Source: Lentisphaerota bacterium (GTDB taxonomy: Bacteria; Verrucomicrobiota; Kiritimatiellia; RFP12; UBA1067). From it: a DNA stretch of 64,000 nucleotides. Under the pieces are notes generated by a model. That model saw only the letters and a list, made by a program, of their open reading frames with translations, searched no databases and was not told the origin of the DNA. Below are positions 1 to 64,000 of the stretch, in pieces. The stretch's first letter is position 1. Each line of letters starts with the position of its first letter. The position numbers were made by a program, and so were the translations under genes. Location of the stretch: the NCBI GenBank assembly GCA_015061665.1, contig SUWC01000001.1, positions 35,737 through 99,736 on the forward strand, given 5' to 3'.

Positions 1-957
1 GTTGAACATTGCCTCTATTTCGTCGCCCGAATACTTGATCGGCACTTCGTCCTTCGCCTCGCCTATGTCGCTTGCAGCAGCCGAAACTGTCAAAGTTCCG
101 TTGGAAAAGCGAAGTTTTGTTGAATGCGCCTCGTCCATCGACATTACACTTGCTCTTTCAAGGGCATTAACGAAAAGCTGACGATCAATCACTATGCTCT
201 GGGCGAAACTCTGGGGAATAACCTGCTTGTAGTTCGGATATGTGTCGTCAACAAGCTTTGAGAATATCGAAATATTCCCTAAGGTAAAGCGAACCTGCGT
301 ATTCTGAACCATCACCTTGATGTCGCCTTCGCTTCCGAGCGACCTCTGAAGCTCCTGAACTGTCTTCGGAGGCAGAATTATGTCCTTTTCCGCGTCAACA
401 GGCACTTCCATCTCGTTTTCAACAAGTGCAAGGCGGCGTCCGTCTGTCGCCACCATTGTAAGCTTGTTGCTGCGGAAGCTCATCAAAACACCCTTGAGGG
501 TCCTGCGGGTGTCATCCTGTGACGCTGCATAGGCAGTTTTGCGGAGCATTTCCTTCAAAACCGTCTGGCTAACACTGTACTCATAGCTCGTTTCGTCGGA
601 GGGCAACCTCGGAAAGTTTACCTCGGAAAGACCTGTCAGCTTGAAATTCGCCGAACCTGCCCTGATTTTAGCCTTTTCTTCCTCGTTTACCTCAATTCCG
701 ATGACTCCTTCGTCCGCACATGATATCGAGTTGAACAGAAGCTTCACAGGCAGTGTGGTCTTGCCGGGTTCCTCGGTTTCGCATTCAACTTCGCAGACAA
801 TCGATATGTCGAGGTCAGTAGTAGTCATCCGGAGTACCTTGCCTTCGGACTCAAGAAGGACATTCTGCAGCACAGGCAGGGAAGCCTTCGAATTGACGAC
901 ATTCTGGACCGCCTTAAGTCCTTCGATGAACTTGGATCTTATGATGTTAAACTTCAT
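1..957 (-). CDS. dnaN: DNA polymerase III beta sliding clamp (5' part; gene continues beyond window start)
   Basis: Minus-strand ATG at 957 gives MKFNIIRSKFIEGLKAVQNVVNSKASLPVLQNVLLES, a typical beta-clamp N-terminus. It lies directly downstream of dnaA on the same strand (the classic dnaA-dnaN pair). The six-frame track misses it because the ORF runs off the window. Confidence 0.8.
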   Translation of the reverse strand, partial: MKFNIIRSKFIEGLKAVQNVVNSKASLPVLQNVLLESEGKVLRMTTTDLDISIVCEVECETEEPGKTTLPVKLLFNSISCADEGVIGIEVNEEEKAKIRAGSANFKLTGLSEVNFPRLPSDETSYEYSVSQTVLKEMLRKTAYAASQDDTRRTLKGVLMSFRSNKLTMVATDGRRLALVENEMEVPVDAEKDIILPPKTVQELQRSLGSEGDIKVMVQNTQVRFTLGNISIFSKLVDDTYPNYKQVIPQSFAQSIVIDRQLFVNALERASVMSMDEAHSTKLRFSNGTLTVSAAASDIGEAKDEVPIKYSGDEIEAMFN

Positions 958-1232
958 TTTGATTTCCTTTGACTGGTTGACCTTTTACAACTTTCATCAA
1001 CACGCTTCTGATTGTACCAAATATGACTAATAATATAAAGAGTCTTTGTATTATTATTATAGATGTTCACAATGTTGATAAATCAGTTTTAGCATTGATT
1101 TTATTGGGTTTTTCGCGTTTTTTTCTGTTGATGGAAAGTTAATCTTCATGATTGCGTCCTGTTGCCAACTTTCGGGGCTGTTGATTGCTGTAGACAACTT
1201 GCGCGGTTATGGGCCATGTTGTCGACAGGTTT
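958..1232. other. Candidate oriC segment: AT-rich unwinding element plus DnaA-box-like motifs (dnaA-dnaN spacer)
   Basis: AT-rich stretch around 1020-1130. Five TGTTG(A/C)-type motifs, the reverse complement of TTATCAACA-like DnaA boxes, at about 1074, 1125, 1160, 1179 and 1217. The best one is TGTTGATAA at 1074-1082. Confidence 0.45.
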
Positions 1233-2681
1233 TCAGCTGAGCGAAAGATCCTTTCCGTCCGTCAGTTTGTAGCCGAATTCGGACAGTATTTCCTCCAGTG
1301 TCTGCTTGAGGTCGTTCTCCACGTCGAGCCTTTTCTGGATGGTTTTTACCCCATGTAGTATAGTTGCGTGCTTTTTCTCGAACTTTTCGGCAATTTCCGG
1401 CAGGCTTTTTGCCGTAAACTTGCGTGAAATGTACATTGCGAGCTGTCTTGGGGTAACAAGTGACGCCGTTCGCTCGGTAGAAAGTATGGATTGGACGGTT
1501 ACGCCGTACTTTTTCGCTACCGCAGCCTGGATTTCCTCGACTGTTAGTTTTTTTATCGTCTGCTCCTTGTCGATGAAGTCCTTCAGTAGCTTTGAAAGAA
1601 GTATTGGCGATAGTTCGGCTGTAGGGCTGTTTGAAATTATCACCTTTACCTTTGCCAACGCACCTTCCATTGCCCTAACATGCGTTTTGATGTTTTCAGC
1701 AATGAATGTCAGCGTGGAAATTGGTATAGGTGGACGGTAGCTTTCGGATTTTTTCTGCAGAATTGCCAATCTAGTCTCATAGCTAGGTGACTCGATCTCC
1801 TGCACCATTCCCCCGACGAATCGCGATATCAACCTTTCTTCAAGTGCCGGAAGGTTCTTTGGTGCGACGTCAGAGGTCATCACAATCTGCTTTTTCTTTC
1901 CCTGAAGGTAGTTGAAGGTGTTGAAGAACTCTTCCTGGACGATTTTTCCCTTCTGGAAGAACTGCACGTCGTCAACAAGCAGTACGTCGATGTTTCGGTA
2001 TTTCTCTCGAAATGAATTTATCTGACCGTTTTGCAGGTAATTGACGTATTCATTAAGAAATGTCTCTGCTGTAAGATAGCAGATGGCCATACCTGGGTTC
2101 TTGCGCTTCAGCTCGTTACCGATTGCCTGCATCAAGTGGGTTTTTCCAAGTCCGGTCCCGCCGTGTATGAACAACGGGTTGTAGCCGCTCTCCCCTGGAT
2201 GCTTGACCACTCCTTTCGCAGCTGAATATGCCCAGCTGTTTGATGGACCGGCAACGAATTCGTCAAATGTGTATTCGTCGCGAAGCGGCATAGTCGAAAT
2301 GAATGTAGTCGCCTGGTGCTGTGGTGTAATGGATAGTTCTGGCAATCCCGGTGTCTGGGATTTCTGGGCGGTCGGCGGTATTATGATTGATGGACGCTTT
2401 CTTTCGTCTAGCTTGAACTCCATCTTCAAAGCTGGGTTTGCTCCCACCAACGTCAAGCAACCTTTTATTCGTGTCGCATAATTAGACTGAAGAAAATCGG
2501 CTGCAAATGAATTGGTGGTGTAAAATCGGAAAACGTCATCATCTGTCTCGACGCTTGAGATCATTGAGAAATACCGCTCCATCTGATCCTTTTCTTCCTG
2601 GGTCGGTAGGGACGAAATATATACTGTCTTGGCCCTGTCCCACAGGTCCTTCGACGCCATGTCTATTGTTTCGTTGCTCAT
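1233..2681 (-). CDS. dnaA: Chromosomal replication initiator DnaA
   Basis: 482-aa ORF with AAA+ Walker A GGTGLGKTHLMQAIGN and a C-terminal DNA-binding region. Classic gene order with dnaN downstream. Confidence 0.95.
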   Translation of the reverse strand: MSNETIDMASKDLWDRAKTVYISSLPTQEEKDQMERYFSMISSVETDDDVFRFYTTNSFAADFLQSNYATRIKGCLTLVGANPALKMEFKLDERKRPSIIIPPTAQKSQTPGLPELSITPQHQATTFISTMPLRDEYTFDEFVAGPSNSWAYSAAKGVVKHPGESGYNPLFIHGGTGLGKTHLMQAIGNELKRKNPGMAICYLTAETFLNEYVNYLQNGQINSFREKYRNIDVLLVDDVQFFQKGKIVQEEFFNTFNYLQGKKKQIVMTSDVAPKNLPALEERLISRFVGGMVQEIESPSYETRLAILQKKSESYRPPIPISTLTFIAENIKTHVRAMEGALAKVKVIISNSPTAELSPILLSKLLKDFIDKEQTIKKLTVEEIQAAVAKKYGVTVQSILSTERTASLVTPRQLAMYISRKFTAKSLPEIAEKFEKKHATILHGVKTIQKRLDVENDLKQTLEEILSEFGYKLTDGKDLSLS

Positions 2682-2744
2682 TTGTCTATTCTTCCTATTT
2701 TTCGCCCTCTATAATAGCATAAGGGGGATTGAAAATCATCAAAA

Positions 2745-2830
2745 AGAAGTTATCAACATTTCACCAAGTTATTAACAGGCTGTCAACATTTGTAGATAGT
2801 TGTCAAAGAAGTATTGTACCACTATATATT
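2745..2830 (+). promoter_or_regulatory. DnaA-box-like cluster upstream of dnaA (autoregulatory or origin-associated)
   Basis: TTATCAACA at 2750-2758, TTATTAACA at 2769, CTGTCAACA at 2780 and GTTGTCAAAG at 2800, in an AT-rich spacer between the dnaA start and the mnmG stop. Confidence 0.4.
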
Positions 2831-3040
2831 GTGTCGCATAATCTAGATGACAGAGACTATTATGAGCCATTGCTTATTGATCGCTTTCTTTGGTATTTCG
2901 ATATATTCCGACTGCATCCGATTTGCTAGTGATAGCTATATAATAATTATCAATTCAATATAATACAGTTTATAGCCTTCAATTCTTACCATCTGATTAT
3001 CTAGATCATATTTTGCCCATGTAGCCTCTAACATCGCATT

Positions 3041-5281
3041 TTATACGTGCCCGCGCTTAATGATGATTGCCAAAACTAAAATGTCAGATGGGTTTACGCC
3101 CGGTATTCTCGATGCCTGGCCAAGATTATCAGGACGAATCTTCTTCAGCTTTTCCCTACTCTCGTATCTAACAGCAACACACTTATCGTAGTCAAGCCAT
3201 GCAGGGATTGCAATGGATTCATCATCTTTTGCCTTTTCTGCAGCCTTCTTTTCCTGATCAATATACGGTGAATATTTAACTATGATTCGAAGTTCGTCTA
3301 GGATTTCTTTTTTCGTAAAGTACGAAGCAATTTTCTCATTTTGAGACATCATTTGAACTAGTGAAGCCTCAATATCATCTGGAATTATATGATTCGCATT
3401 CCATTTTTGTCCGATTAGTTTTCCACTTTGAATTTGCAGCCAATTCATAACTGATGCGATACATTCAAGTTCGTCCGGTTTTTTGATACCCACGTAAGCA
3501 GCAATATTGTTTAGACGAAACCTTGCATTGTCCTGACGAAGTATCAACCTGCGTTCCGCCCGGCTTGTAAACATGCGATAAGGTTCATCAGTCCCTTTTG
3601 TCACAAGATCATCTATTAGAACTCCTATATATGCATCTTGTCTGCTCAATACTATTTGTGGTTTTTTTGAAGCGTTTAGGGACGCATTAATGCCCGATAT
3701 AATTCCTTGGGCTGCCGCTTCTTCATATCCTGTCGTTCCATTGATCTGTCCAGCGAAATACAATCCACTTACATGCTTCGATTCGAGCGTATGCCTTAGT
3801 TCGCGTGAATCTATAGCATCATATTCAATTGCGTATGCATAGGCCAAAAATTCTGCGTTTTCAAGTCCTGGTACGGAATGAACCATTTTTTCCTGTACAT
3901 CTCGTGGTAGACAGCAGCTCAGTCCGTTTGGATAAATGACTGTACCAGCAGAGTCTTCCGGCTCGAGTATTACATGATGTTGTTTGACATCTTTAAAACG
4001 TACGATTTTATCTTCGATGGAAGGACAATATCTAACTCCAGTGCCAGATATTTTTCCGCCGTATAGAGCTGATTTCTCGAGATTGTTTTTAATTATTTCG
4101 TGGGTTTCTTGTGTCGTATGCGTTAACCAACAAGGAAATTCAGGTAAATTATCATATGAGTTGTGAGTTTTGTTCCACGTGGAACAATTATCTAAACGTT
4201 TATCGCTTTTGTTTTCACCCGTAGTGCCTTTGCAGGTATTAAATTGTCCATTTTGAGGCTCTTGAGTTGCTACGGGTTCATCTAAATTGTTCCACGTGGA
4301 ACAAATTGACAGGGAATGTTGCTCCTTGAAGTAATACGGTGAGATAAATTTCAAAAACATGTCATCCAAACTCCGAGTATTGGGTTTATGCGACATGTTC
4401 CACGTGGAACAATTTAAATTTCTGGTATTTATAAATTTTTGCTGTTGATAGTCGTGGTGAAATAGCGGATGTGGTATTTCGCCATTTTGAGGCTCACATT
4501 TTGAGAAGTTACATGATGAAGCCTTAAGTCGAGGAGGGGTTCCTGTTTTAAGGCGGATTAAATGAAATCCTAGGGACTCCAGCGAGCTAGACAGCTTGTT
4601 AATTGCTGGACGTCCATCGCCGCCTGATTCAATACACTCCTTACCGATCCAAATTCTGCCACGCAAGGATGTACCTGAGGTTATGACGATTGATTTGGCG
4701 GTATATACATTACCAGAGTCGGTCTTGACACCAATAGCGCAAATATTGTCACGCGATTGGTTGCAATATGTGAAAGTATCAACTTTTGTATTGTTGATAG
4801 TGTTGATATCTCTGTTGATATTTGGGGTATTGACAATACCGGATTCGATAAGTTCAGGATTGTTTATGTTATTATGTGTAATGTCTTCTGTGAGAATAGA
4901 TGTAGCAGCTTCTTCGACTACAGTGAGGTTGGGTTGCCGCAGGACGACGTTTTGTAATCTGGCTGTGTATTCCTGCTTTGCACATTGCGTCCTGGTTGCC
5001 CAAACAGCTGGACCACGGCTAAGATTGAGTGTCTTTGACTGAAGGGCAGTTGCATCTGCATTGCGCCCCATCTCGCCACCAAGTGCATCGATCTCGTAGA
5101 CGAGGTGGCTTTTTGCGAGTCCACCAATTGCCGGATTGCATGGCATTCGCCCTATGGCGCCGATCTGTGATGTAATGAGAAGAGTGGATGAACCCATGCG
5201 TGCGGACGCGAGTGAGGCTTCGACTCCTGCGTGACCGCCGCCAATGACTATGACGTCGTAAGAATTGGAAGGTTTGTTCAT
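3041..5281 (-). CDS. mnmG: tRNA uridine-5-carboxymethylaminomethyl modification enzyme MnmG (GidA), with an in-frame insertion of about 115 aa
   Basis: N-terminal FAD motif [21 protein letters not shown]. Conserved LKTGTPPRL and [11 protein letters not shown] blocks, but about 115 extra residues sit between them. Total 746 aa against the usual 620-630. Confidence 0.9.
4170..4500. repeat. AT-rich, roughly 110-bp tandem repeat (3 units) inside the mnmG ORF, each unit carrying the perfect palindrome GTTCCACGTGGAAC
   Basis: Palindromes at 4172-4185, 4289-4302 and 4397-4410. Units also share CCATTTTGAGGCTC. Translated on the minus strand as CSTWN x3 and EPQNG x2. The reading frame is preserved. 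Confidence 0.8.
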
Positions 5282-5404
5282 AACACCTAGATTATATCAT
5301 TTATTTGGGGGATTTGTGAACAGGCTATGTTAATAAGTTATGCGAAGGAATTAAATCTATCAAATTGCAAAAAAGCCCGTATTTATTGGGTAAAATCGAC
5401 TTTG

Positions 5405-5480
5405 GGCATGCTTGTCAACAGTGAAAATATAATATGATGTAAACAGTTATAGCAAAGTTATCAACAGAGTTTGTTAACAT
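5405..5480. promoter_or_regulatory. Divergent promoter region of mnmG and the downstream gene, with DnaA-box-like TTGTCAACA/TTATCAACA motifs
   Basis: TTGTCAACA at 5412-5420, TTATCAACA at 5458-5466 and TTTGTTAACA at 5470, in an AT-rich spacer. Confidence 0.35.
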
Positions 5481-5498
5481 GAAGACAACATTATTGAG

Positions 5499-6449
5499 AT
5501 GGTGAATCCTATGCAGTGGAAACTTTCGAGTAGGCTGGATAACCCCCAACTGACGCTGGATATTGAGATATGGTATAATAAGGGGGTGAAAATAATATTT
5601 TTGTTTATTGACGGCGTGGGGATGCGCGAGGCGGCTGCGGACAATCCTGTCAACGAGGAGGTTTGTCCGACGCTAATGCGCCTGATATCCCGCCATGCAA
5701 AGCCGATTGACGCATGTCTCGGCGTGGACGGCCTGCCGCAGAGTGCGACAGGGCAGGCAACAATGTTCACGGGAGTAAACTGTTCCGCTGCCATGGGAAG
5801 GCACTGCGAGGGCTTCCCGGGGCCGTCTCTTCGTCGCATAATAGAGGAGAACAATCTCTTCCTCCAGCTCAAGAAGCGCGGCCTAGCCGTCAGATTTGCG
5901 GATGCATATCTTGTCGATTCGGCTGACGACCTTGCAGCGAGGCGCTTCAAATCGGTTACAACGGTCATGGCGCTCACGACTCCCGAGGTGATAACGACTG
6001 TCGATGACCTCAAGCAAGGTCGGGCACTTATGCAGGACCTGACGCGCGAGACTATCCAGGAGCGGTACCCGGACTGCCGCGTCATATCGCCAAAACGCGC
6101 CGCGGAGGATCTTGCCGAAATAGCGCACGACTATGACTTCACCCTCTACGAGTTTTTCCAAACGGATGTGTCTGGACACTCGATGGACTACGCGCGTGCG
6201 TGCGCAGTGCTTCGGACGTACGACCAGTTTCTGTCGCAGCTGATCCGGCTTGTCGAGATCGAGGGCATAACGCTCGTCATGACGGCCGACCACGGGAACA
6301 TAGAATGCATGACTGAACGCGGGCATACAAGAAGCCCCGTGCCTTTCATTGCATATGGTCCGCGTGAGTCAGACCTGCGAGATCAGGTTGAATCGTTGAT
6401 CGACGTCACCCCCGCGCTGCTGAGGGTTTTCGACAGCGTCGGGAGGTAA
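5499..6449 (+). CDS. Alkaline-phosphatase-superfamily metalloenzyme (cofactor-independent phosphoglycerate mutase / phosphopentomutase-like)
   Basis: IIFLFIDGVG near the N-terminus and LVMTADHGN near the C-terminus are characteristic of the iPGM/DeoB metalloenzyme fold. Start is uncertain: alternatives are GTG near 5585 after AAGGGGG, or ATG at 5624. Confidence 0.55.
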   Translation: MVNPMQWKLSSRLDNPQLTLDIEIWYNKGVKIIFLFIDGVGMREAAADNPVNEEVCPTLMRLISRHAKPIDACLGVDGLPQSATGQATMFTGVNCSAAMGRHCEGFPGPSLRRIIEENNLFLQLKKRGLAVRFADAYLVDSADDLAARRFKSVTTVMALTTPEVITTVDDLKQGRALMQDLTRETIQERYPDCRVISPKRAAEDLAEIAHDYDFTLYEFFQTDVSGHSMDYARACAVLRTYDQFLSQLIRLVEIEGITLVMTADHGNIECMTERGHTRSPVPFIAYGPRESDLRDQVESLIDVTPALLRVFDSVGR

Positions 6450-6477
6450 AACTCGACTGTAAAATATTTTTTAAAAT

Positions 6478-6515
6478 ACCCCCTTGCGCGCAAGGCGGCT
6501 AATATGATATACTAT
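6478..6515 (+). promoter_or_regulatory. Promoter of the tRNA cluster: CCCCCTTGCGC(-35)-N18-TATACT(-10)
   Basis: TTGCGC at 6484-6489 lies inside the perfect palindrome CCTTGCGCGCAAGG. TATACT at 6508-6513. The same architecture recurs at 12988-13017. Confidence 0.6.
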
Positions 6516-6530
6516 TTCTTGTTTTCGATT

Positions 6531-6607
6531 GGGGCTGTAGCTCAACTGGATAGAGCATCAGACTACGAATCTGAGGGTTGTGGGTTCGACTCCCGCCAGC
6601 CCCGCCA
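6531..6607 (+). tRNA. tRNA-Arg (anticodon ACG)
   Basis: GGGGCTGTAGCTCAACTGGATAGAGCATCAGACTACGAATCTGAGGGTTGTGGGTTCGACTCCCGCCAGCCCCGCCA. Cloverleaf with anticodon loop CTACGAA, encoded CCA. Confidence 0.9.
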
Positions 6608-6620
6608 GTCGAAACCAGAT

Positions 6621-6697
<77 letters not shown>

Positions 6698-6732
6698 AAT
6701 TCCGTGAAGATCTGGCTCACGGCGACACACGG

Positions 6733-6809
6733 CGGACCGTAGCGCAGCCTGGTAGCGCGTTTGCTTGGGGTGCAAAAGGTCACGAGTTCAAATCTCGTCG
6801 GTCCGACCA
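6733..6809 (+). tRNA. tRNA-Pro (anticodon GGG)
   Basis: Acceptor CGGACCG/CGGTCCG, anticodon stem TTTGC/GCAAA with loop TTGGGGT, T-loop TTCAAAT, CCA end. Confidence 0.85.
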
Positions 6810-6859
6810 CCTTGCAGAAGGTGATGCGTTGTGTTTGAGGTGCGGATTCGCACAATTAT

Positions 6860-6933
6860 GGTGGGATGGCCGAGCGGTTAGGTAGTGGACTGCAAATCCA
6901 CGTACAGCGGTTCAACTCCGCTTCCCACCTCCA
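6860..6933 (+). tRNA. tRNA-Cys (anticodon GCA)
   Basis: Acceptor GGTGGGA/TCCCACC, anticodon stem GTGGA/TCCAC with loop CTGCAAA, T-loop TTCAACT, CCA end. Confidence 0.85.
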
Positions 6934-7046
6934 TTCAATTCCCTGTCAAAAGTTTTGTCCGTTGTCTGGTCGTACCCATGCGGGTAGGGCACGTGATCAC
7001 GTTAATATGGTAGAATATGGGTGTAGTCAAAACCAAACGGATCATT

Positions 7047-8225
7047 ATGAAGAAGAGCATCATTTTTGCAGCAATGCTTGTGGCGTCCGCCGTTAACGCG
7101 GGGGATGGAGATGGTTCGGCCTCTAGCCGCGACCTTCAGTCCGAGATCGACGCGATCGCCAAGGCTGGCGGCGGTACGCTGCGCCTTGAGGCCGGCACGT
7201 ACAGGACCGGCGCCTTGTTTTTCAAGCCCGGCGTCAACCTTCACCTTGAAAAGGGCGCGACGATAGTCGGCGTGGACGATGCCGCGGGCTATCCGATGTG
7301 CGAGACGCGAATCGAGGGGGAGACGTGCATGTACTACCCCGCGCTCATCAACGCCGACCGCTGCGACGGATTCACCATTACGGGCGAAGGCGTGGTTGAT
7401 GGACACGGAGCCAACACCTGGGAGGATTTCTGGACGAAGCGCGCCGAGGCTCGCAAGACGGGCGCGGATTTCCGCAACAAGACGCTGATGCGCCCGCGCG
7501 TCCTGTACGTGTCGCGCTCGAAGAACGTCGACGTCTCCGGAGTGACGTTCAAGAACTCTAAGTTCTGGACGACTCACTACTATGACTGCGAAGACGTTGT
7601 AGTGCACGACTGCGCAATCATCGCGGACGTGCTGAAGGATTCGAGGGGGAAGGAACTTAAGGGCCCCTCTACGGACGCGATCGACATCGACAAGTGCCGC
7701 CGCTTCACGGTGCGCAACGTCGACATATCCGTCAACGACGACGGCGTTGTCGTGAAGGGCGGGAAGGGTCCCTGGGCGGACGACTACGAAAAGTTCCCGG
7801 GCAACGGACCGTCGGCCGACGTCCTCGTCGAGAACTGCACCTTCCGCTATCCGACGCACAGCGCGCTCACGCTCGGCTCGGAGTGTCCTGCGGCGACCAA
7901 CGTCACGATGCGCGCCTGCAAGATGGACGGATGCGGAAACATGCTCAACCTTAAGATGCGCACCGATACGCCGCAGCACTACGCGAACGTGCTTGTCGAG
8001 GACTGCACGGGAAGCTGCAAGACGTTCCTGCGCGTCCAGTCGTGGTCGCAGTACCACGATGCCCAGGGACGCTCCGCCCCGGAGCTGAAGAGCTACGCGG
8101 ACGGTGTTACGCTCAGGCGAAACGACATCTCCGCGAAGAACGAGAGGGAAATCGTCTGGCGCAGCGACATCTTCGAAATCACAAATCTGGTCCTAGAGGA
8201 CAACAAGATCAGCATTCTCCAATAA
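7047..8225 (+). CDS. Secreted glycoside hydrolase family 28 (polygalacturonase-like, right-handed beta-helix)
   Basis: Signal peptide MKKSIIFAAMLVASAVNA. GH28-type motifs STDAIDID (like NTDGID) and DDGVVVKGG (like GDDCIAIKSG), with a parallel beta-helix repeat pattern. Alternative start ATG at 7017. Confidence 0.75.
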   Translation: MKKSIIFAAMLVASAVNAGDGDGSASSRDLQSEIDAIAKAGGGTLRLEAGTYRTGALFFKPGVNLHLEKGATIVGVDDAAGYPMCETRIEGETCMYYPALINADRCDGFTITGEGVVDGHGANTWEDFWTKRAEARKTGADFRNKTLMRPRVLYVSRSKNVDVSGVTFKNSKFWTTHYYDCEDVVVHDCAIIADVLKDSRGKELKGPSTDAIDIDKCRRFTVRNVDISVNDDGVVVKGGKGPWADDYEKFPGNGPSADVLVENCTFRYPTHSALTLGSECPAATNVTMRACKMDGCGNMLNLKMRTDTPQHYANVLVEDCTGSCKTFLRVQSWSQYHDAQGRSAPELKSYADGVTLRRNDISAKNEREIVWRSDIFEITNLVLEDNKISILQ

Positions 8226-8226
8226 G

Positions 8227-9624
8227 ATGAAATATCTTGCGGCAGCATTCGCCCTGTTATCGTCCGCGCTGGCGCCAGCTGTCGGAGGCGAGTACCTCTG
8301 GCCCAGCGCGGTGCTCTCGCTTCCGCCCGCCGCCGCGTCCACCGGCGCGGTCGTTTCGGTGCGGGGCGTCGTCACGTTCGTATCGGGACTCGAGTCCAAC
8401 CGCTTTGTCATCGCGTCCGAGGATCACCCGAACCAGCGCGGCATAGAGGTTTTCCTGAAGAAGGACTGCGAGGAGCTTGTCCATGGAGCGGTGGTTCTCC
8501 TCTCTGGAACGCTGGCCGAGCGCAACGGCGCATACTCGATAGATGCGGACAGCATAGACATCCTGCGCGTCGAGCATCTGCCGATTCCCTCCGTCGCGAA
8601 GCAGGCGGACTACCGGCGAGGACTTCTCGAAGGACGCGTCGTTACGCTGAGGGGAACGGTGCGAGAAGTCGTACCGGCGGCGATTGAAGGCGTTGAAGTG
8701 TCGCACGTCCTGTTGCTGATGGACGGGTACACGGCGCTGGTGAGGCTCCCCTGGACAGTCGACGGCGACAGGCTGCTCGGAGAACCCATCGAAGTCACCG
8801 GACTCGTCCGAGGCGTATTCAGCGACGGTAAGCGGATCGACTCCGCCCTTGAGGTGGAGAACGCCGACGGCATCGTCATGCTGCGCGCCAAGTCTGCGAT
8901 GCGGGTGCTCGTGTACATGTTCATTGCCCTTGGCGCCGTTCTCGTTTGCGTGACGGCCGTACTTCTTCTTCTCTGGATGCGCGTCCTGCGCGAACGGCGA
9001 GAGGCGTCGGTTGTCGCTGCGGAACGCTCGCGCATGGCGGCGGACCTCCACGACACGATCGAGCAGCACCTTGCCGGCGCGAATCTCCTTGCCGCGAGCG
9101 TGATGCAGCTCAAGGAGACGCCGGAAAACGTCCGCGACGCCATGAAAAGCATGATGTCGCTTCTCGCCAACGCGAAGATGGAGGTGCGCAGCGCCGTTCT
9201 CAACCTAAGGACCGTCGGAGGCGAGACGCAGACGCTCGCAGCGGCGGTCGCCGGGCTTGCAGCCGCGCTTGCAAGGACCGGAGTGCGCACGCACTACCAT
9301 CTGCGCGGACTACCGGAGTCGATGCCCGAGGGCGAGCGGCAGGACATCATCCTCATCATTAGCGAGGCCACCACGAACGCCGTGAAGCACGGGCACGCAA
9401 AGACCATAGTCTTCACGTGCGATCCGCGCGCAGACGGATTCGTTCTGCGCGTACTGAACGACGGCGAGCCGTTCGAGATCGACAGCGCGCTCGGTCCGGA
9501 GACCGGCCACTACGGACTTTCCGGAATGCGCGAACGCGCGCTTAGAAACAGGATTGCGCTTTCCTGGGGAGTCAGGGGCAGGTGGTCGTACGTTCAACTA
9601 GAATCGGAGGGACAAAATGGTTAA
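8227..9624 (+). CDS. Sensor histidine kinase (HisKA_3/NarX-DegS type) with periplasmic tandem OB-fold-like sensor domain
   Basis: Signal/TM at the N-terminus, a second TM (VLVYMFIALGAVLVCVTAVLLLLWM), H-box HDTIEQHLAGANLL and an HATPase_c region (NAVKHGHAKTIVF...GLSGMRERA). Confidence 0.85.
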   Translation: MKYLAAAFALLSSALAPAVGGEYLWPSAVLSLPPAAASTGAVVSVRGVVTFVSGLESNRFVIASEDHPNQRGIEVFLKKDCEELVHGAVVLLSGTLAERNGAYSIDADSIDILRVEHLPIPSVAKQADYRRGLLEGRVVTLRGTVREVVPAAIEGVEVSHVLLLMDGYTALVRLPWTVDGDRLLGEPIEVTGLVRGVFSDGKRIDSALEVENADGIVMLRAKSAMRVLVYMFIALGAVLVCVTAVLLLLWMRVLRERREASVVAAERSRMAADLHDTIEQHLAGANLLAASVMQLKETPENVRDAMKSMMSLLANAKMEVRSAVLNLRTVGGETQTLAAAVAGLAAALARTGVRTHYHLRGLPESMPEGERQDIILIISEATTNAVKHGHAKTIVFTCDPRADGFVLRVLNDGEPFEIDSALGPETGHYGLSGMRERALRNRIALSWGVRGRWSYVQLESEGQNG

Positions 9625-10231
9625 GGTTGTTGTAATCGACGATCATGCGGTCGTGAGGATGGGGCTGAAGTACATGCTCGACGTCCACAAGAGCGAATTT
9701 GCCTTCGCCGGCGACTGGCCGAAGGGCGAAGGCGCGGCGCAGTTCGTTATGAAGGTCGACCCCGACCTTGTGCTTCTCGACATCCGCATGCCCGACCGCG
9801 ACGGAATCGCCGTGCTTGAGGACATACTTCTCATGCGCCCGCAGCAGAAGGTCATCATGCTCACTACGAGCGACGCGGACAACGACGTCTACCGCGCGCT
9901 GAACCTCGGGGCAAGGGGATACCTGCTGAAGGACCGCGACGCCAACGAGATACCCGACGCAATCCACCGCGTCATGAACGGAGGGAAATACGTTCCCGAT
10001 GTCGTGATGGAGCTGTTCCGCAAGCGGCAGATGACGGCGAACCTCACGCCGCGCGAGGAGGAGGTAATGAAGCATCTCCGCGACGGCCTCACGAACGAGA
10101 CGATCGCGACACGCATGGGGATCACCCGCGATTCGGTCAAGCTCCACCTCAAGAACATCTTCGCAAAGCTCGGCGTCAGCGATCGCATATCGGCGCTCCG
10201 CGAAGCCGTCACGCGCGGGTTCCTGCACTGA
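9617..10231 (+). CDS. NarL/FixJ-family response regulator (REC + LuxR-type HTH)
   Basis: MVKVVVIDDHAVVRMGLKYML...LDIRMPDRDG receiver; C-terminal LTPREEEVMKHLRDGLTNETIATRMGITRDSVKLHLKNIFAKLGV. It overlaps the kinase stop by 8 nt. Confidence 0.9.
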   Translation: MVKVVVIDDHAVVRMGLKYMLDVHKSEFAFAGDWPKGEGAAQFVMKVDPDLVLLDIRMPDRDGIAVLEDILLMRPQQKVIMLTTSDADNDVYRALNLGARGYLLKDRDANEIPDAIHRVMNGGKYVPDVVMELFRKRQMTANLTPREEEVMKHLRDGLTNETIATRMGITRDSVKLHLKNIFAKLGVSDRISALREAVTRGFLH

Positions 10232-10273
10232 AATGCGGCACCGCGCATTGCCGGAATTTGGTAAAATAGGGGC

Positions 10274-12328
10274 ATGGCGAAAAAACTGTGTACCTTGATT
10301 CTCGCGGCATGGGCGCTTGTCCGGACGGACGGCGCGTTCGTGCCGATTACGCGCGAGGACGCCGCCGAGGGGCGGGAGGTCTGCGTAACAGGAGTCGTGA
10401 CCGCGGTCGCCTACTGGCAGAAGAACAGCTGCATAGTGGCCTCTGTCGACGATCCCGACGGCATGGCGGTCTACGTGGCAGGCGAGCATCCCGACAGCAA
10501 TCACGTGGTGATCGAGGACGGCCCGGTCGAGGTAGGCGACGTGCTGGAAATCAAGGGCCGGACGATTCCAATGCTGTTTTCCCCGGGGATCTACGCCAGG
10601 AGCTTTGCGCGGATATCGCGCAAGAAGCTTCCGCCTGCACCCCTCAGGTCGCTGTCGGACTTTGGGTTCGGCGTACTCGACAACAGGCGCACCCGCATGG
10701 CCGGGGTGGTTTCACATGTGACCGAGTCGCAGACGAACCAGGTCGAGATGACGCTCGCGACCGCGCAGGGCAATGTCGACACTCGTGTGCGCGCGCCGTT
10801 CGAGGCGGCGAGGAGGCTGCTTGACGCCGAAGTTCTCGTGGAAGGCGTCGCAATGAGCAGATACAACCTCCGCGCGGAATTTCTCGGCATCCGCCTCGAG
10901 GTAAACTCGATTGACGACGTCAAGGTCACGAAGAACCCTCCTCCCGACCCGTTCTCGGCGAGGCGCACGCCGCTTAACGCGATCCTGTCGTGGCGTCCTG
11001 AGGGACACGACGGACATCGCTGCGTCGTGCGAGGAACCGTTACTGCAACAGGCGTCGACGGTGTTTTCTACATGCAGTCGGGCGAGTGCGCCGTTCGGGC
11101 TAAGGCGTTCGAGGGCCGTGCGCCGCGGGCAGGCACCGCAATCGAGGCATCCGGATTCCCCGAGATGATCGGCGATGTCGGACAGCTTGTCGACGTGCTC
11201 TGGCGCGAACTGCCGGTAGAGCCGGAGCGCATCGATCCGATAGAGATCGGCCTTTCGAACATAACGAACGTTTCGTTCAATTCCGACATTGTCTTCAACA
11301 ACCTCGACTGCCGCCTTGTATCGCTTTGCGGACGCCTGTTCAGAATAGAGAGGATGTCCGGCGGCTTTGACATGATAATGGACGTGGATGGCGCGAGCGT
11401 GGGCGTAATCGTGCATGGCGAGATGCCGCGCTGGATAGCCGACGAGCTTGAGTATCTGCCCCTTGTGTCCGTCTCCGGCATAATGCGCATCGCGACGGCC
11501 GACGGCGCAAACGGCCGCAGGCCCGGCGTATCGGCCGTGTCGATCGAGGTGCAGGACCAGTCGGCCGTCCGCTTCGTCCCCGACGGAGAGTGGCGCGAGA
11601 GGAGGAATGCGCGTATGCTCGTCGTCGCGCTTTATGTGTTTGGCGGACTGCTGTCTGTTGCCGGCATCTGGCTTGTGTGGCGCGTGCGACAGCGCGCAGC
11701 GCGCGAGAGGTTTCTGCTGGCCGAGCGAAGGCGCATGGCCGACGACCTTCACGATACGATAGAGCAGCACCTGGCCGGCGCCCGGATACTCCTCTCCACG
11801 GCCGTGGACAACATGCCGGCGGACGGCGAGGCTAGCGCGAAGGCGCTTTCGATGGCGCAGGAGGTTCTTGGCGAGGCGAAACGCCAGATTCGCGACGTAA
11901 TCATGAACCTGCGGCAGGAGGAGACGATTGCGAAGCCGCTCGAGGAACTGCTTGCGGCTGTCGTCTCCGAACTGAACGCACGCGGCATAGCCAAGTCGAG
12001 GATGCGCCTGAGGGGCGTGCCGAAGGACCTCTCCGCGAGCGCGAAGGCAGACGTCCTGGCGATCGTCCGTCAGGCGGTCGCGAACGCGATGAAGCACGGC
12101 GGGGCGAAGAACATCGTCATCGTCAGCGATCCTGCCGGCGAAGGGTTCGTGCTGAAGATACTGAACGACGGCGCGGAGTTCGACGCATCGTCCGCGCCTG
12201 GACCCGAGGCGGGGCACTTCGGGCTCTCCAACATGCGCGAAAGGGCGCGAAGGAGCGGGTTTTCAATCGCGTGGTCGCGCGAGGGCGCGTGGAACTGCGT
12301 GGTGCTTGCGAGAGGAGTGAAGAGATGA
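10274..12328 (+). CDS. Sensor histidine kinase (HisKA_3 type), paralogue with a larger periplasmic domain
   Basis: N-terminal signal, a periplasmic region of about 420 aa with OB-like modules, a TM (LVVALYVFGGLLSVAGIWLVW), H-box HDTIEQHLAGARILL and HATPase_c (NAMKHGGAKNIVI...GLSNMRERA). Confidence 0.85.
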   Translation: MAKKLCTLILAAWALVRTDGAFVPITREDAAEGREVCVTGVVTAVAYWQKNSCIVASVDDPDGMAVYVAGEHPDSNHVVIEDGPVEVGDVLEIKGRTIPMLFSPGIYARSFARISRKKLPPAPLRSLSDFGFGVLDNRRTRMAGVVSHVTESQTNQVEMTLATAQGNVDTRVRAPFEAARRLLDAEVLVEGVAMSRYNLRAEFLGIRLEVNSIDDVKVTKNPPPDPFSARRTPLNAILSWRPEGHDGHRCVVRGTVTATGVDGVFYMQSGECAVRAKAFEGRAPRAGTAIEASGFPEMIGDVGQLVDVLWRELPVEPERIDPIEIGLSNITNVSFNSDIVFNNLDCRLVSLCGRLFRIERMSGGFDMIMDVDGASVGVIVHGEMPRWIADELEYLPLVSVSGIMRIATADGANGRRPGVSAVSIEVQDQSAVRFVPDGEWRERRNARMLVVALYVFGGLLSVAGIWLVWRVRQRAARERFLLAERRRMADDLHDTIEQHLAGARILLSTAVDNMPADGEASAKALSMAQEVLGEAKRQIRDVIMNLRQEETIAKPLEELLAAVVSELNARGIAKSRMRLRGVPKDLSASAKADVLAIVRQAVANAMKHGGAKNIVIVSDPAGEGFVLKILNDGAEFDASSAPGPEAGHFGLSNMRERARRSGFSIAWSREGAWNCVVLARGVKR

Positions 12329-12939
12329 TTCGAGTGGCGATAATCGATGACCACGCCGTGGTCCGCATGGGGCTCAAGTACGCCGTCATGCTGGCTAAGG
12401 ACATGGAGCTCGCTTTCGAGCTGGAGGACGGCAAGGGCGCAGCTGCGGCTGTCGTCATGGAGAAGCCGGACGTCACACTTCTCGACATCCGCATGCCGGA
12501 CGTGGACGGACTTAGCGCACTGGAGTCGATACTGTCCGTAAAGTCTACCGCCAGGGTCATCATCCTTTCGACGAGCGAGGCGGAGGAGGATATATACCGC
12601 TCGGTCAAGCTTGGTGCGAAGGGGTATGTCGTGAAGGACCGCGATTCGTCCGAGATACTGAATGCGATTCGCATAGTTGCAGAGGGCGGCGAGTATTTTC
12701 CCGAGGCGGTCAAGGAGACCTTCCGCCAGCGGCAGCAGATGCCGGACCTCACGCCGCGCGAAGTCGAGGTCCTGGGGATGGTCTCCAAGGGACTGTCGAA
12801 CCAGGAGATCGGGAACAGTCTAGGCGTCGGCGCGGAGACCGCAAAGATACACATAAAGCACATCTTTGACAAGATGGGCGTCGCAAACCGGGCGGAATGC
12901 GTCGCAGAGGCGATTCGCCGCGGTCTCATGCGCGTGTAG
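12325..12939 (+). CDS. NarL/FixJ-family response regulator (REC + LuxR-type HTH), second copy
   Basis: MIRVAIIDDHAVVRMGLKYAV...LDIRMPDVDG; LTPREVEVLGMVSKGLSNQEIGNSLGVGAETAKIHIKHIFDKMGV. ATGA start/stop overlap with the upstream kinase. The track ORF is extended 5' to 12271. Confidence 0.9.
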   Translation: MIRVAIIDDHAVVRMGLKYAVMLAKDMELAFELEDGKGAAAAVVMEKPDVTLLDIRMPDVDGLSALESILSVKSTARVIILSTSEAEEDIYRSVKLGAKGYVVKDRDSSEILNAIRIVAEGGEYFPEAVKETFRQRQQMPDLTPREVEVLGMVSKGLSNQEIGNSLGVGAETAKIHIKHIFDKMGVANRAECVAEAIRRGLMRV

Positions 12940-12974
12940 AGAACGAACGGTGAAACTGCTCGGTGCAAAAAAAA

Positions 12975-13020
12975 TTCAAATACCCCCTTGCGCGAACGAC
13001 CGAACTTATGATATACTATG
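12975..13020 (+). promoter_or_regulatory. Promoter of tRNA-Leu: CCCCCTTGCGC-N18-TATACT
   Basis: TTGCGC at 12988-12993 and TATACT at 13012-13017. Nearly identical to the 6478-6515 promoter, including the flanking ATGATATACTAT. Confidence 0.6.
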
Positions 13021-13032
13021 TCTCGTTTTACC

Positions 13033-13117
13033 GCTCGGGTGGTGAAATTGGCAGACACGCATGCTTGAGGTGCATGTGGAGAGATCCTTGCGGGTTCGAG
13101 TCCCGCCCCGAGCACCA
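13033..13117 (+). tRNA. tRNA-Leu (anticodon GAG)
   Basis: Acceptor GCTCGGG/CCCGAGC, anticodon stem CATGC/GCATG with loop TTGAGGT, long variable arm, T-loop TTCGAGT, CCA end. Confidence 0.85.
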
Positions 13118-13167
13118 CCCGCCGCATGGCGGTATTTTTTTTATCCGAAGGTCCGAAAGAACGAAGG

Positions 13168-13614
13168 ATGCACAGGGAAGAAGAACCAGAGAGGCTGCTG
13201 GTCGACATCGCTCGACTGGACGCCGAGGGCGAAGAGCTTGAAGGCGAGGTTGACATAATCGACCTCGACGAGGAGTTCGTGCACCCTTTCGGAGGCGTCC
13301 GCTACAGGCTTTCGGCCCAGCAGTTCGGAACTGAGGTTCTCGTGCGGGGGCATCTGGAGCAGGATTTCACCCTGGTGTGCAGCAGGTGCGGCGAAGACTT
13401 CGACACCACCGTAAAAGTGGACGATTTCACGGTCTCGGTACAGGTCGACGACAAGACAGAGGTCGTCGATTTGACGGATGACGCAAGAGATAGTATAATA
13501 TTGGCCCTACCGACTTACCCTCTCTGCGATGAGGCATGTCCGGGGATAGCCCAGAAGGTCGAGTCTTCGACTGACGACCGGTGGAGCGCCCTGGATGGGT
13601 TGAAGGTAGAGTAA
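13168..13614 (+). CDS. yceD: YceD/DUF177 family protein (23S rRNA accumulation protein)
   Basis: Acidic protein with a C-terminal CSRCGEDF...CDEAC zinc-ribbon-like pair. Sits in the conserved position upstream of rpmF-plsX. Alternative start ATG at 13126. Confidence 0.65.
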   Translation: MHREEEPERLLVDIARLDAEGEELEGEVDIIDLDEEFVHPFGGVRYRLSAQQFGTEVLVRGHLEQDFTLVCSRCGEDFDTTVKVDDFTVSVQVDDKTEVVDLTDDARDSIILALPTYPLCDEACPGIAQKVESSTDDRWSALDGLKVE

Positions 13615-13651
13615 ACGATGTTGAACAAGAAGAAAGCAAGGAGCAGACAAA

Positions 13652-13840
13652 ATGGCCAGTCCCAAGCATAAGAAGTCCAAAATGCGCAAGCGTCAGCGCG
13701 TAGCACAGCTCGAGAAGCCGATTCTCGCCGATGTCTCAACGTGCCCCGCGTGCGGCGCCGCGAAGCGTTCGCACCGTGCGTGCCCCAAGTGCGGTACGTA
13801 CAATGGTCGCAAGGTCGTCGCTGTTGCTAGCGCCGAATAA
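13652..13840 (+). CDS. rpmF: 50S ribosomal protein L32
   Basis: MASPKHKKSKMRKRQRVAQLEKP...CPACGAAKRSHRACPKCGTYNGRKV, the canonical L32 with its zinc ribbon. Confidence 0.95.
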   Translation: MASPKHKKSKMRKRQRVAQLEKPILADVSTCPACGAAKRSHRACPKCGTYNGRKVVAVASAE

Positions 13841-13869
13841 TTGCAAACCCCGTTATTCTGCACGTCGCC

Positions 13870-14927
13870 ATGACGCGGATAGCGCTTGATGCGATGGGGG
13901 GCGACTATGCCCCCAAGCAAGTCGTTGTCGGTGCGGTTGAGGCCGCAGTCGGCATTCCTGACGTGAAGATATACCTTGTCGGTCGCAAAGACGCGATTGA
14001 CAAGGTAGTTGCGGCCCTCGCAAAGGACCGCAAAGCCCTTTACTCCTCTGCCGTCTCAAAGGGACTTCTTGAGGTTGTCGACGCGCCGGACCAGGTCGAG
14101 ATGGATGAAGTCCCTGTCGATGCGGTCCGCAGGAAGAAGGATTGCTCCATCAATGTGGCGATGCGCCTCGTCAAGGATGGCACGGCGGATGTTTTCGTCT
14201 CCGCAGGCAATTCCGGCGCCGTCGCGACGAGCGCGATCCTCAATCTCGGCCGCATCAAGGGCGTGAAGCGCCCCGCGATCGCGATGGTCCTCCCAACGAA
14301 GAAGCCCAGCCGTCCGCTGCTTCTTCTTGACGCAGGCGCGAACATGGACTGCCATCCGGAATGGCTCGTCCAGTTCGCGATCATGGGCAACGTCTATTCG
14401 AAGACCGTCCTGCGCCGCGAAAGCCCTGCCGTCGGCCTCCTTTCGATCGGAACGGAGGACTGCAAGGGCAACGAGCTTATCCACGAGACGTATCCCCTCC
14501 TCAAGAACACCGACGGAATCAACTTCGTAGGCAACATAGAGGGGCACGACATCTGCGGCGGCGAGATCGACGTCGCGGTTGCGGACGGTTTCGTCGGCAA
14601 CGTGGTCCTTAAGACCGTCGAGTCCGTCGCGCACGCAATCGGCGGCTGGCTGAAGACGGAGCTCAAGAAGAGCCTCTTCCGCAAGATATGCGCGCTGATG
14701 CTCAAGGGCGCGTTCAATTCGCTGAAGAAGCAGATGGACCCCGAGGTCTACGGAGGCGCTCCGCTTCTGGGCGTCCCTGGCAATGTCATAATCACGCACG
14801 GCAATTCAACCCACAAGGCAATATTCTACGCCGTCAAAGCCGGCGTCGCTGCGGCGACCAACGACGTGTCGGGCCTTATCGAGAAATCGATCGCCGAACA
14901 CGCCGAAAAGGCGCAAGAAACGCAGCA

Positions 14928-14931
<4 letters not shown>
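13870..14931 (+). CDS. plsX: Phosphate acyltransferase PlsX
   Basis: [25 protein letters not shown]; 353 aa; conserved position after rpmF. Confidence 0.9.
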
Positions 14932-17609
<2,678 letters not shown>

Positions 17610-17642
17610 CGCAGGGCGCGATTCGCAACGGAAAGGTGAGGC

Positions 17643-18002
17643 ATGGACGAAGACGAGAGATACGTCGACGAGTTCGGCTTCCCCCTGCCGCGTTTCAAGC
17701 CCCTCGACCCGGAGAAGCGCGGACGCCACGAGACATTCGCGTCAGCGGCGAAGGCCGCCCTGACTGAACTGACGACGGTGCACGATCCGTTCTTCGATTC
17801 GCTTGCGGACGTCTGGCGCAAGCTCTTTCCGCGCCTGCCGATCCGCCCTGGCCGCTTCGACGACGGCAAGATCGTCCTTTACGTGAAGAACGCGCCGACG
17901 AGCTTTGCCATGCGTCCGCAGCTCCCGCGCATAAAGAGGGCGCTGTCCGCGCTGCCCAACGCACCCAGGCGCATAGACCTCAGGCTTGAGATACATGCAT
18001 AA
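17643..18002 (+). CDS. DUF721 / DciA-like small protein (tentative)
   Basis: 119 aa. C-terminal KIVLYVKNAPTSFAMRPQLPRIKRALSALPNAPRRIDLRL resembles the DUF721 pattern. SD AAAGGTGAGG before the ATG. Confidence 0.4.
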   Translation: MDEDERYVDEFGFPLPRFKPLDPEKRGRHETFASAAKAALTELTTVHDPFFDSLADVWRKLFPRLPIRPGRFDDGKIVLYVKNAPTSFAMRPQLPRIKRALSALPNAPRRIDLRLEIHA

Positions 18003-18007
18003 AACAA

Positions 18008-18039
18008 GTAAGGCGCGTGGTTTTGACCACGCGCCTTTA
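18008..18039. terminator. Bidirectional hairpin terminator between the convergent DciA-like gene and acpP
   Basis: Perfect 11-bp stem AAGGCGCGTGG / CCACGCGCCTT (18010-18020 and 18027-18037) with loop TTTTGA; U-rich on the acpP side. Confidence 0.6.
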
Positions 18040-18062
18040 CTCATGATTTGGTATGCGACCGC

Positions 18063-18320
18063 TTACTTGGCTTCGTCACCGTAGCCCTTGGACTTGAGGT
18101 AATCGACAACCTTGCCGACCGTCGTGAGCTTTTCGGCGTCCTCCTCGGGGATAGCCGCGCCAAATTCTTCTTCGAACGCCATGATGAGCTCGACCGAGTC
18201 AAGGGAGTCTGCGCCAAGGTCATCGATGAACGACGCCTCGGGCGTGACCTGCTCAGCATTGACGCCGAGCTGCTCGACGATAATCTCTTTCACGCGATCT
18301 TCAAGCTTTCCTGCTGCCAT
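18063..18320 (-). CDS. acpP: Acyl carrier protein
   Basis: 85 aa with the DSLDSVEL phosphopantetheine attachment motif. Confidence 0.95.
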
Positions 18321-18349
18321 TTTGATGTCTCCTTCGTTAAGTGGTTATT

Positions 18350-18395
18350 GATATTGTATCAAATTATCCCCGCAGAGCGCAAGGGGGGGGCTCTG
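18350..18395 (-). promoter_or_regulatory. acpP promoter (minus strand): CCCCCCCTTGCGC-N18-TACAAT
   Basis: Reverse complement of 18353-18382 gives TTGCGC...TACAAT with 18-nt spacing. The -35 lies inside the palindrome GCAGAGC...GCTCTGC. Confidence 0.55.
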
Positions 18396-18417
18396 CGGTC
18401 CTAGAGAACGGACCTGG

Positions 18418-20610
18418 CTACTGCGCCTCCATCAGCCTGACGTCGAACACGCCGCCAGCGAGTCCGCCGTTGGTCGAGGCGAATGTGACGCGGATCTTGC
18501 CGTCCGCGCGCAGGGCTGCGACTTCGGGGGGGACGGGGTACGTCTCGGTGAAGAATTTGCCCCCGTGCCTGCCTTCGAGCTTGACCGTCGCCAGGCGAAC
18601 GCCGTTCGCGAGCACGTCGAAGGCGCGTCCGCGGTCGTCGCCCCAGTAAGTCGCCTCGATCGCGACGTTCTTAGCTCCCTTAGGGTCGAGCGTGTAGGCG
18701 AACCACGAGCCGTGGCGCCAGTGCTTGCCGGAGTGGTAGCCCTTTGCTGTGTTCTCGGAGGTCTGCATGTCGTGCTCGGTCTCGGGCTGCTGCTCGCCGG
18801 GCATGACGCGGTCGCGCGTGCGGCGTTCGCGCTCGCGCTCGGCCTTTGCGGCGGCCTCAAGCGCGGCCTTGCGGGCGACCATCTTTTCGGCGGTCGTGAA
18901 CTCCCAGTATATCTGGTAGCGGCACTCGTGCAGCTTGAAGAAGGGAACGAGGCCCTTCGTGTCGAGCGGCTTGCCGGCCTCGCGGAACTCCACCTTGTCG
19001 GCGTCCACGAGCGGGCCCCACGCGACGTGGCCCATGCGGCTGTCGTCGGCGAAGAGTCCGTCAAGGCGGTCTTTGCCGCAGTCTTTGCCCATTACGATCG
19101 GACCGCGCATCACCGCGCCCCAGTCGCTTCCGTCGGGGAGCATCTCGACATGCCAGTCCATCGGGCGCGACGCCGTGATCTTTGCGCCTTTCTGCCAAGA
19201 GCCCGTGTGCTTTGCGTACTTGTCGCCTTCGCGGACGTAGAGCGTGCCCTTGAAGGGTTTGAGGAACTCAATCGTCGTCTTTCCGCCGTCGGGGAAGTCG
19301 GTCTTCTGCCGCAGGACGCCCCTGAGCTCGGAGTCGATGAAGAGGTTTACGTAGATCTTGTCCTTGCCCGAGCGCGCGTAGATGAAACGACCGTACTTGC
19401 CGGGGTTCTCCATCCCCGTTCCGACGCAGCACCAGAAGCAGTTCGTGGGCGTCGAGTAGACGCGGTAGTGGGCTGGGCGCGTGGGCGTGAAGTAGACGAA
19501 GCCGGGTTTCCGCGTGTTGATGGACGCAAGGAGGTGGTTGTAGAGCGCGCGCTCGTAGAAGGCCGCGTACTCGGGCTTCGGATCGTGCTCGAAGAGCCTC
19601 TCGGTAAGGCGGAGCATGTTGTATGTGTTGCACGTTTCGGGCCCCTGGCGGTCGGCCATGAGCTTCGCGAAGCTGTCGAGGGCGTGGAAGTGCTCGCCGA
19701 CGGAGTTGCCGCCGAAGGCGACGCTGCGGCGCGTGACGATCGTGCGCCACACGAAGTCCGCCGCATCCCAGCGCCTGTCGTCGCCTGAGAGCTGCGCCGT
19801 GCGGGCGAGTCCGACGAACTTCGGGATCTGCGTGTTGGCGTGGTAGCCGGTGAGCCTGTCCTCGTGCCTGTAGAGCGGCTCGAAGACGCGGTTGTGCTCC
19901 CAGCGGCGCGCCGCGTCGATGTACTTGGCGTCGCCCGTGATGGCGTAGACGTCAGCGAACGTCTCGTTCATTCCGCCGAACTCCTGGTCGAGCATGTGCT
20001 GCATCTTGCCGACGTCGAGCTCCGACGTGAGGTCAATCGCCCAGTCGGAGAGCGCGACGAGGACGCTCCTGGCCTGCCTGACGCCGGCGAGTTCGTATGC
20101 GTCGCGAAGTCCGGCGAAGGTCTTGTGGACGTTGTACCACGGCACCCAGTGCTTGAAGATGACGCCGACGTCCCCGGCCTTGATGCTGCTCCACAGCTCC
20201 CGGCCCTTCGGCACGCCGTCGCACCTTCCGTCGCCGTTCGCCTTCTGGCAGCGCGCCAGCTCCGAGACAATGTACTCGAGCCGCTTTTTGAGGTGGCCGT
20301 CGGCGTCGTTGCCCGAGGCGATGAAGTTCGCGAGCGCGCTCATGTAGTGGCCTAGCGTGTGGCCGTCGAGCCCGCAGCTCTCCCAGTTGCCGTAGCTGTC
20401 GGCTTTCTTGGGCAGCCCCGCCTCTCGCAGAAACGGCGCGAGGAGCCTGTCGGGGTCGAGCTCGTCGACATAGCTGAGGCCGGCCTTGACGGCAGGCGTG
20501 AATACGCTGGACTCGGCTAGCCGCACTTCGGAAAGAGGGCACAGCTCGACCTTGTCCCCGGTCGGCGCGACGGACATGACCGCCGCGAAAAGAATGCATA
20601 TCGTGTTCAT
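18418..20610 (-). CDS. Glycoside hydrolase family 127 (DUF1680; beta-L-arabinofuranosidase-like) with extra C-terminal domain
   Basis: Signal-like N-terminus MNTICILFAAVMSVAPT. GH127-type cysteine motifs (CNTYNMLRL, CCVGTGMENPGKYG). Track ORF extended to 20646. Confidence 0.7.
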   Translation of the reverse strand: MNTICILFAAVMSVAPTGDKVELCPLSEVRLAESSVFTPAVKAGLSYVDELDPDRLLAPFLREAGLPKKADSYGNWESCGLDGHTLGHYMSALANFIASGNDADGHLKKRLEYIVSELARCQKANGDGRCDGVPKGRELWSSIKAGDVGVIFKHWVPWYNVHKTFAGLRDAYELAGVRQARSVLVALSDWAIDLTSELDVGKMQHMLDQEFGGMNETFADVYAITGDAKYIDAARRWEHNRVFEPLYRHEDRLTGYHANTQIPKFVGLARTAQLSGDDRRWDAADFVWRTIVTRRSVAFGGNSVGEHFHALDSFAKLMADRQGPETCNTYNMLRLTERLFEHDPKPEYAAFYERALYNHLLASINTRKPGFVYFTPTRPAHYRVYSTPTNCFWCCVGTGMENPGKYGRFIYARSGKDKIYVNLFIDSELRGVLRQKTDFPDGGKTTIEFLKPFKGTLYVREGDKYAKHTGSWQKGAKITASRPMDWHVEMLPDGSDWGAVMRGPIVMGKDCGKDRLDGLFADDSRMGHVAWGPLVDADKVEFREAGKPLDTKGLVPFFKLHECRYQIYWEFTTAEKMVARKAALEAAAKAERERERRTRDRVMPGEQQPETEHDMQTSENTAKGYHSGKHWRHGSWFAYTLDPKGAKNVAIEATYWGDDRGRAFDVLANGVRLATVKLEGRHGGKFFTETYPVPPEVAALRADGKIRVTFASTNGGLAGGVFDVRLMEAQ

Positions 20611-20666
20611 GAAGATATTGTAGCAAAACCAAGGGCGCTGCGCCATTACCCAATCGGGGGGTTACG

Positions 20667-21183
20667 ACCAACGCATTAAAAGCCGATCCTTCCCCTTCGG
20701 GGCCCCTGGATCTTTTTTAATGCGTTGGAAGTGTCTCAGCAACCAGCAGCCAGCAGCGCAGTGTCCAATCCGAATGGTCGTGGCGCGTCTAGTGAGACCC
20801 TAGGACATACTAGGGGCAACAAATCGGCCGCGCCCGATCATCTTTTGTGCGTAGGCATCGAGCCTACGCTCCGATGGCTTTTCCCTGCATGCGGGCCGAG
20901 GCAGTGCTGATGCTCTTGCCGATCATGAGAAGCAGTTCCCGCGACTCGGCCTGCAGCGACTCGACTGCATCGAACCCGCGCGGGCTCGATGCCCGCGCGT
21001 TCACAAAAAAGACGGGCGCGCCCGATGAATGCGCCTTGGACGCATCCTGAAAGTCCAAGATGCGCGCCACGACCGCCCGGATTGGGCGCTGATCGCTGGT
21101 TGTTGGCTGCTGAAACACTTCCAACGCATCAAAAATTCGTTCTACACCGCGTCAGCGGGGAGAAGGAATTTTTGATGCGTTGG
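20667..21183. mobile_element. MITE-like non-autonomous element (about 517 bp) with 45-bp terminal inverted repeats, each capped by an outer hairpin
   Basis: Left: hairpin ACCAACGCATTAAAA...TTTTAATGCGTTGG (20667-20728), then TIR AAGTGTCTCAGCAACCAGCAGCCAGCAGCG. Right: TIR CGCTGGTTGTTGGCTGCTGAAACACTT, then hairpin CCAACGCATCAAAAATTC...GAATTTTTGATGCGTTGG (21121-21183). No credible ORF inside. Internal GGCGCGCCCGAT occurs twice. Confidence 0.55.
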
Positions 21184-21280
21184 CCGTATGGGGGCCTGTC
21201 CGTTTGGGGCGATTTTATGATATAATTCTACACAAGTTGGCTAAATTTATCCAAACAACCCTTAAACGGAGATAATCGAA

Positions 21281-22387
21281 ATGCCAAAGGCATCCTACAA
21301 GGTATCCGACTTCGGAACCACGAAGTACGGCGAGAAGGCCCGCAAGTTCACTCTCAAGGGCGCAGGCGGCGTCATCCTCGAGGTCAGCGACTACGGCGGC
21401 AAGGTCGTCCGCCTTTTCACCCCCGACGCAAAGGGCAAGCTCAAGGACGTCGTCGTCGGATTCGACTCTCCCGAGGGATGGGACAACGGCGACCCCTACT
21501 GGGGCGCGCTGATCGGGCGCTACGGCAACCGCATCGCGAAGGGCCAGTTCAAGATGGACGGCAAGACGTACAAGCTCCCCGCGCTCAACAACGCGCCCGC
21601 GGGCATAGGATGCAACCTCCACGGCGGAGCGCGCGGATGGGACGCGTACGTCTGGGACGCGAAGCCGTTCGTGAAGGGCGACAATGTCGGAGTCGTATTC
21701 ACGCACACCTCGCCCGACGGCGACGAGGGCTTCCCCGGCAAGGTCGAGGTCAAGGTCACCTACACGCTGACGGCGAAGAACGTCTGGCGCGTCGACTACG
21801 AGGCGGTGCCCGACAAGAAGACGCCCATCAACATGACGCAGCACGTCTACTTCAACTTCAAGGGCGAGTCCGGCGGAACGATCGAGGACCACATCCTCAA
21901 GATACCCGCCTCCAAGGTCACGCCCACCGACGCGGGGCAGATTCCGACCGGCAAGCTCGCCAAGGTCGATGGAACCCCGTTCGACTTCCGCAAGGGAATG
22001 CGCATCGGCGAGCGCATCAACGAGAAGAACGAGCAGCTCGAGTTCGGGCGCGGCTACGACCACAACTGGGTGCTCGACAAGGGCGAGATGGCGCTCGGCA
22101 AGAAGGCGAAGGGCAAGATGAACTTCGCGGCCGAGCTCTACTGCCCGCTCAACGGACGCTTCGTGAAGATCTACACTACCGAGCCCTGCATCCAGATGTA
22201 CTCCGCGAACTGGGCGGACTACAACCAGACCGCAAAGGGCGGCGAGCACCTTTCGTTCCGCTGCGGATGTGCGCTCGAGACGCAGCACGCGCCAGACTCC
22301 CCGAACCAGCCCAAGTGGCCGACCACTTTCGTCGAGGCGGGCGAGAAGTACAAGACGACGACCGAATTCCGCTTCGGCGCCAGGTAA
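21281..22387 (+). CDS. galM: Aldose 1-epimerase (galactose mutarotase)
   Basis: 368 aa; mutarotase fold motifs (GYDHNW, YCPLNG...; NLHGG); SD GGAG upstream. Confidence 0.85.
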   Translation: MPKASYKVSDFGTTKYGEKARKFTLKGAGGVILEVSDYGGKVVRLFTPDAKGKLKDVVVGFDSPEGWDNGDPYWGALIGRYGNRIAKGQFKMDGKTYKLPALNNAPAGIGCNLHGGARGWDAYVWDAKPFVKGDNVGVVFTHTSPDGDEGFPGKVEVKVTYTLTAKNVWRVDYEAVPDKKTPINMTQHVYFNFKGESGGTIEDHILKIPASKVTPTDAGQIPTGKLAKVDGTPFDFRKGMRIGERINEKNEQLEFGRGYDHNWVLDKGEMALGKKAKGKMNFAAELYCPLNGRFVKIYTTEPCIQMYSANWADYNQTAKGGEHLSFRCGCALETQHAPDSPNQPKWPTTFVEAGEKYKTTTEFRFGAR

Positions 22388-22419
22388 CGCGACAGGAACG
22401 ACGAAAGGATGCTTCTGAA

Positions 22420-22797
22420 ATGATAGAGACAATAGCGACCGCGAACGCGCCCAAGGCGCTCGGACCCTACAGCCAGGCGCTGAAGGCCGGCGGCTTCATA
22501 TACTGCTCCGGACAGATCCCGATCAACCCCGCCACGAACGCAATCGAGGCGACGACGATCGAGGACCAGACGCGCCAGTCGATCACGAACCTCAGGAACG
22601 TGCTCGAGAAGGCGGGCTCCTCGCTCTCGAAGGTCCTCAAGACGACGGTCTTCATCAAGGACATGAACGACTTCGCGGCGCTCAACGGCGTCTACGCGGA
22701 GATGTTCGGCGACACGAAGCCTGCGCGCAGCTGCGTCGAGGTCGCGCGCCTGCCGAAGGACGTCAAGGTCGAGATCGAGTGCATCGCCCTCGCCTGA
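22420..22797 (+). CDS. ridA: RidA/YjgF-family reactive-intermediate deaminase
   Basis: MIETIATANAPKALGPYSQALKAGGFIYCSGQIPINP...; 125 aa. Track ORF 21478..22797 is an over-extension in this frame. Confidence 0.85.
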   Translation: MIETIATANAPKALGPYSQALKAGGFIYCSGQIPINPATNAIEATTIEDQTRQSITNLRNVLEKAGSSLSKVLKTTVFIKDMNDFAALNGVYAEMFGDTKPARSCVEVARLPKDVKVEIECIALA

Positions 22798-22816
22798 GGG
22801 CCCGCGTCACACGGCC

Positions 22817-23455
22817 ATGCTGATAACATATCCGCTCAAGTCCGGACTGTACGTCAACATGACGAACAGATGTTCGTGCTCGTGCACGTTCTGCCTGCGC
22901 AACAACGGCAAGGGCGTGTACGGCACGGACTCCCTGTGGCTGGAGCGCGAGCCCACCGTGGACGAGGTCCTCGCCTCGATCCGCGCGTGGGACCTCTCGC
23001 GCTTCAAGGAGCTCGTGTTCTGCGGCTACGGAGAGCCCACGATGCGCCTCTACGACGTCCTCGAAGTAGCCCGCAGGGTGAAGGAGATGCGCCCCGAGCT
23101 CCTCGTGCGCATCAACACGAACGGACTCAGCGACCTAGTCTACGGAAAGAAGACTGCCCCGCTTTTAAAGGGGCTGGTCGATACGGTTTCAATCTCCCTC
23201 AACACGCCCGATCCCGACGAATACGTAAGGATATGCCGTCCGAAGTTCGGCCCCGGCAGCTGGGAGGCGATGGTCGAGTTCGCGAAGGACTGCACAGCCA
23301 GCGTTCCAGACGTCGTCTTCACCGTCGTAGACGAGCCGGTGACGTCGAAGGAAGCCCAGGAACGCTGCCGCGCGATAGCGGCCTCCGTCGGCGCGCGCCT
23401 GCGAGTTCGACCCTGCGAGACCACTACCGACGGACCGCCTCCGCCAGGGCGATGA
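22817..23455 (+). CDS. Small radical SAM protein (TatD-associated-type, about 210 aa)
   Basis: YVNMTNRCSCSCTFC gives a CxxxCxxC cluster in a short protein. Confidence 0.6.
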   Translation: MLITYPLKSGLYVNMTNRCSCSCTFCLRNNGKGVYGTDSLWLEREPTVDEVLASIRAWDLSRFKELVFCGYGEPTMRLYDVLEVARRVKEMRPELLVRINTNGLSDLVYGKKTAPLLKGLVDTVSISLNTPDPDEYVRICRPKFGPGSWEAMVEFAKDCTASVPDVVFTVVDEPVTSKEAQERCRAIAASVGARLRVRPCETTTDGPPPPGR

Positions 23456-23532
23456 CGTCCACCAAACTGCCGGAATGACGCGGTGCGGCAGGATTTGATA
23501 TAATATTAGCTTCCACAACCAAGGAGGCAAAA

Positions 23533-25011
23533 ATGGGCGGCTTTTGCGGAGTTATATCGAAAGAAGACTGTGTAAACGATCTCTTCTTCGGTACAGACTA
23601 TCATTCACATCTCGGTACGCATCGCGGCGGAATGGCGGTGCTGAAGGCGGACGGAACGTTCCATCGCTCCATCCACAACATCCAGAACTCCCCGTTCCGC
23701 TCCAAGTTCGAGAACGACGTGCTGCGCTTCGCGGGCAATGTCGGCATCGGCGTAATCAGCGACACAGACCCCCAGCCGCTTGTGATGTGCTCAAAGCTCG
23801 GCACCTTCGCCATCGTCACGGTCGGGCTCATCTCCAACATCGACGAGATCAAGAAGGAGCTGTTCGAGAAGAACAACTTCCAGCTCCAGTATTCGACGAC
23901 CTCCGGCATGGTCGGCCCGACTGAGGTCGTATCTGCGCTCATCGCGACGCAGGACTCCATAATAGACGGTATAAAGTACGTCCAGCAGCGCATAACGGGC
24001 AGCTGCTCGATCCTGATCGTCGACGAGAGCGGGCGCCTCTACGCGGCGCGCGACCGCTGGGGCCGCACCCCGATCATCCTGGGCAAGAAGGACGGCTCGA
24101 TGATCGCCCTCATGGAAAGCTGCGCAATGCCGAACCTCGGCTACGAATATGTCCGCGACCTGGGCCCCGGCGAGGTCGTCGAACTGACGCCCGAGTGCGA
24201 CATCACGCTAGTCAAGCCAGGCGACAAGATGGCGATCTGCTCGTTCTTCTGGGTATACTACGGCTATCCGGCGTCGTCCTACGAGGGGCGCAACGTCGAG
24301 ATGACGCGCTACCGCTGCGGGTCGGCGCTCGCAAAGCGCACGCCGACTTCCGCCGACGCTGCGTGCGGCATCCCTGACTCGGGGACTTCCCACGCGCTCG
24401 GATACGCGCACGAGGCGGGCATCAAGTTCGCGCGTCCATTCGTCAAGTACACCCCGACGTGGGCGCGTTCCTTCATGCCGCAGGACCAGCGCAGCCGCGA
24501 GCACGTGGCGTCCATGAAGCTCATCCCGATCCCCGGCCTCATCAAGGACAAGAGCCTTGTCTTCTGCGACGACTCGATCGTGCGCGGAACGCAGCTCGGC
24601 AAGCAGGCGGCGAAGCTCTACTCGCTCGGCTGCAGGGAGACCCACATGCGCATCGCGTGCCCCCCGCTCGTCTTCCCCTGCCAGTTCATCAACTTCTCGC
24701 GCTCCAAGAGCGTGTACGACCTCATAACGCGCCGCTACATACGCGGACACGAAGGCGAGGGCGCGGACCTGCAGAAGTACATCGACCCCGACACCGAGAG
24801 CTACGCGAAGATGGTGGACTTCATCCGCGAGAAGCTGAACCTGACGTCGCTCGCGTTCCAGCGCATCGACGACCTCATAAAGGCGATAGGGCTTCCGGCG
24901 GACAAGGTGTGCACCTACTGCTGGACTGGGCGCGACGTCTCGATACAGGGCGACAACGGCTGCACTCACATGTGCGCGAGCTGTCCCCACGCCGCACAAA
25001 ATGTGATATAA
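23533..25011 (+). CDS. purF: Amidophosphoribosyltransferase (PurF), divergent N-terminus
   Basis: Type I PRTase motif VFCDDSIVRGTQ; SPP/PC motif CPPLVFPCQF; PurF-like C-terminal cysteines CTYCWTG...CTHMCASC; strong SD AAGGAGG. N-terminus is MGGF-CGVI, implying Cys5 after a 4-residue propeptide. Confidence 0.65.
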   Translation: MGGFCGVISKEDCVNDLFFGTDYHSHLGTHRGGMAVLKADGTFHRSIHNIQNSPFRSKFENDVLRFAGNVGIGVISDTDPQPLVMCSKLGTFAIVTVGLISNIDEIKKELFEKNNFQLQYSTTSGMVGPTEVVSALIATQDSIIDGIKYVQQRITGSCSILIVDESGRLYAARDRWGRTPIILGKKDGSMIALMESCAMPNLGYEYVRDLGPGEVVELTPECDITLVKPGDKMAICSFFWVYYGYPASSYEGRNVEMTRYRCGSALAKRTPTSADAACGIPDSGTSHALGYAHEAGIKFARPFVKYTPTWARSFMPQDQRSREHVASMKLIPIPGLIKDKSLVFCDDSIVRGTQLGKQAAKLYSLGCRETHMRIACPPLVFPCQFINFSRSKSVYDLITRRYIRGHEGEGADLQKYIDPDTESYAKMVDFIREKLNLTSLAFQRIDDLIKAIGLPADKVCTYCWTGRDVSIQGDNGCTHMCASCPHAAQNVI

Positions 25012-25078
25012 TACTCTTTATCCGCCATGCGTGGCGGAAAATTCCACGATAAACTCTACGGAAGAAAGAAGGAAAAAG

Positions 25079-26245
25079 ATGAACTGCAGATACAACTGCC
25101 TGAATCCGATCGCCGAGTGCGGTCTGAAGAATCTTGGCGACGGCTATGTCCGCACCGAGAAGTTCGAGGATGCCGAAGCCGTTTTCGTGCGCTCGGCCAA
25201 GATGGACGAACTGGCCGTCGGGCCCAACCTGCTCGCGGTCGCGCGCGCCGGCGCCGGCGTCAACAACATCCCGCACGCCGAGTACGCCAAGAAGGGCATC
25301 GTCGTGTTCAACACGCCTGGCGCGAACGCCAACGGCGTCAAGGAGCTCGTGATCGCCGCGCTGCTGCTCGCAAGCCGCGACGTGATCGGCGGAATCGACT
25401 GGGTCAAGGCCAACGCCGAGGATCCCAACGTCGCAAAGGCGGCCGAGAAGGCGAAGAAGGCCTTTGCGGGAACTGAGATCATGGGCAAGAAGCTCGGCGT
25501 CATCGGCCTGGGCGCGATCGGGCGCAAGGTCGCCAACGCGGCGCTCGACCTCGGCATGGAGGTCTACGGCTACGACCCCTACCTCTCGATCGACGCGGCC
25601 TGGAAGCTCTCCAGCCAGGTCAAGCACTGCAAGAACGTCGAGTCGATCTACCAGAACTGCGACTTCATAACGATCCACGTTCCGGCGCTCGAGAACACGA
25701 AGGGCATGATCAACGCCGAGGCGATCGCGATGATGAAGACCGGAGTCGTCGTCGTCAACTGCGCGCGCGACGTGCTCGTCAACGAGAAGGACATGCTCGC
25801 CGCCATCGAGTCCGGCAAGGTCCGCAAGTACGTCTCCGACTTCCCCAACCCGACGACAGCCGGCAAGAAGGGCTGCATCGTCATCCCCCACCTCGGCGCT
25901 TCGACCGAGGAGGCGGAGGACAACTGCGCCGTGATGGCGGTCAACGAGATGCGCGACTTCATCGAGAACGGCAACATCGTCAACTCGGTGAACTACCCCG
26001 CCTGCACGCTCGGGCCGGCTAACAAGGCAGGGCGCCTTGCGATCTGCCACAAGAACGAGGCCAACATGATCGGCACGTTCACGTCGATCCTCGGCAACGC
26101 CAAGGTCAACATCGACGCGATCGCGAACAAGAGCCGCGGCGACTTCGCCTACACGCTCATCGACACGGATACGCCCGTGCCGGCCGACGTCGTGAAGGCC
26201 CTTGAGGCCAGCACGGCTGTCCTCAAGGTTCGTGTCGTCAAGTAA
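25079..26245 (+). CDS. serA: D-3-phosphoglycerate dehydrogenase (2-hydroxyacid dehydrogenase + C-terminal ACT domain)
   Basis: NAD-binding GVIGLGAIGRKVA; catalytic-domain motifs; ACT-like C-terminus FAYTLIDTDTPVPADVVKAL. SD AAGGAAAAAG. Track ORF extended to 25031. Confidence 0.8.
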   Translation: MNCRYNCLNPIAECGLKNLGDGYVRTEKFEDAEAVFVRSAKMDELAVGPNLLAVARAGAGVNNIPHAEYAKKGIVVFNTPGANANGVKELVIAALLLASRDVIGGIDWVKANAEDPNVAKAAEKAKKAFAGTEIMGKKLGVIGLGAIGRKVANAALDLGMEVYGYDPYLSIDAAWKLSSQVKHCKNVESIYQNCDFITIHVPALENTKGMINAEAIAMMKTGVVVVNCARDVLVNEKDMLAAIESGKVRKYVSDFPNPTTAGKKGCIVIPHLGASTEEAEDNCAVMAVNEMRDFIENGNIVNSVNYPACTLGPANKAGRLAICHKNEANMIGTFTSILGNAKVNIDAIANKSRGDFAYTLIDTDTPVPADVVKALEASTAVLKVRVVK

Positions 26246-26269
26246 AGCGCGCGAAGCCACGGGGGAAGA

Positions 26270-27457
26270 ATGGGATACGCAAAGAGAACGAGACCCGCCG
26301 CGCCCGCTTCCAGCGGCTCCGCGCAGCCTTCCCCCCAGTCCGCCTCCGCCGGAGCGAAGTCCGGCGGCAAGGCGGAGTCAATCTGGAACATGCAGATCGG
26401 CGGGAAGAAGGGCAAGGAGAAGATGTCCCGCACGGAGGTTCTGCTCTTCACTTCCGAACTCGCCGACCTGCTCGAGGCCGGCATGACGCTTGGCCAGGCC
26501 CTGCAGGCGCTTTCAAACCAGGGCGACGAGGCGAGCGGGCAGCGCTACGTATGCCGCGACCTCTGCGACAGGATCGTCCGAGGCGAGAATTTCTCCGACG
26601 CCTGCTTCAAGCACCCCAAGACGTTCGAGCCCCTCTACGGCAACATGATAAGGGCGGCCGAGGCGTCCGGCGCGATGGTCGAGGTCCTTCGCCGCCTGAA
26701 CGACCACTACGAGCGCTACGACAACATGCGCGGCAAGATCAAGAGCGCGCTCAGCTATCCGGTGATCGTCCTCGTATTCGGCATATGCGCGGTGATCGCG
26801 GCGCTGATATGGATCATCCCGCAGTTTCAGAAGGTGTTCGACTCCCTCGGCGCCTCGCTTCCGCTTCCGACGCGCATGCTCATCGGGATGTCTGACCTCG
26901 TTGTCCACTATGGCTGGGCTATGGCGATTGGCGCGGCGCTTGCGGGGTGGTGGTTCCACCACTGGTCCAAGACGCCGTCGGGACGGCTCAAGATCGACGG
27001 GTGGAAGCTCCGCGCGCCGCTTGTCTCCGGCATAATCGCCGCTGGCGCGTATTCGTCGCTCGCGTACACGCTCAAGACCCTCCTCTCCAACGGCGTCAAC
27101 GTCCTGCAGGCGCTCAAGATCGCCGAGGACACGTGCGGCAACGCAGTCATAGCGGAGGCGCTTTCCAACGCGCGCAAGCGCGTGACGGACGGTACGTCCA
27201 TCTCCGGACCGCTCGCGTCGTCCGGCGCGTTTCCGCGCATGATGACCGACATGCTTGCGATCGGCGAGCAGGCTGGCGACATGGCGAGCTCGCTGGAGCA
27301 CATAGGCCGTCGCTACCAGAAGGACATGGACCGCAGCATCGCCACGTTCACCAACGCCCTCGAGCCGATTCTGATCCTCGCGATCGCCGGCGTCGTCGGC
27401 TTTGTCGCGGTATCCATCCTGCTCGCGGTGTTCAAGGTATCCTCTTCCATAGGGTGA
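26270..27457 (+). CDS. Type II secretion / type IV pilus platform protein, GspF/PilC family (orphan)
   Basis: Two T2SSF-type repeats (TEVLLFTSELADLLEAGMTLGQALQAL and LKTLLSNGVNVLQALKIAED) plus TM segments. Low-complexity, A/S/G/K-rich first 50 aa. No gspE/D/G nearby. Confidence 0.65.
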   Translation: MGYAKRTRPAAPASSGSAQPSPQSASAGAKSGGKAESIWNMQIGGKKGKEKMSRTEVLLFTSELADLLEAGMTLGQALQALSNQGDEASGQRYVCRDLCDRIVRGENFSDACFKHPKTFEPLYGNMIRAAEASGAMVEVLRRLNDHYERYDNMRGKIKSALSYPVIVLVFGICAVIAALIWIIPQFQKVFDSLGASLPLPTRMLIGMSDLVVHYGWAMAIGAALAGWWFHHWSKTPSGRLKIDGWKLRAPLVSGIIAAGAYSSLAYTLKTLLSNGVNVLQALKIAEDTCGNAVIAEALSNARKRVTDGTSISGPLASSGAFPRMMTDMLAIGEQAGDMASSLEHIGRRYQKDMDRSIATFTNALEPILILAIAGVVGFVAVSILLAVFKVSSSIG

Positions 27458-27461
27458 CGAC

Positions 27462-28406
27462 ATGTCCGGCAAACTCGACGAGATAGGCGCGAAGATCGAC
27501 GGGCTCGGACTCTGGGAGGCCGTAGCGCCGTACAACTGGGCCGTGAAGCCGAAGGGCACGGTCTTTCCCTATTTCTGCACGCTCATGAAGGGCGAAGGCG
27601 CGCCCGTCAAGGTGCGCTTCCTCATGATAGAGGGCTGGCAGACTTTCCACGACTTCCTGCGCACGCGCATCGACCCCAATTTCGGCTTCTACACGACGCC
27701 GATGGAGATTCCCCATTTCGAGATGATCGTCCTAATGAACGGCGCGACGAAGGTCTTCAGGCACGACCCCGGCTACGTTCCGCGCGAGATCACGGATGCC
27801 GAGGCTGGAATAGTCGAGCGCATCCTCTGGGAGTCCTACGGCGTCATGATGCGCATGGAGTCTGACAAGGGACTGGCGATGAAGTACGCGGACGAGAAGG
27901 CCGTCTTCGCGCGCGTCGAGGAGGAGCCTGGCAAGTGGGCTGACGCGCCGCTTGCGATTCCTGATCCGCGTCCGCACGTCGAGCGCATATCGTTCCAGAA
28001 GGCGGATGCCGCCGCGGCGAAGGACCTTCCGTTCGCGCAGGAGGAGGTCCTTGAGGTTGACTTCCGCATAATGCCGTCGCTGATGACGGTGGAGAAGCGT
28101 CCGCGCTGCGCATACATACTCGGCGCGATAGACTCGAAGACGGGCGAACCGGTGATGCAGCTGAGGACGAGCGTTCAGGCGGACGGCGGGCTGCGCGCGA
28201 TGTGGGAGGGTATGCCTGCCAGGTTCCTGAAGGAGCTGATTGCGCGCAAGAAGATTCCCGGCGAGGTGAAGGTGCCGTCGCTTCGAGTCTTCCGCATGCT
28301 GCGTCCGCTCTGCATGGAGATCCCGTTCAAGCTGTCGTTGCACGACTCGCTGCCGCGCCTGAACGCGGCGTTCGCCTCCTGGGCATCACCCCCTACCGCC
28401 TCCTGA
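27462..28406 (+). CDS. Hypothetical protein (314 aa) of unknown function, immediately downstream of gspF
   Basis: Clean ORF with high-GC third positions; starts 5 nt after the gspF stop. No recognisable motif. Confidence 0.55.
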   Translation: MSGKLDEIGAKIDGLGLWEAVAPYNWAVKPKGTVFPYFCTLMKGEGAPVKVRFLMIEGWQTFHDFLRTRIDPNFGFYTTPMEIPHFEMIVLMNGATKVFRHDPGYVPREITDAEAGIVERILWESYGVMMRMESDKGLAMKYADEKAVFARVEEEPGKWADAPLAIPDPRPHVERISFQKADAAAAKDLPFAQEEVLEVDFRIMPSLMTVEKRPRCAYILGAIDSKTGEPVMQLRTSVQADGGLRAMWEGMPARFLKELIARKKIPGEVKVPSLRVFRMLRPLCMEIPFKLSLHDSLPRLNAAFASWASPPTAS

Positions 28407-28584
28407 TAAGGGCGTGTCGCATTCAACAGTAGCAGGTATTTGCGATGCGTCTGAAATCGCCCGATTTGACGCTCCTCAGACGAAGCTTGCATCCGCTTCG
28501 CAGATAGCAGCGAGGCAGTTGGAACGTTAGCATCCCTCGATTTCTCCTCGCGAGCAGCCCATGGCCCAGACAAGCAACCGCATG

Positions 28585-28745
28585 CGGCTTTCTAGGTTTC
28601 TAGGCTTCTAGAATTCTAGGCATCTAGATTTCTAGAGTTTCTAGAGTGGCCACTGGGCAGTGGCTAAACATCTAGAACCACTAGAACCACTAGCTTACTA
28701 GCCCCAGTCCCGCTAGATGGCGAGCCATTCGCCTAGATGCGCTAC
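28585..28745. repeat. CTAG-rich tandem octamer repeats (TTCTAGRN) followed by a CTAGAACCACTAGAACC / CCCAGTCCCGCTAGATGGCGAG block
   Basis: TTTCTAGGTTTCTAGGCTTCTAGAATTCTAGGCATCTAGATTTCTAGAGTTTCTAGAG; a paralogous block lies at 32820-32885. Confidence 0.7.
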
Positions 28746-28747
28746 TC

Positions 28748-28850
28748 AATTTGAAATCGTGCAGCGAGTGCGCGACGGCTACTCCGTGTTGTCTACGAAG
28801 CTCGGGCGCGTATCCGCATTTGGTTCCCCGCTCCTTGCTATTATGGGTTC
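28748..28850 (+). repeat. Conserved roughly 100-bp repeat element, copy 1 (candidate REP/REPIN-like unit or small RNA)
   Basis: CGTGCAGCGAGTGCGCGACGGCTACTCCGTGTTGTCTACGAAGCTCGGGCGCGTATCCGCATTTGGTTCCCCGCTCCTTGCTATTATGGGTTC. Near-identical at 32168-32270 and, inverted, at 35170-35290. Confidence 0.75.
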
Positions 28851-28879
28851 GGGTCAGGCCATAAGTTTTCGAAAGTGTA

Positions 28880-29135
28880 AGCTAGCGCCCCGCTAAATCC
28901 CCGCGCGAAGCTCCTATTTTTAGCGGAGGGGTGGCGGGAGCGGGGTGTGCCGAGTGAGACGCGCGCAGGCTGAGCCGTTGAATGACGTTGCACGCAACCA
29001 CTGATCATCGCCGAGGCTTGACTGACTAAGCGAAGCTTCTTGTCTTGAGCAAGAAGGCTCAAAGACCTGCGCGGTCGAGACCGAGGCAGCAGCCCCGGCC
29101 CGCCACCCCGTAGCGTCCGTGGGTCGCTGATATAT
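28880..29135. repeat. Further mosaic repeat blocks shared with 32925-33060 (CGCTAAATCC...TTTTTAGCGGAGGGGTGGCG hairpin; CACCCCGTAGCG)
   Basis: Collinear similarity to the 32.9-33.06 kb spacer, including a conserved CCGCTAAA / TTTAGCGG inverted repeat. Confidence 0.6.
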
Positions 29136-29168
29136 GGTATAATAAAGGTAGATGAAAGGAAATGAACT

Positions 29169-29423
29169 ATGCCGTACGCACTGGTAGAAGACAAGATAGC
29201 TGAGATTTCCCCGCAATATCGCGAGGAGTTATTGGCGTTTATTGATTACTTGCTGTACAGGCAGAAGAAGTCCGTTTCGGGGAATGGCGAGTCGCGTAAA
29301 GCCTCATCATTCATTGGTCAGAGGCGCAAGGGTGTCGGGCGCAAGCTTGGCGGATTTGAGGAAGGATTCCAAATGTCGCCGGATTTCGACGCGCCGTTGG
29401 AATCATTCAAGGAGTACATGTGA
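29169..29423 (+). CDS. DUF2281-like small protein (putative orphan type II antitoxin)
   Basis: 84 aa. N-terminal SPQYREELLAFIDYLLYRQKK resembles the DUF2281 pattern; C-terminal DFDAPLESFKEYM. SD AAAGGA. Only a 20-codon remnant follows after an ATGTGA overlap, so no intact toxin partner. Confidence 0.4.
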   Translation: MPYALVEDKIAEISPQYREELLAFIDYLLYRQKKSVSGNGESRKASSFIGQRRKGVGRKLGGFEEGFQMSPDFDAPLESFKEYM

Positions 29424-29695
29424 AATACCTTCTTTGGAGGTTCCCCACTTTTTCTGGCATGAAAAAGGCCACACCCCAGTAAACAAAGGGTGAAGTGGCA
29501 ATTTTCATTTTGTGTTAAGTGAAAATCCACTTCCGGTTTGTAATTGAACTCCGAGCGTTTGGGCTCCCGCGCGGCATCGACGACCCGCTCGTCGCTCCGC
29601 GACGCAACAAGGGCGAGCGTTAGCGAAGCCCCGTCTGCGATGGTCTGTGGTTAAAATACCACAAACTGTAACGCGGCTGGAAGCGGCGGCGCCTC

Positions 29696-29738
29696 CCATT
29701 CCTCATTCCCCGTTCCCCATTCCCCACTCCCCAAATAT
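29696..29738. repeat. C-rich heptamer tandem repeat (CCCATTC/CCCGTTC/CCCACTC x about 5)
   Basis: CCCATTCCTCATTCCCCGTTCCCCATTCCCCACTCCCC. Reverse complement of the G-rich block at 35045-35126. Confidence 0.8.
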
Positions 29739-29752
29739 GCTATAATATTAAC

Positions 29753-31351
29753 ATGGAACCTTGCGAAAAGAAAATTAAGGTGCCCACCACGGGGTTGTTT
29801 GACTTCCCTGAGCTTATACTCGGGGGCGAGGGAAAGTATGTAGACAAGACCGACCTTCTGTACAGGCTTGCCTCGCCAACGGCCGATGCGCAGCTTTTCA
29901 TCTCGCGTCCGCGTCGCTTCGGCAAGTCGCTCATGCTCTCCACTTTGAAGGCGATGTTCGAGGGACGTCGCGACCTATTCAAGGGCCTTGCCATCGATGC
30001 GCTTCCCTGGGAGGGATGGGAGCGGCCTCGCCCCGTGCTCTTTTTCGACATGTCGCGCCTTTCGCCGTCCGAAGGCCGTAAAGCGATGGAAATCGCCCTT
30101 GCCGGACAGATCCGAGAGGCTGCGGAAACGTTTGGCGTGGGTCCGCTGGACACGGGCTCCATAGGGTTCGCGTTCGACGAGTTGATCAGAAGGGTGGCGG
30201 CGACATCGAGCGACGGCAAGGTCGTCGTTCTGGTAGACGAATACGACGCGCCAATGACGAGCGTCCTTGACGATCATGAGTATCTGCGCTGGATGAGGTT
30301 CTTCCTGCATGATTTCTACTGCCGCCTCAAGAGCAATTCCGGCATCATCCGGTTCCTCATGATGACTGGCGTGACGAAGCTCACGAAGCTGTCGATCTTC
30401 TCTGGGCTGAACCACCTAACCGACCTTACGATGGATCCGCGCTTCGCGACATTGCTCGGCTACACGCCGGAGGAGCTGGACGGTCCCCTGCGCGAGAACG
30501 TCGAGGTGTTCGCCGCGCAGAACGGCATGGACTTCGCGGCCGCGAAGAAGGCGCTTCTCTCCTGGTACGACGGATATAGGTTTTCGCCCGACTCCGAGGC
30601 GAAGGTGTGCAATCCAGTGTCGCTCGGCAAGGCGCTGAAGACATGCAAGCTGAAGAACTACTGGGAGGCGACGGGCCACGCCACGATCATCGTCAACCGC
30701 ATCAAGGCCGCGGACGAGATTCCTGCGGACCTGAACGGACTGGTTGTTTCGCAGACGCAGCTTGATGTCTGCGATGCCGAGACGATGCCGATCGAGGCGT
30801 TGCTCTACCAGGGTGGATATCTGACCATCAAGCGTGTGCGCGCCTCGGGGCGCCTCGAACTTGGAATGCCGAACGAGGAAATCTCCACTTCCCTGTCCGA
30901 GGGCTACGTCGCGACCTTGCTTCGCAACGGCATGTCCGACTGGAACGAAGAACTGGCGGACGCGCAGGACGACTTGATCGAGAAGGGCGTGGAGACGCTT
31001 CTTAAGAAGAACCTCAAGTCCGCGTTCGCTGCGGTTCCGCACGAGTGGAAGATCGAGAGCGAGCGTGAGGCGAAGCGCTACTTCCTTTTGTTCATGAAGC
31101 TGATCGGCTCTGAGATCTCCGGCGAGCGGCAGAGCGCGCGCGGAAGGGCGGACGCGATACTCAAGGACAAGAGCGGCGTCTACGTCTTCGAGTTCAAGTA
31201 CGGCAAGTCGGCGGCGGAGGCGCTCCAGCAGGCCCGCACGAAGGAGTACGCGGGCCCCTGGCTCGACGGCGCGCCGCCGGTCTTCTACGTTGGCGTCAAC
31301 TATGATCCCGCGAAGCGCGGTATCGACGACCCGCTCGTCGAACCTGCGTAG
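29753..31351 (+). CDS. Predicted AAA-ATPase (PF09820-like) with C-terminal PD-(D/E)xK nuclease domain (DUF1703-like)
   Basis: N-terminus KIKVPTTGLFDFPELILGGEGKYVDKTDLL and the P-loop-like RRFGKSLMLS match the family. C-terminus GRADAIL...YVFEFKYGKS gives D...E-x-K. TATAAT sits 3 nt before the ATG (near-leaderless). Confidence 0.7.
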   Translation: MEPCEKKIKVPTTGLFDFPELILGGEGKYVDKTDLLYRLASPTADAQLFISRPRRFGKSLMLSTLKAMFEGRRDLFKGLAIDALPWEGWERPRPVLFFDMSRLSPSEGRKAMEIALAGQIREAAETFGVGPLDTGSIGFAFDELIRRVAATSSDGKVVVLVDEYDAPMTSVLDDHEYLRWMRFFLHDFYCRLKSNSGIIRFLMMTGVTKLTKLSIFSGLNHLTDLTMDPRFATLLGYTPEELDGPLRENVEVFAAQNGMDFAAAKKALLSWYDGYRFSPDSEAKVCNPVSLGKALKTCKLKNYWEATGHATIIVNRIKAADEIPADLNGLVVSQTQLDVCDAETMPIEALLYQGGYLTIKRVRASGRLELGMPNEEISTSLSEGYVATLLRNGMSDWNEELADAQDDLIEKGVETLLKKNLKSAFAAVPHEWKIESEREAKRYFLLFMKLIGSEISGERQSARGRADAILKDKSGVYVFEFKYGKSAAEALQQARTKEYAGPWLDGAPPVFYVGVNYDPAKRGIDDPLVEPA

Positions 31352-33240
31352 CAATAAGGGCGTGGAGCAGTCGACTTCCAAGTCACTGGCTGTTTCCACA
31401 ATTCCATAATTCCACAATTACCCTGCTTGCTGTGTAAGGGCTTGGCTTCGTTCGGGGCAACGGTCCTCGCCTTTTGATACGGCCGATTTGCGCGTCCTCA
31501 CGCGGCTCGGCAACCGCTAGGTTTGCCTTTGCCGCGAGTCCTGCTCAAATCGGCTCGTCTGAAAAGGTTCCGGTCCGCGCGGCCCCGATCGAAGCCAACC
31601 TTGCATTTTCGAAAACGTTCGCCGCGACGCCTTCGCGCCGGACGCCCCGGCCCCGCAGAGCCGTCCGGCTCCTCCCGCGCCCATCATCGGCAATCCGCCT
31701 CGCCTGGCTTCGTCGCGCGACGACGTGGCTTGCGCCGCGCCGCCGCGCGTCCTTGCCATGCTCGCGTCTTGCCGCGCTGGACGCGAGCCGGAGGCGTTCG
31801 ACCTGCTCCGCCAGTTCGTCCGTCGCTAGTCGTTGCGTCTCGCTTGTGCCGCATTGCGCGCTGCCGTGCGTGGTCCTCCCCGGTCCAAAACGGGCTTCTC
31901 GCCAGTGAGTCAAGCCTTTGCGGTCAAACAACAAAAAGGGCGTGGAGCAGTCGACTTTTCAGTCGCTACGCATTCGCCTTCCTCGCGCGCTCCCGATTCG
32001 TCTGATTCGGTGCGAGGCCTGTGAATGTCCGTCGCGGGATGCGCCTGTCGCGAAGCGATCAGGTTGGGTGAGCGCAAAGCGCGAACTGCGAAGCAGCCGC
32101 CAGGCCCCGCGCGACGGACCCCCTGCAAGTGTCATTCCTTGCCAATGTATTCGTCCAGATGCGCTGCTCTATGTGAAATCGTGCAGGGAGTGCGCGACGG
32201 CTACTCCGTGTTGTCTACGAAGATCGGGCGCGTATCCGCATTTGGTTCCCCGCTCCTTGCTATTAGGTGTTAAGACAAGAAACCACGAAATACACCAAAT
32301 ACACGAAAGGGGAGACAAAGTGACCGTCCTAGGCCAATCGACACTTCGCACGAAAAACATTATCGTGCCTATTGCACTGAATGTTACATATTTGCTAAAA
32401 TATGGGTGGCGAAGGCGAAAGCCGGAGTCACCGGCAGGCGGAAAAGTTTCCGCTGATGGCGAGGAGTAATCCTCGCCATTACTTTTATCGTTGTAAATTG
32501 AGACTAAGCAGTCGTTTGCAATTTACTCTTCAAAGACTGTCTATGTTGATGATGTCCACCCCGCGGAATATAGACTATTTCAAGTCGCTGATACTCTTTG
32601 CACGCTAGAATTAACGAGGGCGAAGCTAGATGCAGGAGATAGGCTTTCTGCATCTGAGTTTGAGTTCTTTGGAGGAATTCAGAACTTGAGGAAGCAATAT
32701 TTAAAGCCAATCTCCCGCAAGCGCCTGTGAAGAAATTGCTTTCGATGCGCTTATCCACTATGGGCCCGTGCATCGAGTGCGCGACGGCTAGAACAGAGAA
32801 TGTAAAATAAAAAGTGTAAAATGTAAACCTCTAGAACCACTAGAACATCTAGCCCCAGTCCCGCTAGATGGCGAGTTATTCACCTAGAAGAATGTAAAAT
32901 GTAAAGTGTAAAATGTAAAGTTGCTAGCGCATCGCTAAATCCCAGTGCGACGCTCACATTTTTAGCGGAGGGGTGGCGAGCCGCCCGCCCGCACGGATCG
33001 GGCGACGTCGTCGGGCGCCACCCCGTAGCGACTGAGAAGCCCCGGCTCGCCGCCGTAGCGCTCACGGGGTCATGCGACCACACGAGTGCTCACCCCCCCA
33101 GATCGCCGCATACCACTATATATTGTGCCCGACATAGGCCAATCGACGCTTCGTATACAACCCCGTAAAAAAATTCACATTTCCCCCTTGCGGGGGAAGA
33201 GAAAATGTGCTAAGATATAGTCGTCAAGTAAGAAAAGGAG
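31352..33240. repeat. 1.9-kb repeat-rich spacer with no credible ORF
   Basis: Contains AAGGGCGTGGAGCAGTCGACTT x2 (31358, 31925); the 100-bp element copy 2 (32168-32270) and a partial copy at 32750-32790; TGTAAAATGTAAA heptamer runs (32800-32930); and blocks shared with 28.6-29.1 kb. All track ORFs here look like GC-driven artefacts. Confidence 0.7.
33185..33222 (+). promoter_or_regulatory. Promoter of the secreted-protein gene: CCCCCTTGCGG-N17-TAAGAT
   Basis: TTGCGG at 33188-33193 inside the palindrome-like CCCCCTTGCGGGGG; TAAGAT(ATAG) at 33211; SD AAAAGGAG before the ATG at 33248. Confidence 0.55.
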
Positions 33241-33247
33241 ACTGCAA

Positions 33248-34984
33248 ATGAAAAAACTACTTACTGTATTAGCTGCCTCGGTTGGCATCGCGGCTTTTGC
33301 GGCGGAAGGTGATCCGCTCTCGGCCACGAGCTTCGAGAACTATAGTGGCGACTTCAGCGTCACCAAGGGCGATGCTGGTGGCGATTCTGTTCCAGCTGGC
33401 GATCGCACTTGGGCAGGTGATGCTGACGCGGATGGCGACACGAACGTCATCACCGAGTATGGCGAAGCTACTAAGCCCGCGAACCGTCCTGACTACTATG
33501 CCGGAAACAATCAGGCGCAGTCCAAGTTTCTTAAGGTCGACTCCACCGCTGGTCTTGCCCGCTATGTAAACGCAGGCGGCGGTGCGCAAGGTTTGGGCTC
33601 GAACGTCTACTTTGACATGGACGTTCAGTTCACGGTCTCCGACAGCGTTCAGGAAGCTGCCGAGGGCGACAAGCTCCTCGTCTGGCTCTATGCGCCGGAT
33701 ACCGAGAACGCTCAGACCAACCTTGTCATCACGGCGGCGACGATTGCCAGCAACTTGGAAACGACGCCGGTTAACTATGTCGTCGCGGTTCCTGAGACAT
33801 CTGTTCAGGCTGACACGTGGTATCGTCTGACTGTTGTTTCGACCACAAAGGATGTGAGCAGTGCTGCGGTTCCCCACTTCCAGGTCTATATTGACGGCAA
33901 GCAGGCGATTCCTACGGGCACGATGGCTTCCGATGGTGCGATTACCGCGCTTCTGGGGCATGACGGCCTCTTCGGCAGCCTTGTTGCGTACAATCAGGAG
34001 GACGACACCACCACCACCCTCACCTCTGTCACGTTCAAGGGCACGGGTGCGGTTGATGATCTCGTCGTCACCACCGTCAAGCCGAGCTTCATCCCGGAAG
34101 ACGTACTCCCGTTCGCAATCGGCGATCAGCCGTATGCTTCCCTTGCTGATGCGCTTGATGCGGCCGAGGATAGTGATGTGATTAAGGTTATGGCCAATAA
34201 CACAAGCGACATTGGCGAAATTGGCGAGGCTACGATTGACCTTAACGGCAAGACGCTGACATTCAGTGCAGATGAGATAGAGGTTACTGTTGGCCTTGTG
34301 TTTATCAACTCTGCGGCTGCTGAGGCTACGGTTGCCGGATCGGAGGGAACGACATTCTTGGTTCAAGACGGTACATTGACGATTGGCGCATCTGACGATG
34401 CTGGTGCAGTCACGATGACCGCAGTGATCGCTGCCTACAACACGGTCAAGGTCTATGGTTCCAATACTAAGCCGGCTCTCAGCAATGATGGTGACCTCAA
34501 GGCATGGTCGACGGCGGCAGATGAAGATGGTTATTACACGGCTGTTGCGGGTGGCGGAGAGCCGACGAGCGACACGTATGATATTCCTGGAGATGCTTCG
34601 CTCAGCGATGGCGGCACGATAACGGTTCCTAATGGAACTGCCAAGATCAAGCTCGGTGACAATGATGTCACGGCTGGCTTTACGATCAACGGCACGACCG
34701 CGACGCTCAAGGCGCCTGTCATTGAGGCGACGGCTGATACGACCGATGAAGACACCAAGGACGAGGCTCTCGTTGTCACCGACACTGAGGTCAAGATCGG
34801 TGTGAAGGCTGTCAAGGGCCTCTACTACGGAGTCGGCTCCAGCACCGACGTTACGAAGGTTGCACGTCCTGCGGCGCTCATCAAGTTCACGGGCGACAAC
34901 AGGGTCGAGATCTTCACGAAGGACAAGACCGAGAATGCCGACGGCGAGTTCTACAAGGTCTACGTCGACATCAAGGCTGAGTAA
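33248..34984 (+). CDS. Secreted protein of unknown function (578 aa; signal peptide; Asp/Thr-rich beta-rich)
   Basis: MKKLLTVLAASVGIAAFAAEG signal peptide, strong SD, consensus promoter and a strong intrinsic terminator, consistent with a highly expressed extracellular protein. Confidence 0.8.
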   Translation: MKKLLTVLAASVGIAAFAAEGDPLSATSFENYSGDFSVTKGDAGGDSVPAGDRTWAGDADADGDTNVITEYGEATKPANRPDYYAGNNQAQSKFLKVDSTAGLARYVNAGGGAQGLGSNVYFDMDVQFTVSDSVQEAAEGDKLLVWLYAPDTENAQTNLVITAATIASNLETTPVNYVVAVPETSVQADTWYRLTVVSTTKDVSSAAVPHFQVYIDGKQAIPTGTMASDGAITALLGHDGLFGSLVAYNQEDDTTTTLTSVTFKGTGAVDDLVVTTVKPSFIPEDVLPFAIGDQPYASLADALDAAEDSDVIKVMANNTSDIGEIGEATIDLNGKTLTFSADEIEVTVGLVFINSAAAEATVAGSEGTTFLVQDGTLTIGASDDAGAVTMTAVIAAYNTVKVYGSNTKPALSNDGDLKAWSTAADEDGYYTAVAGGGEPTSDTYDIPGDASLSDGGTITVPNGTAKIKLGDNDVTAGFTINGTTATLKAPVIEATADTTDEDTKDEALVVTDTEVKIGVKAVKGLYYGVGSSTDVTKVARPAALIKFTGDNRVEIFTKDKTENADGEFYKVYVDIKAE

Positions 34985-35007
34985 GCTCTAGCGACAGCGA
35001 AAACGAG

Positions 35008-35042
35008 GCCCGTGGCAGAAATGCCGCGGGCTTTGTTTTTTT
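35008..35042 (+). terminator. Rho-independent terminator
   Basis: Stem GCCCGTGGC / GCCGCGGGC (one mismatch), loop AGAAAT, followed by TTTGTTTTTTT. Confidence 0.75.
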
Positions 35043-35044
35043 GG

Positions 35045-35126
35045 ATGGGGAATGGGGAACGGGGAATGGGGAACGGGAAGAGGGGGAATGGGGAATGGGA
35101 AGAGGGGGAACGGGGAATGGGAAGGG
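35045..35126. repeat. G-rich heptamer tandem repeat (GGGGAAT/GGGGAAC x about 11), potential G-quadruplex-forming
   Basis: GGGGAATGGGGAACGGGGAATGGGGAACGGGAAGAGGGGGAATGGGGAATGGGAAGAGGGGGAACGGGGAATGGGAAGGGC. Inverted copy of the 29696-29738 block. Confidence 0.8.
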
Positions 35127-35169
35127 CTCGGCAAGATTCGCATCACGAATGCCTATTCGAGGCTACACG

Positions 35170-35290
35170 AAAATTGGCGCCCGAAGACTATATTCGCTGA
35201 ACCCATAATAGCAAGGAGTGGGGAACCAAATGCGGATACGCGCCCTTGCCGCGAAGCCAATACGGAGTAGCCGTCGCGCACTCGCTGCAC
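35170..35290 (-). repeat. Conserved roughly 100-bp repeat element, copy 3 (inverted orientation), immediately upstream of the RAYT gene
   Basis: Reverse complement reads CGTGCAGCGAGTGCGCGACGGCTACTCCGTATTGGCTTCGCGGCAAGGGCGCGTATCCGCATTTGGTTCCCCACTCCTTGCTATTATGGGTTC. Confidence 0.75.
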
Positions 35291-35423
35291 GTATTCAACG
35301 TCGATAGGCGCGTCTTTGGCGTAAGGGTAGCGCGTAATCGCAAACACAGACAACCTCGCGGCTTTCCAGCTTTTGAAAATGATATAATATCAAAGATTTC
35401 AAATTAGCCTGGAGGCGAGATAC

Positions 35424-36797
35424 GTGGAAATAAAAGCCGAGATACAGCCATCGAAGTTAAGACGATGCAATGGTTGGGATTACCGCCAGCCTTGCATCTA
35501 TCAGATAACAATTGTTTTAGCCAATAGGAAAAGCCAGCTGCTGGGGCGGCTTGTGGTGGGGGAAGCTGCCGCGCCAGAGGGCAAATCAAGTCGTTCTGTG
35601 CTTGAAGCGGCAGCTTCAAGTTACACTTCTCTTTCCCCGGCGGGCGAGGCGGTAAAGGCCGAATTTTTCAAGATAGGCGAGCATCACCCTGAGATAAAGC
35701 CGCTTGAAATCATGGTTATGCCCGATCACTGCCATTTCATAATTCGCGTAATGCGGCCGATGGCCAAGCCGCTCGGCAACGCGATAGGCGGCTTCAAGGC
35801 CGGCAGCTCAAAGGCAGCAATCGGAAAGCCTGGCCTATGGGCAGATGGCTTTCAAGATACCATACTCTTTCACGAGGGCCAGCTCGCGGCGATGTTTACC
35901 TATTTGCGCGACAACCCACGAAGGCTGGCAGTTAAACGGCTGATGCCAGAGCTTTTCAGGGTAAGAAGGGGCTTGAAACTGCCGCTTCAAGTGGGAAGCA
36001 ACCACGAGCTGCCGCTCGTGGCACAGAACAAGAACCCCGAGCTGCCGCTCGTGGCACAGAACAACAACCCCGAGCTGCCGCTCGTGGCTGAGAGCAACTT
36101 GAAGCTGCCGCTCGTGGCACAGAACAAGAACAAGTCGGCTTTCTTGAGTTGCTCTGAGCCAAAGGCGGAAGCCTTTGGTTTCTTCACCGCCATCGGCAAC
36201 CACTTTCTTCTTAGAGCGCCAAGTATATTGCAGGTTCAGGTATCGCGGCGAGATTTTGCCTATAGGCGCGTGGCGAAGCCGGGCGGCGGGGTTAAGATAG
36301 AGCGCGATGACGCCGGCTGCCCTTTGGCGGCGGCGGCAACGCCAGCTTTCATCGAAAAGCGCGATGAGCTGATGGCAGCCGCTGAACATGGCGCCGTTTT
36401 GATAAGTCCCTGCATCAGCGACGGCGAAAGAGAAATCGCGAGGCTTGCTTTTTCGAAGGGCTTGAAGGTTGTCACCCTTTCGAACAAAGGCTTTTCACCG
36501 CTTTACAAGCCTGGCGGCAAGCTCTTTGATATGACAGCCAATGGCAATTTGCTTATGCTCGCGCCAATAAACTGGCCATATTGCCCAGGCGAGAAAAAGA
36601 TGACTCGCATCGACGCCTGCATACTCAACCGAATCGCCCAGTGGCTAGCCGGGAGCGGGGCTGCCAAGATCGACTACAAGGGCATGAAGCCCAATGACAT
36701 CGACCGCCTCGCTAGGAGCGCCATTTACCGGCACCAACTCGCCACTTCAGCTGCGATAGCGCCTGCGGCGCGAACCACGAAAACGCGGCTCATCTGA
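35424..36797 (+). CDS. REP-associated tyrosine transposase (RAYT; IS200/Y1 HuH) fused via an 11-aa tandem-repeat linker to a C-terminal domain of about 230 aa of unknown function
   Basis: Conserved RAYT blocks: ITIVLANRKSQLLGRL; the HuH motif MPDHCHFIIRV; LWADGFQDTILFHE; and the catalytic-Tyr motif TYLRDNPRRLAV (the Y-x-x-x-N-P helix). Then ELPLVAQNKNP x4-5. Then a C-terminal region (ISPCISDGEREIARLAFSKGLKVVTL...) with no recognised motif. Confidence 0.75.
   Translation: MEIKAEIQPSKLRRCNGWDYRQPCIYQITIVLANRKSQLLGRLVVGEAAAPEGKSSRSVLEAAASSYTSLSPAGEAVKAEFFKIGEHHPEIKPLEIMVMPDHCHFIIRVMRPMAKPLGNAIGGFKAGSSKAAIGKPGLWADGFQDTILFHEGQLAAMFTYLRDNPRRLAVKRLMPELFRVRRGLKLPLQVGSNHELPLVAQNKNPELPLVAQNNNPELPLVAESNLKLPLVAQNKNKSAFLSCSEPKAEAFGFFTAIGNHFLLRAPSILQVQVSRRDFAYRRVAKPGGGVKIERDDAGCPLAAAATPAFIEKRDELMAAAEHGAVLISPCISDGEREIARLAFSKGLKVVTLSNKGFSPLYKPGGKLFDMTANGNLLMLAPINWPYCPGEKKMTRIDACILNRIAQWLAGSGAAKIDYKGMKPNDIDRLARSAIYRHQLATSAAIAPAARTTKTRLI
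35974..36135 (+). repeat. 33-bp tandem repeat (4 copies plus a degenerate fifth) inside the RAYT-fusion ORF, each unit forming the hairpin CCACGAGC-TGCC-GCTCGTGG
   Basis: GAGCTGCCGCTCGTGGCACAGAACAAGAACCCC repeated at 36007, 36040, 36073 and 36106. In frame, encoding ELPLVAQNKNP. Confidence 0.85.
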
Positions 36798-37003
36798 CGC
36801 GCGGCTCAAGGCTTGCAAATTCTCCGCGCAAGGGGTTGTGGGAGCGCGGTAAAAATCGCCAAGAAAATATTTTGCCTCTTAATGGCCATAAAAACCACAA
36901 TATATTGGGGTGTTTTGATTTCCTATCGCCACTAGGGGCGAAAGTTTGCTAAAATAATAAGTGATAGTGGGTAAATTGTGCCTTCTGCAGGCGCTATTCT
37001 CCT

Positions 37004-37091
37004 GTTATCTACAGTTGTCGATAACTTGTCGGCAACCCTGTTGGCAAGATGATGAAGTTGTCAAAGGGATGTTGACAAGTCTGTTGGCAGA
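37004..37091 (+). promoter_or_regulatory. Array of six direct repeats T(T)GTYRRCAA immediately upstream of the megaprotein gene (candidate operator)
   Basis: TTGTCGATAA 37016, TTGTCGGCAA 37026, TGTTGGCAAG 37039, TTGTCAAAG 37058, TGTTGACAAG 37070 and TGTTGGCAG 37083, spaced 10-19 bp apart. The array ends 13 nt before the GTG start. Confidence 0.45.
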
Positions 37092-37103
37092 AAGGAACGA
37101 AAG

Positions 37104-40100
37104 GTGAAGATAGATAGCGCGAAAGCGACGCTGAAGCGGCTGATGACGGCCATCTTTGCGATGGTCGGCGTCAGCGTATGCGCTCGCGGTGCGGTCACGT
37201 ACCCCGTCACGGCCGAAGAAGCAGCCTCCTACGGCGGCGCAACCGGCGGCGACATCGTCAACATGATCGTCGAGGACGGCGGCAGCGTCTATCTCGCGCA
37301 CATCTTCACCAACACGGCCGCTTCGGCCACCCTTACGATTCCCTCCGCCAACAAAATCATGTCCGGCACTGGTCGCATCCTCCTCGTCGGAGGCGGCGGC
37401 GCGGGCGGCGGCGACTGCGGAGGAGGCGGTGGCGCGGGCGGCGTCGTGATCTCCAACAACTGGACCTTTGCCGAAGGCAGCATGACGGTCTCCGTCGGCG
37501 CTGGCGGCGCGTCGGCGGCGCGCGGGGACGCGGGCCACGACGGCTCGGCCACTACTCTCCTTCTCGGCGGCGTCACCTGGACGGCCCTGGGCGGCGGCGG
37601 CGGCGCTAAGTGCAACAATGTGGACGCTAAGAGCGGCGGCTCGGGCGGCGGCGGTGCGCGCAGCATGGCGAAGGGCAACGGACTTCAGCCCTCCCACGCC
37701 ACTACGCCCGGCTTCGGCAACGGCGGCGGCGCGGCAAACGACTACCGGGGCGGCGGAGGCGGCGGCGCGGGCAGCGCAGGCGCAAATGCCGTAGGCAATG
37801 TTTCCGGCAACGGCGGCGACGGCATTGAGTCGGACATCACCGGCGTTTCGAAGTGGTATGGCGGCGGCGGTGGCGGCGGCGGAAACGCCAGCGACCTTGC
37901 CGGACGCGGCTTCGGCGGCAAGGGCGGCGGTGGACACGGCTCCCTCAGCGGCAACTACTACGGCAGCCAGGGATATGCCCACGGCTGGAACGGCGAACCC
38001 GGCACCGGCGGTGGCGGCGGCGGCAGCGGCGGCGACTCCTCTGATGTCGCCAGCGGCGCGGGCGGAAGCGGCATTGCCGTTATCCGCTATCAGGTTGACC
38101 TCTCCGAAGGCGGCGACCCGCTGACGTCAGCGGACAAGGTGCGCGTTGCGCCGATTACCGCTGAAGAGGCTGTCGCGCTTGGCGGCGCGACGGGCGGCGA
38201 CCTGATAAGGAAGGTCCGCAACGACGACGGGACCTTTGACGTCGTCCACATCTTTACGAACACGGCTTCCGCGGCGGTTTTCGGCATTGGCGCGGTCAAT
38301 GGCGTCATAGCCGACTCTGGACGCTTCCTGGCGGTCGGCGGCGGCGGCGGCGGTGGCTCCACGGCTGGCGGCGGCGGCGGCGCGGGCGGCTTTGTCGCTG
38401 GCAATGTTACGCTTTCACAGGGACAGTATCAGGTAATCGTCGGCGCAGGCGGAGCGGGAGGCGCCAGCTCCAACGTCCGCAACCGCGGAACCGTCGGCTC
38501 TGACACAACGATCACGAACCTCACGACGTCCACCCAGATCGCGCTTGCACTTGGCGGCGGCGCGGGCGGTACGCTCGGCTCCACGCCTAACACCCACCGT
38601 CCTGGCGGCAACGGCGGTTCTGGCGGTGGAAGCGTGCGCGGCTATTCGACGTCGGAAGACGGCTCGTATTCCGGCAAGGCGTTGCAGCCCACAGAGGGCT
38701 ACCCTGCTGGTGGTTATGGATGCGATGGCGGGACTGGCAAGAACGACAATAACTACGGTGGCGGCGGCGGTGGCGCTGGCGGTGCCGGTGTTGGCGGCAC
38801 GGACTGCACGGGCGGCGCGGGTATGGAGTCCGACATACTTGGCTATGTGCAGATGTTTGCCGCAGGCGGCGATGGCGCGGCCAGGGGATACTATCCTGGC
38901 GCTGACGGCGAGGTCGCGACCGGCAACGGCGGTGGCGGCGGCGGTGGCAACGCGAACGCTGGCGCCGGCGGCGGAACCGGCGGCTCGGGCGTTGTAGTGA
39001 TCCGCTATACGATTCGCGGCGGAGAGATCAAGGAGATGGAGGACGGCTCCACGCTCTACAAGTTCGACGGCGACGCCATCTTCACGCTCGAAGGCGCAGC
39101 ACAGGTTCGTGTTCTCGCAGTCGGCGGCGGTGGCGCTGGTGCGTCTGGGGCAAAAGGCGCTGGTAGCCGTGGTGGAAATGGCGGTGGCGGCGCTGGTGGT
39201 TTTGTAGATGTAACGAATGTCTGGTCAGGTGCCTCGTATACTATAGCGGTAGGTGCAGGTGGTGTCACCGATTCCGTTACTGGATCAGATGCATCTAGCA
39301 GGAACGGCGGAGACACTGTTATTTCAACTTCCGGAAACGCTGTAATAACTGCCTTGGGCGGCGGCGGCGGCGGTGCATACGGCCCAGGCGCAGCCGGTGG
39401 ATCGGGCGGCGGCGGTTCGTGCTCTGACACATCGCCTTATGCTGCTGGTTTAGGAGGTACTGCATCACAGGGCTATGACGGCGGCATCGGCACACAGGCT
39501 ATTGGCCGTTCTGGTGCAGGCGGCGGTGGCGCAGGCGGTCCTGGTGCAAACACGGCAACAAACAACACTGGTGCTGATGGCGGTGCGGCCAAGGAAAGTG
39601 ACATTTCTGGAACAATTCAGTATTATGCTGCTGGTGGCGGCGGCGGTGCTCGTACAGGAACAGGCGGTAAAGGCGGTGCCGGTGCAGATAAAGTCGTTAT
39701 CGGCGGCACTGGTGGCGGCGATGCCACGACGGCCAAGGGCCTTGATGGCACCGGTTCCGGCGGTGGCGGCGGCAGCAACAGCTCCGTCGGTGGCGCTGGT
39801 GGCTCGGGTATCGTCTATATCCGCGTTATACGCTACATGCCGAAGACGCCTGAGCCCGAGTATATTTTCGAGTATGCGAACACCGAGTACGTCGTGTTCG
39901 AGCGCGAGGCTATCGACGAGGATGTGTTCACGATTACCACCGGGGACAATGTCTCCACCAACCGCATTGCGGCGACTGCGAAGGGCGTCTACACCTACAC
40001 TCTCGCCCTCACTGCTGATGCGCGTGCGAAGGGCTTCACGTGGTTCGACGGGACGACTGAGGACAAGCACGTCACGCTGACGATCTCAAAGACGATTTCC

Positions 40101-43100
40101 GAGATCTACTCCATCCACCAGTACGGCTGGCAGATCGGCGAGGAGCGTCCCCCGCTCCAGCTCGACATGAACCCCGAGGGCGTGCCCTACTTGACTCAGT
40201 TCGCCAATTCCGAGCTTGGCCCGTGGGCAACCAAGTCGTGGGACGACTTCGAGGAAGTGCCCGGCACCTACTGGCTGCGCATCGTAGTTGAGGAGAGCGA
40301 CAACTACACAGGCGTTACGAGCGATCCTGTAAGCTTCAAGGTCTGGGAGTATAATGCGACGAAGTATCCGACCTACCTCGGCTACCACAAGGACATCGTG
40401 GTCGACGCGACTACGTTTGCGGGTGTTACCGAGACGCTCACGGACTTCCCGATGCTCGTCAAGGTCTCCGAAGATCTCATCCCCGACTTCTACAAATACG
40501 CCGATTCGTCCGACGGCTACGAAGGCATCCGCTTCACCGTGCCTGGGCCCGACGGCGCAGCGGTTGAGGTCCCGTTCGAAGTCAACGAGTGGAACGAAGG
40601 CGGCGAATCCTCGTTCTGGGTGAAGGTTCCGTCCTTCGCTCCTGGCGCATACGCCGTCACGATCAACTACGGCGACATCGGCGGGGAGCTGCCCGAGAAC
40701 GATCCCTCGCAGGTGTGGAGCGACTACATAGCGGTCTGGCACCTTGACTCGGGGCACTATACCGAGGATGCGACCGGTCACGGCTATACGCTTTCGGGCG
40801 GCACAATGACGGCGGGCGCGGACTCCGTCTTCGGCTCGTCGACATACGCCAGCAACGGCACGCTCGTCGCAAAGGAATGGGAAGGCGACTATCCCTCCAG
40901 CGGCAGCAACTTCACCTACACCGCCTGGTACAAGGCGCAGGGATACAGCGGCAACATGAACTTTGCGGGCAGGAAGCCCCTGACGGGCTCGTACGATCCC
41001 GGCGGCTGGATGCTGAGGCTTGAAGAAAGCGTTTCTACAACCATACGATTCTATACCTCGACGAACTCCGCAGGAGCCTACTACACGATCAAGGACATCC
41101 CTGCGCTCAAAGACAACTGGGACTTCATCGCCATTGCATCCTCGGGAGTCAGGTTTGACGTTACAGTGAACGACGCCGTGAAGGCGTCGGAAACAAATCC
41201 TCAATACCTGATCTACAGCGGAGACACGCCCGATCAGCTCAATGTCATGACAAAGTTTATGGCGGCGGATGAAGTGCGCGTGACGGAGAAGGTCCGCAGC
41301 CAGGCGTGGCTCCTTGCGGAGTACCTGCAGGGCAAGCTTTCGTCCGAGAACCCCGGCATCGTCGTGGGCGACGAAACGTTCGTCACCCCCGGCGCGACGT
41401 TCTCCAACAAGTGGCTTGAGTACCCGACGATCAACCCGATTCGCTGGTTTGCGGGGCAGACGACGTCCATCAGCCTCGGCAGCGCGCTGTACGGCGAGGT
41501 GGAGTATGTCTTCAACGGTGCGGACGGTTCGGCGCTTACGAACGCCATTCCGACTACGGCAGGGTCGTACGACGTCGTGTTCTTTGTCAGGGAGATCGAT
41601 TCGGGAACCTGCACATACGCAGGACTTGTCTACGCCTATCCCGAAGTCATCGACATCCTTGTGAAGAACGACGGCACTGGCGGCCTTGGCGGCACGACTG
41701 GCTCGGCCACGCTCTCCGGCCGCGTCCTTCTCGCCAACGACGACGACCTCGCAGGCTTCGAGATCTCCGGGCAGTGCTACTGGCAGACTAACGAAACCGC
41801 CGACACCTACTGGGTGCACGAAGCCGAGTCGTCGGTGTTCCTGCTGAACATGATGGGGCAGGGCACGATCAATACGTTGATGTCCAAGGAACCTGTAGAC
41901 GAGCTATGCGGCGCGACCCGCATCTGGCATCTGGACAATGTCCGTATCGGCAACACTGAGTATGATGATTTGCAACCGTCGGACCGTATGTGCTATCTGC
42001 CGTGGTCAAGCACATCCAAGGTGCTTTCTGAGAATGGTAGCTATATAACGACAAAAACTGCTGCGAATTGTGCTCATCTTGCGATGCGTAGCGTTTCGGG
42101 CGCTGCTGTGTATTCGCCCTGCTATACGAACGGCATCGGCACGATCTACTTTGACGCCGTCAACGCGTGGACGGTGGACAACAACTATCCGACCAACTAC
42201 ACGATTGTCATTGAGTATGCGACGAACTGCGTTGAAAGCGTTGGATATGACAAGCTGCCAACGGACGCCAATCTAACCACTCTTATAGAAGTACTTGACG
42301 AAGAGGAGAACGTTGTCGATTCCTACAACGGCGTTGACTACGAGCGCGCCAACTGGCAGCCGATCGACATGGTTCCTCTCTACTACGACGGAAAAGATTT
42401 CCAAACCAGCTACTCCAAGACTTTTGGCGACGTCGTCAACTCGTTCGACGGACCTGTTTCGTCTCTCTGTCTCGACGAGACAGTTGGCGGAGGACGCGAC
42501 AGGTTCTTCCGCATCCGTGTCCCCGTCCTTGACGAGCTTGACGGCTACCGCGGGCCGATCCGCTTCAGGATCAAGCGTACGACGACCAAGGGTGTCGGCC
42601 TTGACAGTAACAACTTCATCCTTCTCGACAACCTTATCGTCTCGTATCCTGCGATGACGGCGAACCTTGAGCCGAGGGGCAAGTTCGATCCGACGCGCTA
42701 CGGAAAGAAGGCGCTTGGCACGGAGTGTGCGTTCGACGTTCCGTTCCCCGCAGTCGGCGATTCCATCAAGGGCCTTGCGAAGGGGAGCTTCGAGACGAAC
42801 CCGCTCGTCGTGGATGCGGATACTTCGACGTTCGTGACGGGCGCGAAGCTCCACTACCGCTGGCGCTACCTCAACCAGGATTTCGGTGAATGGGCCGCGG
42901 TCGCCGTTGCGCCGAACACGTGGGAGGCTGCAACCCCGCTCAACCTTTCCGACTACTCCGACCGCCCGGGCGACGTCGAGTACTGGTACGAGCTTCTGCA
43001 GAACGCGCCGTACTACTCGTACACCGACTACTCGGGACTCGGCATTGGTCTTGGCGGACTCTACAGCGAGAACATCCCCGTCGTCACCAACCGCTGCGAC

Positions 43101-46100
43101 ATGGGCACGCTCGAGAGCTGCGGCACTGACTGGTTCGTGCGTCTGCGCGAGGGGAAGAGTCCCTACGAATCGCTTCAGATCGCGATCGACGACGGCAGCA
43201 AGACTAACATCGTCTACATGGAAGTCGTCAAGGACCACACGTGGCGCGGGTACTTGCAGACGTTCACCAACCAGGCCGGCACCGTCAGGATGCAGGTTCG
43301 CGGAGTCAACTGCCAGACGTTCGGCTCGGGCGAGTTCGTCGAAAGCGTCACCAACATGTACAGCGTCGCGGCGCTTACTAACATGCCGGTAAGCACGACC
43401 ATGGAGCTTGGCACGGAGGACGACTGGAACGACCTCGACATCGACGCGATGACGGGCTACCTCATGTTCCAGGTCGACGACTCCACGAGGTCGCTCACGA
43501 TCGTGCACGCTGACTACCAGTCGTTCAACGAGTGGAACGACGCGAAGGGCTCGAAGTTCGTCGGCAACTCGACCGACAACCTCACCAAGAGCGGAACGGC
43601 CGCGGGCAAGAAGAAGTATGTCGGCGACTGGAGCGCTTGGACGAGCATGGGCGCGGGGTCCGACGACTGGACGGTACCGTACGTCGGCTGGGCCGACCTA
43701 ACCCACATGCTGGGCCGTGAGCCGAACGTGGAGTTCCAGAGCGACACGTCGGGCAACTGGCAGGTCGGCCCCGGCATCTGGGTCTCGAAGTGGTACGACG
43801 ACTCGCGCAACAACATGGGCGTCGCGCTTCAGATGGCGGGCCAGGGACGCGGCTACGTGCAGATGACCGACTCCAACATCCTCCCGCGTGGCTTCGGGAC
43901 GCTCAGCTTCAACGCGCGCCTCGCGCAGACAATCGGATTCGAGGACTTCGTCTACTACGAGGGCGTGACGCCCAAGTCGCTTACGAACTACACCTTCGTG
44001 GCGCGCGGCGCGTTCGACACATCGAACAACACTGCGTTCCGCGGCAAGGCGTCGCTCTCGCTCGTCGCGCACTACCGTCCGAAGATCGGCTGCTACGAAT
44101 TCCGCGTCGAGCAGGTCCAGGCGAACAACAACACAAACCCCTCCGGCATCAACAACAGGAGCCAGCGCTTCAGCCTCTACCGCTGGAGGGTCGGGGACGA
44201 CGGGACGATTGAGCCGACGCTTCTCGGAAGCTACATGAACGACTCGTTCAACATTCCCAACACGTCCGGCTCCACCGGCACCTACATGCCGCTCTACATT
44301 TCCGTCTCGAACGACGTCAGCGGCGCGGTCTGCATTATGGCTGGCGTTTGCAGAGAAGGTGTTTCGGCCTCGAGCAACACGGGCACCGAGAGCGGGAAGA
44401 ACTTCTATTCGCTCTGCTACAAGGACACTTCGTCCTACAAGATCACGTCTGGAACGTACGGCTGCCTCTCGGCGAACTGCCCGGCTAAAATGATTCGTCC
44501 GTTCCACTACGACAAGCCGGTTCCATTCCTCAACGCGGGGCCTGCGGCAAACACGATCGACAGGTACTCCAACAACGCCATAACGTTCCCTGGAACAAAG
44601 CAAGACTGCTACGCCGAGCTTCTTACGACAGACCTTGAGGACCTGACGTGGGCCACGACCCCAGGCCGCTTCGTCAACTTCGCCGACAGCGGATCGGTCT
44701 ACGGCTTCACTGCGCCGACTACGGCCGTTACGCAGAAGCTGATCGTCTACACGGTTCCGGTTTCGGAAGTCTCGAGCGCCACGGCATCCAAGGACTGGAA
44801 GTGGACCGCGGTCACGAACATCGTCGTAAGCGGCTTCGGCTCGAACGGAAAGCTGACGGCGTACAACGTCCCGCTCTACGTTGCCGAGGACAGCTACATC
44901 AAGATCGCGGTCGACGGCAAGCCGACGGATACGAGGCGCGACGTCGTTATCGACTCGCTGACGGTTACGGCGTGGCGCGGAGCTAGCTGGAACGAGGACA
45001 TAGACGACCTCATCACGTACGCCCCCAACAACTTCGAGCCGTCCGAGATCAGGTGCAACTTCAACGAGTTCTCGTTCTTCGACGCGTGGGTGACGAACAT
45101 CACCGTTACCGGCAACACCAAGACGAACGCGCTTCTCCTTTCCGCGCGCAGGACGCCTGCGGGCGGGGTGTGCGGCATCAAGTCGCCGCTTATGAACGGC
45201 GAGCCGCTCGGCAGCGACAAGGGCAGCCGCGGCATTGGCCTGGGCATGGTCTCGTTCAGCTACCGCAACGCGCAGCCTAACGTCAACCTGCTCGTCCAGA
45301 TCGCGACGAACGGCGTCGGCTCGGCCAACATGGCGACGATCAACAACTTGAGCGAAGACAACTGGGTCACGTGGACGAACGTCAGCTTCAGCGCCGGCAG
45401 CGGGCGCCCGTCGTCCGGCGTCGCCAGCGTCTACCTCGGCCTCCACGGCGTCGAGGGCGCGCTTCGCGTCATCATGGACCCGGCTGTCGTCAACGCGGTG
45501 TCGAAGCAGCTCAACCCGAGCCTCTTCGGCGACATTTTCATCACCGGCATCAAGTGCACTGACGAGCCGGAGCTCGACGACTCGAGCTGGTGGGGCTGGA
45601 ACCTGCGCGGAGTCGGCATATCCTCCGCCAGCGGCTCAGACGAGGAGAACCGCATGTACCTTCCCGACATGACGCAGAGCGCGGACGAACTTGGCATGAG
45701 CATGGCGCTCAACAACTCCGTTAGCGTCGACACCTACGACGAAGACTCCGAGACGTACAAGGCGAACATGCCGTTCGTGCAGACTCCGGTCTTCGGCACG
45801 AACCTCGTCGGCGAGATCATGTTCCGCGCGAGGAAGTACGGGTACAGCGACGCGGCGACCGATGCGCAGGATGCGTACGTCACGCTTCTTGGCGCGAAGG
45901 AGGACGCGCCCGAGAAGTTCACAGAAATCACGAACTTCTGCGTCAACGCGAAGACGTTCAAGACGTACAGCTACAAGACGGAGCCAGGCGTCGACTACGC
46001 GGCGTTCAGGCTTGCGGTAAGCGGCGTTGACGGAGTCGACAGGGCGGGCATCTGGCCCGGTTCGGGCAGCCCGGTCCGCGTCATCCTCGACGAGGTCCTC

Positions 46101-48497
46101 GTAACGGAGGCCGTCCGCGCCAAGATGGGCTTCAGGAACGTCGGCGCGTTCAGGGGCTATCCGGGCACGCGCAACTTCATCATGAACGACCTTCTCATAG
46201 TCCCGAACGTCCCAAGCGAGCAGGAGCAGCCGCTCTGCAACGAGACGTGGGGCGTGCAGTGCGAGATATACAAGGAGCTTCTCCCAGACGAGATCGACCT
46301 TGGGAGGACGCCGAACGTCCGCCTGCACTACTTCGAGGGCAAGCTGCCCTGGGGCTGGAACAACTGGAAGACGAAGGAGAGCGCGAAGACGGTCAGGCTG
46401 ACGCTGGCGACTGACTCCACTGAGGACAACCTCGTCTACCGTTCGAGCAACAAGTCGCTTCCCGCGAACGTGATCGCGCCTATCGCGACGTCGGGCGTCA
46501 CGTACCAGTACATGCTCGAGGTCGAGTTCTGGCAGGTCGGCAGCACGGTTCCTTCGACGAACTGGCTTACGTCCGCGCAGTGGACGAAGCCGGAGTGGTA
46601 CAACCAGATCGACTTCAACGCGGAGGGCGGCGCTTTCTCGGCGTACACGATCCTCGACACTGTCGCCCCGCACTGGGCGTGGATCAACGAGGTGAACCTC
46701 TTCGACGAGTACGACATGGACCTCCAGAACAGCGAGGTCTCCAACCAGTACATCGAAGTCGCGGTTCCCGCCGAGGCGGACATCTCGGGCTGGAAGATCA
46801 AGATGCTCGAGGCTGTCGGCGGGCATGGCGAAGTCGTGACGAACACGCTTGCGGTATTCGGCGAGAACGGGCTTTCGGGCACGAAGCCGGGCCTGCTCGG
46901 GATGGACGCGAACAAGGTCTACCGCGTGATCGCGACGCCGAAGGTGTCGTCGCAGTACCTCAGGAAGAGCGACGGAACGCTTGACGGAACGTGGCAGGTC
47001 CAGATACCGACGTCGACGATATCGGCGGCGGGCGAGATCCTCGGCATCCAGCCGTTCGGGCTCCAGCTTGTCCGCGCGAGCGACATCGTCGAGCACGAGA
47101 TCGTGTGCATTGGAACGAACTGGTGGGGCAACTCCGTGAACTACGGCGGGTCGTACCATCCGACGAACACGGTGAACACGCTCAACAAGAGCGTGAAGGG
47201 CGCGAACTTCTTCTACGTCGGCGCGGACGAAGGCGGCGACGGCAGGTCGGTCGACGTGTTCAAGGAACGCGGCGAGACGGTCGATTCGTGGACGAACCGC
47301 TGGGTGAAGACGCCTGGTCGCATCAACACGGACGAGAACGGCAAGAAGCAGGACATCGACCCGAACCATCCGACGCCGAACGGCGACACGATCATCGTCT
47401 ACTGCAACCTCGACACGACTATGGGCGAGAGGCTGACGCAGACGGCGGGCGACGTCGTCGATTCGCCGCGCAACGAGATACAGTACCTCGTGAAGGGCAG
47501 CGAACTCGGCCTGACGATCAGGTACAAGGCGGCGCCGTGGTTCAAGCTCGAGTCCGTCACGACGAACATGGTCGGCTCGGCCGTCTCGACCGAGATTCCG
47601 TTCACGACGATATCCGAGGCGGAGCGCCTTTACGAGACGGTCGTCGGCATCGGGGCGTCCAACAACTTCTCGGTCGTCGCGAAGCCGAACGTTCAGGACA
47701 AGCTCAGGGAGCTCGGGCTTGGCGACGACAACCGCTATACCGACGCGGTGGTCGACTGGCTCTCCGGCGGACGCACCCTGAAGGGCGAGTTCGCGAACGA
47801 CGACGGCGAGATCAGGCTTGCGGAGTACAGGGGGCTGAACGGCAGCTTCATAACGAACCTCACGCTGACGTCGATGTACTGGCTCGACATGGACCCGACG
47901 GCCGGCGGCCTTGCGCTGTACGGCGGCATGTCGTCCGCCCCGACGCCTCGCACGTACGAGTACTTCGACGGCTACATGATCGACGAGACCGGCGCGGAGG
48001 TTGCGAACTACAGCAGCTTCACGAACCTGCGCATGAACGTGAAGATGTGGATCACGAACGAGAACGACAACACCGCGTGGGCGCCTTACACGCTGCGCGG
48101 CGTGAGGCCCGGCGAGACGACGGTCGGCTCGAAGTTCTCGCTCAAGCAGTGGGCGGCGGACACGAACGTAACGTTCAAGATCACGGGCCTTCTCGGCAAC
48201 GGCCTAGTCAGTTCGAGCGACAGGAATGCGTGGGTGCCGCTTAGGTGGTTCGTCTTCAGGTGCGACGACGACTTCGTCAGCACGTCGTTCGACGAGAACT
48301 TCGAGACGAAGATCGAGATCGACGACCCCTACACGCCCGCGTCGCCGGGCTACGCGGCGTGGCGCCGCTGGTTCGAGCTGCACGGCGGAAAGTTCGGCCA
48401 GGGCTGCAACCTGTTCTATTTCTGGTCGCTTGACGACGTAACGAAACCGATTGGATTCGAGATGCTCGAGAAGGAGAACTACTATGAGTACGAGTAA
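37104..48497 (+). CDS. Giant secreted/cell-surface protein (3797 aa) with triplicated N-terminal glycine-rich module
   Basis: GTG start; signal-peptide-like MKIDSAKATLKRLMTAIFAMVGVSVCA. Three modules of about 300 aa, each with V-x-AEEA-x-GGATGGD...HIFTNTAS, then LLVGGGGAGGG...GGGGAGG-V...VSVGAGGA, ending GGSG(I/V)xxIRY. The remaining 2800 aa or so are Thr/Asn/Gly/Tyr/Trp-rich and beta-strand-like. Confidence 0.85.
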   Translation: MKIDSAKATLKRLMTAIFAMVGVSVCARGAVTYPVTAEEAASYGGATGGDIVNMIVEDGGSVYLAHIFTNTAASATLTIPSANKIMSGTGRILLVGGGGAGGGDCGGGGGAGGVVISNNWTFAEGSMTVSVGAGGASAARGDAGHDGSATTLLLGGVTWTALGGGGGAKCNNVDAKSGGSGGGGARSMAKGNGLQPSHATTPGFGNGGGAANDYRGGGGGGAGSAGANAVGNVSGNGGDGIESDITGVSKWYGGGGGGGGNASDLAGRGFGGKGGGGHGSLSGNYYGSQGYAHGWNGEPGTGGGGGGSGGDSSDVASGAGGSGIAVIRYQVDLSEGGDPLTSADKVRVAPITAEEAVALGGATGGDLIRKVRNDDGTFDVVHIFTNTASAAVFGIGAVNGVIADSGRFLAVGGGGGGGSTAGGGGGAGGFVAGNVTLSQGQYQVIVGAGGAGGASSNVRNRGTVGSDTTITNLTTSTQIALALGGGAGGTLGSTPNTHRPGGNGGSGGGSVRGYSTSEDGSYSGKALQPTEGYPAGGYGCDGGTGKNDNNYGGGGGGAGGAGVGGTDCTGGAGMESDILGYVQMFAAGGDGAARGYYPGADGEVATGNGGGGGGGNANAGAGGGTGGSGVVVIRYTIRGGEIKEMEDGSTLYKFDGDAIFTLEGAAQVRVLAVGGGGAGASGAKGAGSRGGNGGGGAGGFVDVTNVWSGASYTIAVGAGGVTDSVTGSDASSRNGGDTVISTSGNAVITALGGGGGGAYGPGAAGGSGGGGSCSDTSPYAAGLGGTASQGYDGGIGTQAIGRSGAGGGGAGGPGANTATNNTGADGGAAKESDISGTIQYYAAGGGGGARTGTGGKGGAGADKVVIGGTGGGDATTAKGLDGTGSGGGGGSNSSVGGAGGSGIVYIRVIRYMPKTPEPEYIFEYANTEYVVFEREAIDEDVFTITTGDNVSTNRIAATAKGVYTYTLALTADARAKGFTWFDGTTEDKHVTLTISKTISEIYSIHQYGWQIGEERPPLQLDMNPEGVPYLTQFANSELGPWATKSWDDFEEVPGTYWLRIVVEESDNYTGVTSDPVSFKVWEYNATKYPTYLGYHKDIVVDATTFAGVTETLTDFPMLVKVSEDLIPDFYKYADSSDGYEGIRFTVPGPDGAAVEVPFEVNEWNEGGESSFWVKVPSFAPGAYAVTINYGDIGGELPENDPSQVWSDYIAVWHLDSGHYTEDATGHGYTLSGGTMTAGADSVFGSSTYASNGTLVAKEWEGDYPSSGSNFTYTAWYKAQGYSGNMNFAGRKPLTGSYDPGGWMLRLEESVSTTIRFYTSTNSAGAYYTIKDIPALKDNWDFIAIASSGVRFDVTVNDAVKASETNPQYLIYSGDTPDQLNVMTKFMAADEVRVTEKVRSQAWLLAEYLQGKLSSENPGIVVGDETFVTPGATFSNKWLEYPTINPIRWFAGQTTSISLGSALYGEVEYVFNGADGSALTNAIPTTAGSYDVVFFVREIDSGTCTYAGLVYAYPEVIDILVKNDGTGGLGGTTGSATLSGRVLLANDDDLAGFEISGQCYWQTNETADTYWVHEAESSVFLLNMMGQGTINTLMSKEPVDELCGATRIWHLDNVRIGNTEYDDLQPSDRMCYLPWSSTSKVLSENGSYITTKTAANCAHLAMRSVSGAAVYSPCYTNGIGTIYFDAVNAWTVDNNYPTNYTIVIEYATNCVESVGYDKLPTDANLTTLIEVLDEEENVVDSYNGVDYERANWQPIDMVPLYYDGKDFQTSYSKTFGDVVNSFDGPVSSLCLDETVGGGRDRFFRIRVPVLDELDGYRGPIRFRIKRTTTKGVGLDSNNFILLDNLIVSYPAMTANLEPRGKFDPTRYGKKALGTECAFDVPFPAVGDSIKGLAKGSFETNPLVVDADTSTFVTGAKLHYRWRYLNQDFGEWAAVAVAPNTWEAATPLNLSDYSDRPGDVEYWYELLQNAPYYSYTDYSGLGIGLGGLYSENIPVVTNRCDMGTLESCGTDWFVRLREGKSPYESLQIAIDDGSKTNIVYMEVVKDHTWRGYLQTFTNQAGTVRMQVRGVNCQTFGSGEFVESVTNMYSVAALTNMPVSTTMELGTEDDWNDLDIDAMTGYLMFQVDDSTRSLTIVHADYQSFNEWNDAKGSKFVGNSTDNLTKSGTAAGKKKYVGDWSAWTSMGAGSDDWTVPYVGWADLTHMLGREPNVEFQSDTSGNWQVGPGIWVSKWYDDSRNNMGVALQMAGQGRGYVQMTDSNILPRGFGTLSFNARLAQTIGFEDFVYYEGVTPKSLTNYTFVARGAFDTSNNTAFRGKASLSLVAHYRPKIGCYEFRVEQVQANNNTNPSGINNRSQRFSLYRWRVGDDGTIEPTLLGSYMNDSFNIPNTSGSTGTYMPLYISVSNDVSGAVCIMAGVCREGVSASSNTGTESGKNFYSLCYKDTSSYKITSGTYGCLSANCPAKMIRPFHYDKPVPFLNAGPAANTIDRYSNNAITFPGTKQDCYAELLTTDLEDLTWATTPGRFVNFADSGSVYGFTAPTTAVTQKLIVYTVPVSEVSSATASKDWKWTAVTNIVVSGFGSNGKLTAYNVPLYVAEDSYIKIAVDGKPTDTRRDVVIDSLTVTAWRGASWNEDIDDLITYAPNNFEPSEIRCNFNEFSFFDAWVTNITVTGNTKTNALLLSARRTPAGGVCGIKSPLMNGEPLGSDKGSRGIGLGMVSFSYRNAQPNVNLLVQIATNGVGSANMATINNLSEDNWVTWTNVSFSAGSGRPSSGVASVYLGLHGVEGALRVIMDPAVVNAVSKQLNPSLFGDIFITGIKCTDEPELDDSSWWGWNLRGVGISSASGSDEENRMYLPDMTQSADELGMSMALNNSVSVDTYDEDSETYKANMPFVQTPVFGTNLVGEIMFRARKYGYSDAATDAQDAYVTLLGAKEDAPEKFTEITNFCVNAKTFKTYSYKTEPGVDYAAFRLAVSGVDGVDRAGIWPGSGSPVRVILDEVLVTEAVRAKMGFRNVGAFRGYPGTRNFIMNDLLIVPNVPSEQEQPLCNETWGVQCEIYKELLPDEIDLGRTPNVRLHYFEGKLPWGWNNWKTKESAKTVRLTLATDSTEDNLVYRSSNKSLPANVIAPIATSGVTYQYMLEVEFWQVGSTVPSTNWLTSAQWTKPEWYNQIDFNAEGGAFSAYTILDTVAPHWAWINEVNLFDEYDMDLQNSEVSNQYIEVAVPAEADISGWKIKMLEAVGGHGEVVTNTLAVFGENGLSGTKPGLLGMDANKVYRVIATPKVSSQYLRKSDGTLDGTWQVQIPTSTISAAGEILGIQPFGLQLVRASDIVEHEIVCIGTNWWGNSVNYGGSYHPTNTVNTLNKSVKGANFFYVGADEGGDGRSVDVFKERGETVDSWTNRWVKTPGRINTDENGKKQDIDPNHPTPNGDTIIVYCNLDTTMGERLTQTAGDVVDSPRNEIQYLVKGSELGLTIRYKAAPWFKLESVTTNMVGSAVSTEIPFTTISEAERLYETVVGIGASNNFSVVAKPNVQDKLRELGLGDDNRYTDAVVDWLSGGRTLKGEFANDDGEIRLAEYRGLNGSFITNLTLTSMYWLDMDPTAGGLALYGGMSSAPTPRTYEYFDGYMIDETGAEVANYSSFTNLRMNVKMWITNENDNTAWAPYTLRGVRPGETTVGSKFSLKQWAADTNVTFKITGLLGNGLVSSSDRNAWVPLRWFVFRCDDDFVSTSFDENFETKIEIDDPYTPASPGYAAWRRWFELHGGKFGQGCNLFYFWSLDDVTKPIGFEMLEKENYYEYE

Positions 48498-48930
48498 AGG
48501 CAGACGCATAAGGCAGTCTGCCGGACTGCTTACGCTCGCCGCGGCGGTCGCCCTTGGACTGGGCGGCTGCTCCGGCGGCTGTTCGCGCGAGGAGAAGCCG
48601 GAGGTCCCCGGCGCGGTCGATCCTGCGAAGGCGAGTTCGTTCGCCGACCGGATGCACGACCCCGAGTACCTCAAGGCGCTCAAGGCGTCCGAAGAGGGCA
48701 TGCGCGCGATCATGAAGCGGACTGTAGAGCTTCAGAAGGCGCTCGAGGCGGCGAAGGCGGAGAACCCGGACTCTCCCGAGGTCAAGCGCCTTCAGGCCGA
48801 GCTCGACAAGTGCGCGGCGGAGCTCGAGGCCAACAGGCAGCAGGCCCAGCAGGTCGTGCGCGACCGTCTGCACAAGGCCCGCGCCGAGCAGGAGAAATTT
48901 GTTGAAGAACAACAGAGGAAGGGGAACTGA
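48484..48930 (+). CDS. Small lipoprotein with long coiled coil (possible periplasmic chaperone-like partner of the megaproteins)
   Basis: MSTSKGRRIRQSAGLLTLAAAVALGLGGCSGGCS gives a lipobox; the remainder is a heptad-like K/E/A/Q-rich helix. Overlaps the 3' end of the upstream giant ORF by 14 nt. Track ORF starts at 48451 in the same frame. Confidence 0.65.
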   Translation: MSTSKGRRIRQSAGLLTLAAAVALGLGGCSGGCSREEKPEVPGAVDPAKASSFADRMHDPEYLKALKASEEGMRAIMKRTVELQKALEAAKAENPDSPEVKRLQAELDKCAAELEANRQQAQQVVRDRLHKARAEQEKFVEEQQRKGN

Positions 48931-48933
48931 TTT

Positions 48934-51900
48934 ATGAAAGCGAAAATACTAAAGACACTGGCCCTCGCATTCGGCCTTGCGACAGCGTCGCTCGGCTTTG
49001 CAGGGGATATCTACGAAATACGTCCCTGCGACGAGTTCGGCGCCGCCAAGACATACGACCTGTCGCTGGCGAATCCTGCGGGTTCAGGCGAGAACCTCTA
49101 CTTCCTCATTCGCCTGAACAACAGGTACGACACCGCGACGTCGTCGTACGTCCCGTGGAAGCTGAACTACAAGGGCCTGTCGTCGGCATCGACCGCAGTG
49201 CGTCCGCAGATCGGCATCTACGTTTCGGGGCGTCCGTACTTCGCGACGATGGAGCAGGACCCGAAGGCGAAGAGCGACGCCTTCACGGACCTCATCTTCA
49301 AGTACACGACGCAGCCGGGCGACTTCGCGCTTCCGATCCGCCTTGCCACGTCGGCAGGTCCTGCTGACATCAAGCAGGGCGACGGCAACGAGTACGCGTG
49401 GTACGGCCTGACGACGGACAACTGGTCGTTGACGACCGGCGAGGGCGCGTCTGCGGAGGAGGTCACTCTTTCGTTCGGCAATCCCGCGCAGCCCGTGGCG
49501 GCTCCCGACGGGGCAAGGATCGCCGACTACACGCTTGAGCAGGCGCAGTTCTTCGTCCAGACGATTTTCTTCGACACCAAGTGGGAATCCGACGACGGCT
49601 CCGCCTGGCGCTATGTCCACCAGGATTCCAACATCACGTCGAACTACACTCCCAGCGTCGTCCTTCCCGCGGCCTCGACCGAGGCGCGCACGCTCTACGT
49701 GTGGTCGATGAACGACGAAGCCGTCTACGTCAAGGGCGGAACCGAGAAGAGCATGAAGCACCCCGACGGCGAGACGCGCCTGACGAAGGTCGGCACGCTC
49801 ACAATCCCCGGCGGCGCGACGTCCGTCAGCTTCGATTCCTGCGGACTTGACCTCTGGGGCGTGGCCGAGGGCGAATCGGCGCAGCTCGTCCTTTCCGCTT
49901 TCGACGAGTACTACACCTCCAGCGCCGACGGCACGATCGTCGAGGACTTCATCACAGTTCCGGTCAAGTGCGTCGAGCCCATGCCCGCGACGGTCGCCGT
50001 CACGGTCGATCCCGAGACGGCCAGGGCCAACAGCGCGAGCCACCTGAACCGCGCTGCGACTCTCACGGTCTACCTCACCCAGCCGCTTGAACAGGACATC
50101 GACGTCACGATCACGCCCGACATCGCGGGCCAGACGCTCGACATGACCAAGTATGTCAAGATGTCCACTTCCGCCACGAGTGTCAAGACCATCAACGCGC
50201 TCAGCGACACGGTCACGGTCACGCTTCCCAAGAACACCTCGGGCGCCGCGAACGGCGTTCCCGTTTACGTCTACACCCTCCGCGCCGACGAGTTCACGTC
50301 AGGCGGCTCCACGATTGACTTCATTCCGTCCGTCTCCGCCGAGGACATCGCGGCGACGGGCCTTTCGCCCGACGCTTTCCAGGTTGCCGCGCTCGAAGTC
50401 GTTGCGGATCCCACCGTCATCGTTGCGCCTTCGGCAGGCAGCGAGATAGGTGCAACGTCCGGCGTCGAGAAGGAAATCGAGATCGAGCTTGCCGACACGT
50501 ATGCGCACACGCAGCTCGTTCCGGGAACGGACAGCGGCTACACGATCCAGTTCAAGCAGAACGACGCCAGCACGTGGGTTGACCTTGCCGGTGAATACTA
50601 CATCGGGGCTGGCAACGTTCTGCGCGACGCAGACGGAAAGCTTCCCAAGATCAGGTATACGACTTCCTCTGTCGGCAGGACGACTGGCGACACGTTCAAC
50701 TCGTCCTTCCGCATCATCGAGCCGATCAACAACGGCAAGGTGGAGGTGTCCGTCCTTGCGACGGTCCAGGCTCCCAAGACGGTCATACTCGGAACCGACC
50801 GCAAGACGTACGACGAAGGCGATACGGGAGAGTTCTCGATCGCGCTCAACGAGCCGAACGACACGGGCGCCTCGCTGTGGGCCTATGTGGTTGCGGTCAA
50901 TGACGGCGCCAAGAAGGGCGACTTCAGGGCCGAGGGCTATGATTTCGTCATTACCTCCGACATGACGGACACTGAGAAGGCGGCTGCGACCGGCCTTGAG
51001 ATTCCCGCCGACACGACGGCTGTTTCTGGCGACGTCACGTTCCTCGACGGTGGATACAACGGGAGCAAGTTCTACTTCAAGGTAGTACTCTGCACGACTG
51101 CCAACTACGACGAGAGCGCCATCGTCTCCGGATACAACTGCGAGCAGACGAACGTGACGGTCAACAACGTTGAGCCGACAATTGCTCGCGTCGAGCTCAA
51201 CAACGAGCCGCCGGACGACACCGGCACGTATCCCAGCACGTATCCCGTCGGAATCGAGCAGACGCTCACCGTCAAGGTGAACGATCCTGGCCAGTACGAC
51301 CTCACGGCGACCGAGGAGGCTGACAAGTTCCGCGTCAAGTGGACGGTCAAGCGCACGGGCGGCGCGGCGTACATTCAGGAGCTGACGGGCAATCCCGACG
51401 ACATGGAGCTCAAGTACGCATTCCCGGCTGCGGGTACGTACACGATCACTGTCCAGGTCCAGGACAAGGACATGCGCGACTGGGCTGAGCTCAAGAGCGA
51501 GACATACGTCGTCATCATCGACCAGCCGCAGCTCACGGTCACGCTTCCCAACGAAGGCGTCTTCTTCGAGAACGAGAAGCGCGTCCAGATCAAGGTCGGC
51601 CTTGGCGGATACTTCGCCTCTACCGAGCCGATCGTCGTCATGGTGAAGGTGAACTCGCTCGCCGCGGCGGGCGCGCCCAACCCCGGCAAGTTCAAGCTCG
51701 ACTCCGCGCTTCTCACGGCCCCCGCTGGCTATGAGGCATACGCGGCGGCCGACACCTACTTCCTCACCTTCAACTCCGCCGATGCGCTTGACGTCTACGT
51801 CGAGGAGATGGACGGTACCGACGATTCGTCCGGCAAGGGCTTCCTGATCGTCGCGTCGGTCCTCAACGACAGCGTGTCCACCGATCCGACCAAGACCTGG

Positions 51901-54900
51901 GCCGAGTACTACAAGACGAACAACCGCGCGGTTGCGTACGTCGAGAACGCCGAGCCCGTCGTGACGGCTCCGGAGGAGAACGGAACGAACTACTGGACGA
52001 CGGCCAAGACGATTAGCTGGAGCATCAAGGGCACGGGCGACATTCCCGCGGACTTCGCGGGCATCGCGGCCTTCCCCGGCATCCGCGTCCAGTTGACGGG
52101 CGACCTGACGAACCCCGTCGACGAGTACATCACGGAGGGCAAGTCCTACTCCGTGACGCCCGACTTCGGAACGGGCACGGGCAGGCTTGACGTCTACCTC
52201 ACCGTAACCGACAAGGACGGCGGCGAGTTCACCCGCGTCTACAGCTACAACATGCCCGCCACGAAGACCCTGACTACGAATGCGACGGGTCCCGGCAGCG
52301 GCAACGGCAAGATACCGGTCTCCCAGACGTACGCAGCGGCGGACGGCCTCGGCGCGGGCCATGTCTATGTCCTCGGCACGGGCGTCGAGCCTCTTGCCGC
52401 CAACAGCTGGACGGTTGACTGGAACTGCAAGAACCTCAACACGGTCAACATCTACGCGTACGGCTACAAGGTCGGCGCGATCGAGGACGGAACGCTCGAC
52501 GCGGGTCGCGACATCGCGATGAATCCGTGGGGCGGACTCTGGACGACGGGCGACTGGTACACGTACGTCGACGGACAGAACCGCGACAGCTTCCCCTATG
52601 CCTGGATTCTCGCGGGCGGCAGCTCCGGCGGCGAGGAGGCGTCCTACGTGGCGTACGTCGCGCCCAAGTACGGCGCCGACGTCGCGCAGATTTCGCCGTT
52701 CAGCCTCCCGACGCAGACTCTCGAGGACGGCAGCGGCTATCCCGTGAGCTACGTCGAGGCCGTCTTCGCGAGGGAATGGCGCGCGGGCGACAACATGGGC
52801 GACATCAACGGCGACGGAGTGCCTGACTACTTCGCGCTCGCCAAGGCGTACAAGGGCGGCTACCTCGCCACTGCGGACGGCCTTGGGTCCGAACTCCCCG
52901 GCATCAACAACCTCAACGACGACGCCGACTTCTACCCGATCGCGCGTCTGATCGGAGCGGACAAGCTCGTTCCGAATCCGACGAGCCAGTGGAGCCGCGT
53001 CGACATCGGCCAGCCGTTCACGACGAGGCTTGAGATCCGCGGCTTCCACGACGGACTCAACTACGGCATGTTCAAGGTCGATGCGCGCGAGGCGTCCGAC
53101 GGCTGGGTCTCCGACCTCGATCTGAGCGTTCCCGAAAAGCTCGCGCTCGTCAGGCACGCGGAGGCGACCGGAGGCGAACTCGCCGAGGCGCTCCTCGGGA
53201 CGTACAACGCGGACGACGTCGAGAACTGGCTCACGACGGACGACCAGCAGGAGGCGGCCAAGAGGTACATCGACTCCACCTGGGCCAACTACAAGGCGGG
53301 CGATGCCACGACCTGGGGCTTCACGGTCGAGAACCGCACCGATCCCACGGTCGCGGATACCGACGGCGACGGCATGGCCGACGGCTACGAGTACTACTTC
53401 TGGTATGCGGCCACGGTCGGCTTCGACGCGGCGAAGGGTCCGGTCAAGGGCATGCGCTTCACGCTTAACCCCGCGACGTTCGAGACGGGCGTCGAGATTC
53501 CGAGCGAGGAGATCGCCCTCATCTTCAACCCGAACGTCGTCATCGACTGGACCAAGCAGGATACCGACAACGACGGACTCTACGACTGGGAGGAAATGCT
53601 CATCGGCACGAGCCCGATCTTCTGGGATACTGACGGCGACGGCACGAGCGACTTCTACGAGACATACTTCAACATCAACCCGATCGCGGCCGACAACGAC
53701 AGCGTCAACGGAAACATGAACCTCGACGGAGACTTCATGGCCAAGGCGAAGGTCGGAACGAAGAGGGATACCGGTGCTACGATCCCGATCATCGACACAG
53801 GCTATTTCTGGCTCTACACCGCGACCGACGGCACTATGTGGGCGTTCGAGGACCTTCTCGCGCTCGACACGACGGAGGAGTCCGCTCAGGTGACGGCCGT
53901 TGCGTTCCAGGTTGCGCCCTTCAACGGCGGATACATTCCGACGACGGAGAACACGAGGCCGAATAACCTGTTCCGCACGCGGACTGTTGAGGTCAACACG
54001 ACCGTCCAGCCTGTTGGCTCGACAGTCGACCTCTACCACCACCAGGTCTACCGCTTCTGGGGATTCGACCCGCGCACGGGCTGGTACAGGAACAACCAGG
54101 GTCTCGTGAACGGACGCTGGATCAAGAGCGGAACCGCCGGCACTGCGGTCAACACAGTCGACTACACCGCCCGCGACGAATTCAGGCTTCTTGAATACCG
54201 CTACATCGTCGGTCTCAGAAGCTACCAGGCCGATGAGGCGGACATTGCGGCCGACAAGAACACGATCGCCGGAATCGTCGCCTCGGCTACGACGAATCCG
54301 AACACGCCCTTCGACGGCAGGGTCTGGGGCGACTACTCCGACAAGCCCTACGGCCAGGCGCAGCACGGCGCCGATACTGACGGCGACGGCGTGCCGGACG
54401 GCTGGGAACTCTACGTCGGCGTGAACCCGAACATCAAGTGGACGATTCCCGCAGGCCCTGGCTGCGACGTCCTCTACCGCACGTCGACCACGTACAACGA
54501 CGGAACGCCCCGTCCTTACCTGGCGACCACGGATGCCGACAGGGACACGTACGACAGCGACAAGCTCTCCACTCTCGTCGCCGAGTACGCGGGCACCGAC
54601 TCCTGCGGCTGCTACGAGGCCTGCGATACGATCTACGCCAACCACCCGAGCAAGGCGGACGGCTGCATGTACCGCTGGTACAACAAGTTCTTCCCGACGG
54701 ATCCACGTGACCCCGACACCGACGGCGACACGGTTATCGACGGCGAGGAAGGCGCGAAGTGGACGACTGGCTTTGTGTTCAACAGGTGGGGCCAGAACGG
54801 CACCAAGAGGACCAACCACTTCACCGTCTACGGCCTGCCGCACGACAACGGCGGCATCTGCATCCCCGGCGGCGGCATGAGCCCGACGACGATCGATACC

Positions 54901-57900
54901 GACGAGGACGGACTCCCCGACGGATGGGAAATGCAGTACGCCGGCATTCTCATGAACGGCGAGTCGGTAGCCGAAGGCGTGTTCCCGGCCGGAGCGCCCG
55001 ACGAGGACATATACGACGACATCAGGGCTGCGCTTGCTGCCTACAGCGGCAAGATGGCCGCGATCGACGAAGTCGCGACTGAAGACACAGAGTCCGAAGA
55101 AGAGGACTCCGAAGAGCAGGGCGAAGGCGACACCCTCGATACCGAGGAGGACGACACCGGCAACGCCAAAAACTACTACGTGATCATGGGCATGGACCCG
55201 ACGGTCGCAGACGCCGGAACGAAGCTCATCGTCGGTGCGCGCGATCTCGACTGGGATGGCGACGGACTCCAGAACTGGCAGGAGTACATGGTTCAGGCCA
55301 TGCGTCACTTCCGCTACGACGACTGCCGCACCCCGCTCATGGGCTGCGACATCCCCGGCTACGACGAAGCGCAGGGCAAGATTGTCCGCGGTGAGTGGCT
55401 TGGCGAGGACGGCTACCTCAAGATGAGCTTTGTCGAGCCCTACGAGGAGGCCCAGCTCGATACGATCGGCGATACGCTTGGCTACAAGAACTTCGCCGCG
55501 TACGCCAAGGCGAATCCCGACATGCTGCGCGCACTCGGCTACTTCGCCGATCCTCCGCGCGACTGGGACAAGGCGAAGGTCAAGCTCGGCTACAAGTACC
55601 TCCTGCCGCCGACATGCTACTACGACATGCCCAGGGAGACGTACGAGGACTTCGAGACGTGGGAGGACGAGTTCGGCTACGAGCATGAGCTCTTCGACCT
55701 GGTCGGCGCCGATGGCGTCGTCGTCACGAACGACTTTGTGTCGTACAGCGAGGAGACTGGCTATAGCTACACGTCCGTCTACTCGGAATACCAGGACGGC
55801 AAGTTCTACTACTACGTCCAGTGCGAGCATCCGGCTCATCCCGAGTACGGCGCCGAGGAGTGGTGGGAGGTCGTCCCGAGGACCGTCGAGGTCGGGCTTG
55901 GCATCGCCACGCAGACCTGCAGCACCCCCTACTACGTCTCGACCGACCCGAGGTTGTGGGATACCGACAACGACGGCATGGACGACTACTGGGAGCTCTA
56001 CCACGGCCTCAACCCGCTGCTCGGACACTACGGACAGCTTGCAGACGAGGATACGGGACTGCTTGGCGGAACCGTCAGCGACATCATCTACGACGCGTAC
56101 CTCTATGGATCGTGGACCTTCACGACCACGTCTGTCGGCTACGACGGAACGATTGATCCGCCCATCAAGCACGTCAGCGCATGGCAGAACGCGTGGGTTG
56201 GCTGGAACAACGTCGAGACGCCGCTCTTCGACCCGATCAAGTTCCCGTGGATGATGGGTACCTACGACTGCGACGCCGACGGCGACGGATTCAGGAACAC
56301 CGAGGAGACGATCCTCGCGAACATCACGACGCCTGGCACGAAGCACACCGACCCGACGCCGCTGTGGATGACCGACACCACTGCCGGAACGAACCTGGTC
56401 GAGTCCCTGACCCATGTCCAGATGGTCCTCACCAACAAGTTCGGGCGCATCGTGCGCGACGGCGCGACCGGACTGCCGGTGATGACCGACGGCGTTGTCA
56501 CGAACGAACCAATCGTGCTTACGAAGAGCCCGTCGTACACCGCGCTCTACTACGTCAACGAGCAGCCGGTGCCGGATAGCCGCAAGTGGCCTTCCTTCAT
56601 GACGCAGTACGTCACCGCGTTCGAGGAGAACGAAGGCTACGACACCGACTCCGACTTCAAGAGCGACGGACGCGAGACGGTCAAGGCCACGGAGCCCATG
56701 ACCGACCCGATCGACTTCTCCGACCCGGCTCGCCGCCAGTCGATGTACTTCGGCGGTCGCGACAACCCGGGCATTGCGATAAACTTCCGCTCGGTCGTCC
56801 GCAACTCGTTCGGACAGGACCTGTTCAAGCAGTTCACGGTCGAGGCTTGGGTGCGTCCCGCCGAGATCACCGACGAAGACCAGTGCGTCGTCAGCCGCGC
56901 GATTAACTACGCCGGCTGGGACCTCGTCAACTCCAACGCCGTCATCCGCAGCAACTTCGCGATCGGCGTCGACGCCGAGGGCCATGCCTACGCCGAGTTC
57001 GAGGATTCGACCAAGAGGTCCGTCAGGATCACGGGCGGCGACCTCGCGGTCGACGAGTGGACGCATGTCGCAGCGACGTTCGACGGAGCGGAGTTCGCCC
57101 TCTACGTCAACGGCAAGAGAGTCGACATCCAGGCCACGGGGCTCATCCCCGCCAACGGCGTCATGACGACGACGCAGGATCCGCAGTACGGCTCGTACCT
57201 CGGCTTCCCGTACTCGACCTACTACGTCGGGCCTGCCGCGACGATCATCGGCGCGAAGGCTACTGGCAAGGCCGCGTTCAACGCGGGGCTTGCCGCAGAG
57301 GCGACCGACTGGGGCGAGATCGCCAGCAGCTTCTTCAAGGGAAGCGTTGACGAAGTCCGCGTCTGGGACGGCGCCCGCAGCCAGAGCCAGATCAACTCCG
57401 CCTGGAAGGTCCGCCTGTCCACGGAGCAGGTCAAGAGCATGCGCGAGACCGTCTTCAACCAGTTCAAGAACGGGGCGCGCAGAAACGACGGCACGTATAG
57501 GGACATCCTTGATCCCGAGCTGATCCAGCACTATACGTTCAGCACTCTCCCCGGCGCGACCGAAGAGGCAAACGTCCAGAGGATCGTCCCCGGCTTCCAG
57601 GCGAACGTCCTCGCGACCGTCCAGTCGCCTACCGACGGCTCGGTTCTGGAGAACCAGGTGATGGTCGGCTGGTGGCGCGACATCCTCTCCAACGAGGAGC
57701 TCAGCGACGACGCGGTCTACAACAATCCGTGGACGGTGCCGTGGATCCAGAATACGGTCAACCACCTGCCGCGCCTTGCCGGTACGTTCAGCGACAGCAT
57801 GTACTGGAGCGAGCAGTACGCCGGCTACACGCCCGCGTCCTTCCAGAACGTTGACAAGTTCGAGATCGCGAACGCGATGAACCCGTACACGCTCGAGCAG

Positions 57901-60900
57901 GACGACTACACCGACTCCTTCCTCCTGATGAAGCTGCGCCGCCTTGCGGTCTCCGGCGGAGCCGCCAACATGCTCTCCCGCTTCAGGTACGACCTGACTC
58001 ACGAGTTCACCGGAACCGACGACCTCGTGCCGGTTGGCTATGCGTTCGCGAAGCGCCTTGAGGAGACGTGGGACGGCCAGGGTCCTGAAGACGCCTGGAT
58101 GGTGACGTCCGATGGCGCGGTCGGCCTTGACGCCGATCCCGAAGACACGGGCATCCCGGTCTGGGCGCGCGACGCCTATCCCGACGCGGCCTCCTACTGG
58201 TACGCGGTCGCCAAGGGCCTCCTGCCCGACGGCGTGCTGCATCCCGAGTTCAAGAACCTCGTCGACGACGATGCGGACGGAATGCCCGACTGGTGGTCCA
58301 ACTTCTACTCGGTGCAGGGCGCGGCGTCCGACGACGACGACCTTGACGGCCTGAGCAACTACACCGAATACCTCCTCTCCGACGTGTTCGACCTCGGCGT
58401 CAGGTTCGACCCGAGGAAGTCGCACTCCGTCAGCAAGTACGAAAGCGACTACTTCTTCAAGATCGGCCAGCTCTACGCGGGCGAGATCTTCACCGACCAC
58501 GACATGATGGAGGACTTCTGGGAGAAGATACTCGGCACGGCCTACGTCAGCCGCTACCTCTGGGATGCCAAGACCGGCATTTCCGACAACGACGAGGACG
58601 GCTGGACGGCGTTCAGCGAGTGCCGCTACAACGAGTTCGTCTCGGGCATCCAGTCCAAGTTCATCAGCCACCAGGTCAATGCTGGCGAGGTGACGGACTA
58701 CCCGATTCCGACTGTCTCGGCCACGATCCGCTACAACGGAACGCAGCGCCTCTCCGAGGCCGACGCCACCAGCGCGACGGCGACGAACACAGTCGTTCCT
58801 CTCGTGGTCAAGGCGTACCGCCGCGGCACCACGACGCAGGCGAAGGGCGCGCTCAGCGACGCGCAGTGGACGATCTATCCCGGCCAGGCGGTCGAACGCG
58901 TCCAGAACCTCGGCATCTGGAGCGACAGGGTTGTCCATGGAACCCTCACGCCCGGCAACATCGACCCGAACTCCGTCGAACTCGAGTTCTCGTCCTTCCT
59001 CGGCAACGACCTCTACGTCTGGGAGATCTACGAGGAAGACGGCGTGACGCTGCGCGGCATGACGAACGGCACATACGAGGAATACCTCGAGTGGGTCGAC
59101 GCGTACGGCGTCTACGGCACGACGTACTACTCCGCCAGCGGGTTCAGGCCCGGGCGCATCAAGCTCCAGGTCGGAACCTCCGACTGGGCGAGCTTCACGG
59201 ATGACTTCGACATCACCGTCACGTCGGACGAGACGACCGAGAACGGCTACATCTGCTTCCAGGGAACCCGCGTCGGAACGATCAACCTCGTCACCGGCGA
59301 GTATGCGCTCGACCTCAAGAACTTCGAGCACTCCTCCCTCGGCGGCAGCACGAACGGAACGACGACGATCGTCAACTCGCTCGTCCGCATCAGCTACAGC
59401 GCGCAGGTGCCGACTCTCCAGTCGCAGAAGCTCAACCTCTACCTCGGGCGTCCCGACACGGGCGCTCTGCGCGAGGGCAGCAACGACTTCGTCGCGTTCT
59501 ACGACCTCGACTCCGACGGCGAGCTCACGCCCGGCGAGCCCTTCGGCTACATCCGCAACGTCGCCGTCAGCTGGTACAAGCCGTCCTTCGAGCTCGAGCT
59601 CACGGACTACAGCCCGGTCACGACGCGCATGAACCTCTGGGAGGGCCTGGCCGACAGGAAGCTTGCGCCGGTCGACGCCGTGTCCACGGACGACCCGCGG
59701 TTCAACGTCAGCACGAACCTCGAGCACGTCCTTGAGGCCGCCGTCGAGAACGACGAGAAGTACCTCCGCTACCGCGTCGCGCGCTGGACGGTCGACGGCT
59801 ATCCGCGCAACCTCGCCGGATTCCCGGCGCGCGAGGTCGCCTCCGGCTACGTCAACATGCTTGACGCGACGTGCCTCACCGAGCGCGAGATACTCGCCAA
59901 CGGCGACCTTGACCTCGACTGGGACTACTTCGCCGAGATCAGCGGCGCAGACGCGGTCGATCTGCTCGGCATCGACGTCACGAACGTCACGTATCTCGTC
60001 GTGATCGGCGAGGAGGGCACGTCGAGCTTCGAGAGGAACAGCAGCACGAACGACATCAGCGCGTTCAGCTACGTGATCTCCCGCCGCTTCGATGCGACGA
60101 GGGCGAAGGCGGTCCCGACGAACAACGCCCTGACGATGGTCGGCGCGCGTCCGAAGTTCAGCTGGAAGATCTCCGGCGAGAGCGACTGGGCGAAGGCGTT
60201 CGGCTCCAGCTACACGGCGTTCTCGCTGCGCGTGCTCGATTCCGCGAACAACGTCGTCTACAGCTCCGGCAACATGCGCATGCCCGCCTGCGACCGCAAC
60301 GGCGTCTACACATTCGAGCCGCCGATCTACGCGGACAGCGAGCTCAAGCCTGACGAGAGCTACACCTGGCAGGTCTCGATCAAGAACTCCAAGTTCAAGA
60401 GCGACTCCTGGTCGGAGAAGGCGAACCTCTACGTCAACACGCTCCAGAACAGCGACGAGTACGGCTCGATCGGCGTCTGCGCGAAGTACTTCGGACCCGA
60501 CAGCGTCCTCTCCGGCGGCAACATCGTCGTCGAGGCGTTCACGACGCCTGACTTCACGGGCGACCCCGCGGGACGCCACGTCATCAGGGCGAACTCCGGC
60601 AAGGCAAAGGCCGCCGCGTTCGACGTCGAGCACGAGGTCAACGCGACGATCATCGGCCTGCCGAAGGGCAAGTACTATGTCCGCGCGTACATCGACTCGA
60701 AGAAGTACGGCACGCAGTCCACGCGCCAGAGCTGGGAGTCCTGGGGCTACGCCTGCCCGCGCGAAAACGCGGTCAACGAGTGGATCTACTCGCCCACGGT
60801 CGTCGAGATCGGCAGCAAGCGCGATGCGGGTGACCTCGTCGACGTCTACATCGAGGACGTCGACACGAACCAGAACGGCCTGCCCGACGCGTGGGAGATG

Positions 60901-61494
60901 ATCAACAACGACGGCTCGCTCGACACGTCGGTCGAGACGATCGACGGAACGATCAGCGGCGTCGTCATCAACGACGCGCTCAACGGAGAGCTCACCACCG
61001 CCCAGGGCGACGGATCCGAGGCTGCGGGCCTTGCGGCCCACGCGCTCAACGCGATCAAGAACGCGGGCATCGCGGTCCTGGCGCTCGACGTCGATCCGTC
61101 CGGCAAGTCCAGCTACTCGGCGGCGCTCGTCGGCGTCGAGAGCGACACCGAGGCTGAAAGCTCCGGCAAGATCACGTCCATCGCGTTCGTCGACGGCAAG
61201 CTCGTCATCACGGCCGACGTCGACAGCACGGTGACGACGACGACTGGCGGCAGCTCCGGTCCTGAAAGCACGATCTGGACGACTTCCGGCTCGTCGGGCT
61301 CCGTCACGGTCAACGCCAAGGTCCTCTACAAGAACAACCTCTCCGAGGCCGATTGGAAGGACACGGGCGTGTACGTGACGCTGACCGTCTCCGAGGACGG
61401 AACGCAGTCCACCGGCGACATGGACCTCTCCGAGTTCCTCGAGTCGAAGGGCAACCCGGCGCAGATGTTCTTCTCGATCGCCGTTGAGAAGTAA
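48934..61494 (+). CDS. Giant secreted/cell-surface protein (4186 aa) with multiple thrombospondin-type-3-like Ca-binding repeats and a LamG domain
   Basis: Signal peptide MKAKILKTLALAFGLATASLGFA with SD AGGAAGGGG. At least 12 D-x-D-x-DG-x-x-D-x-(W/Y)-E motifs (for example DTDGDGMADGYEYYFW, DTDGDGVPDGWELY, DTDNDGMDDYWELY). LamG region (W-THVAATFDGAEFALYVNGKRV...GSVDEVRVWDGARSQSQI). Confidence 0.85.
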   Translation: MKAKILKTLALAFGLATASLGFAGDIYEIRPCDEFGAAKTYDLSLANPAGSGENLYFLIRLNNRYDTATSSYVPWKLNYKGLSSASTAVRPQIGIYVSGRPYFATMEQDPKAKSDAFTDLIFKYTTQPGDFALPIRLATSAGPADIKQGDGNEYAWYGLTTDNWSLTTGEGASAEEVTLSFGNPAQPVAAPDGARIADYTLEQAQFFVQTIFFDTKWESDDGSAWRYVHQDSNITSNYTPSVVLPAASTEARTLYVWSMNDEAVYVKGGTEKSMKHPDGETRLTKVGTLTIPGGATSVSFDSCGLDLWGVAEGESAQLVLSAFDEYYTSSADGTIVEDFITVPVKCVEPMPATVAVTVDPETARANSASHLNRAATLTVYLTQPLEQDIDVTITPDIAGQTLDMTKYVKMSTSATSVKTINALSDTVTVTLPKNTSGAANGVPVYVYTLRADEFTSGGSTIDFIPSVSAEDIAATGLSPDAFQVAALEVVADPTVIVAPSAGSEIGATSGVEKEIEIELADTYAHTQLVPGTDSGYTIQFKQNDASTWVDLAGEYYIGAGNVLRDADGKLPKIRYTTSSVGRTTGDTFNSSFRIIEPINNGKVEVSVLATVQAPKTVILGTDRKTYDEGDTGEFSIALNEPNDTGASLWAYVVAVNDGAKKGDFRAEGYDFVITSDMTDTEKAAATGLEIPADTTAVSGDVTFLDGGYNGSKFYFKVVLCTTANYDESAIVSGYNCEQTNVTVNNVEPTIARVELNNEPPDDTGTYPSTYPVGIEQTLTVKVNDPGQYDLTATEEADKFRVKWTVKRTGGAAYIQELTGNPDDMELKYAFPAAGTYTITVQVQDKDMRDWAELKSETYVVIIDQPQLTVTLPNEGVFFENEKRVQIKVGLGGYFASTEPIVVMVKVNSLAAAGAPNPGKFKLDSALLTAPAGYEAYAAADTYFLTFNSADALDVYVEEMDGTDDSSGKGFLIVASVLNDSVSTDPTKTWAEYYKTNNRAVAYVENAEPVVTAPEENGTNYWTTAKTISWSIKGTGDIPADFAGIAAFPGIRVQLTGDLTNPVDEYITEGKSYSVTPDFGTGTGRLDVYLTVTDKDGGEFTRVYSYNMPATKTLTTNATGPGSGNGKIPVSQTYAAADGLGAGHVYVLGTGVEPLAANSWTVDWNCKNLNTVNIYAYGYKVGAIEDGTLDAGRDIAMNPWGGLWTTGDWYTYVDGQNRDSFPYAWILAGGSSGGEEASYVAYVAPKYGADVAQISPFSLPTQTLEDGSGYPVSYVEAVFAREWRAGDNMGDINGDGVPDYFALAKAYKGGYLATADGLGSELPGINNLNDDADFYPIARLIGADKLVPNPTSQWSRVDIGQPFTTRLEIRGFHDGLNYGMFKVDAREASDGWVSDLDLSVPEKLALVRHAEATGGELAEALLGTYNADDVENWLTTDDQQEAAKRYIDSTWANYKAGDATTWGFTVENRTDPTVADTDGDGMADGYEYYFWYAATVGFDAAKGPVKGMRFTLNPATFETGVEIPSEEIALIFNPNVVIDWTKQDTDNDGLYDWEEMLIGTSPIFWDTDGDGTSDFYETYFNINPIAADNDSVNGNMNLDGDFMAKAKVGTKRDTGATIPIIDTGYFWLYTATDGTMWAFEDLLALDTTEESAQVTAVAFQVAPFNGGYIPTTENTRPNNLFRTRTVEVNTTVQPVGSTVDLYHHQVYRFWGFDPRTGWYRNNQGLVNGRWIKSGTAGTAVNTVDYTARDEFRLLEYRYIVGLRSYQADEADIAADKNTIAGIVASATTNPNTPFDGRVWGDYSDKPYGQAQHGADTDGDGVPDGWELYVGVNPNIKWTIPAGPGCDVLYRTSTTYNDGTPRPYLATTDADRDTYDSDKLSTLVAEYAGTDSCGCYEACDTIYANHPSKADGCMYRWYNKFFPTDPRDPDTDGDTVIDGEEGAKWTTGFVFNRWGQNGTKRTNHFTVYGLPHDNGGICIPGGGMSPTTIDTDEDGLPDGWEMQYAGILMNGESVAEGVFPAGAPDEDIYDDIRAALAAYSGKMAAIDEVATEDTESEEEDSEEQGEGDTLDTEEDDTGNAKNYYVIMGMDPTVADAGTKLIVGARDLDWDGDGLQNWQEYMVQAMRHFRYDDCRTPLMGCDIPGYDEAQGKIVRGEWLGEDGYLKMSFVEPYEEAQLDTIGDTLGYKNFAAYAKANPDMLRALGYFADPPRDWDKAKVKLGYKYLLPPTCYYDMPRETYEDFETWEDEFGYEHELFDLVGADGVVVTNDFVSYSEETGYSYTSVYSEYQDGKFYYYVQCEHPAHPEYGAEEWWEVVPRTVEVGLGIATQTCSTPYYVSTDPRLWDTDNDGMDDYWELYHGLNPLLGHYGQLADEDTGLLGGTVSDIIYDAYLYGSWTFTTTSVGYDGTIDPPIKHVSAWQNAWVGWNNVETPLFDPIKFPWMMGTYDCDADGDGFRNTEETILANITTPGTKHTDPTPLWMTDTTAGTNLVESLTHVQMVLTNKFGRIVRDGATGLPVMTDGVVTNEPIVLTKSPSYTALYYVNEQPVPDSRKWPSFMTQYVTAFEENEGYDTDSDFKSDGRETVKATEPMTDPIDFSDPARRQSMYFGGRDNPGIAINFRSVVRNSFGQDLFKQFTVEAWVRPAEITDEDQCVVSRAINYAGWDLVNSNAVIRSNFAIGVDAEGHAYAEFEDSTKRSVRITGGDLAVDEWTHVAATFDGAEFALYVNGKRVDIQATGLIPANGVMTTTQDPQYGSYLGFPYSTYYVGPAATIIGAKATGKAAFNAGLAAEATDWGEIASSFFKGSVDEVRVWDGARSQSQINSAWKVRLSTEQVKSMRETVFNQFKNGARRNDGTYRDILDPELIQHYTFSTLPGATEEANVQRIVPGFQANVLATVQSPTDGSVLENQVMVGWWRDILSNEELSDDAVYNNPWTVPWIQNTVNHLPRLAGTFSDSMYWSEQYAGYTPASFQNVDKFEIANAMNPYTLEQDDYTDSFLLMKLRRLAVSGGAANMLSRFRYDLTHEFTGTDDLVPVGYAFAKRLEETWDGQGPEDAWMVTSDGAVGLDADPEDTGIPVWARDAYPDAASYWYAVAKGLLPDGVLHPEFKNLVDDDADGMPDWWSNFYSVQGAASDDDDLDGLSNYTEYLLSDVFDLGVRFDPRKSHSVSKYESDYFFKIGQLYAGEIFTDHDMMEDFWEKILGTAYVSRYLWDAKTGISDNDEDGWTAFSECRYNEFVSGIQSKFISHQVNAGEVTDYPIPTVSATIRYNGTQRLSEADATSATATNTVVPLVVKAYRRGTTTQAKGALSDAQWTIYPGQAVERVQNLGIWSDRVVHGTLTPGNIDPNSVELEFSSFLGNDLYVWEIYEEDGVTLRGMTNGTYEEYLEWVDAYGVYGTTYYSASGFRPGRIKLQVGTSDWASFTDDFDITVTSDETTENGYICFQGTRVGTINLVTGEYALDLKNFEHSSLGGSTNGTTTIVNSLVRISYSAQVPTLQSQKLNLYLGRPDTGALREGSNDFVAFYDLDSDGELTPGEPFGYIRNVAVSWYKPSFELELTDYSPVTTRMNLWEGLADRKLAPVDAVSTDDPRFNVSTNLEHVLEAAVENDEKYLRYRVARWTVDGYPRNLAGFPAREVASGYVNMLDATCLTEREILANGDLDLDWDYFAEISGADAVDLLGIDVTNVTYLVVIGEEGTSSFERNSSTNDISAFSYVISRRFDATRAKAVPTNNALTMVGARPKFSWKISGESDWAKAFGSSYTAFSLRVLDSANNVVYSSGNMRMPACDRNGVYTFEPPIYADSELKPDESYTWQVSIKNSKFKSDSWSEKANLYVNTLQNSDEYGSIGVCAKYFGPDSVLSGGNIVVEAFTTPDFTGDPAGRHVIRANSGKAKAAAFDVEHEVNATIIGLPKGKYYVRAYIDSKKYGTQSTRQSWESWGYACPRENAVNEWIYSPTVVEIGSKRDAGDLVDVYIEDVDTNQNGLPDAWEMINNDGSLDTSVETIDGTISGVVINDALNGELTTAQGDGSEAAGLAAHALNAIKNAGIAVLALDVDPSGKSSYSAALVGVESDTEAESSGKITSIAFVDGKLVITADVDSTVTTTTGGSSGPESTIWTTSGSSGSVTVNAKVLYKNNLSEADWKDTGVYVTLTVSEDGTQSTGDMDLSEFLESKGNPAQMFFSIAVEK

Positions 61495-61519
61495 GTATCA
61501 AGCAAGAAAGAAAGCTCAA

Positions 61520-62659
61520 ATGAAAGCAAAGAAGACAATTCGCAAGGTTCTCGTAATCAACTCAGGGTCCAGCTCGCTCAAGTACCAGCTCTTCGACATG
61601 ACGAAGGGCGAGCGGCTGGCGAAGGGCCTGGTCGAGCGCATCGGCTGCGGCGGGCCCAAGGACCACACGGCCGCGCTCAAGAGCGTGGTCGAGGCCCTTG
61701 GCTGCCCGAAGGACATCGACGCGATCGGCCATCGCGTCCTCCACGGCGGCGAGGTGTTCAAGGACTCGGTGCTGATGACGAAGGCGAACATGAAGAAGTG
61801 CAAGGCGCTCGTCAAGTTCGGGCCCCTGCACATGCCGGCGAACCTCGGCGGCATCGAGGCGTGCGAGAAGATATTCAAGGGCGTGCCGAACGTCGCCGTC
61901 TTCGACACGGCGTTCCACCAGACGATGCCCGACTGCGCGGCGATGTACGCGATCGACCCGAAGTACTACAAGAAGATGGGAATCCGCAAGTACGGCTTCC
62001 ACGGCACCTCGCACAAGTTCATCGTCGAGGAGGCCGCGAAGTTCCTCAAGAAGCCCGTCTCGAAGGTCAACCTCGTCACGTGCCACATGGGCAACGGGTC
62101 GTCTCTCGCCGCCGTCAAGGAGGGCAAGTGCGTCGACACTTCTATGGGCCTCACGCCCCTCGCGGGCATGGTGATGGGCACGCGCTGCGGCGACATCGAC
62201 GCGGCGGCGGTCCTTTCCATCATGGAAGCCGAGAAGCTCACGCCCGCCGAGGCGGATACGCTCCTCAACAAGAAGTCGGGACTCCTCGCGCTCACGGGCT
62301 CGAGCGACTGCCGCGACATCTGCTCGAAGGCCGAGAAGGGCGACAAGGCGGCCGAGCTCGCGCTTGAGATGCTGGCCTACCGCACGGCGCTCTACATCGG
62401 CGGCTACAACACGATCATCGGCGGCGCCGACGCGATCATCATGACGGGCGGAATCGGCGAGAACTCGTCCGAGGTCCGCGAGCGCATCATCAACCGCCTC
62501 GGGGCGCTTGGCATCAAGCTCGACAAGCGGGCGAACAAGAAGTCCCACGGCGTCACGGCGGTGCTCTCCGCCAAGGGCTCGAAGATCCCCGTGATCGCGA
62601 TCCCCACGAACGAAGAGCTCATGATCGCAAGGGACTGCGTGAGGGTGCTTGGAAAGTAA
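61520..62659 (+). CDS. ackA: Acetate kinase
   Basis: MKAKKTIRKVLVINSGSSSLKYQLFDM canonical start. Track ORF is extended 36 nt 5'. Confidence 0.9.
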   Translation: MKAKKTIRKVLVINSGSSSLKYQLFDMTKGERLAKGLVERIGCGGPKDHTAALKSVVEALGCPKDIDAIGHRVLHGGEVFKDSVLMTKANMKKCKALVKFGPLHMPANLGGIEACEKIFKGVPNVAVFDTAFHQTMPDCAAMYAIDPKYYKKMGIRKYGFHGTSHKFIVEEAAKFLKKPVSKVNLVTCHMGNGSSLAAVKEGKCVDTSMGLTPLAGMVMGTRCGDIDAAAVLSIMEAEKLTPAEADTLLNKKSGLLALTGSSDCRDICSKAEKGDKAAELALEMLAYRTALYIGGYNTIIGGADAIIMTGGIGENSSEVRERIINRLGALGIKLDKRANKKSHGVTAVLSAKGSKIPVIAIPTNEELMIARDCVRVLGK

Positions 62660-62729
62660 TGTTGGCGGCTGATGCCGACGGCAATCGAAGCAAACCGCTG
62701 AACACAGGCAAATAGAAGGCAAAATAAAA

Positions 62730-63767
62730 ATGAACGCAATCAACGAAATCATCGCGCGCGCCTCGGCGCTCAACAAGACGGTCGTGCTCCCCGAGGGCAT
62801 GGACGCGCGCGTCATAACCGCCGCGTGCGCATGCGTCGACCGCAAGATCTGCACGCCAATCGTGCTCGGCACGGCGGAGGAGATCGCCGTCGCGGAGGCG
62901 TCGGCCGGACTCAGCCTCGCCGCGCGCGGCATCAAGACGATCGACTACACGCAGGGCGACGAGGAGCTCGAGAAGGCGTATCTCGAGGCCTGGAACGCAA
63001 AGGAGTCCAAGAAGCCCGCCGAGAAGCAGAAGATCATCGACCTCGCTGCCGCTCAGAAGACGCTCCGCACGAAGCGCATCTACTTCGGCGGAATGATGGT
63101 CAAGCTCGGGCGAGTCGACGGACTCGTCGCCGGCTCGATCGCCTCCACGGGCGACATGCTGCGCGCGGCGTTCCACACGCTCGGAACGCAGAAGGGCGTG
63201 AAGACGGCGTCTAGCTGCTTCATCCTAGACCTCCAGAACCCGACGCCTGCGGGCGACAGCGTGATCGCGTTCGGCGACTGCGCGGTCATCCCCAACCCGA
63301 CGTCCGAGCAGCTCGTAGACATCGGCCTTGCGACTGCGGCGACTTACCGCGAGCTCACGGGCAACGAGCCGCGCGTGGCGTACCTCTCCTTCTCCACGAA
63401 GGGGTCGGCCGCGGGCGATCTCGTCGAGAAGGTCCAGAAGGCGGTCGAGCTCGCGAAGCCCCGCTTCGCCGAGGCTGGGATCAAGATGGACGGCGAACTC
63501 CAGTTCGACGCGGCCATCGTTCCTTCCGTCGGGCAGCTCAAGAACCCGAAGGGCGAGATACAGGGCAACGCCAACGTCTTCATATTCCCCGATCTCCAGG
63601 CCGGCAACATCGGCTACAAGATCGCGCAGCGCATCGGAGGCGCGGTTGCGATCGGACCGAACCTCCAGGGCCTCGCGAAGGCGATGAACGACCTTTCGCG
63701 CGGATGCTCCGCCGAGGACATCGTCGGAACGATCTGCGTCACGCTTCTCCAGTCGACGACAAAGTAA
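62730..63767 (+). CDS. pta: Phosphate acetyltransferase (short, PTA_PTB domain only)
   Basis: 345 aa; VVLPEGMDARVI...; C-terminal GPNLQGLAKAMNDLSRGCSAEDIV; follows ackA. Confidence 0.85.
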   Translation: MNAINEIIARASALNKTVVLPEGMDARVITAACACVDRKICTPIVLGTAEEIAVAEASAGLSLAARGIKTIDYTQGDEELEKAYLEAWNAKESKKPAEKQKIIDLAAAQKTLRTKRIYFGGMMVKLGRVDGLVAGSIASTGDMLRAAFHTLGTQKGVKTASSCFILDLQNPTPAGDSVIAFGDCAVIPNPTSEQLVDIGLATAATYRELTGNEPRVAYLSFSTKGSAAGDLVEKVQKAVELAKPRFAEAGIKMDGELQFDAAIVPSVGQLKNPKGEIQGNANVFIFPDLQAGNIGYKIAQRIGGAVAIGPNLQGLAKAMNDLSRGCSAEDIVGTICVTLLQSTTK

Positions 63768-63785
63768 GGAAGAGCAAGGAAGAAG

Positions 63786-64000
63786 ATGACTAATGACGAA
63801 ATGATAGCCCGCGCCAGGGAGGTCTTCGACATCGAGATCGAAGGCCTTCGCAGGACGCGCGAATCGCTGGGCGAGAGCTTCACGAAGGCCGTGGAGCTCA
63901 TGCTCGGCTGCATACGCGCGGAGGGCATAATCGTCGTCACCGGCGTTGGCAAGAACCTTGCCGTCGCCGAAAAGATGAGCGCGATCTTCGCCTCGACGGG
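63786..64000 (+). CDS. SIS-domain sugar-phosphate isomerase (KpsF/KdsD-like arabinose-5-phosphate isomerase), 5' fragment
   Basis: MTNDEMIARAREVFDIEIEGLRRTRESL...GIIVVTGVGKNLAVAEKMSAIFAST is a typical KpsF/GutQ N-terminus and SIS motif. Runs off the window end. Confidence 0.7.
   Translation, partial: MTNDEMIARAREVFDIEIEGLRRTRESLGESFTKAVELMLGCIRAEGIIVVTGVGKNLAVAEKMSAIFAST

Follow-up and report, generated by a model that had tools for sequence, protein, structure and literature searches.

The glycine-rich domain catalogued in Pfam as Gly_rich_2 (PF21722; PHROG 2295) is found in bacteria as well as in tailed phages and algal viruses of large size, and is abundant, with 34,567 cluster representatives. 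Among animal proteins, the receptor kinases ALK and LTK (PDB: 7mzy, 7nx0, 7ls0, 7lir) possess a single copy of a TNF-like domain combined with a glycine-rich domain, which binds their ligand. The best solved matches to the modules described below are two phage proteins of 230-280 aa, namely the cyanophage Pam3 tail fibre gp24 (7ypx/7yfw), which is trimeric and virion-attached and has this fold at its distal end, and a mycobacteriophage Bxb1 tail tip protein (9d93, chains Qa/Qb); both share a TNF-like sandwich that leads into a glycine-rich lattice. The TNF-like as well as the glycine-rich domains of Pam3 gp24, with their GGGGxGG motif, are described as responsible for host receptor recognition, their variable distal tips being proposed as binding sites (PMC9608196), and the polyglycine-rich domains of mycobacteriophages have been proposed to contact lipids (PMC13252515). 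Giant genes of the PVC group and other bacteria, in turn, have been discussed as encoding adhesion or cell-interaction proteins (bioRxiv 10.1101/2023.11.21.568195, PMC12057145).

Against this background we analyzed a 64,000-nucleotide stretch of DNA (the window) from a Lentisphaerota bacterium, in which giant gene A (37104..48497, + strand, GTG start, stop included) encodes a protein of 3797 aa, about 400 kDa in mass and strongly acidic (net charge about -159). The sole strongly hydrophobic stretch of this protein, aa 8-31 (KRLMTAIFAMVGVSVCARG; mean hydropathy >1.55), resembles a Sec signal peptide, which we predict at aa 1-29 (37104..37190, + strand) with the inferred cleavage site ...VSVCARG/AV; the homologues have similar N-termini, for example ...SLNARG/VV in P0005. 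A hydropathy scan of giant A revealed no further membrane-spanning candidate beyond this N-terminal segment. Because of the signal-like N-terminus, the export claimed in the initial annotation is plausible. Pfam and NCBIfam searches with giant A recovered neither an autotransporter barrel nor a T1SS signal, and likewise no sorting motif and no domain that binds peptidoglycan; as no feature for outer-membrane translocation or anchoring was found, the protein could remain periplasmic or be released. The description of giant A as a major surface or adhesive structure went too far, as neither an anchor nor a secretion signal beyond Sec was detected, and transfer across the outer membrane and a surface location are treated here as conjectural.

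The three successive glycine-rich modules of about 300 aa described earlier, which lie at the N-terminus, are borne out by composition, with 29-42% glycine per 100 aa as against 4-15% in the rest of giant A, and by Gly_rich_2, which matches in three stretches (E 7.5e-45, 154.1 bits versus a gathering threshold of 24.3). Module 1 covers aa ~31-330 (37194..38093, + strand; best Gly_rich_2 stretch aa 76-330), module 2 aa ~347-636 (38142..39011, + strand) and module 3 aa ~640-912 (39021..39839, + strand), the last ending in GIVYIRVIRYMPKTP. Identity to module 1 is 49% for module 2 and 44% for module 3, and pairwise identity among the three falls to 21-28% once Gly-Gly columns are removed. A comparison of their motifs showed that the signatures once ascribed to all three modules are common to them in part: the core VGGGG...GGGGAGG, VGAGG and GGSG-I/V-x-x-IR is present throughout, whereas AEEA (aa 37/353), GGATGGD (44/360) and HIFTNTA (66/382) are confined to modules 1 and 2. 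Module 3, which retains the core only, represents a second subtype, giving the layout A-A-B. The sequence GGGGAGG occurs in giant A at aa 96, 107, 423, 554, 693 and 806, and in an alignment of 14 modules nearly all invariant columns are glycines, with variable loops between them. Module 3 clusters with those modules of homologues that lie next to the body, showing 37-40% non-Gly identity to modules of P0001 and P0002. At the DNA level the only repeats are short and GGC-rich, and long copies that are nearly identical are lacking, so that the triplication must be of some age and is not likely to have arisen in assembly.

To place these modules among known folds we modelled module 1 with AF2, which gave a confident prediction (pLDDT 89, pTM 0.90), and compared the model with known structures using Foldseek. 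The top 25 ranks against the PDB all belong to Pam3, Bxb1 or ALK/LTK proteins. The closest were the Bxb1 tail tip (9d93, E 6.6e-6) and the Pam3 fibre (7ypx, E 9.5e-6), with a probability of 1.0, though the TM-scores to the solved phage proteins are modest (0.41-0.55), followed by ALK/LTK at E 3e-4 to 3e-2 with TM ~0.2-0.25 and 14-18% identity. Against BFVD the model had 217 viral matches at E <= 1e-3, among them proteins of cyanophages, prasinoviruses and haloviruses, with TM values reaching 0.75 and identities of 30-38%. From the model and these matches, the module is predicted to adopt a TNF-like beta-sandwich that passes into a glycine-rich lattice, the combination also seen in ALK and LTK; the ALK/LTK family PF12810 was not among the Pfam matches of giant A at E <= 0.1, and a profile search of the modules against PDB sequences gave nothing significant. 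Thus the proposed resemblance to phage tail-fibre and giant-virus domains, rather than to RTX, Big or cadherin repeats, is upheld by the Pfam, Foldseek and BFVD matches, and the domain searches assign the modules to Gly_rich_2 instead of any of those repeat families. By contrast, the module cannot be called poorly represented in characterized families, given its Pfam family, its solved structures and the many cluster representatives cited above. A homology search with a single module recovered at least 11 matches. Other giant proteins carry Gly_rich_2 in up to 19 matched stretches, with 6-8 Pfam-confirmed copies in three giants scanned, and the triplication in giant A is hence unremarkable.

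The ~2900 residues that follow the modules, which had been reported to lack known repeats, are indeed almost free of detectable repeats but not featureless. They contain a LamG_3/concanavalin-A-like lectin domain at aa ~1267-1376 (40902..41231, + strand; E 2.6e-6 and a marginal 28.1 bits versus a cut-off of 27.6), preceded by a sub-threshold DUF2341-like stretch at aa ~1140-1194 (40521..40685, + strand; 16 bits versus 23.4). LamG_3 is strong in several relatives, DUF2341 was found in five of eight family members at E <= 0.1, and the LamG region of the family has a weak profile match to the LamG-like region of pappalysin. The initial annotation had passed over this unit, the three-gene cassette described below and the fact that it is the body of ~2300 aa that lacks annotation. 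The middle body (aa 1500-2632; 41601..44999, + strand) is conserved and matched neither a Pfam family nor any PDB sequence; a profile built from 55 of its sequences reached a best E of 0.1 against PDB sequences. Profile searches there with the whole family, the modules and the middle region gave only the weak pappalysin match and a chance match to the TNK1 UBA domain (E 1.2), neither of them significant. The C-terminal body (aa 2633-3797; 45000..48494, + strand), likewise with no Pfam family, carries the invariant motifs WAWINEVN and MYWLDMDPT and is predicted to be a chain of beta-sandwiches or jelly-rolls; its AF2 model (pLDDT 81) is nearly all beta and matched reelin repeats, MAM, the ephrin-receptor ligand-binding domain, CBM6/32/51, SGBP-B and lambda gpJ, as well as xylanase-CBM and alginate lyase-CBM structures, at low TM-scores. 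The part of giant A for which sequence searches gave no family annotation is thus a body of ~2300 aa. Throughout the body, homologues are 28-51% identical and share many invariant W, R and G columns. Segment-versus-segment comparison with hhalign gave only two weak similarities (probability ~59-61%), and a regular repeat array was rejected. A lamin tail domain (LTD, PF00932), which we had considered for aa ~3190-3330 from the motif WAWINEVN...IEVAVP...SGW, had no match in giant A and was detected in one of 37 family C-terminal regions (E 0.004).

Giant gene A is the first member of a cassette. Overlapping its end by 14 nt is a small gene (48484..48930, + strand) for a lipoprotein of ~148 aa with the lipobox LGLGGC and a charged, Ala/Glu/Lys-rich tail which, read by eye from the sequence, is a putative coiled coil. 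It is followed by giant gene B (48934..61494, + strand), which encodes a protein of 4186 aa with a signal peptide, LamG_3 and TSP3_bac domains and sub-threshold Ig-like and PKD matches; it is deposited at NCBI as 'LamG domain-containing protein' (MBE6381448.1). A comparison of giants A and B revealed no homology between them. The order giant A, lipoprotein, giant B recurs in locus L001 and in most of the others, the window lipoprotein sharing the sequence LGGCSGGCSRE with a 134-aa gene of L001, and a lipobox screen found such an ORF between both giants in 38 of 54 loci, ~34 of them apparently genuine. Housekeeping genes flank the cassette (ackA, pta, plsX and leuS, with dnaA close by). A core structural role of giant A would likewise be compatible with its presence in many species beside such genes.

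The body of giant A defines a lineage-specific family of 79 loci, most of which are labelled as Kiritimatiellia gut or rumen MAGs, the rest bearing other or no taxa; a body-only homology search recovered at least 7 homologues, and none of the family matches is from a non-gut Kiritimatiellia. Homologues of similar length share its architecture. In contrast to this conserved body, the N-terminal head varies: among the 49 related loci in which the ORF start lies inside the locus, glycine-rich modules number zero in 19, one in 17, two in 12 and three in a single case. Of six module-free members scanned, five instead carry LamG_3/DUF2341 within their first 1000 residues, and the sixth has no Pfam match there.

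These observations lead us to propose, with a probability of roughly 55%, that giant A is a Sec-exported modular binding protein of a host-associated Kiritimatiellia/Lentisphaerae bacterium. Its predicted order would be a signal peptide, three Gly_rich_2 modules (A-A-B), a DUF2341/LamG lectin-like unit and a stalk of ~2300 aa, the last consisting of divergent jelly-roll sandwiches conserved across the family. As the head appears to be the exchangeable part and the stalk the constant one, the head would bind a surface ligand, be it a glycan, a lipid or another cell, while the stalk would act as a spacer holding it away from the cell; giant A would probably act with the co-encoded lipoprotein and giant B. 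One observation points against such a head: phage glycine-rich domains act as trimers at the fibre tip, whereas giant A has three in tandem in one chain, and the mode of action may therefore differ. Aa 1500-2632, for which sequence searches gave no match, may moreover have an enzymatic or other activity.

A more sedentary role, in which giant A would form with giant B and the lipoprotein a core envelope structure such as a surface layer or periplasmic scaffold, the modules being building blocks and not ligand binders, is unlikely. It would account for the conservation of the three-gene cassette across 79 loci, its location among housekeeping genes near dnaA and the want of a recognized surface anchor or secretion signal beyond Sec, and the lipoprotein could tether the assembly to the membrane. 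It sits poorly, however, with a head ranging from zero to three modules and replaced by lectin-like domains in most module-free members scanned, a pattern one would sooner expect from a specificity determinant than from a lattice subunit, with the identity of the modules' nearest solved relatives, namely tail proteins of phages with an implied part in host recognition and the ALK/LTK domain that binds ligand, and with the absence of non-gut Kiritimatiellia from the family matches. A secreted polysaccharide-processing protein or scaffold, akin to a cellulosome or a multi-CBM enzyme, with a novel catalytic domain in its middle and sandwiches serving as CBMs, would suit the LamG/ConA-like domain, the resemblance of the C-terminal model to CBM6, CBM32, CBM51, xylanase-CBM, alginate lyase-CBM and SGBP-B, the GH28 and GH127 enzymes encoded within the window and the failure of aa 1500-2632 to match anything by sequence. 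Yet neither 8 full-length members nor 37 C-terminal regions yielded any family of glycoside hydrolases, lyases or esterases, no catalytic motif was identified, and the structures matched are binding folds, at low TM-scores; we regard this role as quite improbable.

The kinship of the modules with phage proteins raises the question of whether giant A is itself a tail fibre gene residing in the chromosome and derived from a prophage, a tailocin or a phage. The modules match PHROG 2295 (E 1e-41) as well as phage tail proteins, and other multi-copy Gly_rich_2 giants (P0058, P0063) carry the tail-fibre chaperone domain Peptidase_S74; in giant A, on the other hand, Pfam detected neither this domain nor any tail-fibre attachment or trimerization domain, and a Sec signal peptide is present. 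The surroundings contain no phage genes, the scanned neighbours being cellular housekeeping genes or lacking a Pfam match; for the 2900-aa body, PHROG gave no match and a search of 2.9 million viral contigs no relative. The neighbours and these two null results led us to reject a prophage origin, and a phage-derived fibre gene of any kind is very improbable. Hardly credible at all is the idea that giant A is no real single gene but the product of misassembly or a frameshift, or a pseudogene in decay. It is true that a metagenome-assembled genome is the source of the sequence, and that the protein collection gave no identical entry with any of the starts tried (V, M14 and M1). Nevertheless, the frame is open across 11.4 kb without an internal stop, in keeping with the ORF first reported, and the 49 related loci have comparable uninterrupted ORFs of 2246-3871 aa, which counts against a frameshift artefact; further, conservation is strong along the whole length of giant A, there are no long DNA repeats able to mislead assembly, and the AF2 models of both module 1 and the C-terminal body are confident.

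Set beside the described systems, the binding protein that we favour would plausibly be an adhesin built from known parts and not a new kind of system. The glycine-rich module itself is ordinary, being catalogued, abundant and represented by solved structures with proposed receptor or shown ligand binding; what the analysis modestly adds is the documentation of a conserved and so far unannotated giant-gene pair in gut and rumen Kiritimatiellia, an uncultured and ecologically important group. A head that differs from species to species on a constant body makes giant A a concrete candidate for a determinant of attachment specificity in these bacteria, and its ~2300 residues without family assignment are a target for structural annotation. 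Classical giant adhesins (RTX/T1SS LapA- or BapA-type; Big/cadherin repeat adhesins) combine repeats in tandem (Big, cadherin or RTX) with a T1SS signal at the C-terminus and lack a Sec signal peptide, whereas giant A gave no Big, cadherin, RTX or T1SS match in Pfam or NCBIfam and has a Sec-type N-terminus instead. It resembles the giant surface proteins rich in LamG, Ig and CBM domains, which are likewise exported proteins of several thousand residues with sandwich or lectin-like domains, paired with a second giant gene; it differs from them in a body that is almost free of detectable repeats, lacks transmembrane helices and forms a family of its own. The modules have the VGGGG / GGGGAGG / VGAGG / GGSG-IVIIRY core of Gly_rich_2, but giant A departs from that family in general by their tandem triplication at the N-terminus of a cellular signal-peptide protein of 3797 aa and, in subtype A, by an extra N-terminal strand-helix element (AEEA..GGATGGD). 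Unlike Pam3 gp24 and the Bxb1 tail tip, it has three modules in series and lacks a phage context, a trimerizing helix and a chaperone. A bolder reading, which we consider rather improbable, would make the cassette an undescribed surface apparatus of host-associated Kiritimatiellia, in which a 2900-aa stalk displays interchangeable receptor-binding heads (0-3 glycine-rich modules or LamG/DUF2341) that capture partner cells, host glycans or particles. If that were true, the giant A cassette would be a cellular counterpart of the phage tail fibre with swappable tips.

The reading frame of the giant gene (37104..48497, +) is open throughout: it begins with GTG downstream of a purine-rich AAAGGAA, read off the sequence, and runs without interruption through 3797 codons, as the initial annotation had it. 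The sole strongly hydrophobic segment that hydropathy reveals in the product, giant A, falls within the first 31 residues (VKIDSAKATLKRLMTAIFAMVGVSVCARGAV), and its homologues possess similar signal-like N-termini. Glycine makes up 29-42% of aa 101-900 as against 4-15% elsewhere. Antisense ORFs opposite giant A (40086-41819, 42273-43508, 43698-45446 and 45636-47369, all -, 411-582 aa) and opposite the second giant gene of the window, giant B (50299-61041, -, 3580 aa), are in all likelihood shadow ORFs, produced by the GC-rich coding sequence, rather than genes.

The only Pfam family recovered in a whole-length scan of giant A was PF21722 (Gly_rich_2), which matched three stretches (E 7.5e-45) with 154 bits against a cut-off of 24.3 bits, in agreement with the three successive glycine-rich modules of about 300 aa initially proposed. 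These occupy aa ~31-330, 347-636 and 640-912; in the three-module alignment modules 2 and 3 are 49% and 44% identical to module 1, and the pairwise identities of all three fall to 21-28% once Gly-Gly columns are dropped. As their DNA contains short GGC-rich repeats only, the triplication is old and poses no assembly hazard. The AEEA, GGATGGD and HIFTNTA motifs, earlier ascribed to all three modules, proved to be confined to modules 1 and 2. When identities are compared without glycine, modules 1 and 2 fall together with the foremost modules of homologues (subtype A) and module 3 with their body-proximal ones (subtype B), so that the layout is A-A-B in giant A and A-B in the two-module homologues examined. 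The invariant columns of the module alignment are nearly all glycine, with variable stretches between them, a pattern that fits the description of this domain in the cyanophage Pam3 study. The N-terminal element of subtype A, V-T-AEEA-x3-GGATGGD-I/L-V (37194-37260 and 38142-38210; aa ~33-55 and ~349-371), forms a strand and a short helix in the model of module 1; its weak likeness to the TNK1 UBA domain (PDB 7tcy, E 1.2) is probably due to chance.

An AlphaFold2 model of module 1, computed from a 14-module alignment, was confident (pLDDT 89, pTM 0.90), and its best 25 Foldseek matches in the PDB all belong to one structural class. The lowest E-values belong to a tail-tip protein of mycobacteriophage Bxb1 (9d93, E 6.6e-6) and the tail fibre of cyanophage Pam3 (7ypx, E 9.5e-6), followed by ALK/LTK, matched in their ligand-binding region with its TNF-like and glycine-rich parts (E 3e-4 to 3e-2); the similarity of the Pam3 domain to ALK has been remarked on before (PMC9608196). 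Among predicted viral structures there were 217 matches at E <= 0.001 (TM <= 0.75, identity 30-38%), the named ones almost all "glycine-rich domain-containing protein" from cyanophages, uncultured tailed phages, a halovirus and prasinoviruses, and the modules also match PHROG 2295, of unknown function, with E 1e-41. Structure prediction, one of the checks suggested at the outset, bears out the proposed kinship with phage tail-fibre and giant-virus domains. By sequence score, fold and motif alike the modules belong to PF21722, and giant A is not an RTX, Big or cadherin adhesin. In Pam3 the GGGGxGG-bearing loops of a TNF-like sandwich stack into a lattice, and the domain combines a conserved glycine stem with a hypervariable distal tip, proposed to recognize the host receptor (PMC9608196); a mycobacteriophage preprint considers possible lipid contact by polyglycine-rich domains (PMC13252515).

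The initial annotation regarded the protein as poorly represented in characterized families, a view that does not hold for the module itself: of 1.84 billion cluster representatives, a profile of the modules recovered 34,567 at E <= 0.001, and 21,841 still passed at E <= 1e-10. Many giant proteins with 4-19 matched stretches head this list, for instance those of 5009 aa with 10 stretches, 6381 aa with 14 and 5282 aa with 19. Pfam confirmed 6-8 Gly_rich_2 copies in three such giants, two of which also have Peptidase_S74, a tail-fibre chaperone domain, and one of which has LamG_3. Given this abundance and these multi-copy giants, three such modules in tandem are nothing unusual for a megaprotein.

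The remaining ~2900 aa of giant A make up its body. The per-segment domain search that had been proposed yielded LamG_3 at aa ~1267-1376 (E 2.6e-6, barely over threshold) and, below threshold, DUF2341 at aa ~1140-1194, the latter found in five of eight family members at E <= 0.1, and no other Pfam family in the body. Profile searches against PDB sequences, including one built on 55 aligned sequences of aa 1500-2632, gave nothing significant, and hhalign detected almost no internal repeats, in keeping with the earlier impression. The AlphaFold2 model of aa 2633-3797 (37-sequence alignment; pLDDT 81) is nearly all beta, and its domains match jelly-roll or galactose-binding-like sandwiches in Foldseek, among them reelin repeats, MAM, the ephrin-receptor ligand-binding domain, CBM6/32/51, Bacteroides SGBP-B, lambda gpJ and XepA. 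The body family is unannotated yet made of familiar folds. A possible resemblance of the invariant WAWINEVN...IEVAVP...SGW stretch to lamin tail domains finds no support in giant A: only one of 37 relatives matches that domain (E 0.004).

Searches with the body recovered at least seven homologues (28-47% identity), and scanning a single genome for each species extended the family to 79 loci. Its distribution is lineage-restricted: the majority are labelled Kiritimatiellia/Kiritimatiellae MAGs, many others just Verrucomicrobia, Lentisphaerae or "uncultured bacterium", and a few bins bear unrelated names; hosts, where record titles give one, are yak, sheep, goat, cattle, roe deer, horse and human. 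Among the 49 loci with the ORF start inside the locus, 19 have no glycine module, 17 have one, 12 two and a single one three. In five of six module-free members scanned, LamG_3 and DUF2341 units lie within the first 1000 residues, the sixth having no Pfam match in that region. This variation, together with the LamG_3/DUF2341 units of module-free members, shows the N-terminus to be a head that can be exchanged while the body is conserved. At six loci (L015, L016, L029, L046, L048, L075) an ORF of ~800-970 aa lies immediately before a shorter ORF of the family, or overlaps it by a little, and may represent a head encoded as a separate gene or a frameshift-split ORF; that of L015 matches the Listeria-Bacteroides repeat. 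Two separate loci (L012 and L031) come from one MAG (CAMORM01, SRR873601_bin.173), so some genomes might possess two copies of the cassette.

This cassette comprises giant A, a small lipoprotein and giant B, in an order seen again in most loci. The lipoprotein gene (48484-48930, +, ~148 aa) overlaps the giant A stop by 14 nt and encodes an LGLGGC lipobox followed by a charged tail, a putative coiled coil judging from sequence; it is conserved with its counterpart in a homologous locus, L001 (common motif LGGCSGGCSRE), and a lipobox screen flagged an intervening ORF at 38 of 54 loci, ~34 of these looking genuine. Giant B (48934..61494, +, 4186 aa), named "LamG domain-containing protein" by NCBI, has a signal peptide, LamG_3 and TSP3_bac calcium-binding repeats, with sub-threshold Ig-like and PKD matches. 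It shows no homology to giant A; a weak match (21.6 bits, cut-off 400 bits) is to the TSP3 region of CglD, a gliding adhesin. Directly upstream of giant A lies a 457-aa ORF (35424-36797, +) with the tandem peptide repeat ELPLVAQN(K/N)NP and no Pfam match, preceded by a 578-aa hypothetical protein (MBE6381444.1; 33248-34984, +) with a clear signal peptide and no Pfam family, located in a stretch of lower GC (0.53-0.54). The wider neighborhood is of housekeeping type, with ackA and pta downstream and plsX, leuS, dnaA (1233-2681, -) and mnmG/gidA (3041-5281, -) upstream. At its longest, the leuS ORF starts at 14688 and so runs over the last ~240 nt of plsX (13870-14931), and the true leuS start probably lies further downstream. 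MnmG is typically ~620-630 aa long, and the 745 aa encoded here, with the GIDA Pfam match in two separate stretches, make an insertion possible. Positions 1-6000, which carry dnaA and mnmG/gidA, have a GC content of 0.42-0.46 versus ~0.6 elsewhere in the window; this may reflect the base composition of the origin region or a chimeric join in the MAG.

The best-supported reading of giant A is that of a Sec-exported modular binding protein, which would cross the outer membrane to a surface location. Its head, i.e. the three phage-type modules and the lectin-like unit, would recognize a ligand on a surface, with the long stalk of sandwiches as the constant part, and the lipoprotein and giant B might cooperate with it. 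The main weakness of this surface-binding reading is that a search of giant A for an anchor or secretion signal beyond the signal peptide found none. That giant A is a structural component of the envelope we consider unlikely, the variable, ligand-binding-like head pointing rather to recognition. The carbohydrate-binding folds matched by the body would also suit a scaffold or enzyme that is secreted to process glycans and whose catalytic domain escaped detection; searches of eight full-length relatives and 37 C-terminal regions detected no catalytic family, and we hold this to be quite doubtful. 

Descent from a phage fibre would account for the fold of the modules; 2.9 million viral contigs contain no relatives of the body, and such an origin seems very improbable. 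An artefact, which the origin of the sequence in a MAG might suggest, is scarcely credible beside the uninterrupted frame. Returning to the modular binding protein, its extension to the entire cassette, which would then form a surface apparatus peculiar to the lineage and equipped with phage-type heads that can be swapped, is distinctly speculative, and we would rate it as improbable.

As to known systems, giant A is not a member of the ALK family by sequence, and it cannot be classed as a phage tail fibre, since neither a phage context nor attachment or chaperone elements were found for it. In mode of working, its closest analogs would be the tail-fibre tip and the ALK ligand-binding domain, here apparently mounted on a giant bacterial surface protein.

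Follow-up and report, generated by a model that had tools for sequence, protein, structure and literature searches.

What kind of protein is encoded by a single open reading frame (ORF) of 4186 aa in a gut bacterium, and how might such a product reach the cell surface? The ORF lies in a stretch of 64,000 nucleotides (the window) whose host, a gut bacterium not yet in culture, belongs to the PVC superphylum; most record names place it in the Kiritimatiellia, a group common but almost uncultured in herbivore and human gut communities, whereas NCBI lists it as "Lentisphaerae bacterium." An earlier note, made from the letters of the window, had described an exported megaprotein with thrombospondin type 3 (TSP3)-type motifs and an embedded LamG domain, lying in a 24.4-kb cassette with a lipoprotein gene and a second giant gene. 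The cassette (37104-61494) does measure 24.4 kb, and we call its upstream and downstream giants A and B. The family of giant B, made up of very large surface proteins with putative Ca-binding loops and a lectin domain, had not been studied before, and our literature searches found no paper on it; it is of a familiar kind and involves no new mechanism. What is new is the lipoprotein gene upstream, a family-specific C-terminal domain (CTD), and the gene order giant, ackA, pta, kpsF-like gene, and pilus/secretin cluster.

A Conserved Gene for a Predicted Exported Giant

The giant B gene (48934..61494, + strand) is an ATG-initiated ORF with intact collinear homologues, and its product is recorded at NCBI as MBE6381448.1 under the sole name "LamG domain-containing protein." The mature protein is very acidic (~455 kDa, pI 4.3); no internal repeats were detected by BLASTP self-comparison (E ≤ 1e-3), and no DNA tandem repeats were found in the gene. 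Its N terminus, MKAKILKTLALAFGLATASLGFAG|D, reads as a Sec-type signal peptide (residues 1 to 24; 48934..49005, + strand), which contains neither a lipobox nor a prepilin motif, has no NCBIfam prepilin match, and outranks every other 19-residue stretch of the protein in hydrophobicity. Because this signal peptide is conserved among homologues, giant B is predicted to be exported, as the earlier note had supposed.

Giant B is one of a collinear family of single ORFs of 3.4-6.6k aa; members were confirmed at 84 genome loci, which represent at least 80 gut species, and the carriers are almost all Kiritimatiellia metagenome-assembled genomes from herbivore, human, chicken, or termite gut. Collinear single-ORF homology, the terminal CTD, and the upstream lipoprotein, by which members of the family are recognized, were all found for giant B. 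Most of 80 related loci carry a single intact ORF, collinear over the full length at 28-45% identity, and comparative evidence of this kind indicates that the giant B gene is real and under purifying selection. The genes of loci L004-L006 are split; we rejected the idea that they represent a two-gene version of the family, given that the break points differ and most genomes have one ORF. Across the same loci, the median identity of four giant B segments is 27-34%, compared with 79% for ackA and 86% for pta, and such fast evolution relative to its neighbors fits an exposed surface protein, as is usual for proteins of this kind. The codon usage of giant B (GC3 0.88) is like that of ackA (0.93) and pta (0.89), a likeness that points tentatively to considerable expression.

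Both strands of this high-GC window contain very long open frames, and on that ground the giant B ORF might be an artefact of base composition or of assembly, or an antisense ORF of 3580 aa (50299-61041, - strand) might be the true gene. We give this reading a vanishingly small probability. The domain matches, the signal peptide, and the protein-level conservation are all on the + strand, and the identical protein was found on contigs of independent samples. The antisense frame is open because giant B, at its high GC3, uses only 3 TTA, CTA, or TCA codons, whereas low-GC3 homologues contain more than 100, and we rejected the antisense ORF as a shadow of the giant B codon bias.

About 90% of the giant B sequence has no recognizable family or solved relative in Pfam and in PDB sequence and profile searches, and these segments could conceal a catalytic or other function. 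AlphaFold (AF2) models had a mean pLDDT of 50 (model 1) and 59 (model 2); they are poor outside the LamG domain and the stalk because only 10-12 sequences were in the alignments.

Putative Calcium Loops and a LamG Domain

The strict TSP3-type pattern D-x-D-x-D-G-x-x-D-x-x-E occurs six times in giant B, with an aromatic residue before the E in five of the six. A relaxed pattern, D-x-[DN]-x-[DN]-x3-[DN]-x2-[EDQA], occurs 13 times between residues 1290 and 3977, and the loosest, D-x-[DN]-x-[DN]-G, 17 times; in 500 shuffles the mean counts were 0.002, 0.03, and 0.56, respectively. The "at least twelve" motifs of the earlier note therefore stand only under the relaxed pattern, 11 copies of which fall within residues 1290-2581, or ~3.9 kb of DNA. 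These 11 conserved copies mark a central block (52801..56676, + strand), in which conserved modules of no known family lie between the motifs and which gave no match in a PDB profile search. A second cluster (58135..58620, + strand; segment 3068-3229) has D-rich loops that begin at residues 3111, 3134, and 3218 and is followed by a conserved DHDFMED...DGWSNWAE junction.

Four stretches of giant B belong to the Pfam family TSP3_bac (PF18884; 34.8 bits against a cutoff of 25), which also scored above its cutoff in 12 of 12 family members (best E value 3.8e-17). In 12 homologues only 28-40% identical overall, all four acidic positions were identical in every sequence for 11 of the 13 relaxed motifs. 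Since these positions are invariant against a background of ~30% identity, the acidic loops are probably Ca-binding. The TSP3-rich parts of the AlphaFold models have a pLDDT below 40, and no fold is claimed for them. In the Myxococcus surface adhesin CglD, the same kind of DxDxDG repeats has been interpreted as a Ca2+-binding domain resembling that of COMP (bioRxiv 10.1101/2023.10.19.562135).

The LamG domain, placed by the earlier note at residues ~2600-2800, was recovered by Pfam, AF2, Foldseek, and PDB profile searches as a LamG/pentraxin-type jelly-roll at residues ~2600-2870 (56731..57543, + strand). Residues 2631-2734 belong to Laminin_G_3 (62.6 bits against a cutoff of 27.6, E 6e-17), and the confidence of AF2 model 1 peaks, though patchily, over the jelly-roll. 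Foldseek with the LamG model returned the PAPP-A LamG-like domain, pentraxin, and the neurexin LNS domain, with E values down to 8e-12, and the PDB profile match to Pappalysin-2 had an E value of 4.9e-9. A PDB profile match to the "S-layer domain-containing protein" 4qvs also falls inside this region; it reflects the LamG fold alone. PDB sequence and profile searches detected nothing outside LamG.

Head, Stalk, and C-Terminal Domain

Between the signal peptide and the central block is a conserved N-terminal head with a β-sandwich/PKD-type array (49006..52293, + strand; residues ~25-1120, boundaries approximate). PKD is weak in giant B itself (residues 796-854, E 0.017), but among 12 homologues it was detected in 8 (best 2.8e-18) and PKD_4 in 5, and DKD(G) motifs are invariant in the array of the homologues. 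On the C-terminal side, AF2, Foldseek, and weak Pfam matches point to an Ig-like β-sandwich stalk (58651..60933, + strand; residues 3240-4000), within which are a weak DUF2141/Ig_Rha78A_N-like domain (3727-3834) and the last TSP3-like loop (3977-3988). AF2 model 2 is all-β, with a pLDDT mostly of 70-86 over residues 3710-4000, and Foldseek with the C-terminal model returned generic Ig arrays only, the BIg domains of SiiE being among the matches. In the protein P0146 the same stalk is joined to a subtilase head.

Giant B ends in a family-specific CTD (61159..61491, + strand; residues ~4076-4186) with the terminal residues MFFSIAVEK. The CTD is a β-sandwich of ~100 residues with the family consensus GFF[KR]VxVxx, which ends no more than 5 residues from the stop. 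An exhaustive CTD profile search retrieved 114 representative clusters, nearly all of whose matches end 0-5 aa from the C terminus, and recovered almost only the giant B family. A word-indexed search, for which 44 CTD sequences had been aligned, gave nothing at E ≤ 1e-3, and a CTD HMM run over all ORFs of the family loci found only its own source sequences. The CTD also occurs on other secreted proteins, always at the extreme C terminus, including a 578-aa secreted protein encoded in the window (33248..34984, + strand) that ends GEFYKVYVDIKAE and has the homologue P0119. A role for the CTD as a broad sorting tag was considered and is not established, the profile matches being almost confined to the giant B family.

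The Upstream Lipoprotein and Giant A

Directly upstream of giant B, and noted earlier as part of the cassette, is a gene for a 148-aa lipoprotein (48484..48930, + strand) with the lipobox LGLGGC, the motif RMHDPEYLK, and a charged coiled coil. The gene shares 14 nt with the end of the giant A gene and stops 3 nt before giant B. An equivalent lipoprotein, recognized by position and motif, was identified in most of 66 loci with enough sequence upstream of the giant, the distant subgroup included; in nearly every locus a gene for a small lipoprotein or transmembrane coiled-coil protein stands directly upstream, with a gap to the giant of -3 to ~+60 nt. Pfam assigned the lipoprotein to no family and gave only subthreshold coiled-coil noise.

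Giant A (37104..48497, + strand; 3797 aa) has an N-terminal Gly_rich_2 domain and shares the cassette with giant B in part of the family: its C-terminal 1000 aa were found ahead of the giant B gene in 24 or more loci. The earlier note's claim that both giants are Ca-binding and lectin-containing fails for giant A, which has zero TSP3 motifs and no Pfam family besides Gly_rich_2 even at E ≤ 1. None of the tests gave giant A a Ca-binding or lectin character, and it has no similarity to giant B.

Downstream Genes and the Export Route

The ackA gene (61520-62659, + strand) starts 25 nt past the giant B stop, with no + strand terminator detected between them, and is followed by pta (62730-63767, + strand); ackA follows the giant in 43 of 83 loci. 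About 3.3 kb downstream of the giant B stop, on the same contig, is a cluster encoding Amuc_1102, PilM, and Amuc_1100 homologues, a TSP3 protein (a membrane protein of 377 aa bearing TSP3 repeats), and a 1122-aa secretin. The order giant B, ackA, pta, kpsF-like gene (SIS/CBS), and Amuc_1098-1102-type pilus/secretin cluster recurs in as many as 43 of the 83 loci, about half of the species. In a distant subgroup the giant and its lipoprotein are present, and ackA and the pilus genes are absent nearby. The window also encodes a T2SS-F/PilC platform protein (26270-27457) and the plant-glycan hydrolases GH28 and GH127. The earlier remark that no transport genes are adjacent was thus a product of the limits of the window, given the platform gene within it and the secretin cluster beyond it.

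We did not detect the hallmarks of established export routes. Giant B has zero matches to the RTX pattern GG.G.D, and neither the annotated genes of the window nor the 10 kb of contig that lie downstream include ABC transporter, MFP, or TolC genes. The NCBIfam models for the T9SS Por_Secre_tail and type B CTD matched neither the whole of giant B (E ≤ 0.01) nor six family CTDs, which matched no sorting-signal model at E ≤ 10; nor were T9SS genes seen in the window or the inspected contig stretch. There is no LPxTG in giant B and no PEP within its final 60 residues, NCBIfam is likewise empty for LPXTG and PEP-CTERM, and the C terminus is not among the most hydrophobic 19-mers. No β-barrel translocator or TPS Pfam family of type V secretion was detected in 12 members, and the neighboring genes include no TpsB. 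Domain annotation and C-terminal scans, which the earlier note had named as the means of checking its view, therefore yielded no recognized sorting signal and no match into a studied adhesin family.

For passage of the outer membrane, the most plausible conduit would be the secretin of the Amuc_1098-1102-type cluster. The link between giant B and this secretin is weakened by the intervening ackA, pta, and kpsF-like genes and by its absence from the distant subgroup, and it may be inherited synteny only.

Interpretation of the Giant Protein

We slightly favor the view that giant B is a Sec-exported, acidic, nonrepetitive, modular adhesin-like protein located at the cell surface or in the extracellular matrix, in the form of a Ca2+-stiffened fiber. 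Its order is signal peptide, β-sandwich/PKD array, central block of at least 11 loops, LamG, three more Ca loops, Ig-like stalk, and CTD. After Sec export the acidic loops would take up Ca2+ and stiffen the chain into an extended fiber, and LamG, probably with the N-terminal head, would attach to a glycan or protein ligand carried by plant particles, mucus, or other cells. The stalk and CTD, with the upstream lipoprotein, which is probably translated together with giant B, may anchor the giant at the outer membrane or escort its crossing. A bolder extension, in which the CTD β-sandwich and the coiled-coil lipoprotein would jointly sort and anchor giant Sec cargo in a system specific to PVC bacteria, with the secretin as conduit, is a long shot.

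The conserved gene order could instead be functional, giant B being a dedicated part of the Amuc_1098-1102-type pilus-like machine encoded downstream, or its cargo, for instance an adhesin at the pilus tip or sheath or a substrate of T2SS type. As many as 43 of the 83 species-level loci preserve the order from giant B to the secretin despite the ~30% identity of giant B, all genes are on one strand with a terminator-free gap of 25 nt before ackA, the 377-aa cluster protein has TSP3 repeats, and a T2SS-F gene lies inside the window. We nevertheless regard such a role as unlikely: three housekeeping genes separate giant B from the cluster, giant B has no prepilin motif and the cluster proteins no CTD motif, and the distant subgroup keeps the giant and lipoprotein without ackA or pilus genes near. 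The 79-86% identity of ackA and pta moreover indicates a fairly shallow clade, for which inherited synteny suffices to explain the order. Size, acidity, Ca sites, and β-sandwich arrays are also typical of coat proteins, and a single-copy gene at a fixed locus beside core metabolic genes, with codon usage similar to theirs, would suit a structural envelope protein (an S-layer-like lattice, glycocalyx scaffold, or periplasmic spacer) in place of a ligand-binding adhesin. The 4qvs match might be counted on this side, but it concerns the LamG fold only; Pfam found no SLH or other lattice-forming domain in giant B and 12 members, and the length range of 3.4k-6.6k aa and fast sequence turnover suit an interaction surface better than a lattice, which makes a coat protein quite improbable.

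It is also very doubtful that the conserved modules hide a polysaccharide-active or proteolytic enzyme, with the giant as a surface-tethered catalyst and LamG as its carbohydrate-binding module. Relatives with the same stalk do have protease heads (the subtilase of P0146, and Peptidase_C1 with LamG and TSP3 in P0021), plant-glycan hydrolases are encoded nearby, and residues 1700-2130 of giant B contain clusters of invariant His, Asp, Cys, and Arg. However, neither a scan of 12 members (E ≤ 0.05) nor PDB profile searches turned up a catalytic family, and the invariant residues are mostly Asp, Gly, Trp, and Pro, a dominance typical of structural Ca loops.

On the adhesin-like reading, the family is a conserved, probably well-expressed surface protein of 0.4-0.7 MDa with a fixed genomic position, and a giant with a cognate lipoprotein and a private CTD matches no known route that brings giant adhesins to the diderm surface. 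Giant B is thus a defined candidate for the adhesion apparatus of Kiritimatiellia and a test case for PVC export of very large proteins. Amuc_1100, the Akkermansia homologue of a protein in the adjoining pilus-like cluster, is of biomedical interest.

Comparison with Known Systems

CglD and MtsD of Myxococcus xanthus, the only NCBIfam models touching giant B, share with it tandemly spaced TSP3_bac-type D-x-D-x-D-G loops, and CglD is a cell-surface adhesin with a Ca2+-dependent function. The scores, 21.6 against 400 bits for CglD (NF033765) and 17 against 800 for MtsD (NF047639), fall far below equivalog level and reflect the repeats only. Giant B is ~4x larger, the similarity is confined to ~110-130 residues of repeats, and giant B has no VWA/MIDAS, no EGF-like domain, and no lipobox of its own. 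With the LamG modules of PAPP-A, pentraxin, and neurexin, which have a Ca-dependent ligand-binding role, giant B has in common the jelly-roll fold and the Laminin_G_3 signature, but identity is only 10-18% and LamG is one domain of more than 15.

The T1SS/RTX adhesins SiiE, LapA, and MpIBP resemble giant B in size class, acidity, Ca2+-rigidified β-sandwiches, and ligand modules within the stalk. Giant B differs from them in having an N-terminal Sec signal where they have a C-terminal T1SS signal, and in its lack of GGxGxD, near-identical tandem repeats, and nearby ABC/MFP genes. Homologues of Akkermansia muciniphila Amuc_1102, Amuc_1101 (PilM/FtsA-like), Amuc_1100, and the secretin of Amuc_1098-1102 follow giant B on the same strand, as genomic neighbors and not as relatives. 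T9SS cargo such as SprB comprises, like giant B, giant Sec-dependent surface proteins with a terminal β-sandwich of ~100 residues and a small partner gene alongside. The T9SS CTD models do not match giant B, its partner is a coiled-coil lipoprotein and not a PorP/SprF-type β-barrel, and a sorting role for its CTD is only proposed here; such a CTD-lipoprotein system would follow the logic of the T9SS CTD with PorP/SprF, built from unrelated parts.

Results

The ORF at 48934..61494 (+) opens with ATG and encodes a protein of 4186 residues, hereafter giant B. Its N-terminus, MKAKILKTLALAFGLATASLGFAG|D, is a classical Sec signal and the most hydrophobic stretch of the whole protein, and it lacks both lipobox and prepilin motif. 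Giant B is an exported protein; the mature form is ~455 kDa with a pI of 4.3, and internal repeats were detected neither in the protein sequence nor in the DNA. Its NCBI record, MBE6381448.1, reads [quoted passage not shown], an annotation that says almost nothing. Three contigs encode an identical protein: a 136-kb JGI contig, a contig from a different JGI sample, and a contig assembled by Logan from a public sequencing run. GC3 is 0.88, and codon usage resembles that of the adjacent central-metabolism genes. Giant B is a genuine gene with its own family, and the proposition that it is an artefact is refuted. In three metagenome contigs (L004, L005, and L006) the giant appears split into two ORFs at differing break points, one of them inside the LamG domain, probably reflecting frameshift or assembly error.

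A 3580-aa antisense ORF (50299-61041, − strand) lies exactly in phase with the giant B codons. It is open because giant B, at GC3 0.88, contains only three TTA/CTA/TCA codons in 4187. Low-GC3 homologs contain >100 such codons and do not conserve the antisense ORF, which we therefore rejected as a gene and regard as a shadow ORF.

A homology search with residues 2501-3500 identified 14 true relatives in Kiritimatiellae MAGs, either unnamed or named "LamG domain-containing". When an alignment of the same region was used to scan one genome per species, 84 loci were confirmed and 80 kept, nearly all from Kiritimatiellia MAGs of rumen and of yak, sheep, goat, horse, Hadza human, chicken, and termite guts; other labels also occur, in a few cases obviously through mis-binning. 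The best match has only 45% identity. Most loci contain a single intact ORF of 3.4-6.6k residues, and 12 full-length members aligned collinearly over their whole length, signal peptide through stop, with 28-40% identity. Median identity was 27-34% for four giant B segments versus 79-86% for ackA and pta of the same loci; giant B evolves far faster than its neighboring genes. In a distant subgroup of loci (L053-L066, L072-L075, and L081-L084), the giant is about 3500 aa and is followed by an ORF of 1470-1670 aa in place of ackA. The family is genuine, well conserved, and uncharacterized.

Giant B begins with the signal peptide, a head and PKD/β-sandwich array to about residue 1120, and a central block at 1290-2581 that is rich in Ca loops and contains conserved modules of unknown fold. 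LamG (2600-2870) comes next, followed by a conserved stretch to about residue 3230 bearing three further Ca loops and, at the C-terminal end, by an Ig-like stalk and then a family-specific C-terminal domain (CTD). The earlier note had counted at least twelve thrombospondin-type-3 (TSP3) Ca-binding motifs. That number holds for the relaxed pattern D-x-[DN]-x-[DN]-x3-[DN]-x2-[EDQA] (13 copies, eleven within residues 1290-2581; shuffle mean 0.03) but not for the strict D-x-D-x-D-G-x-x-D-x-x-E (6 copies, five with an aromatic residue before the Glu; shuffle mean 0.002); the loosest form, D-x-[DN]-x-[DN]-G, occurs 17 times (shuffle mean 0.56). For 11 of the 13 motifs, all four acidic positions are kept in 12/12 aligned sequences, and the invariant columns of that alignment are mostly acidic Ca-loop positions together with Gly, Trp, and Pro.

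TSP3_bac scored above the Pfam cutoff, and Laminin_G_3 was matched at residues 2631-2734 (6e-17). An AlphaFold model of residues 2334-3300 is confident mainly over about 2600-2870, a part resembling the PAPP-A LamG-like, pentraxin, and neurexin LNS domains, and LamG was the sole match in profile searches of all PDB sequences. Weak Pfam matches were to Ig_Rha78A_N/DUF928 and PKD; across the 12 family members Pfam added only PKD (8), PKD_4 (5), Ig_Rha78A_N (6), and DUF2141 (2). The model of residues 3240-4186 is all-β (mean pLDDT 59; mostly 70-86 over 3710-4000), with several sandwich domains, a disordered linker, and a last sandwich of ~110 residues. Foldseek matched it only to generic arrays of Ig type, among them complement MG domains, the BIg domains of SiiE, and the Ig domain at the rhamnosidase N-terminus. 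Invariant acidic loops of TSP3 type, a LamG fold, and a β-sandwich stalk are all present in giant B, and the earlier description of the protein was right. Three features lay beyond the sight of that sequence-only reading: the private CTD, a conserved partner gene, and the gene context.

The C-terminus reads "...v.v.vlYk.SL....W..v...GFF[KR]VxVxx" in nearly all complete family members, with the aromatic strand 0-5 residues before the stop. When 1.84 billion representatives were searched exhaustively with a profile of the ~100-residue CTD, 114 clusters were returned, with the match at the extreme C-terminus in nearly all of them; shorter matches were mostly contig-truncated fragments of the giant B family. 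Genuine exceptions do occur. A 578-aa secreted protein encoded in the window (33248-34984, +; MBE6381444.1), with no Pfam family, carries the CTD and ends GEFYKVYVDIKAE, and the same search found its homolog P0119 (586 aa). In nine loci the upstream giant also has the CTD, as do the ~1500-aa ORFs that lie 3′ of the giant in distant-subgroup loci; those of L065 and L074 end RFF[KR]LxV. P0146 (1895 aa) joins a subtilase (S8) head, along with two LamG domains and TSP3 repeats, to the giant's ~900-residue C-terminal stalk with CTD, and P0021 (1532 aa, partial) combines Peptidase_C1, LamG, and TSP3; together they suggest that different heads are swapped onto one shared stalk. NCBIfam sorting-signal models matched neither giant B nor the family CTDs.

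Immediately upstream, at 48484-48930, is the gene for a 148-aa lipoprotein, to which Pfam assigned no family; besides its lipobox (LGLGGC) it has a charged coiled coil and an RMHDPEYLK motif. Of the 66 loci whose upstream sequence was long enough, most have a positional equivalent, −3 to about +60 nt from the giant, that combines a coiled coil and an R-M-x-D-x-x-Y-type motif with either a lipobox or a TM helix at the N-terminus; the distant subgroup keeps it too. The cassette begins with giant A (37104-48497, +; 3797 aa). It had been described as one of two Ca-binding, lectin-containing giants, which proved wrong: it has no TSP3 motif, no LamG, and no similarity to giant B, and nothing is recognizable in it beyond an N-terminal Gly_rich_2 (residues 76-330) and, in the gene, a (GGC)n tract (38330-38390). 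Nine related loci have a different giant at this position, ending in an RFYKVxV C-terminal motif. Just 5′ of the cassette, a 457-aa ORF without Pfam match (35424-36797, +) contains 3-4 copies of a PELPLVAQN-type short peptide repeat and a "MPDHCHFIIRV" stretch similar to the HUH motif found in IS200-type transposases.

Past giant B the contig order is ackA, pta, SIS/CBS (KpsF-like), Amuc_1102-like, PilM/FtsA-like, and Amuc_1100-like, then a 377-aa TSP3 membrane protein and a 1122-aa secretin. The same order was found for ackA in 43 of 83 related loci, PilM in 30, and Amuc_1100 in 24, counts limited by flank length. The giant B stop is 25 nt from the ackA start (61494-61520), with no terminator-like site on the + strand between them, and tight spacing recurs in relatives (8 nt in L005, for example); ackA-pta is either cotranscribed with the 12.6-kb gene or has a promoter inside the giant's 3′ end. 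The earlier note's finding of no adjacent transport genes is correct up to the window edge but fails beyond it, where the secretin/PilM cluster lies on the same contig. Far from that cluster, a T2SS-F/PilC-type platform protein gene (26270-27457, +) is followed by a DUF6930 gene (27462-28406).

Elsewhere in the window, GH28 and GH127 genes suggest a plant-glycan niche for the host, and an AAA-ATPase_like + PDDEXK_9 nuclease gene (29753-31351, +) coincides with a local GC dip (0.56). Positions 1-6000, with dnaA (1233-2681, −) and mnmG/gidA (3041-5281, −), are 42-47% GC against about 62% for the remaining sequence; this may mark either an origin-proximal segment of atypical composition or a chimeric assembly join near 6 kb.

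Discussion

On balance, giant B is likely, if only modestly so, to be an adhesin-like surface protein. Ca2+ would rigidify it into a surface fiber that may bind a glycan or protein ligand via LamG and/or the N-terminal head, and the CTD and cognate lipoprotein could help hold it at the outer membrane or pass it across. Overlapping with this is the rather unlikely reading of giant B as a dedicated component or cargo of the neighboring pilus-like machine. Export via the neighboring secretin is attractive, but the case is weak because three housekeeping genes intervene, the order-sharing clade is shallow (ackA 79%), and the distant subgroup lacks the order. A PVC-specific route for giant cargo, made up of CTD, lipoprotein, and secretin, is a long shot. 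A structural coat or scaffold appears improbable; a tethered enzyme hidden in unannotated modules, to which the protease-headed relatives P0146 and P0021 hint, we consider very doubtful.

The only named relatives of any part of giant B are CglD and MtsD of Myxococcus; the similarity is solely in the repeats, and giant B scores far below the cutoffs for both. The DxDxDG block of CglD has been read as a COMP-like Ca2+-binding domain in a surface adhesin with Ca2+-dependent function (bioRxiv 10.1101/2023.10.19.562135). Giant B falls within the Pfam definitions of TSP3_bac and Laminin_G_3 and outside every definition tested for the studied giant-adhesin routes. Unlike RTX/T1SS giant adhesins, it has neither RTX repeats nor tandem Ig repeats, and no T1SS genes are nearby; it also differs from T9SS cargo (no T9SS CTD), PEP-CTERM and LPXTG substrates (neither signal), autotransporters (no barrel), and prepilin-type substrates (no prepilin motif). 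Although a member of none of those families, giant B shares the general design of the giant Ca-binding adhesins.
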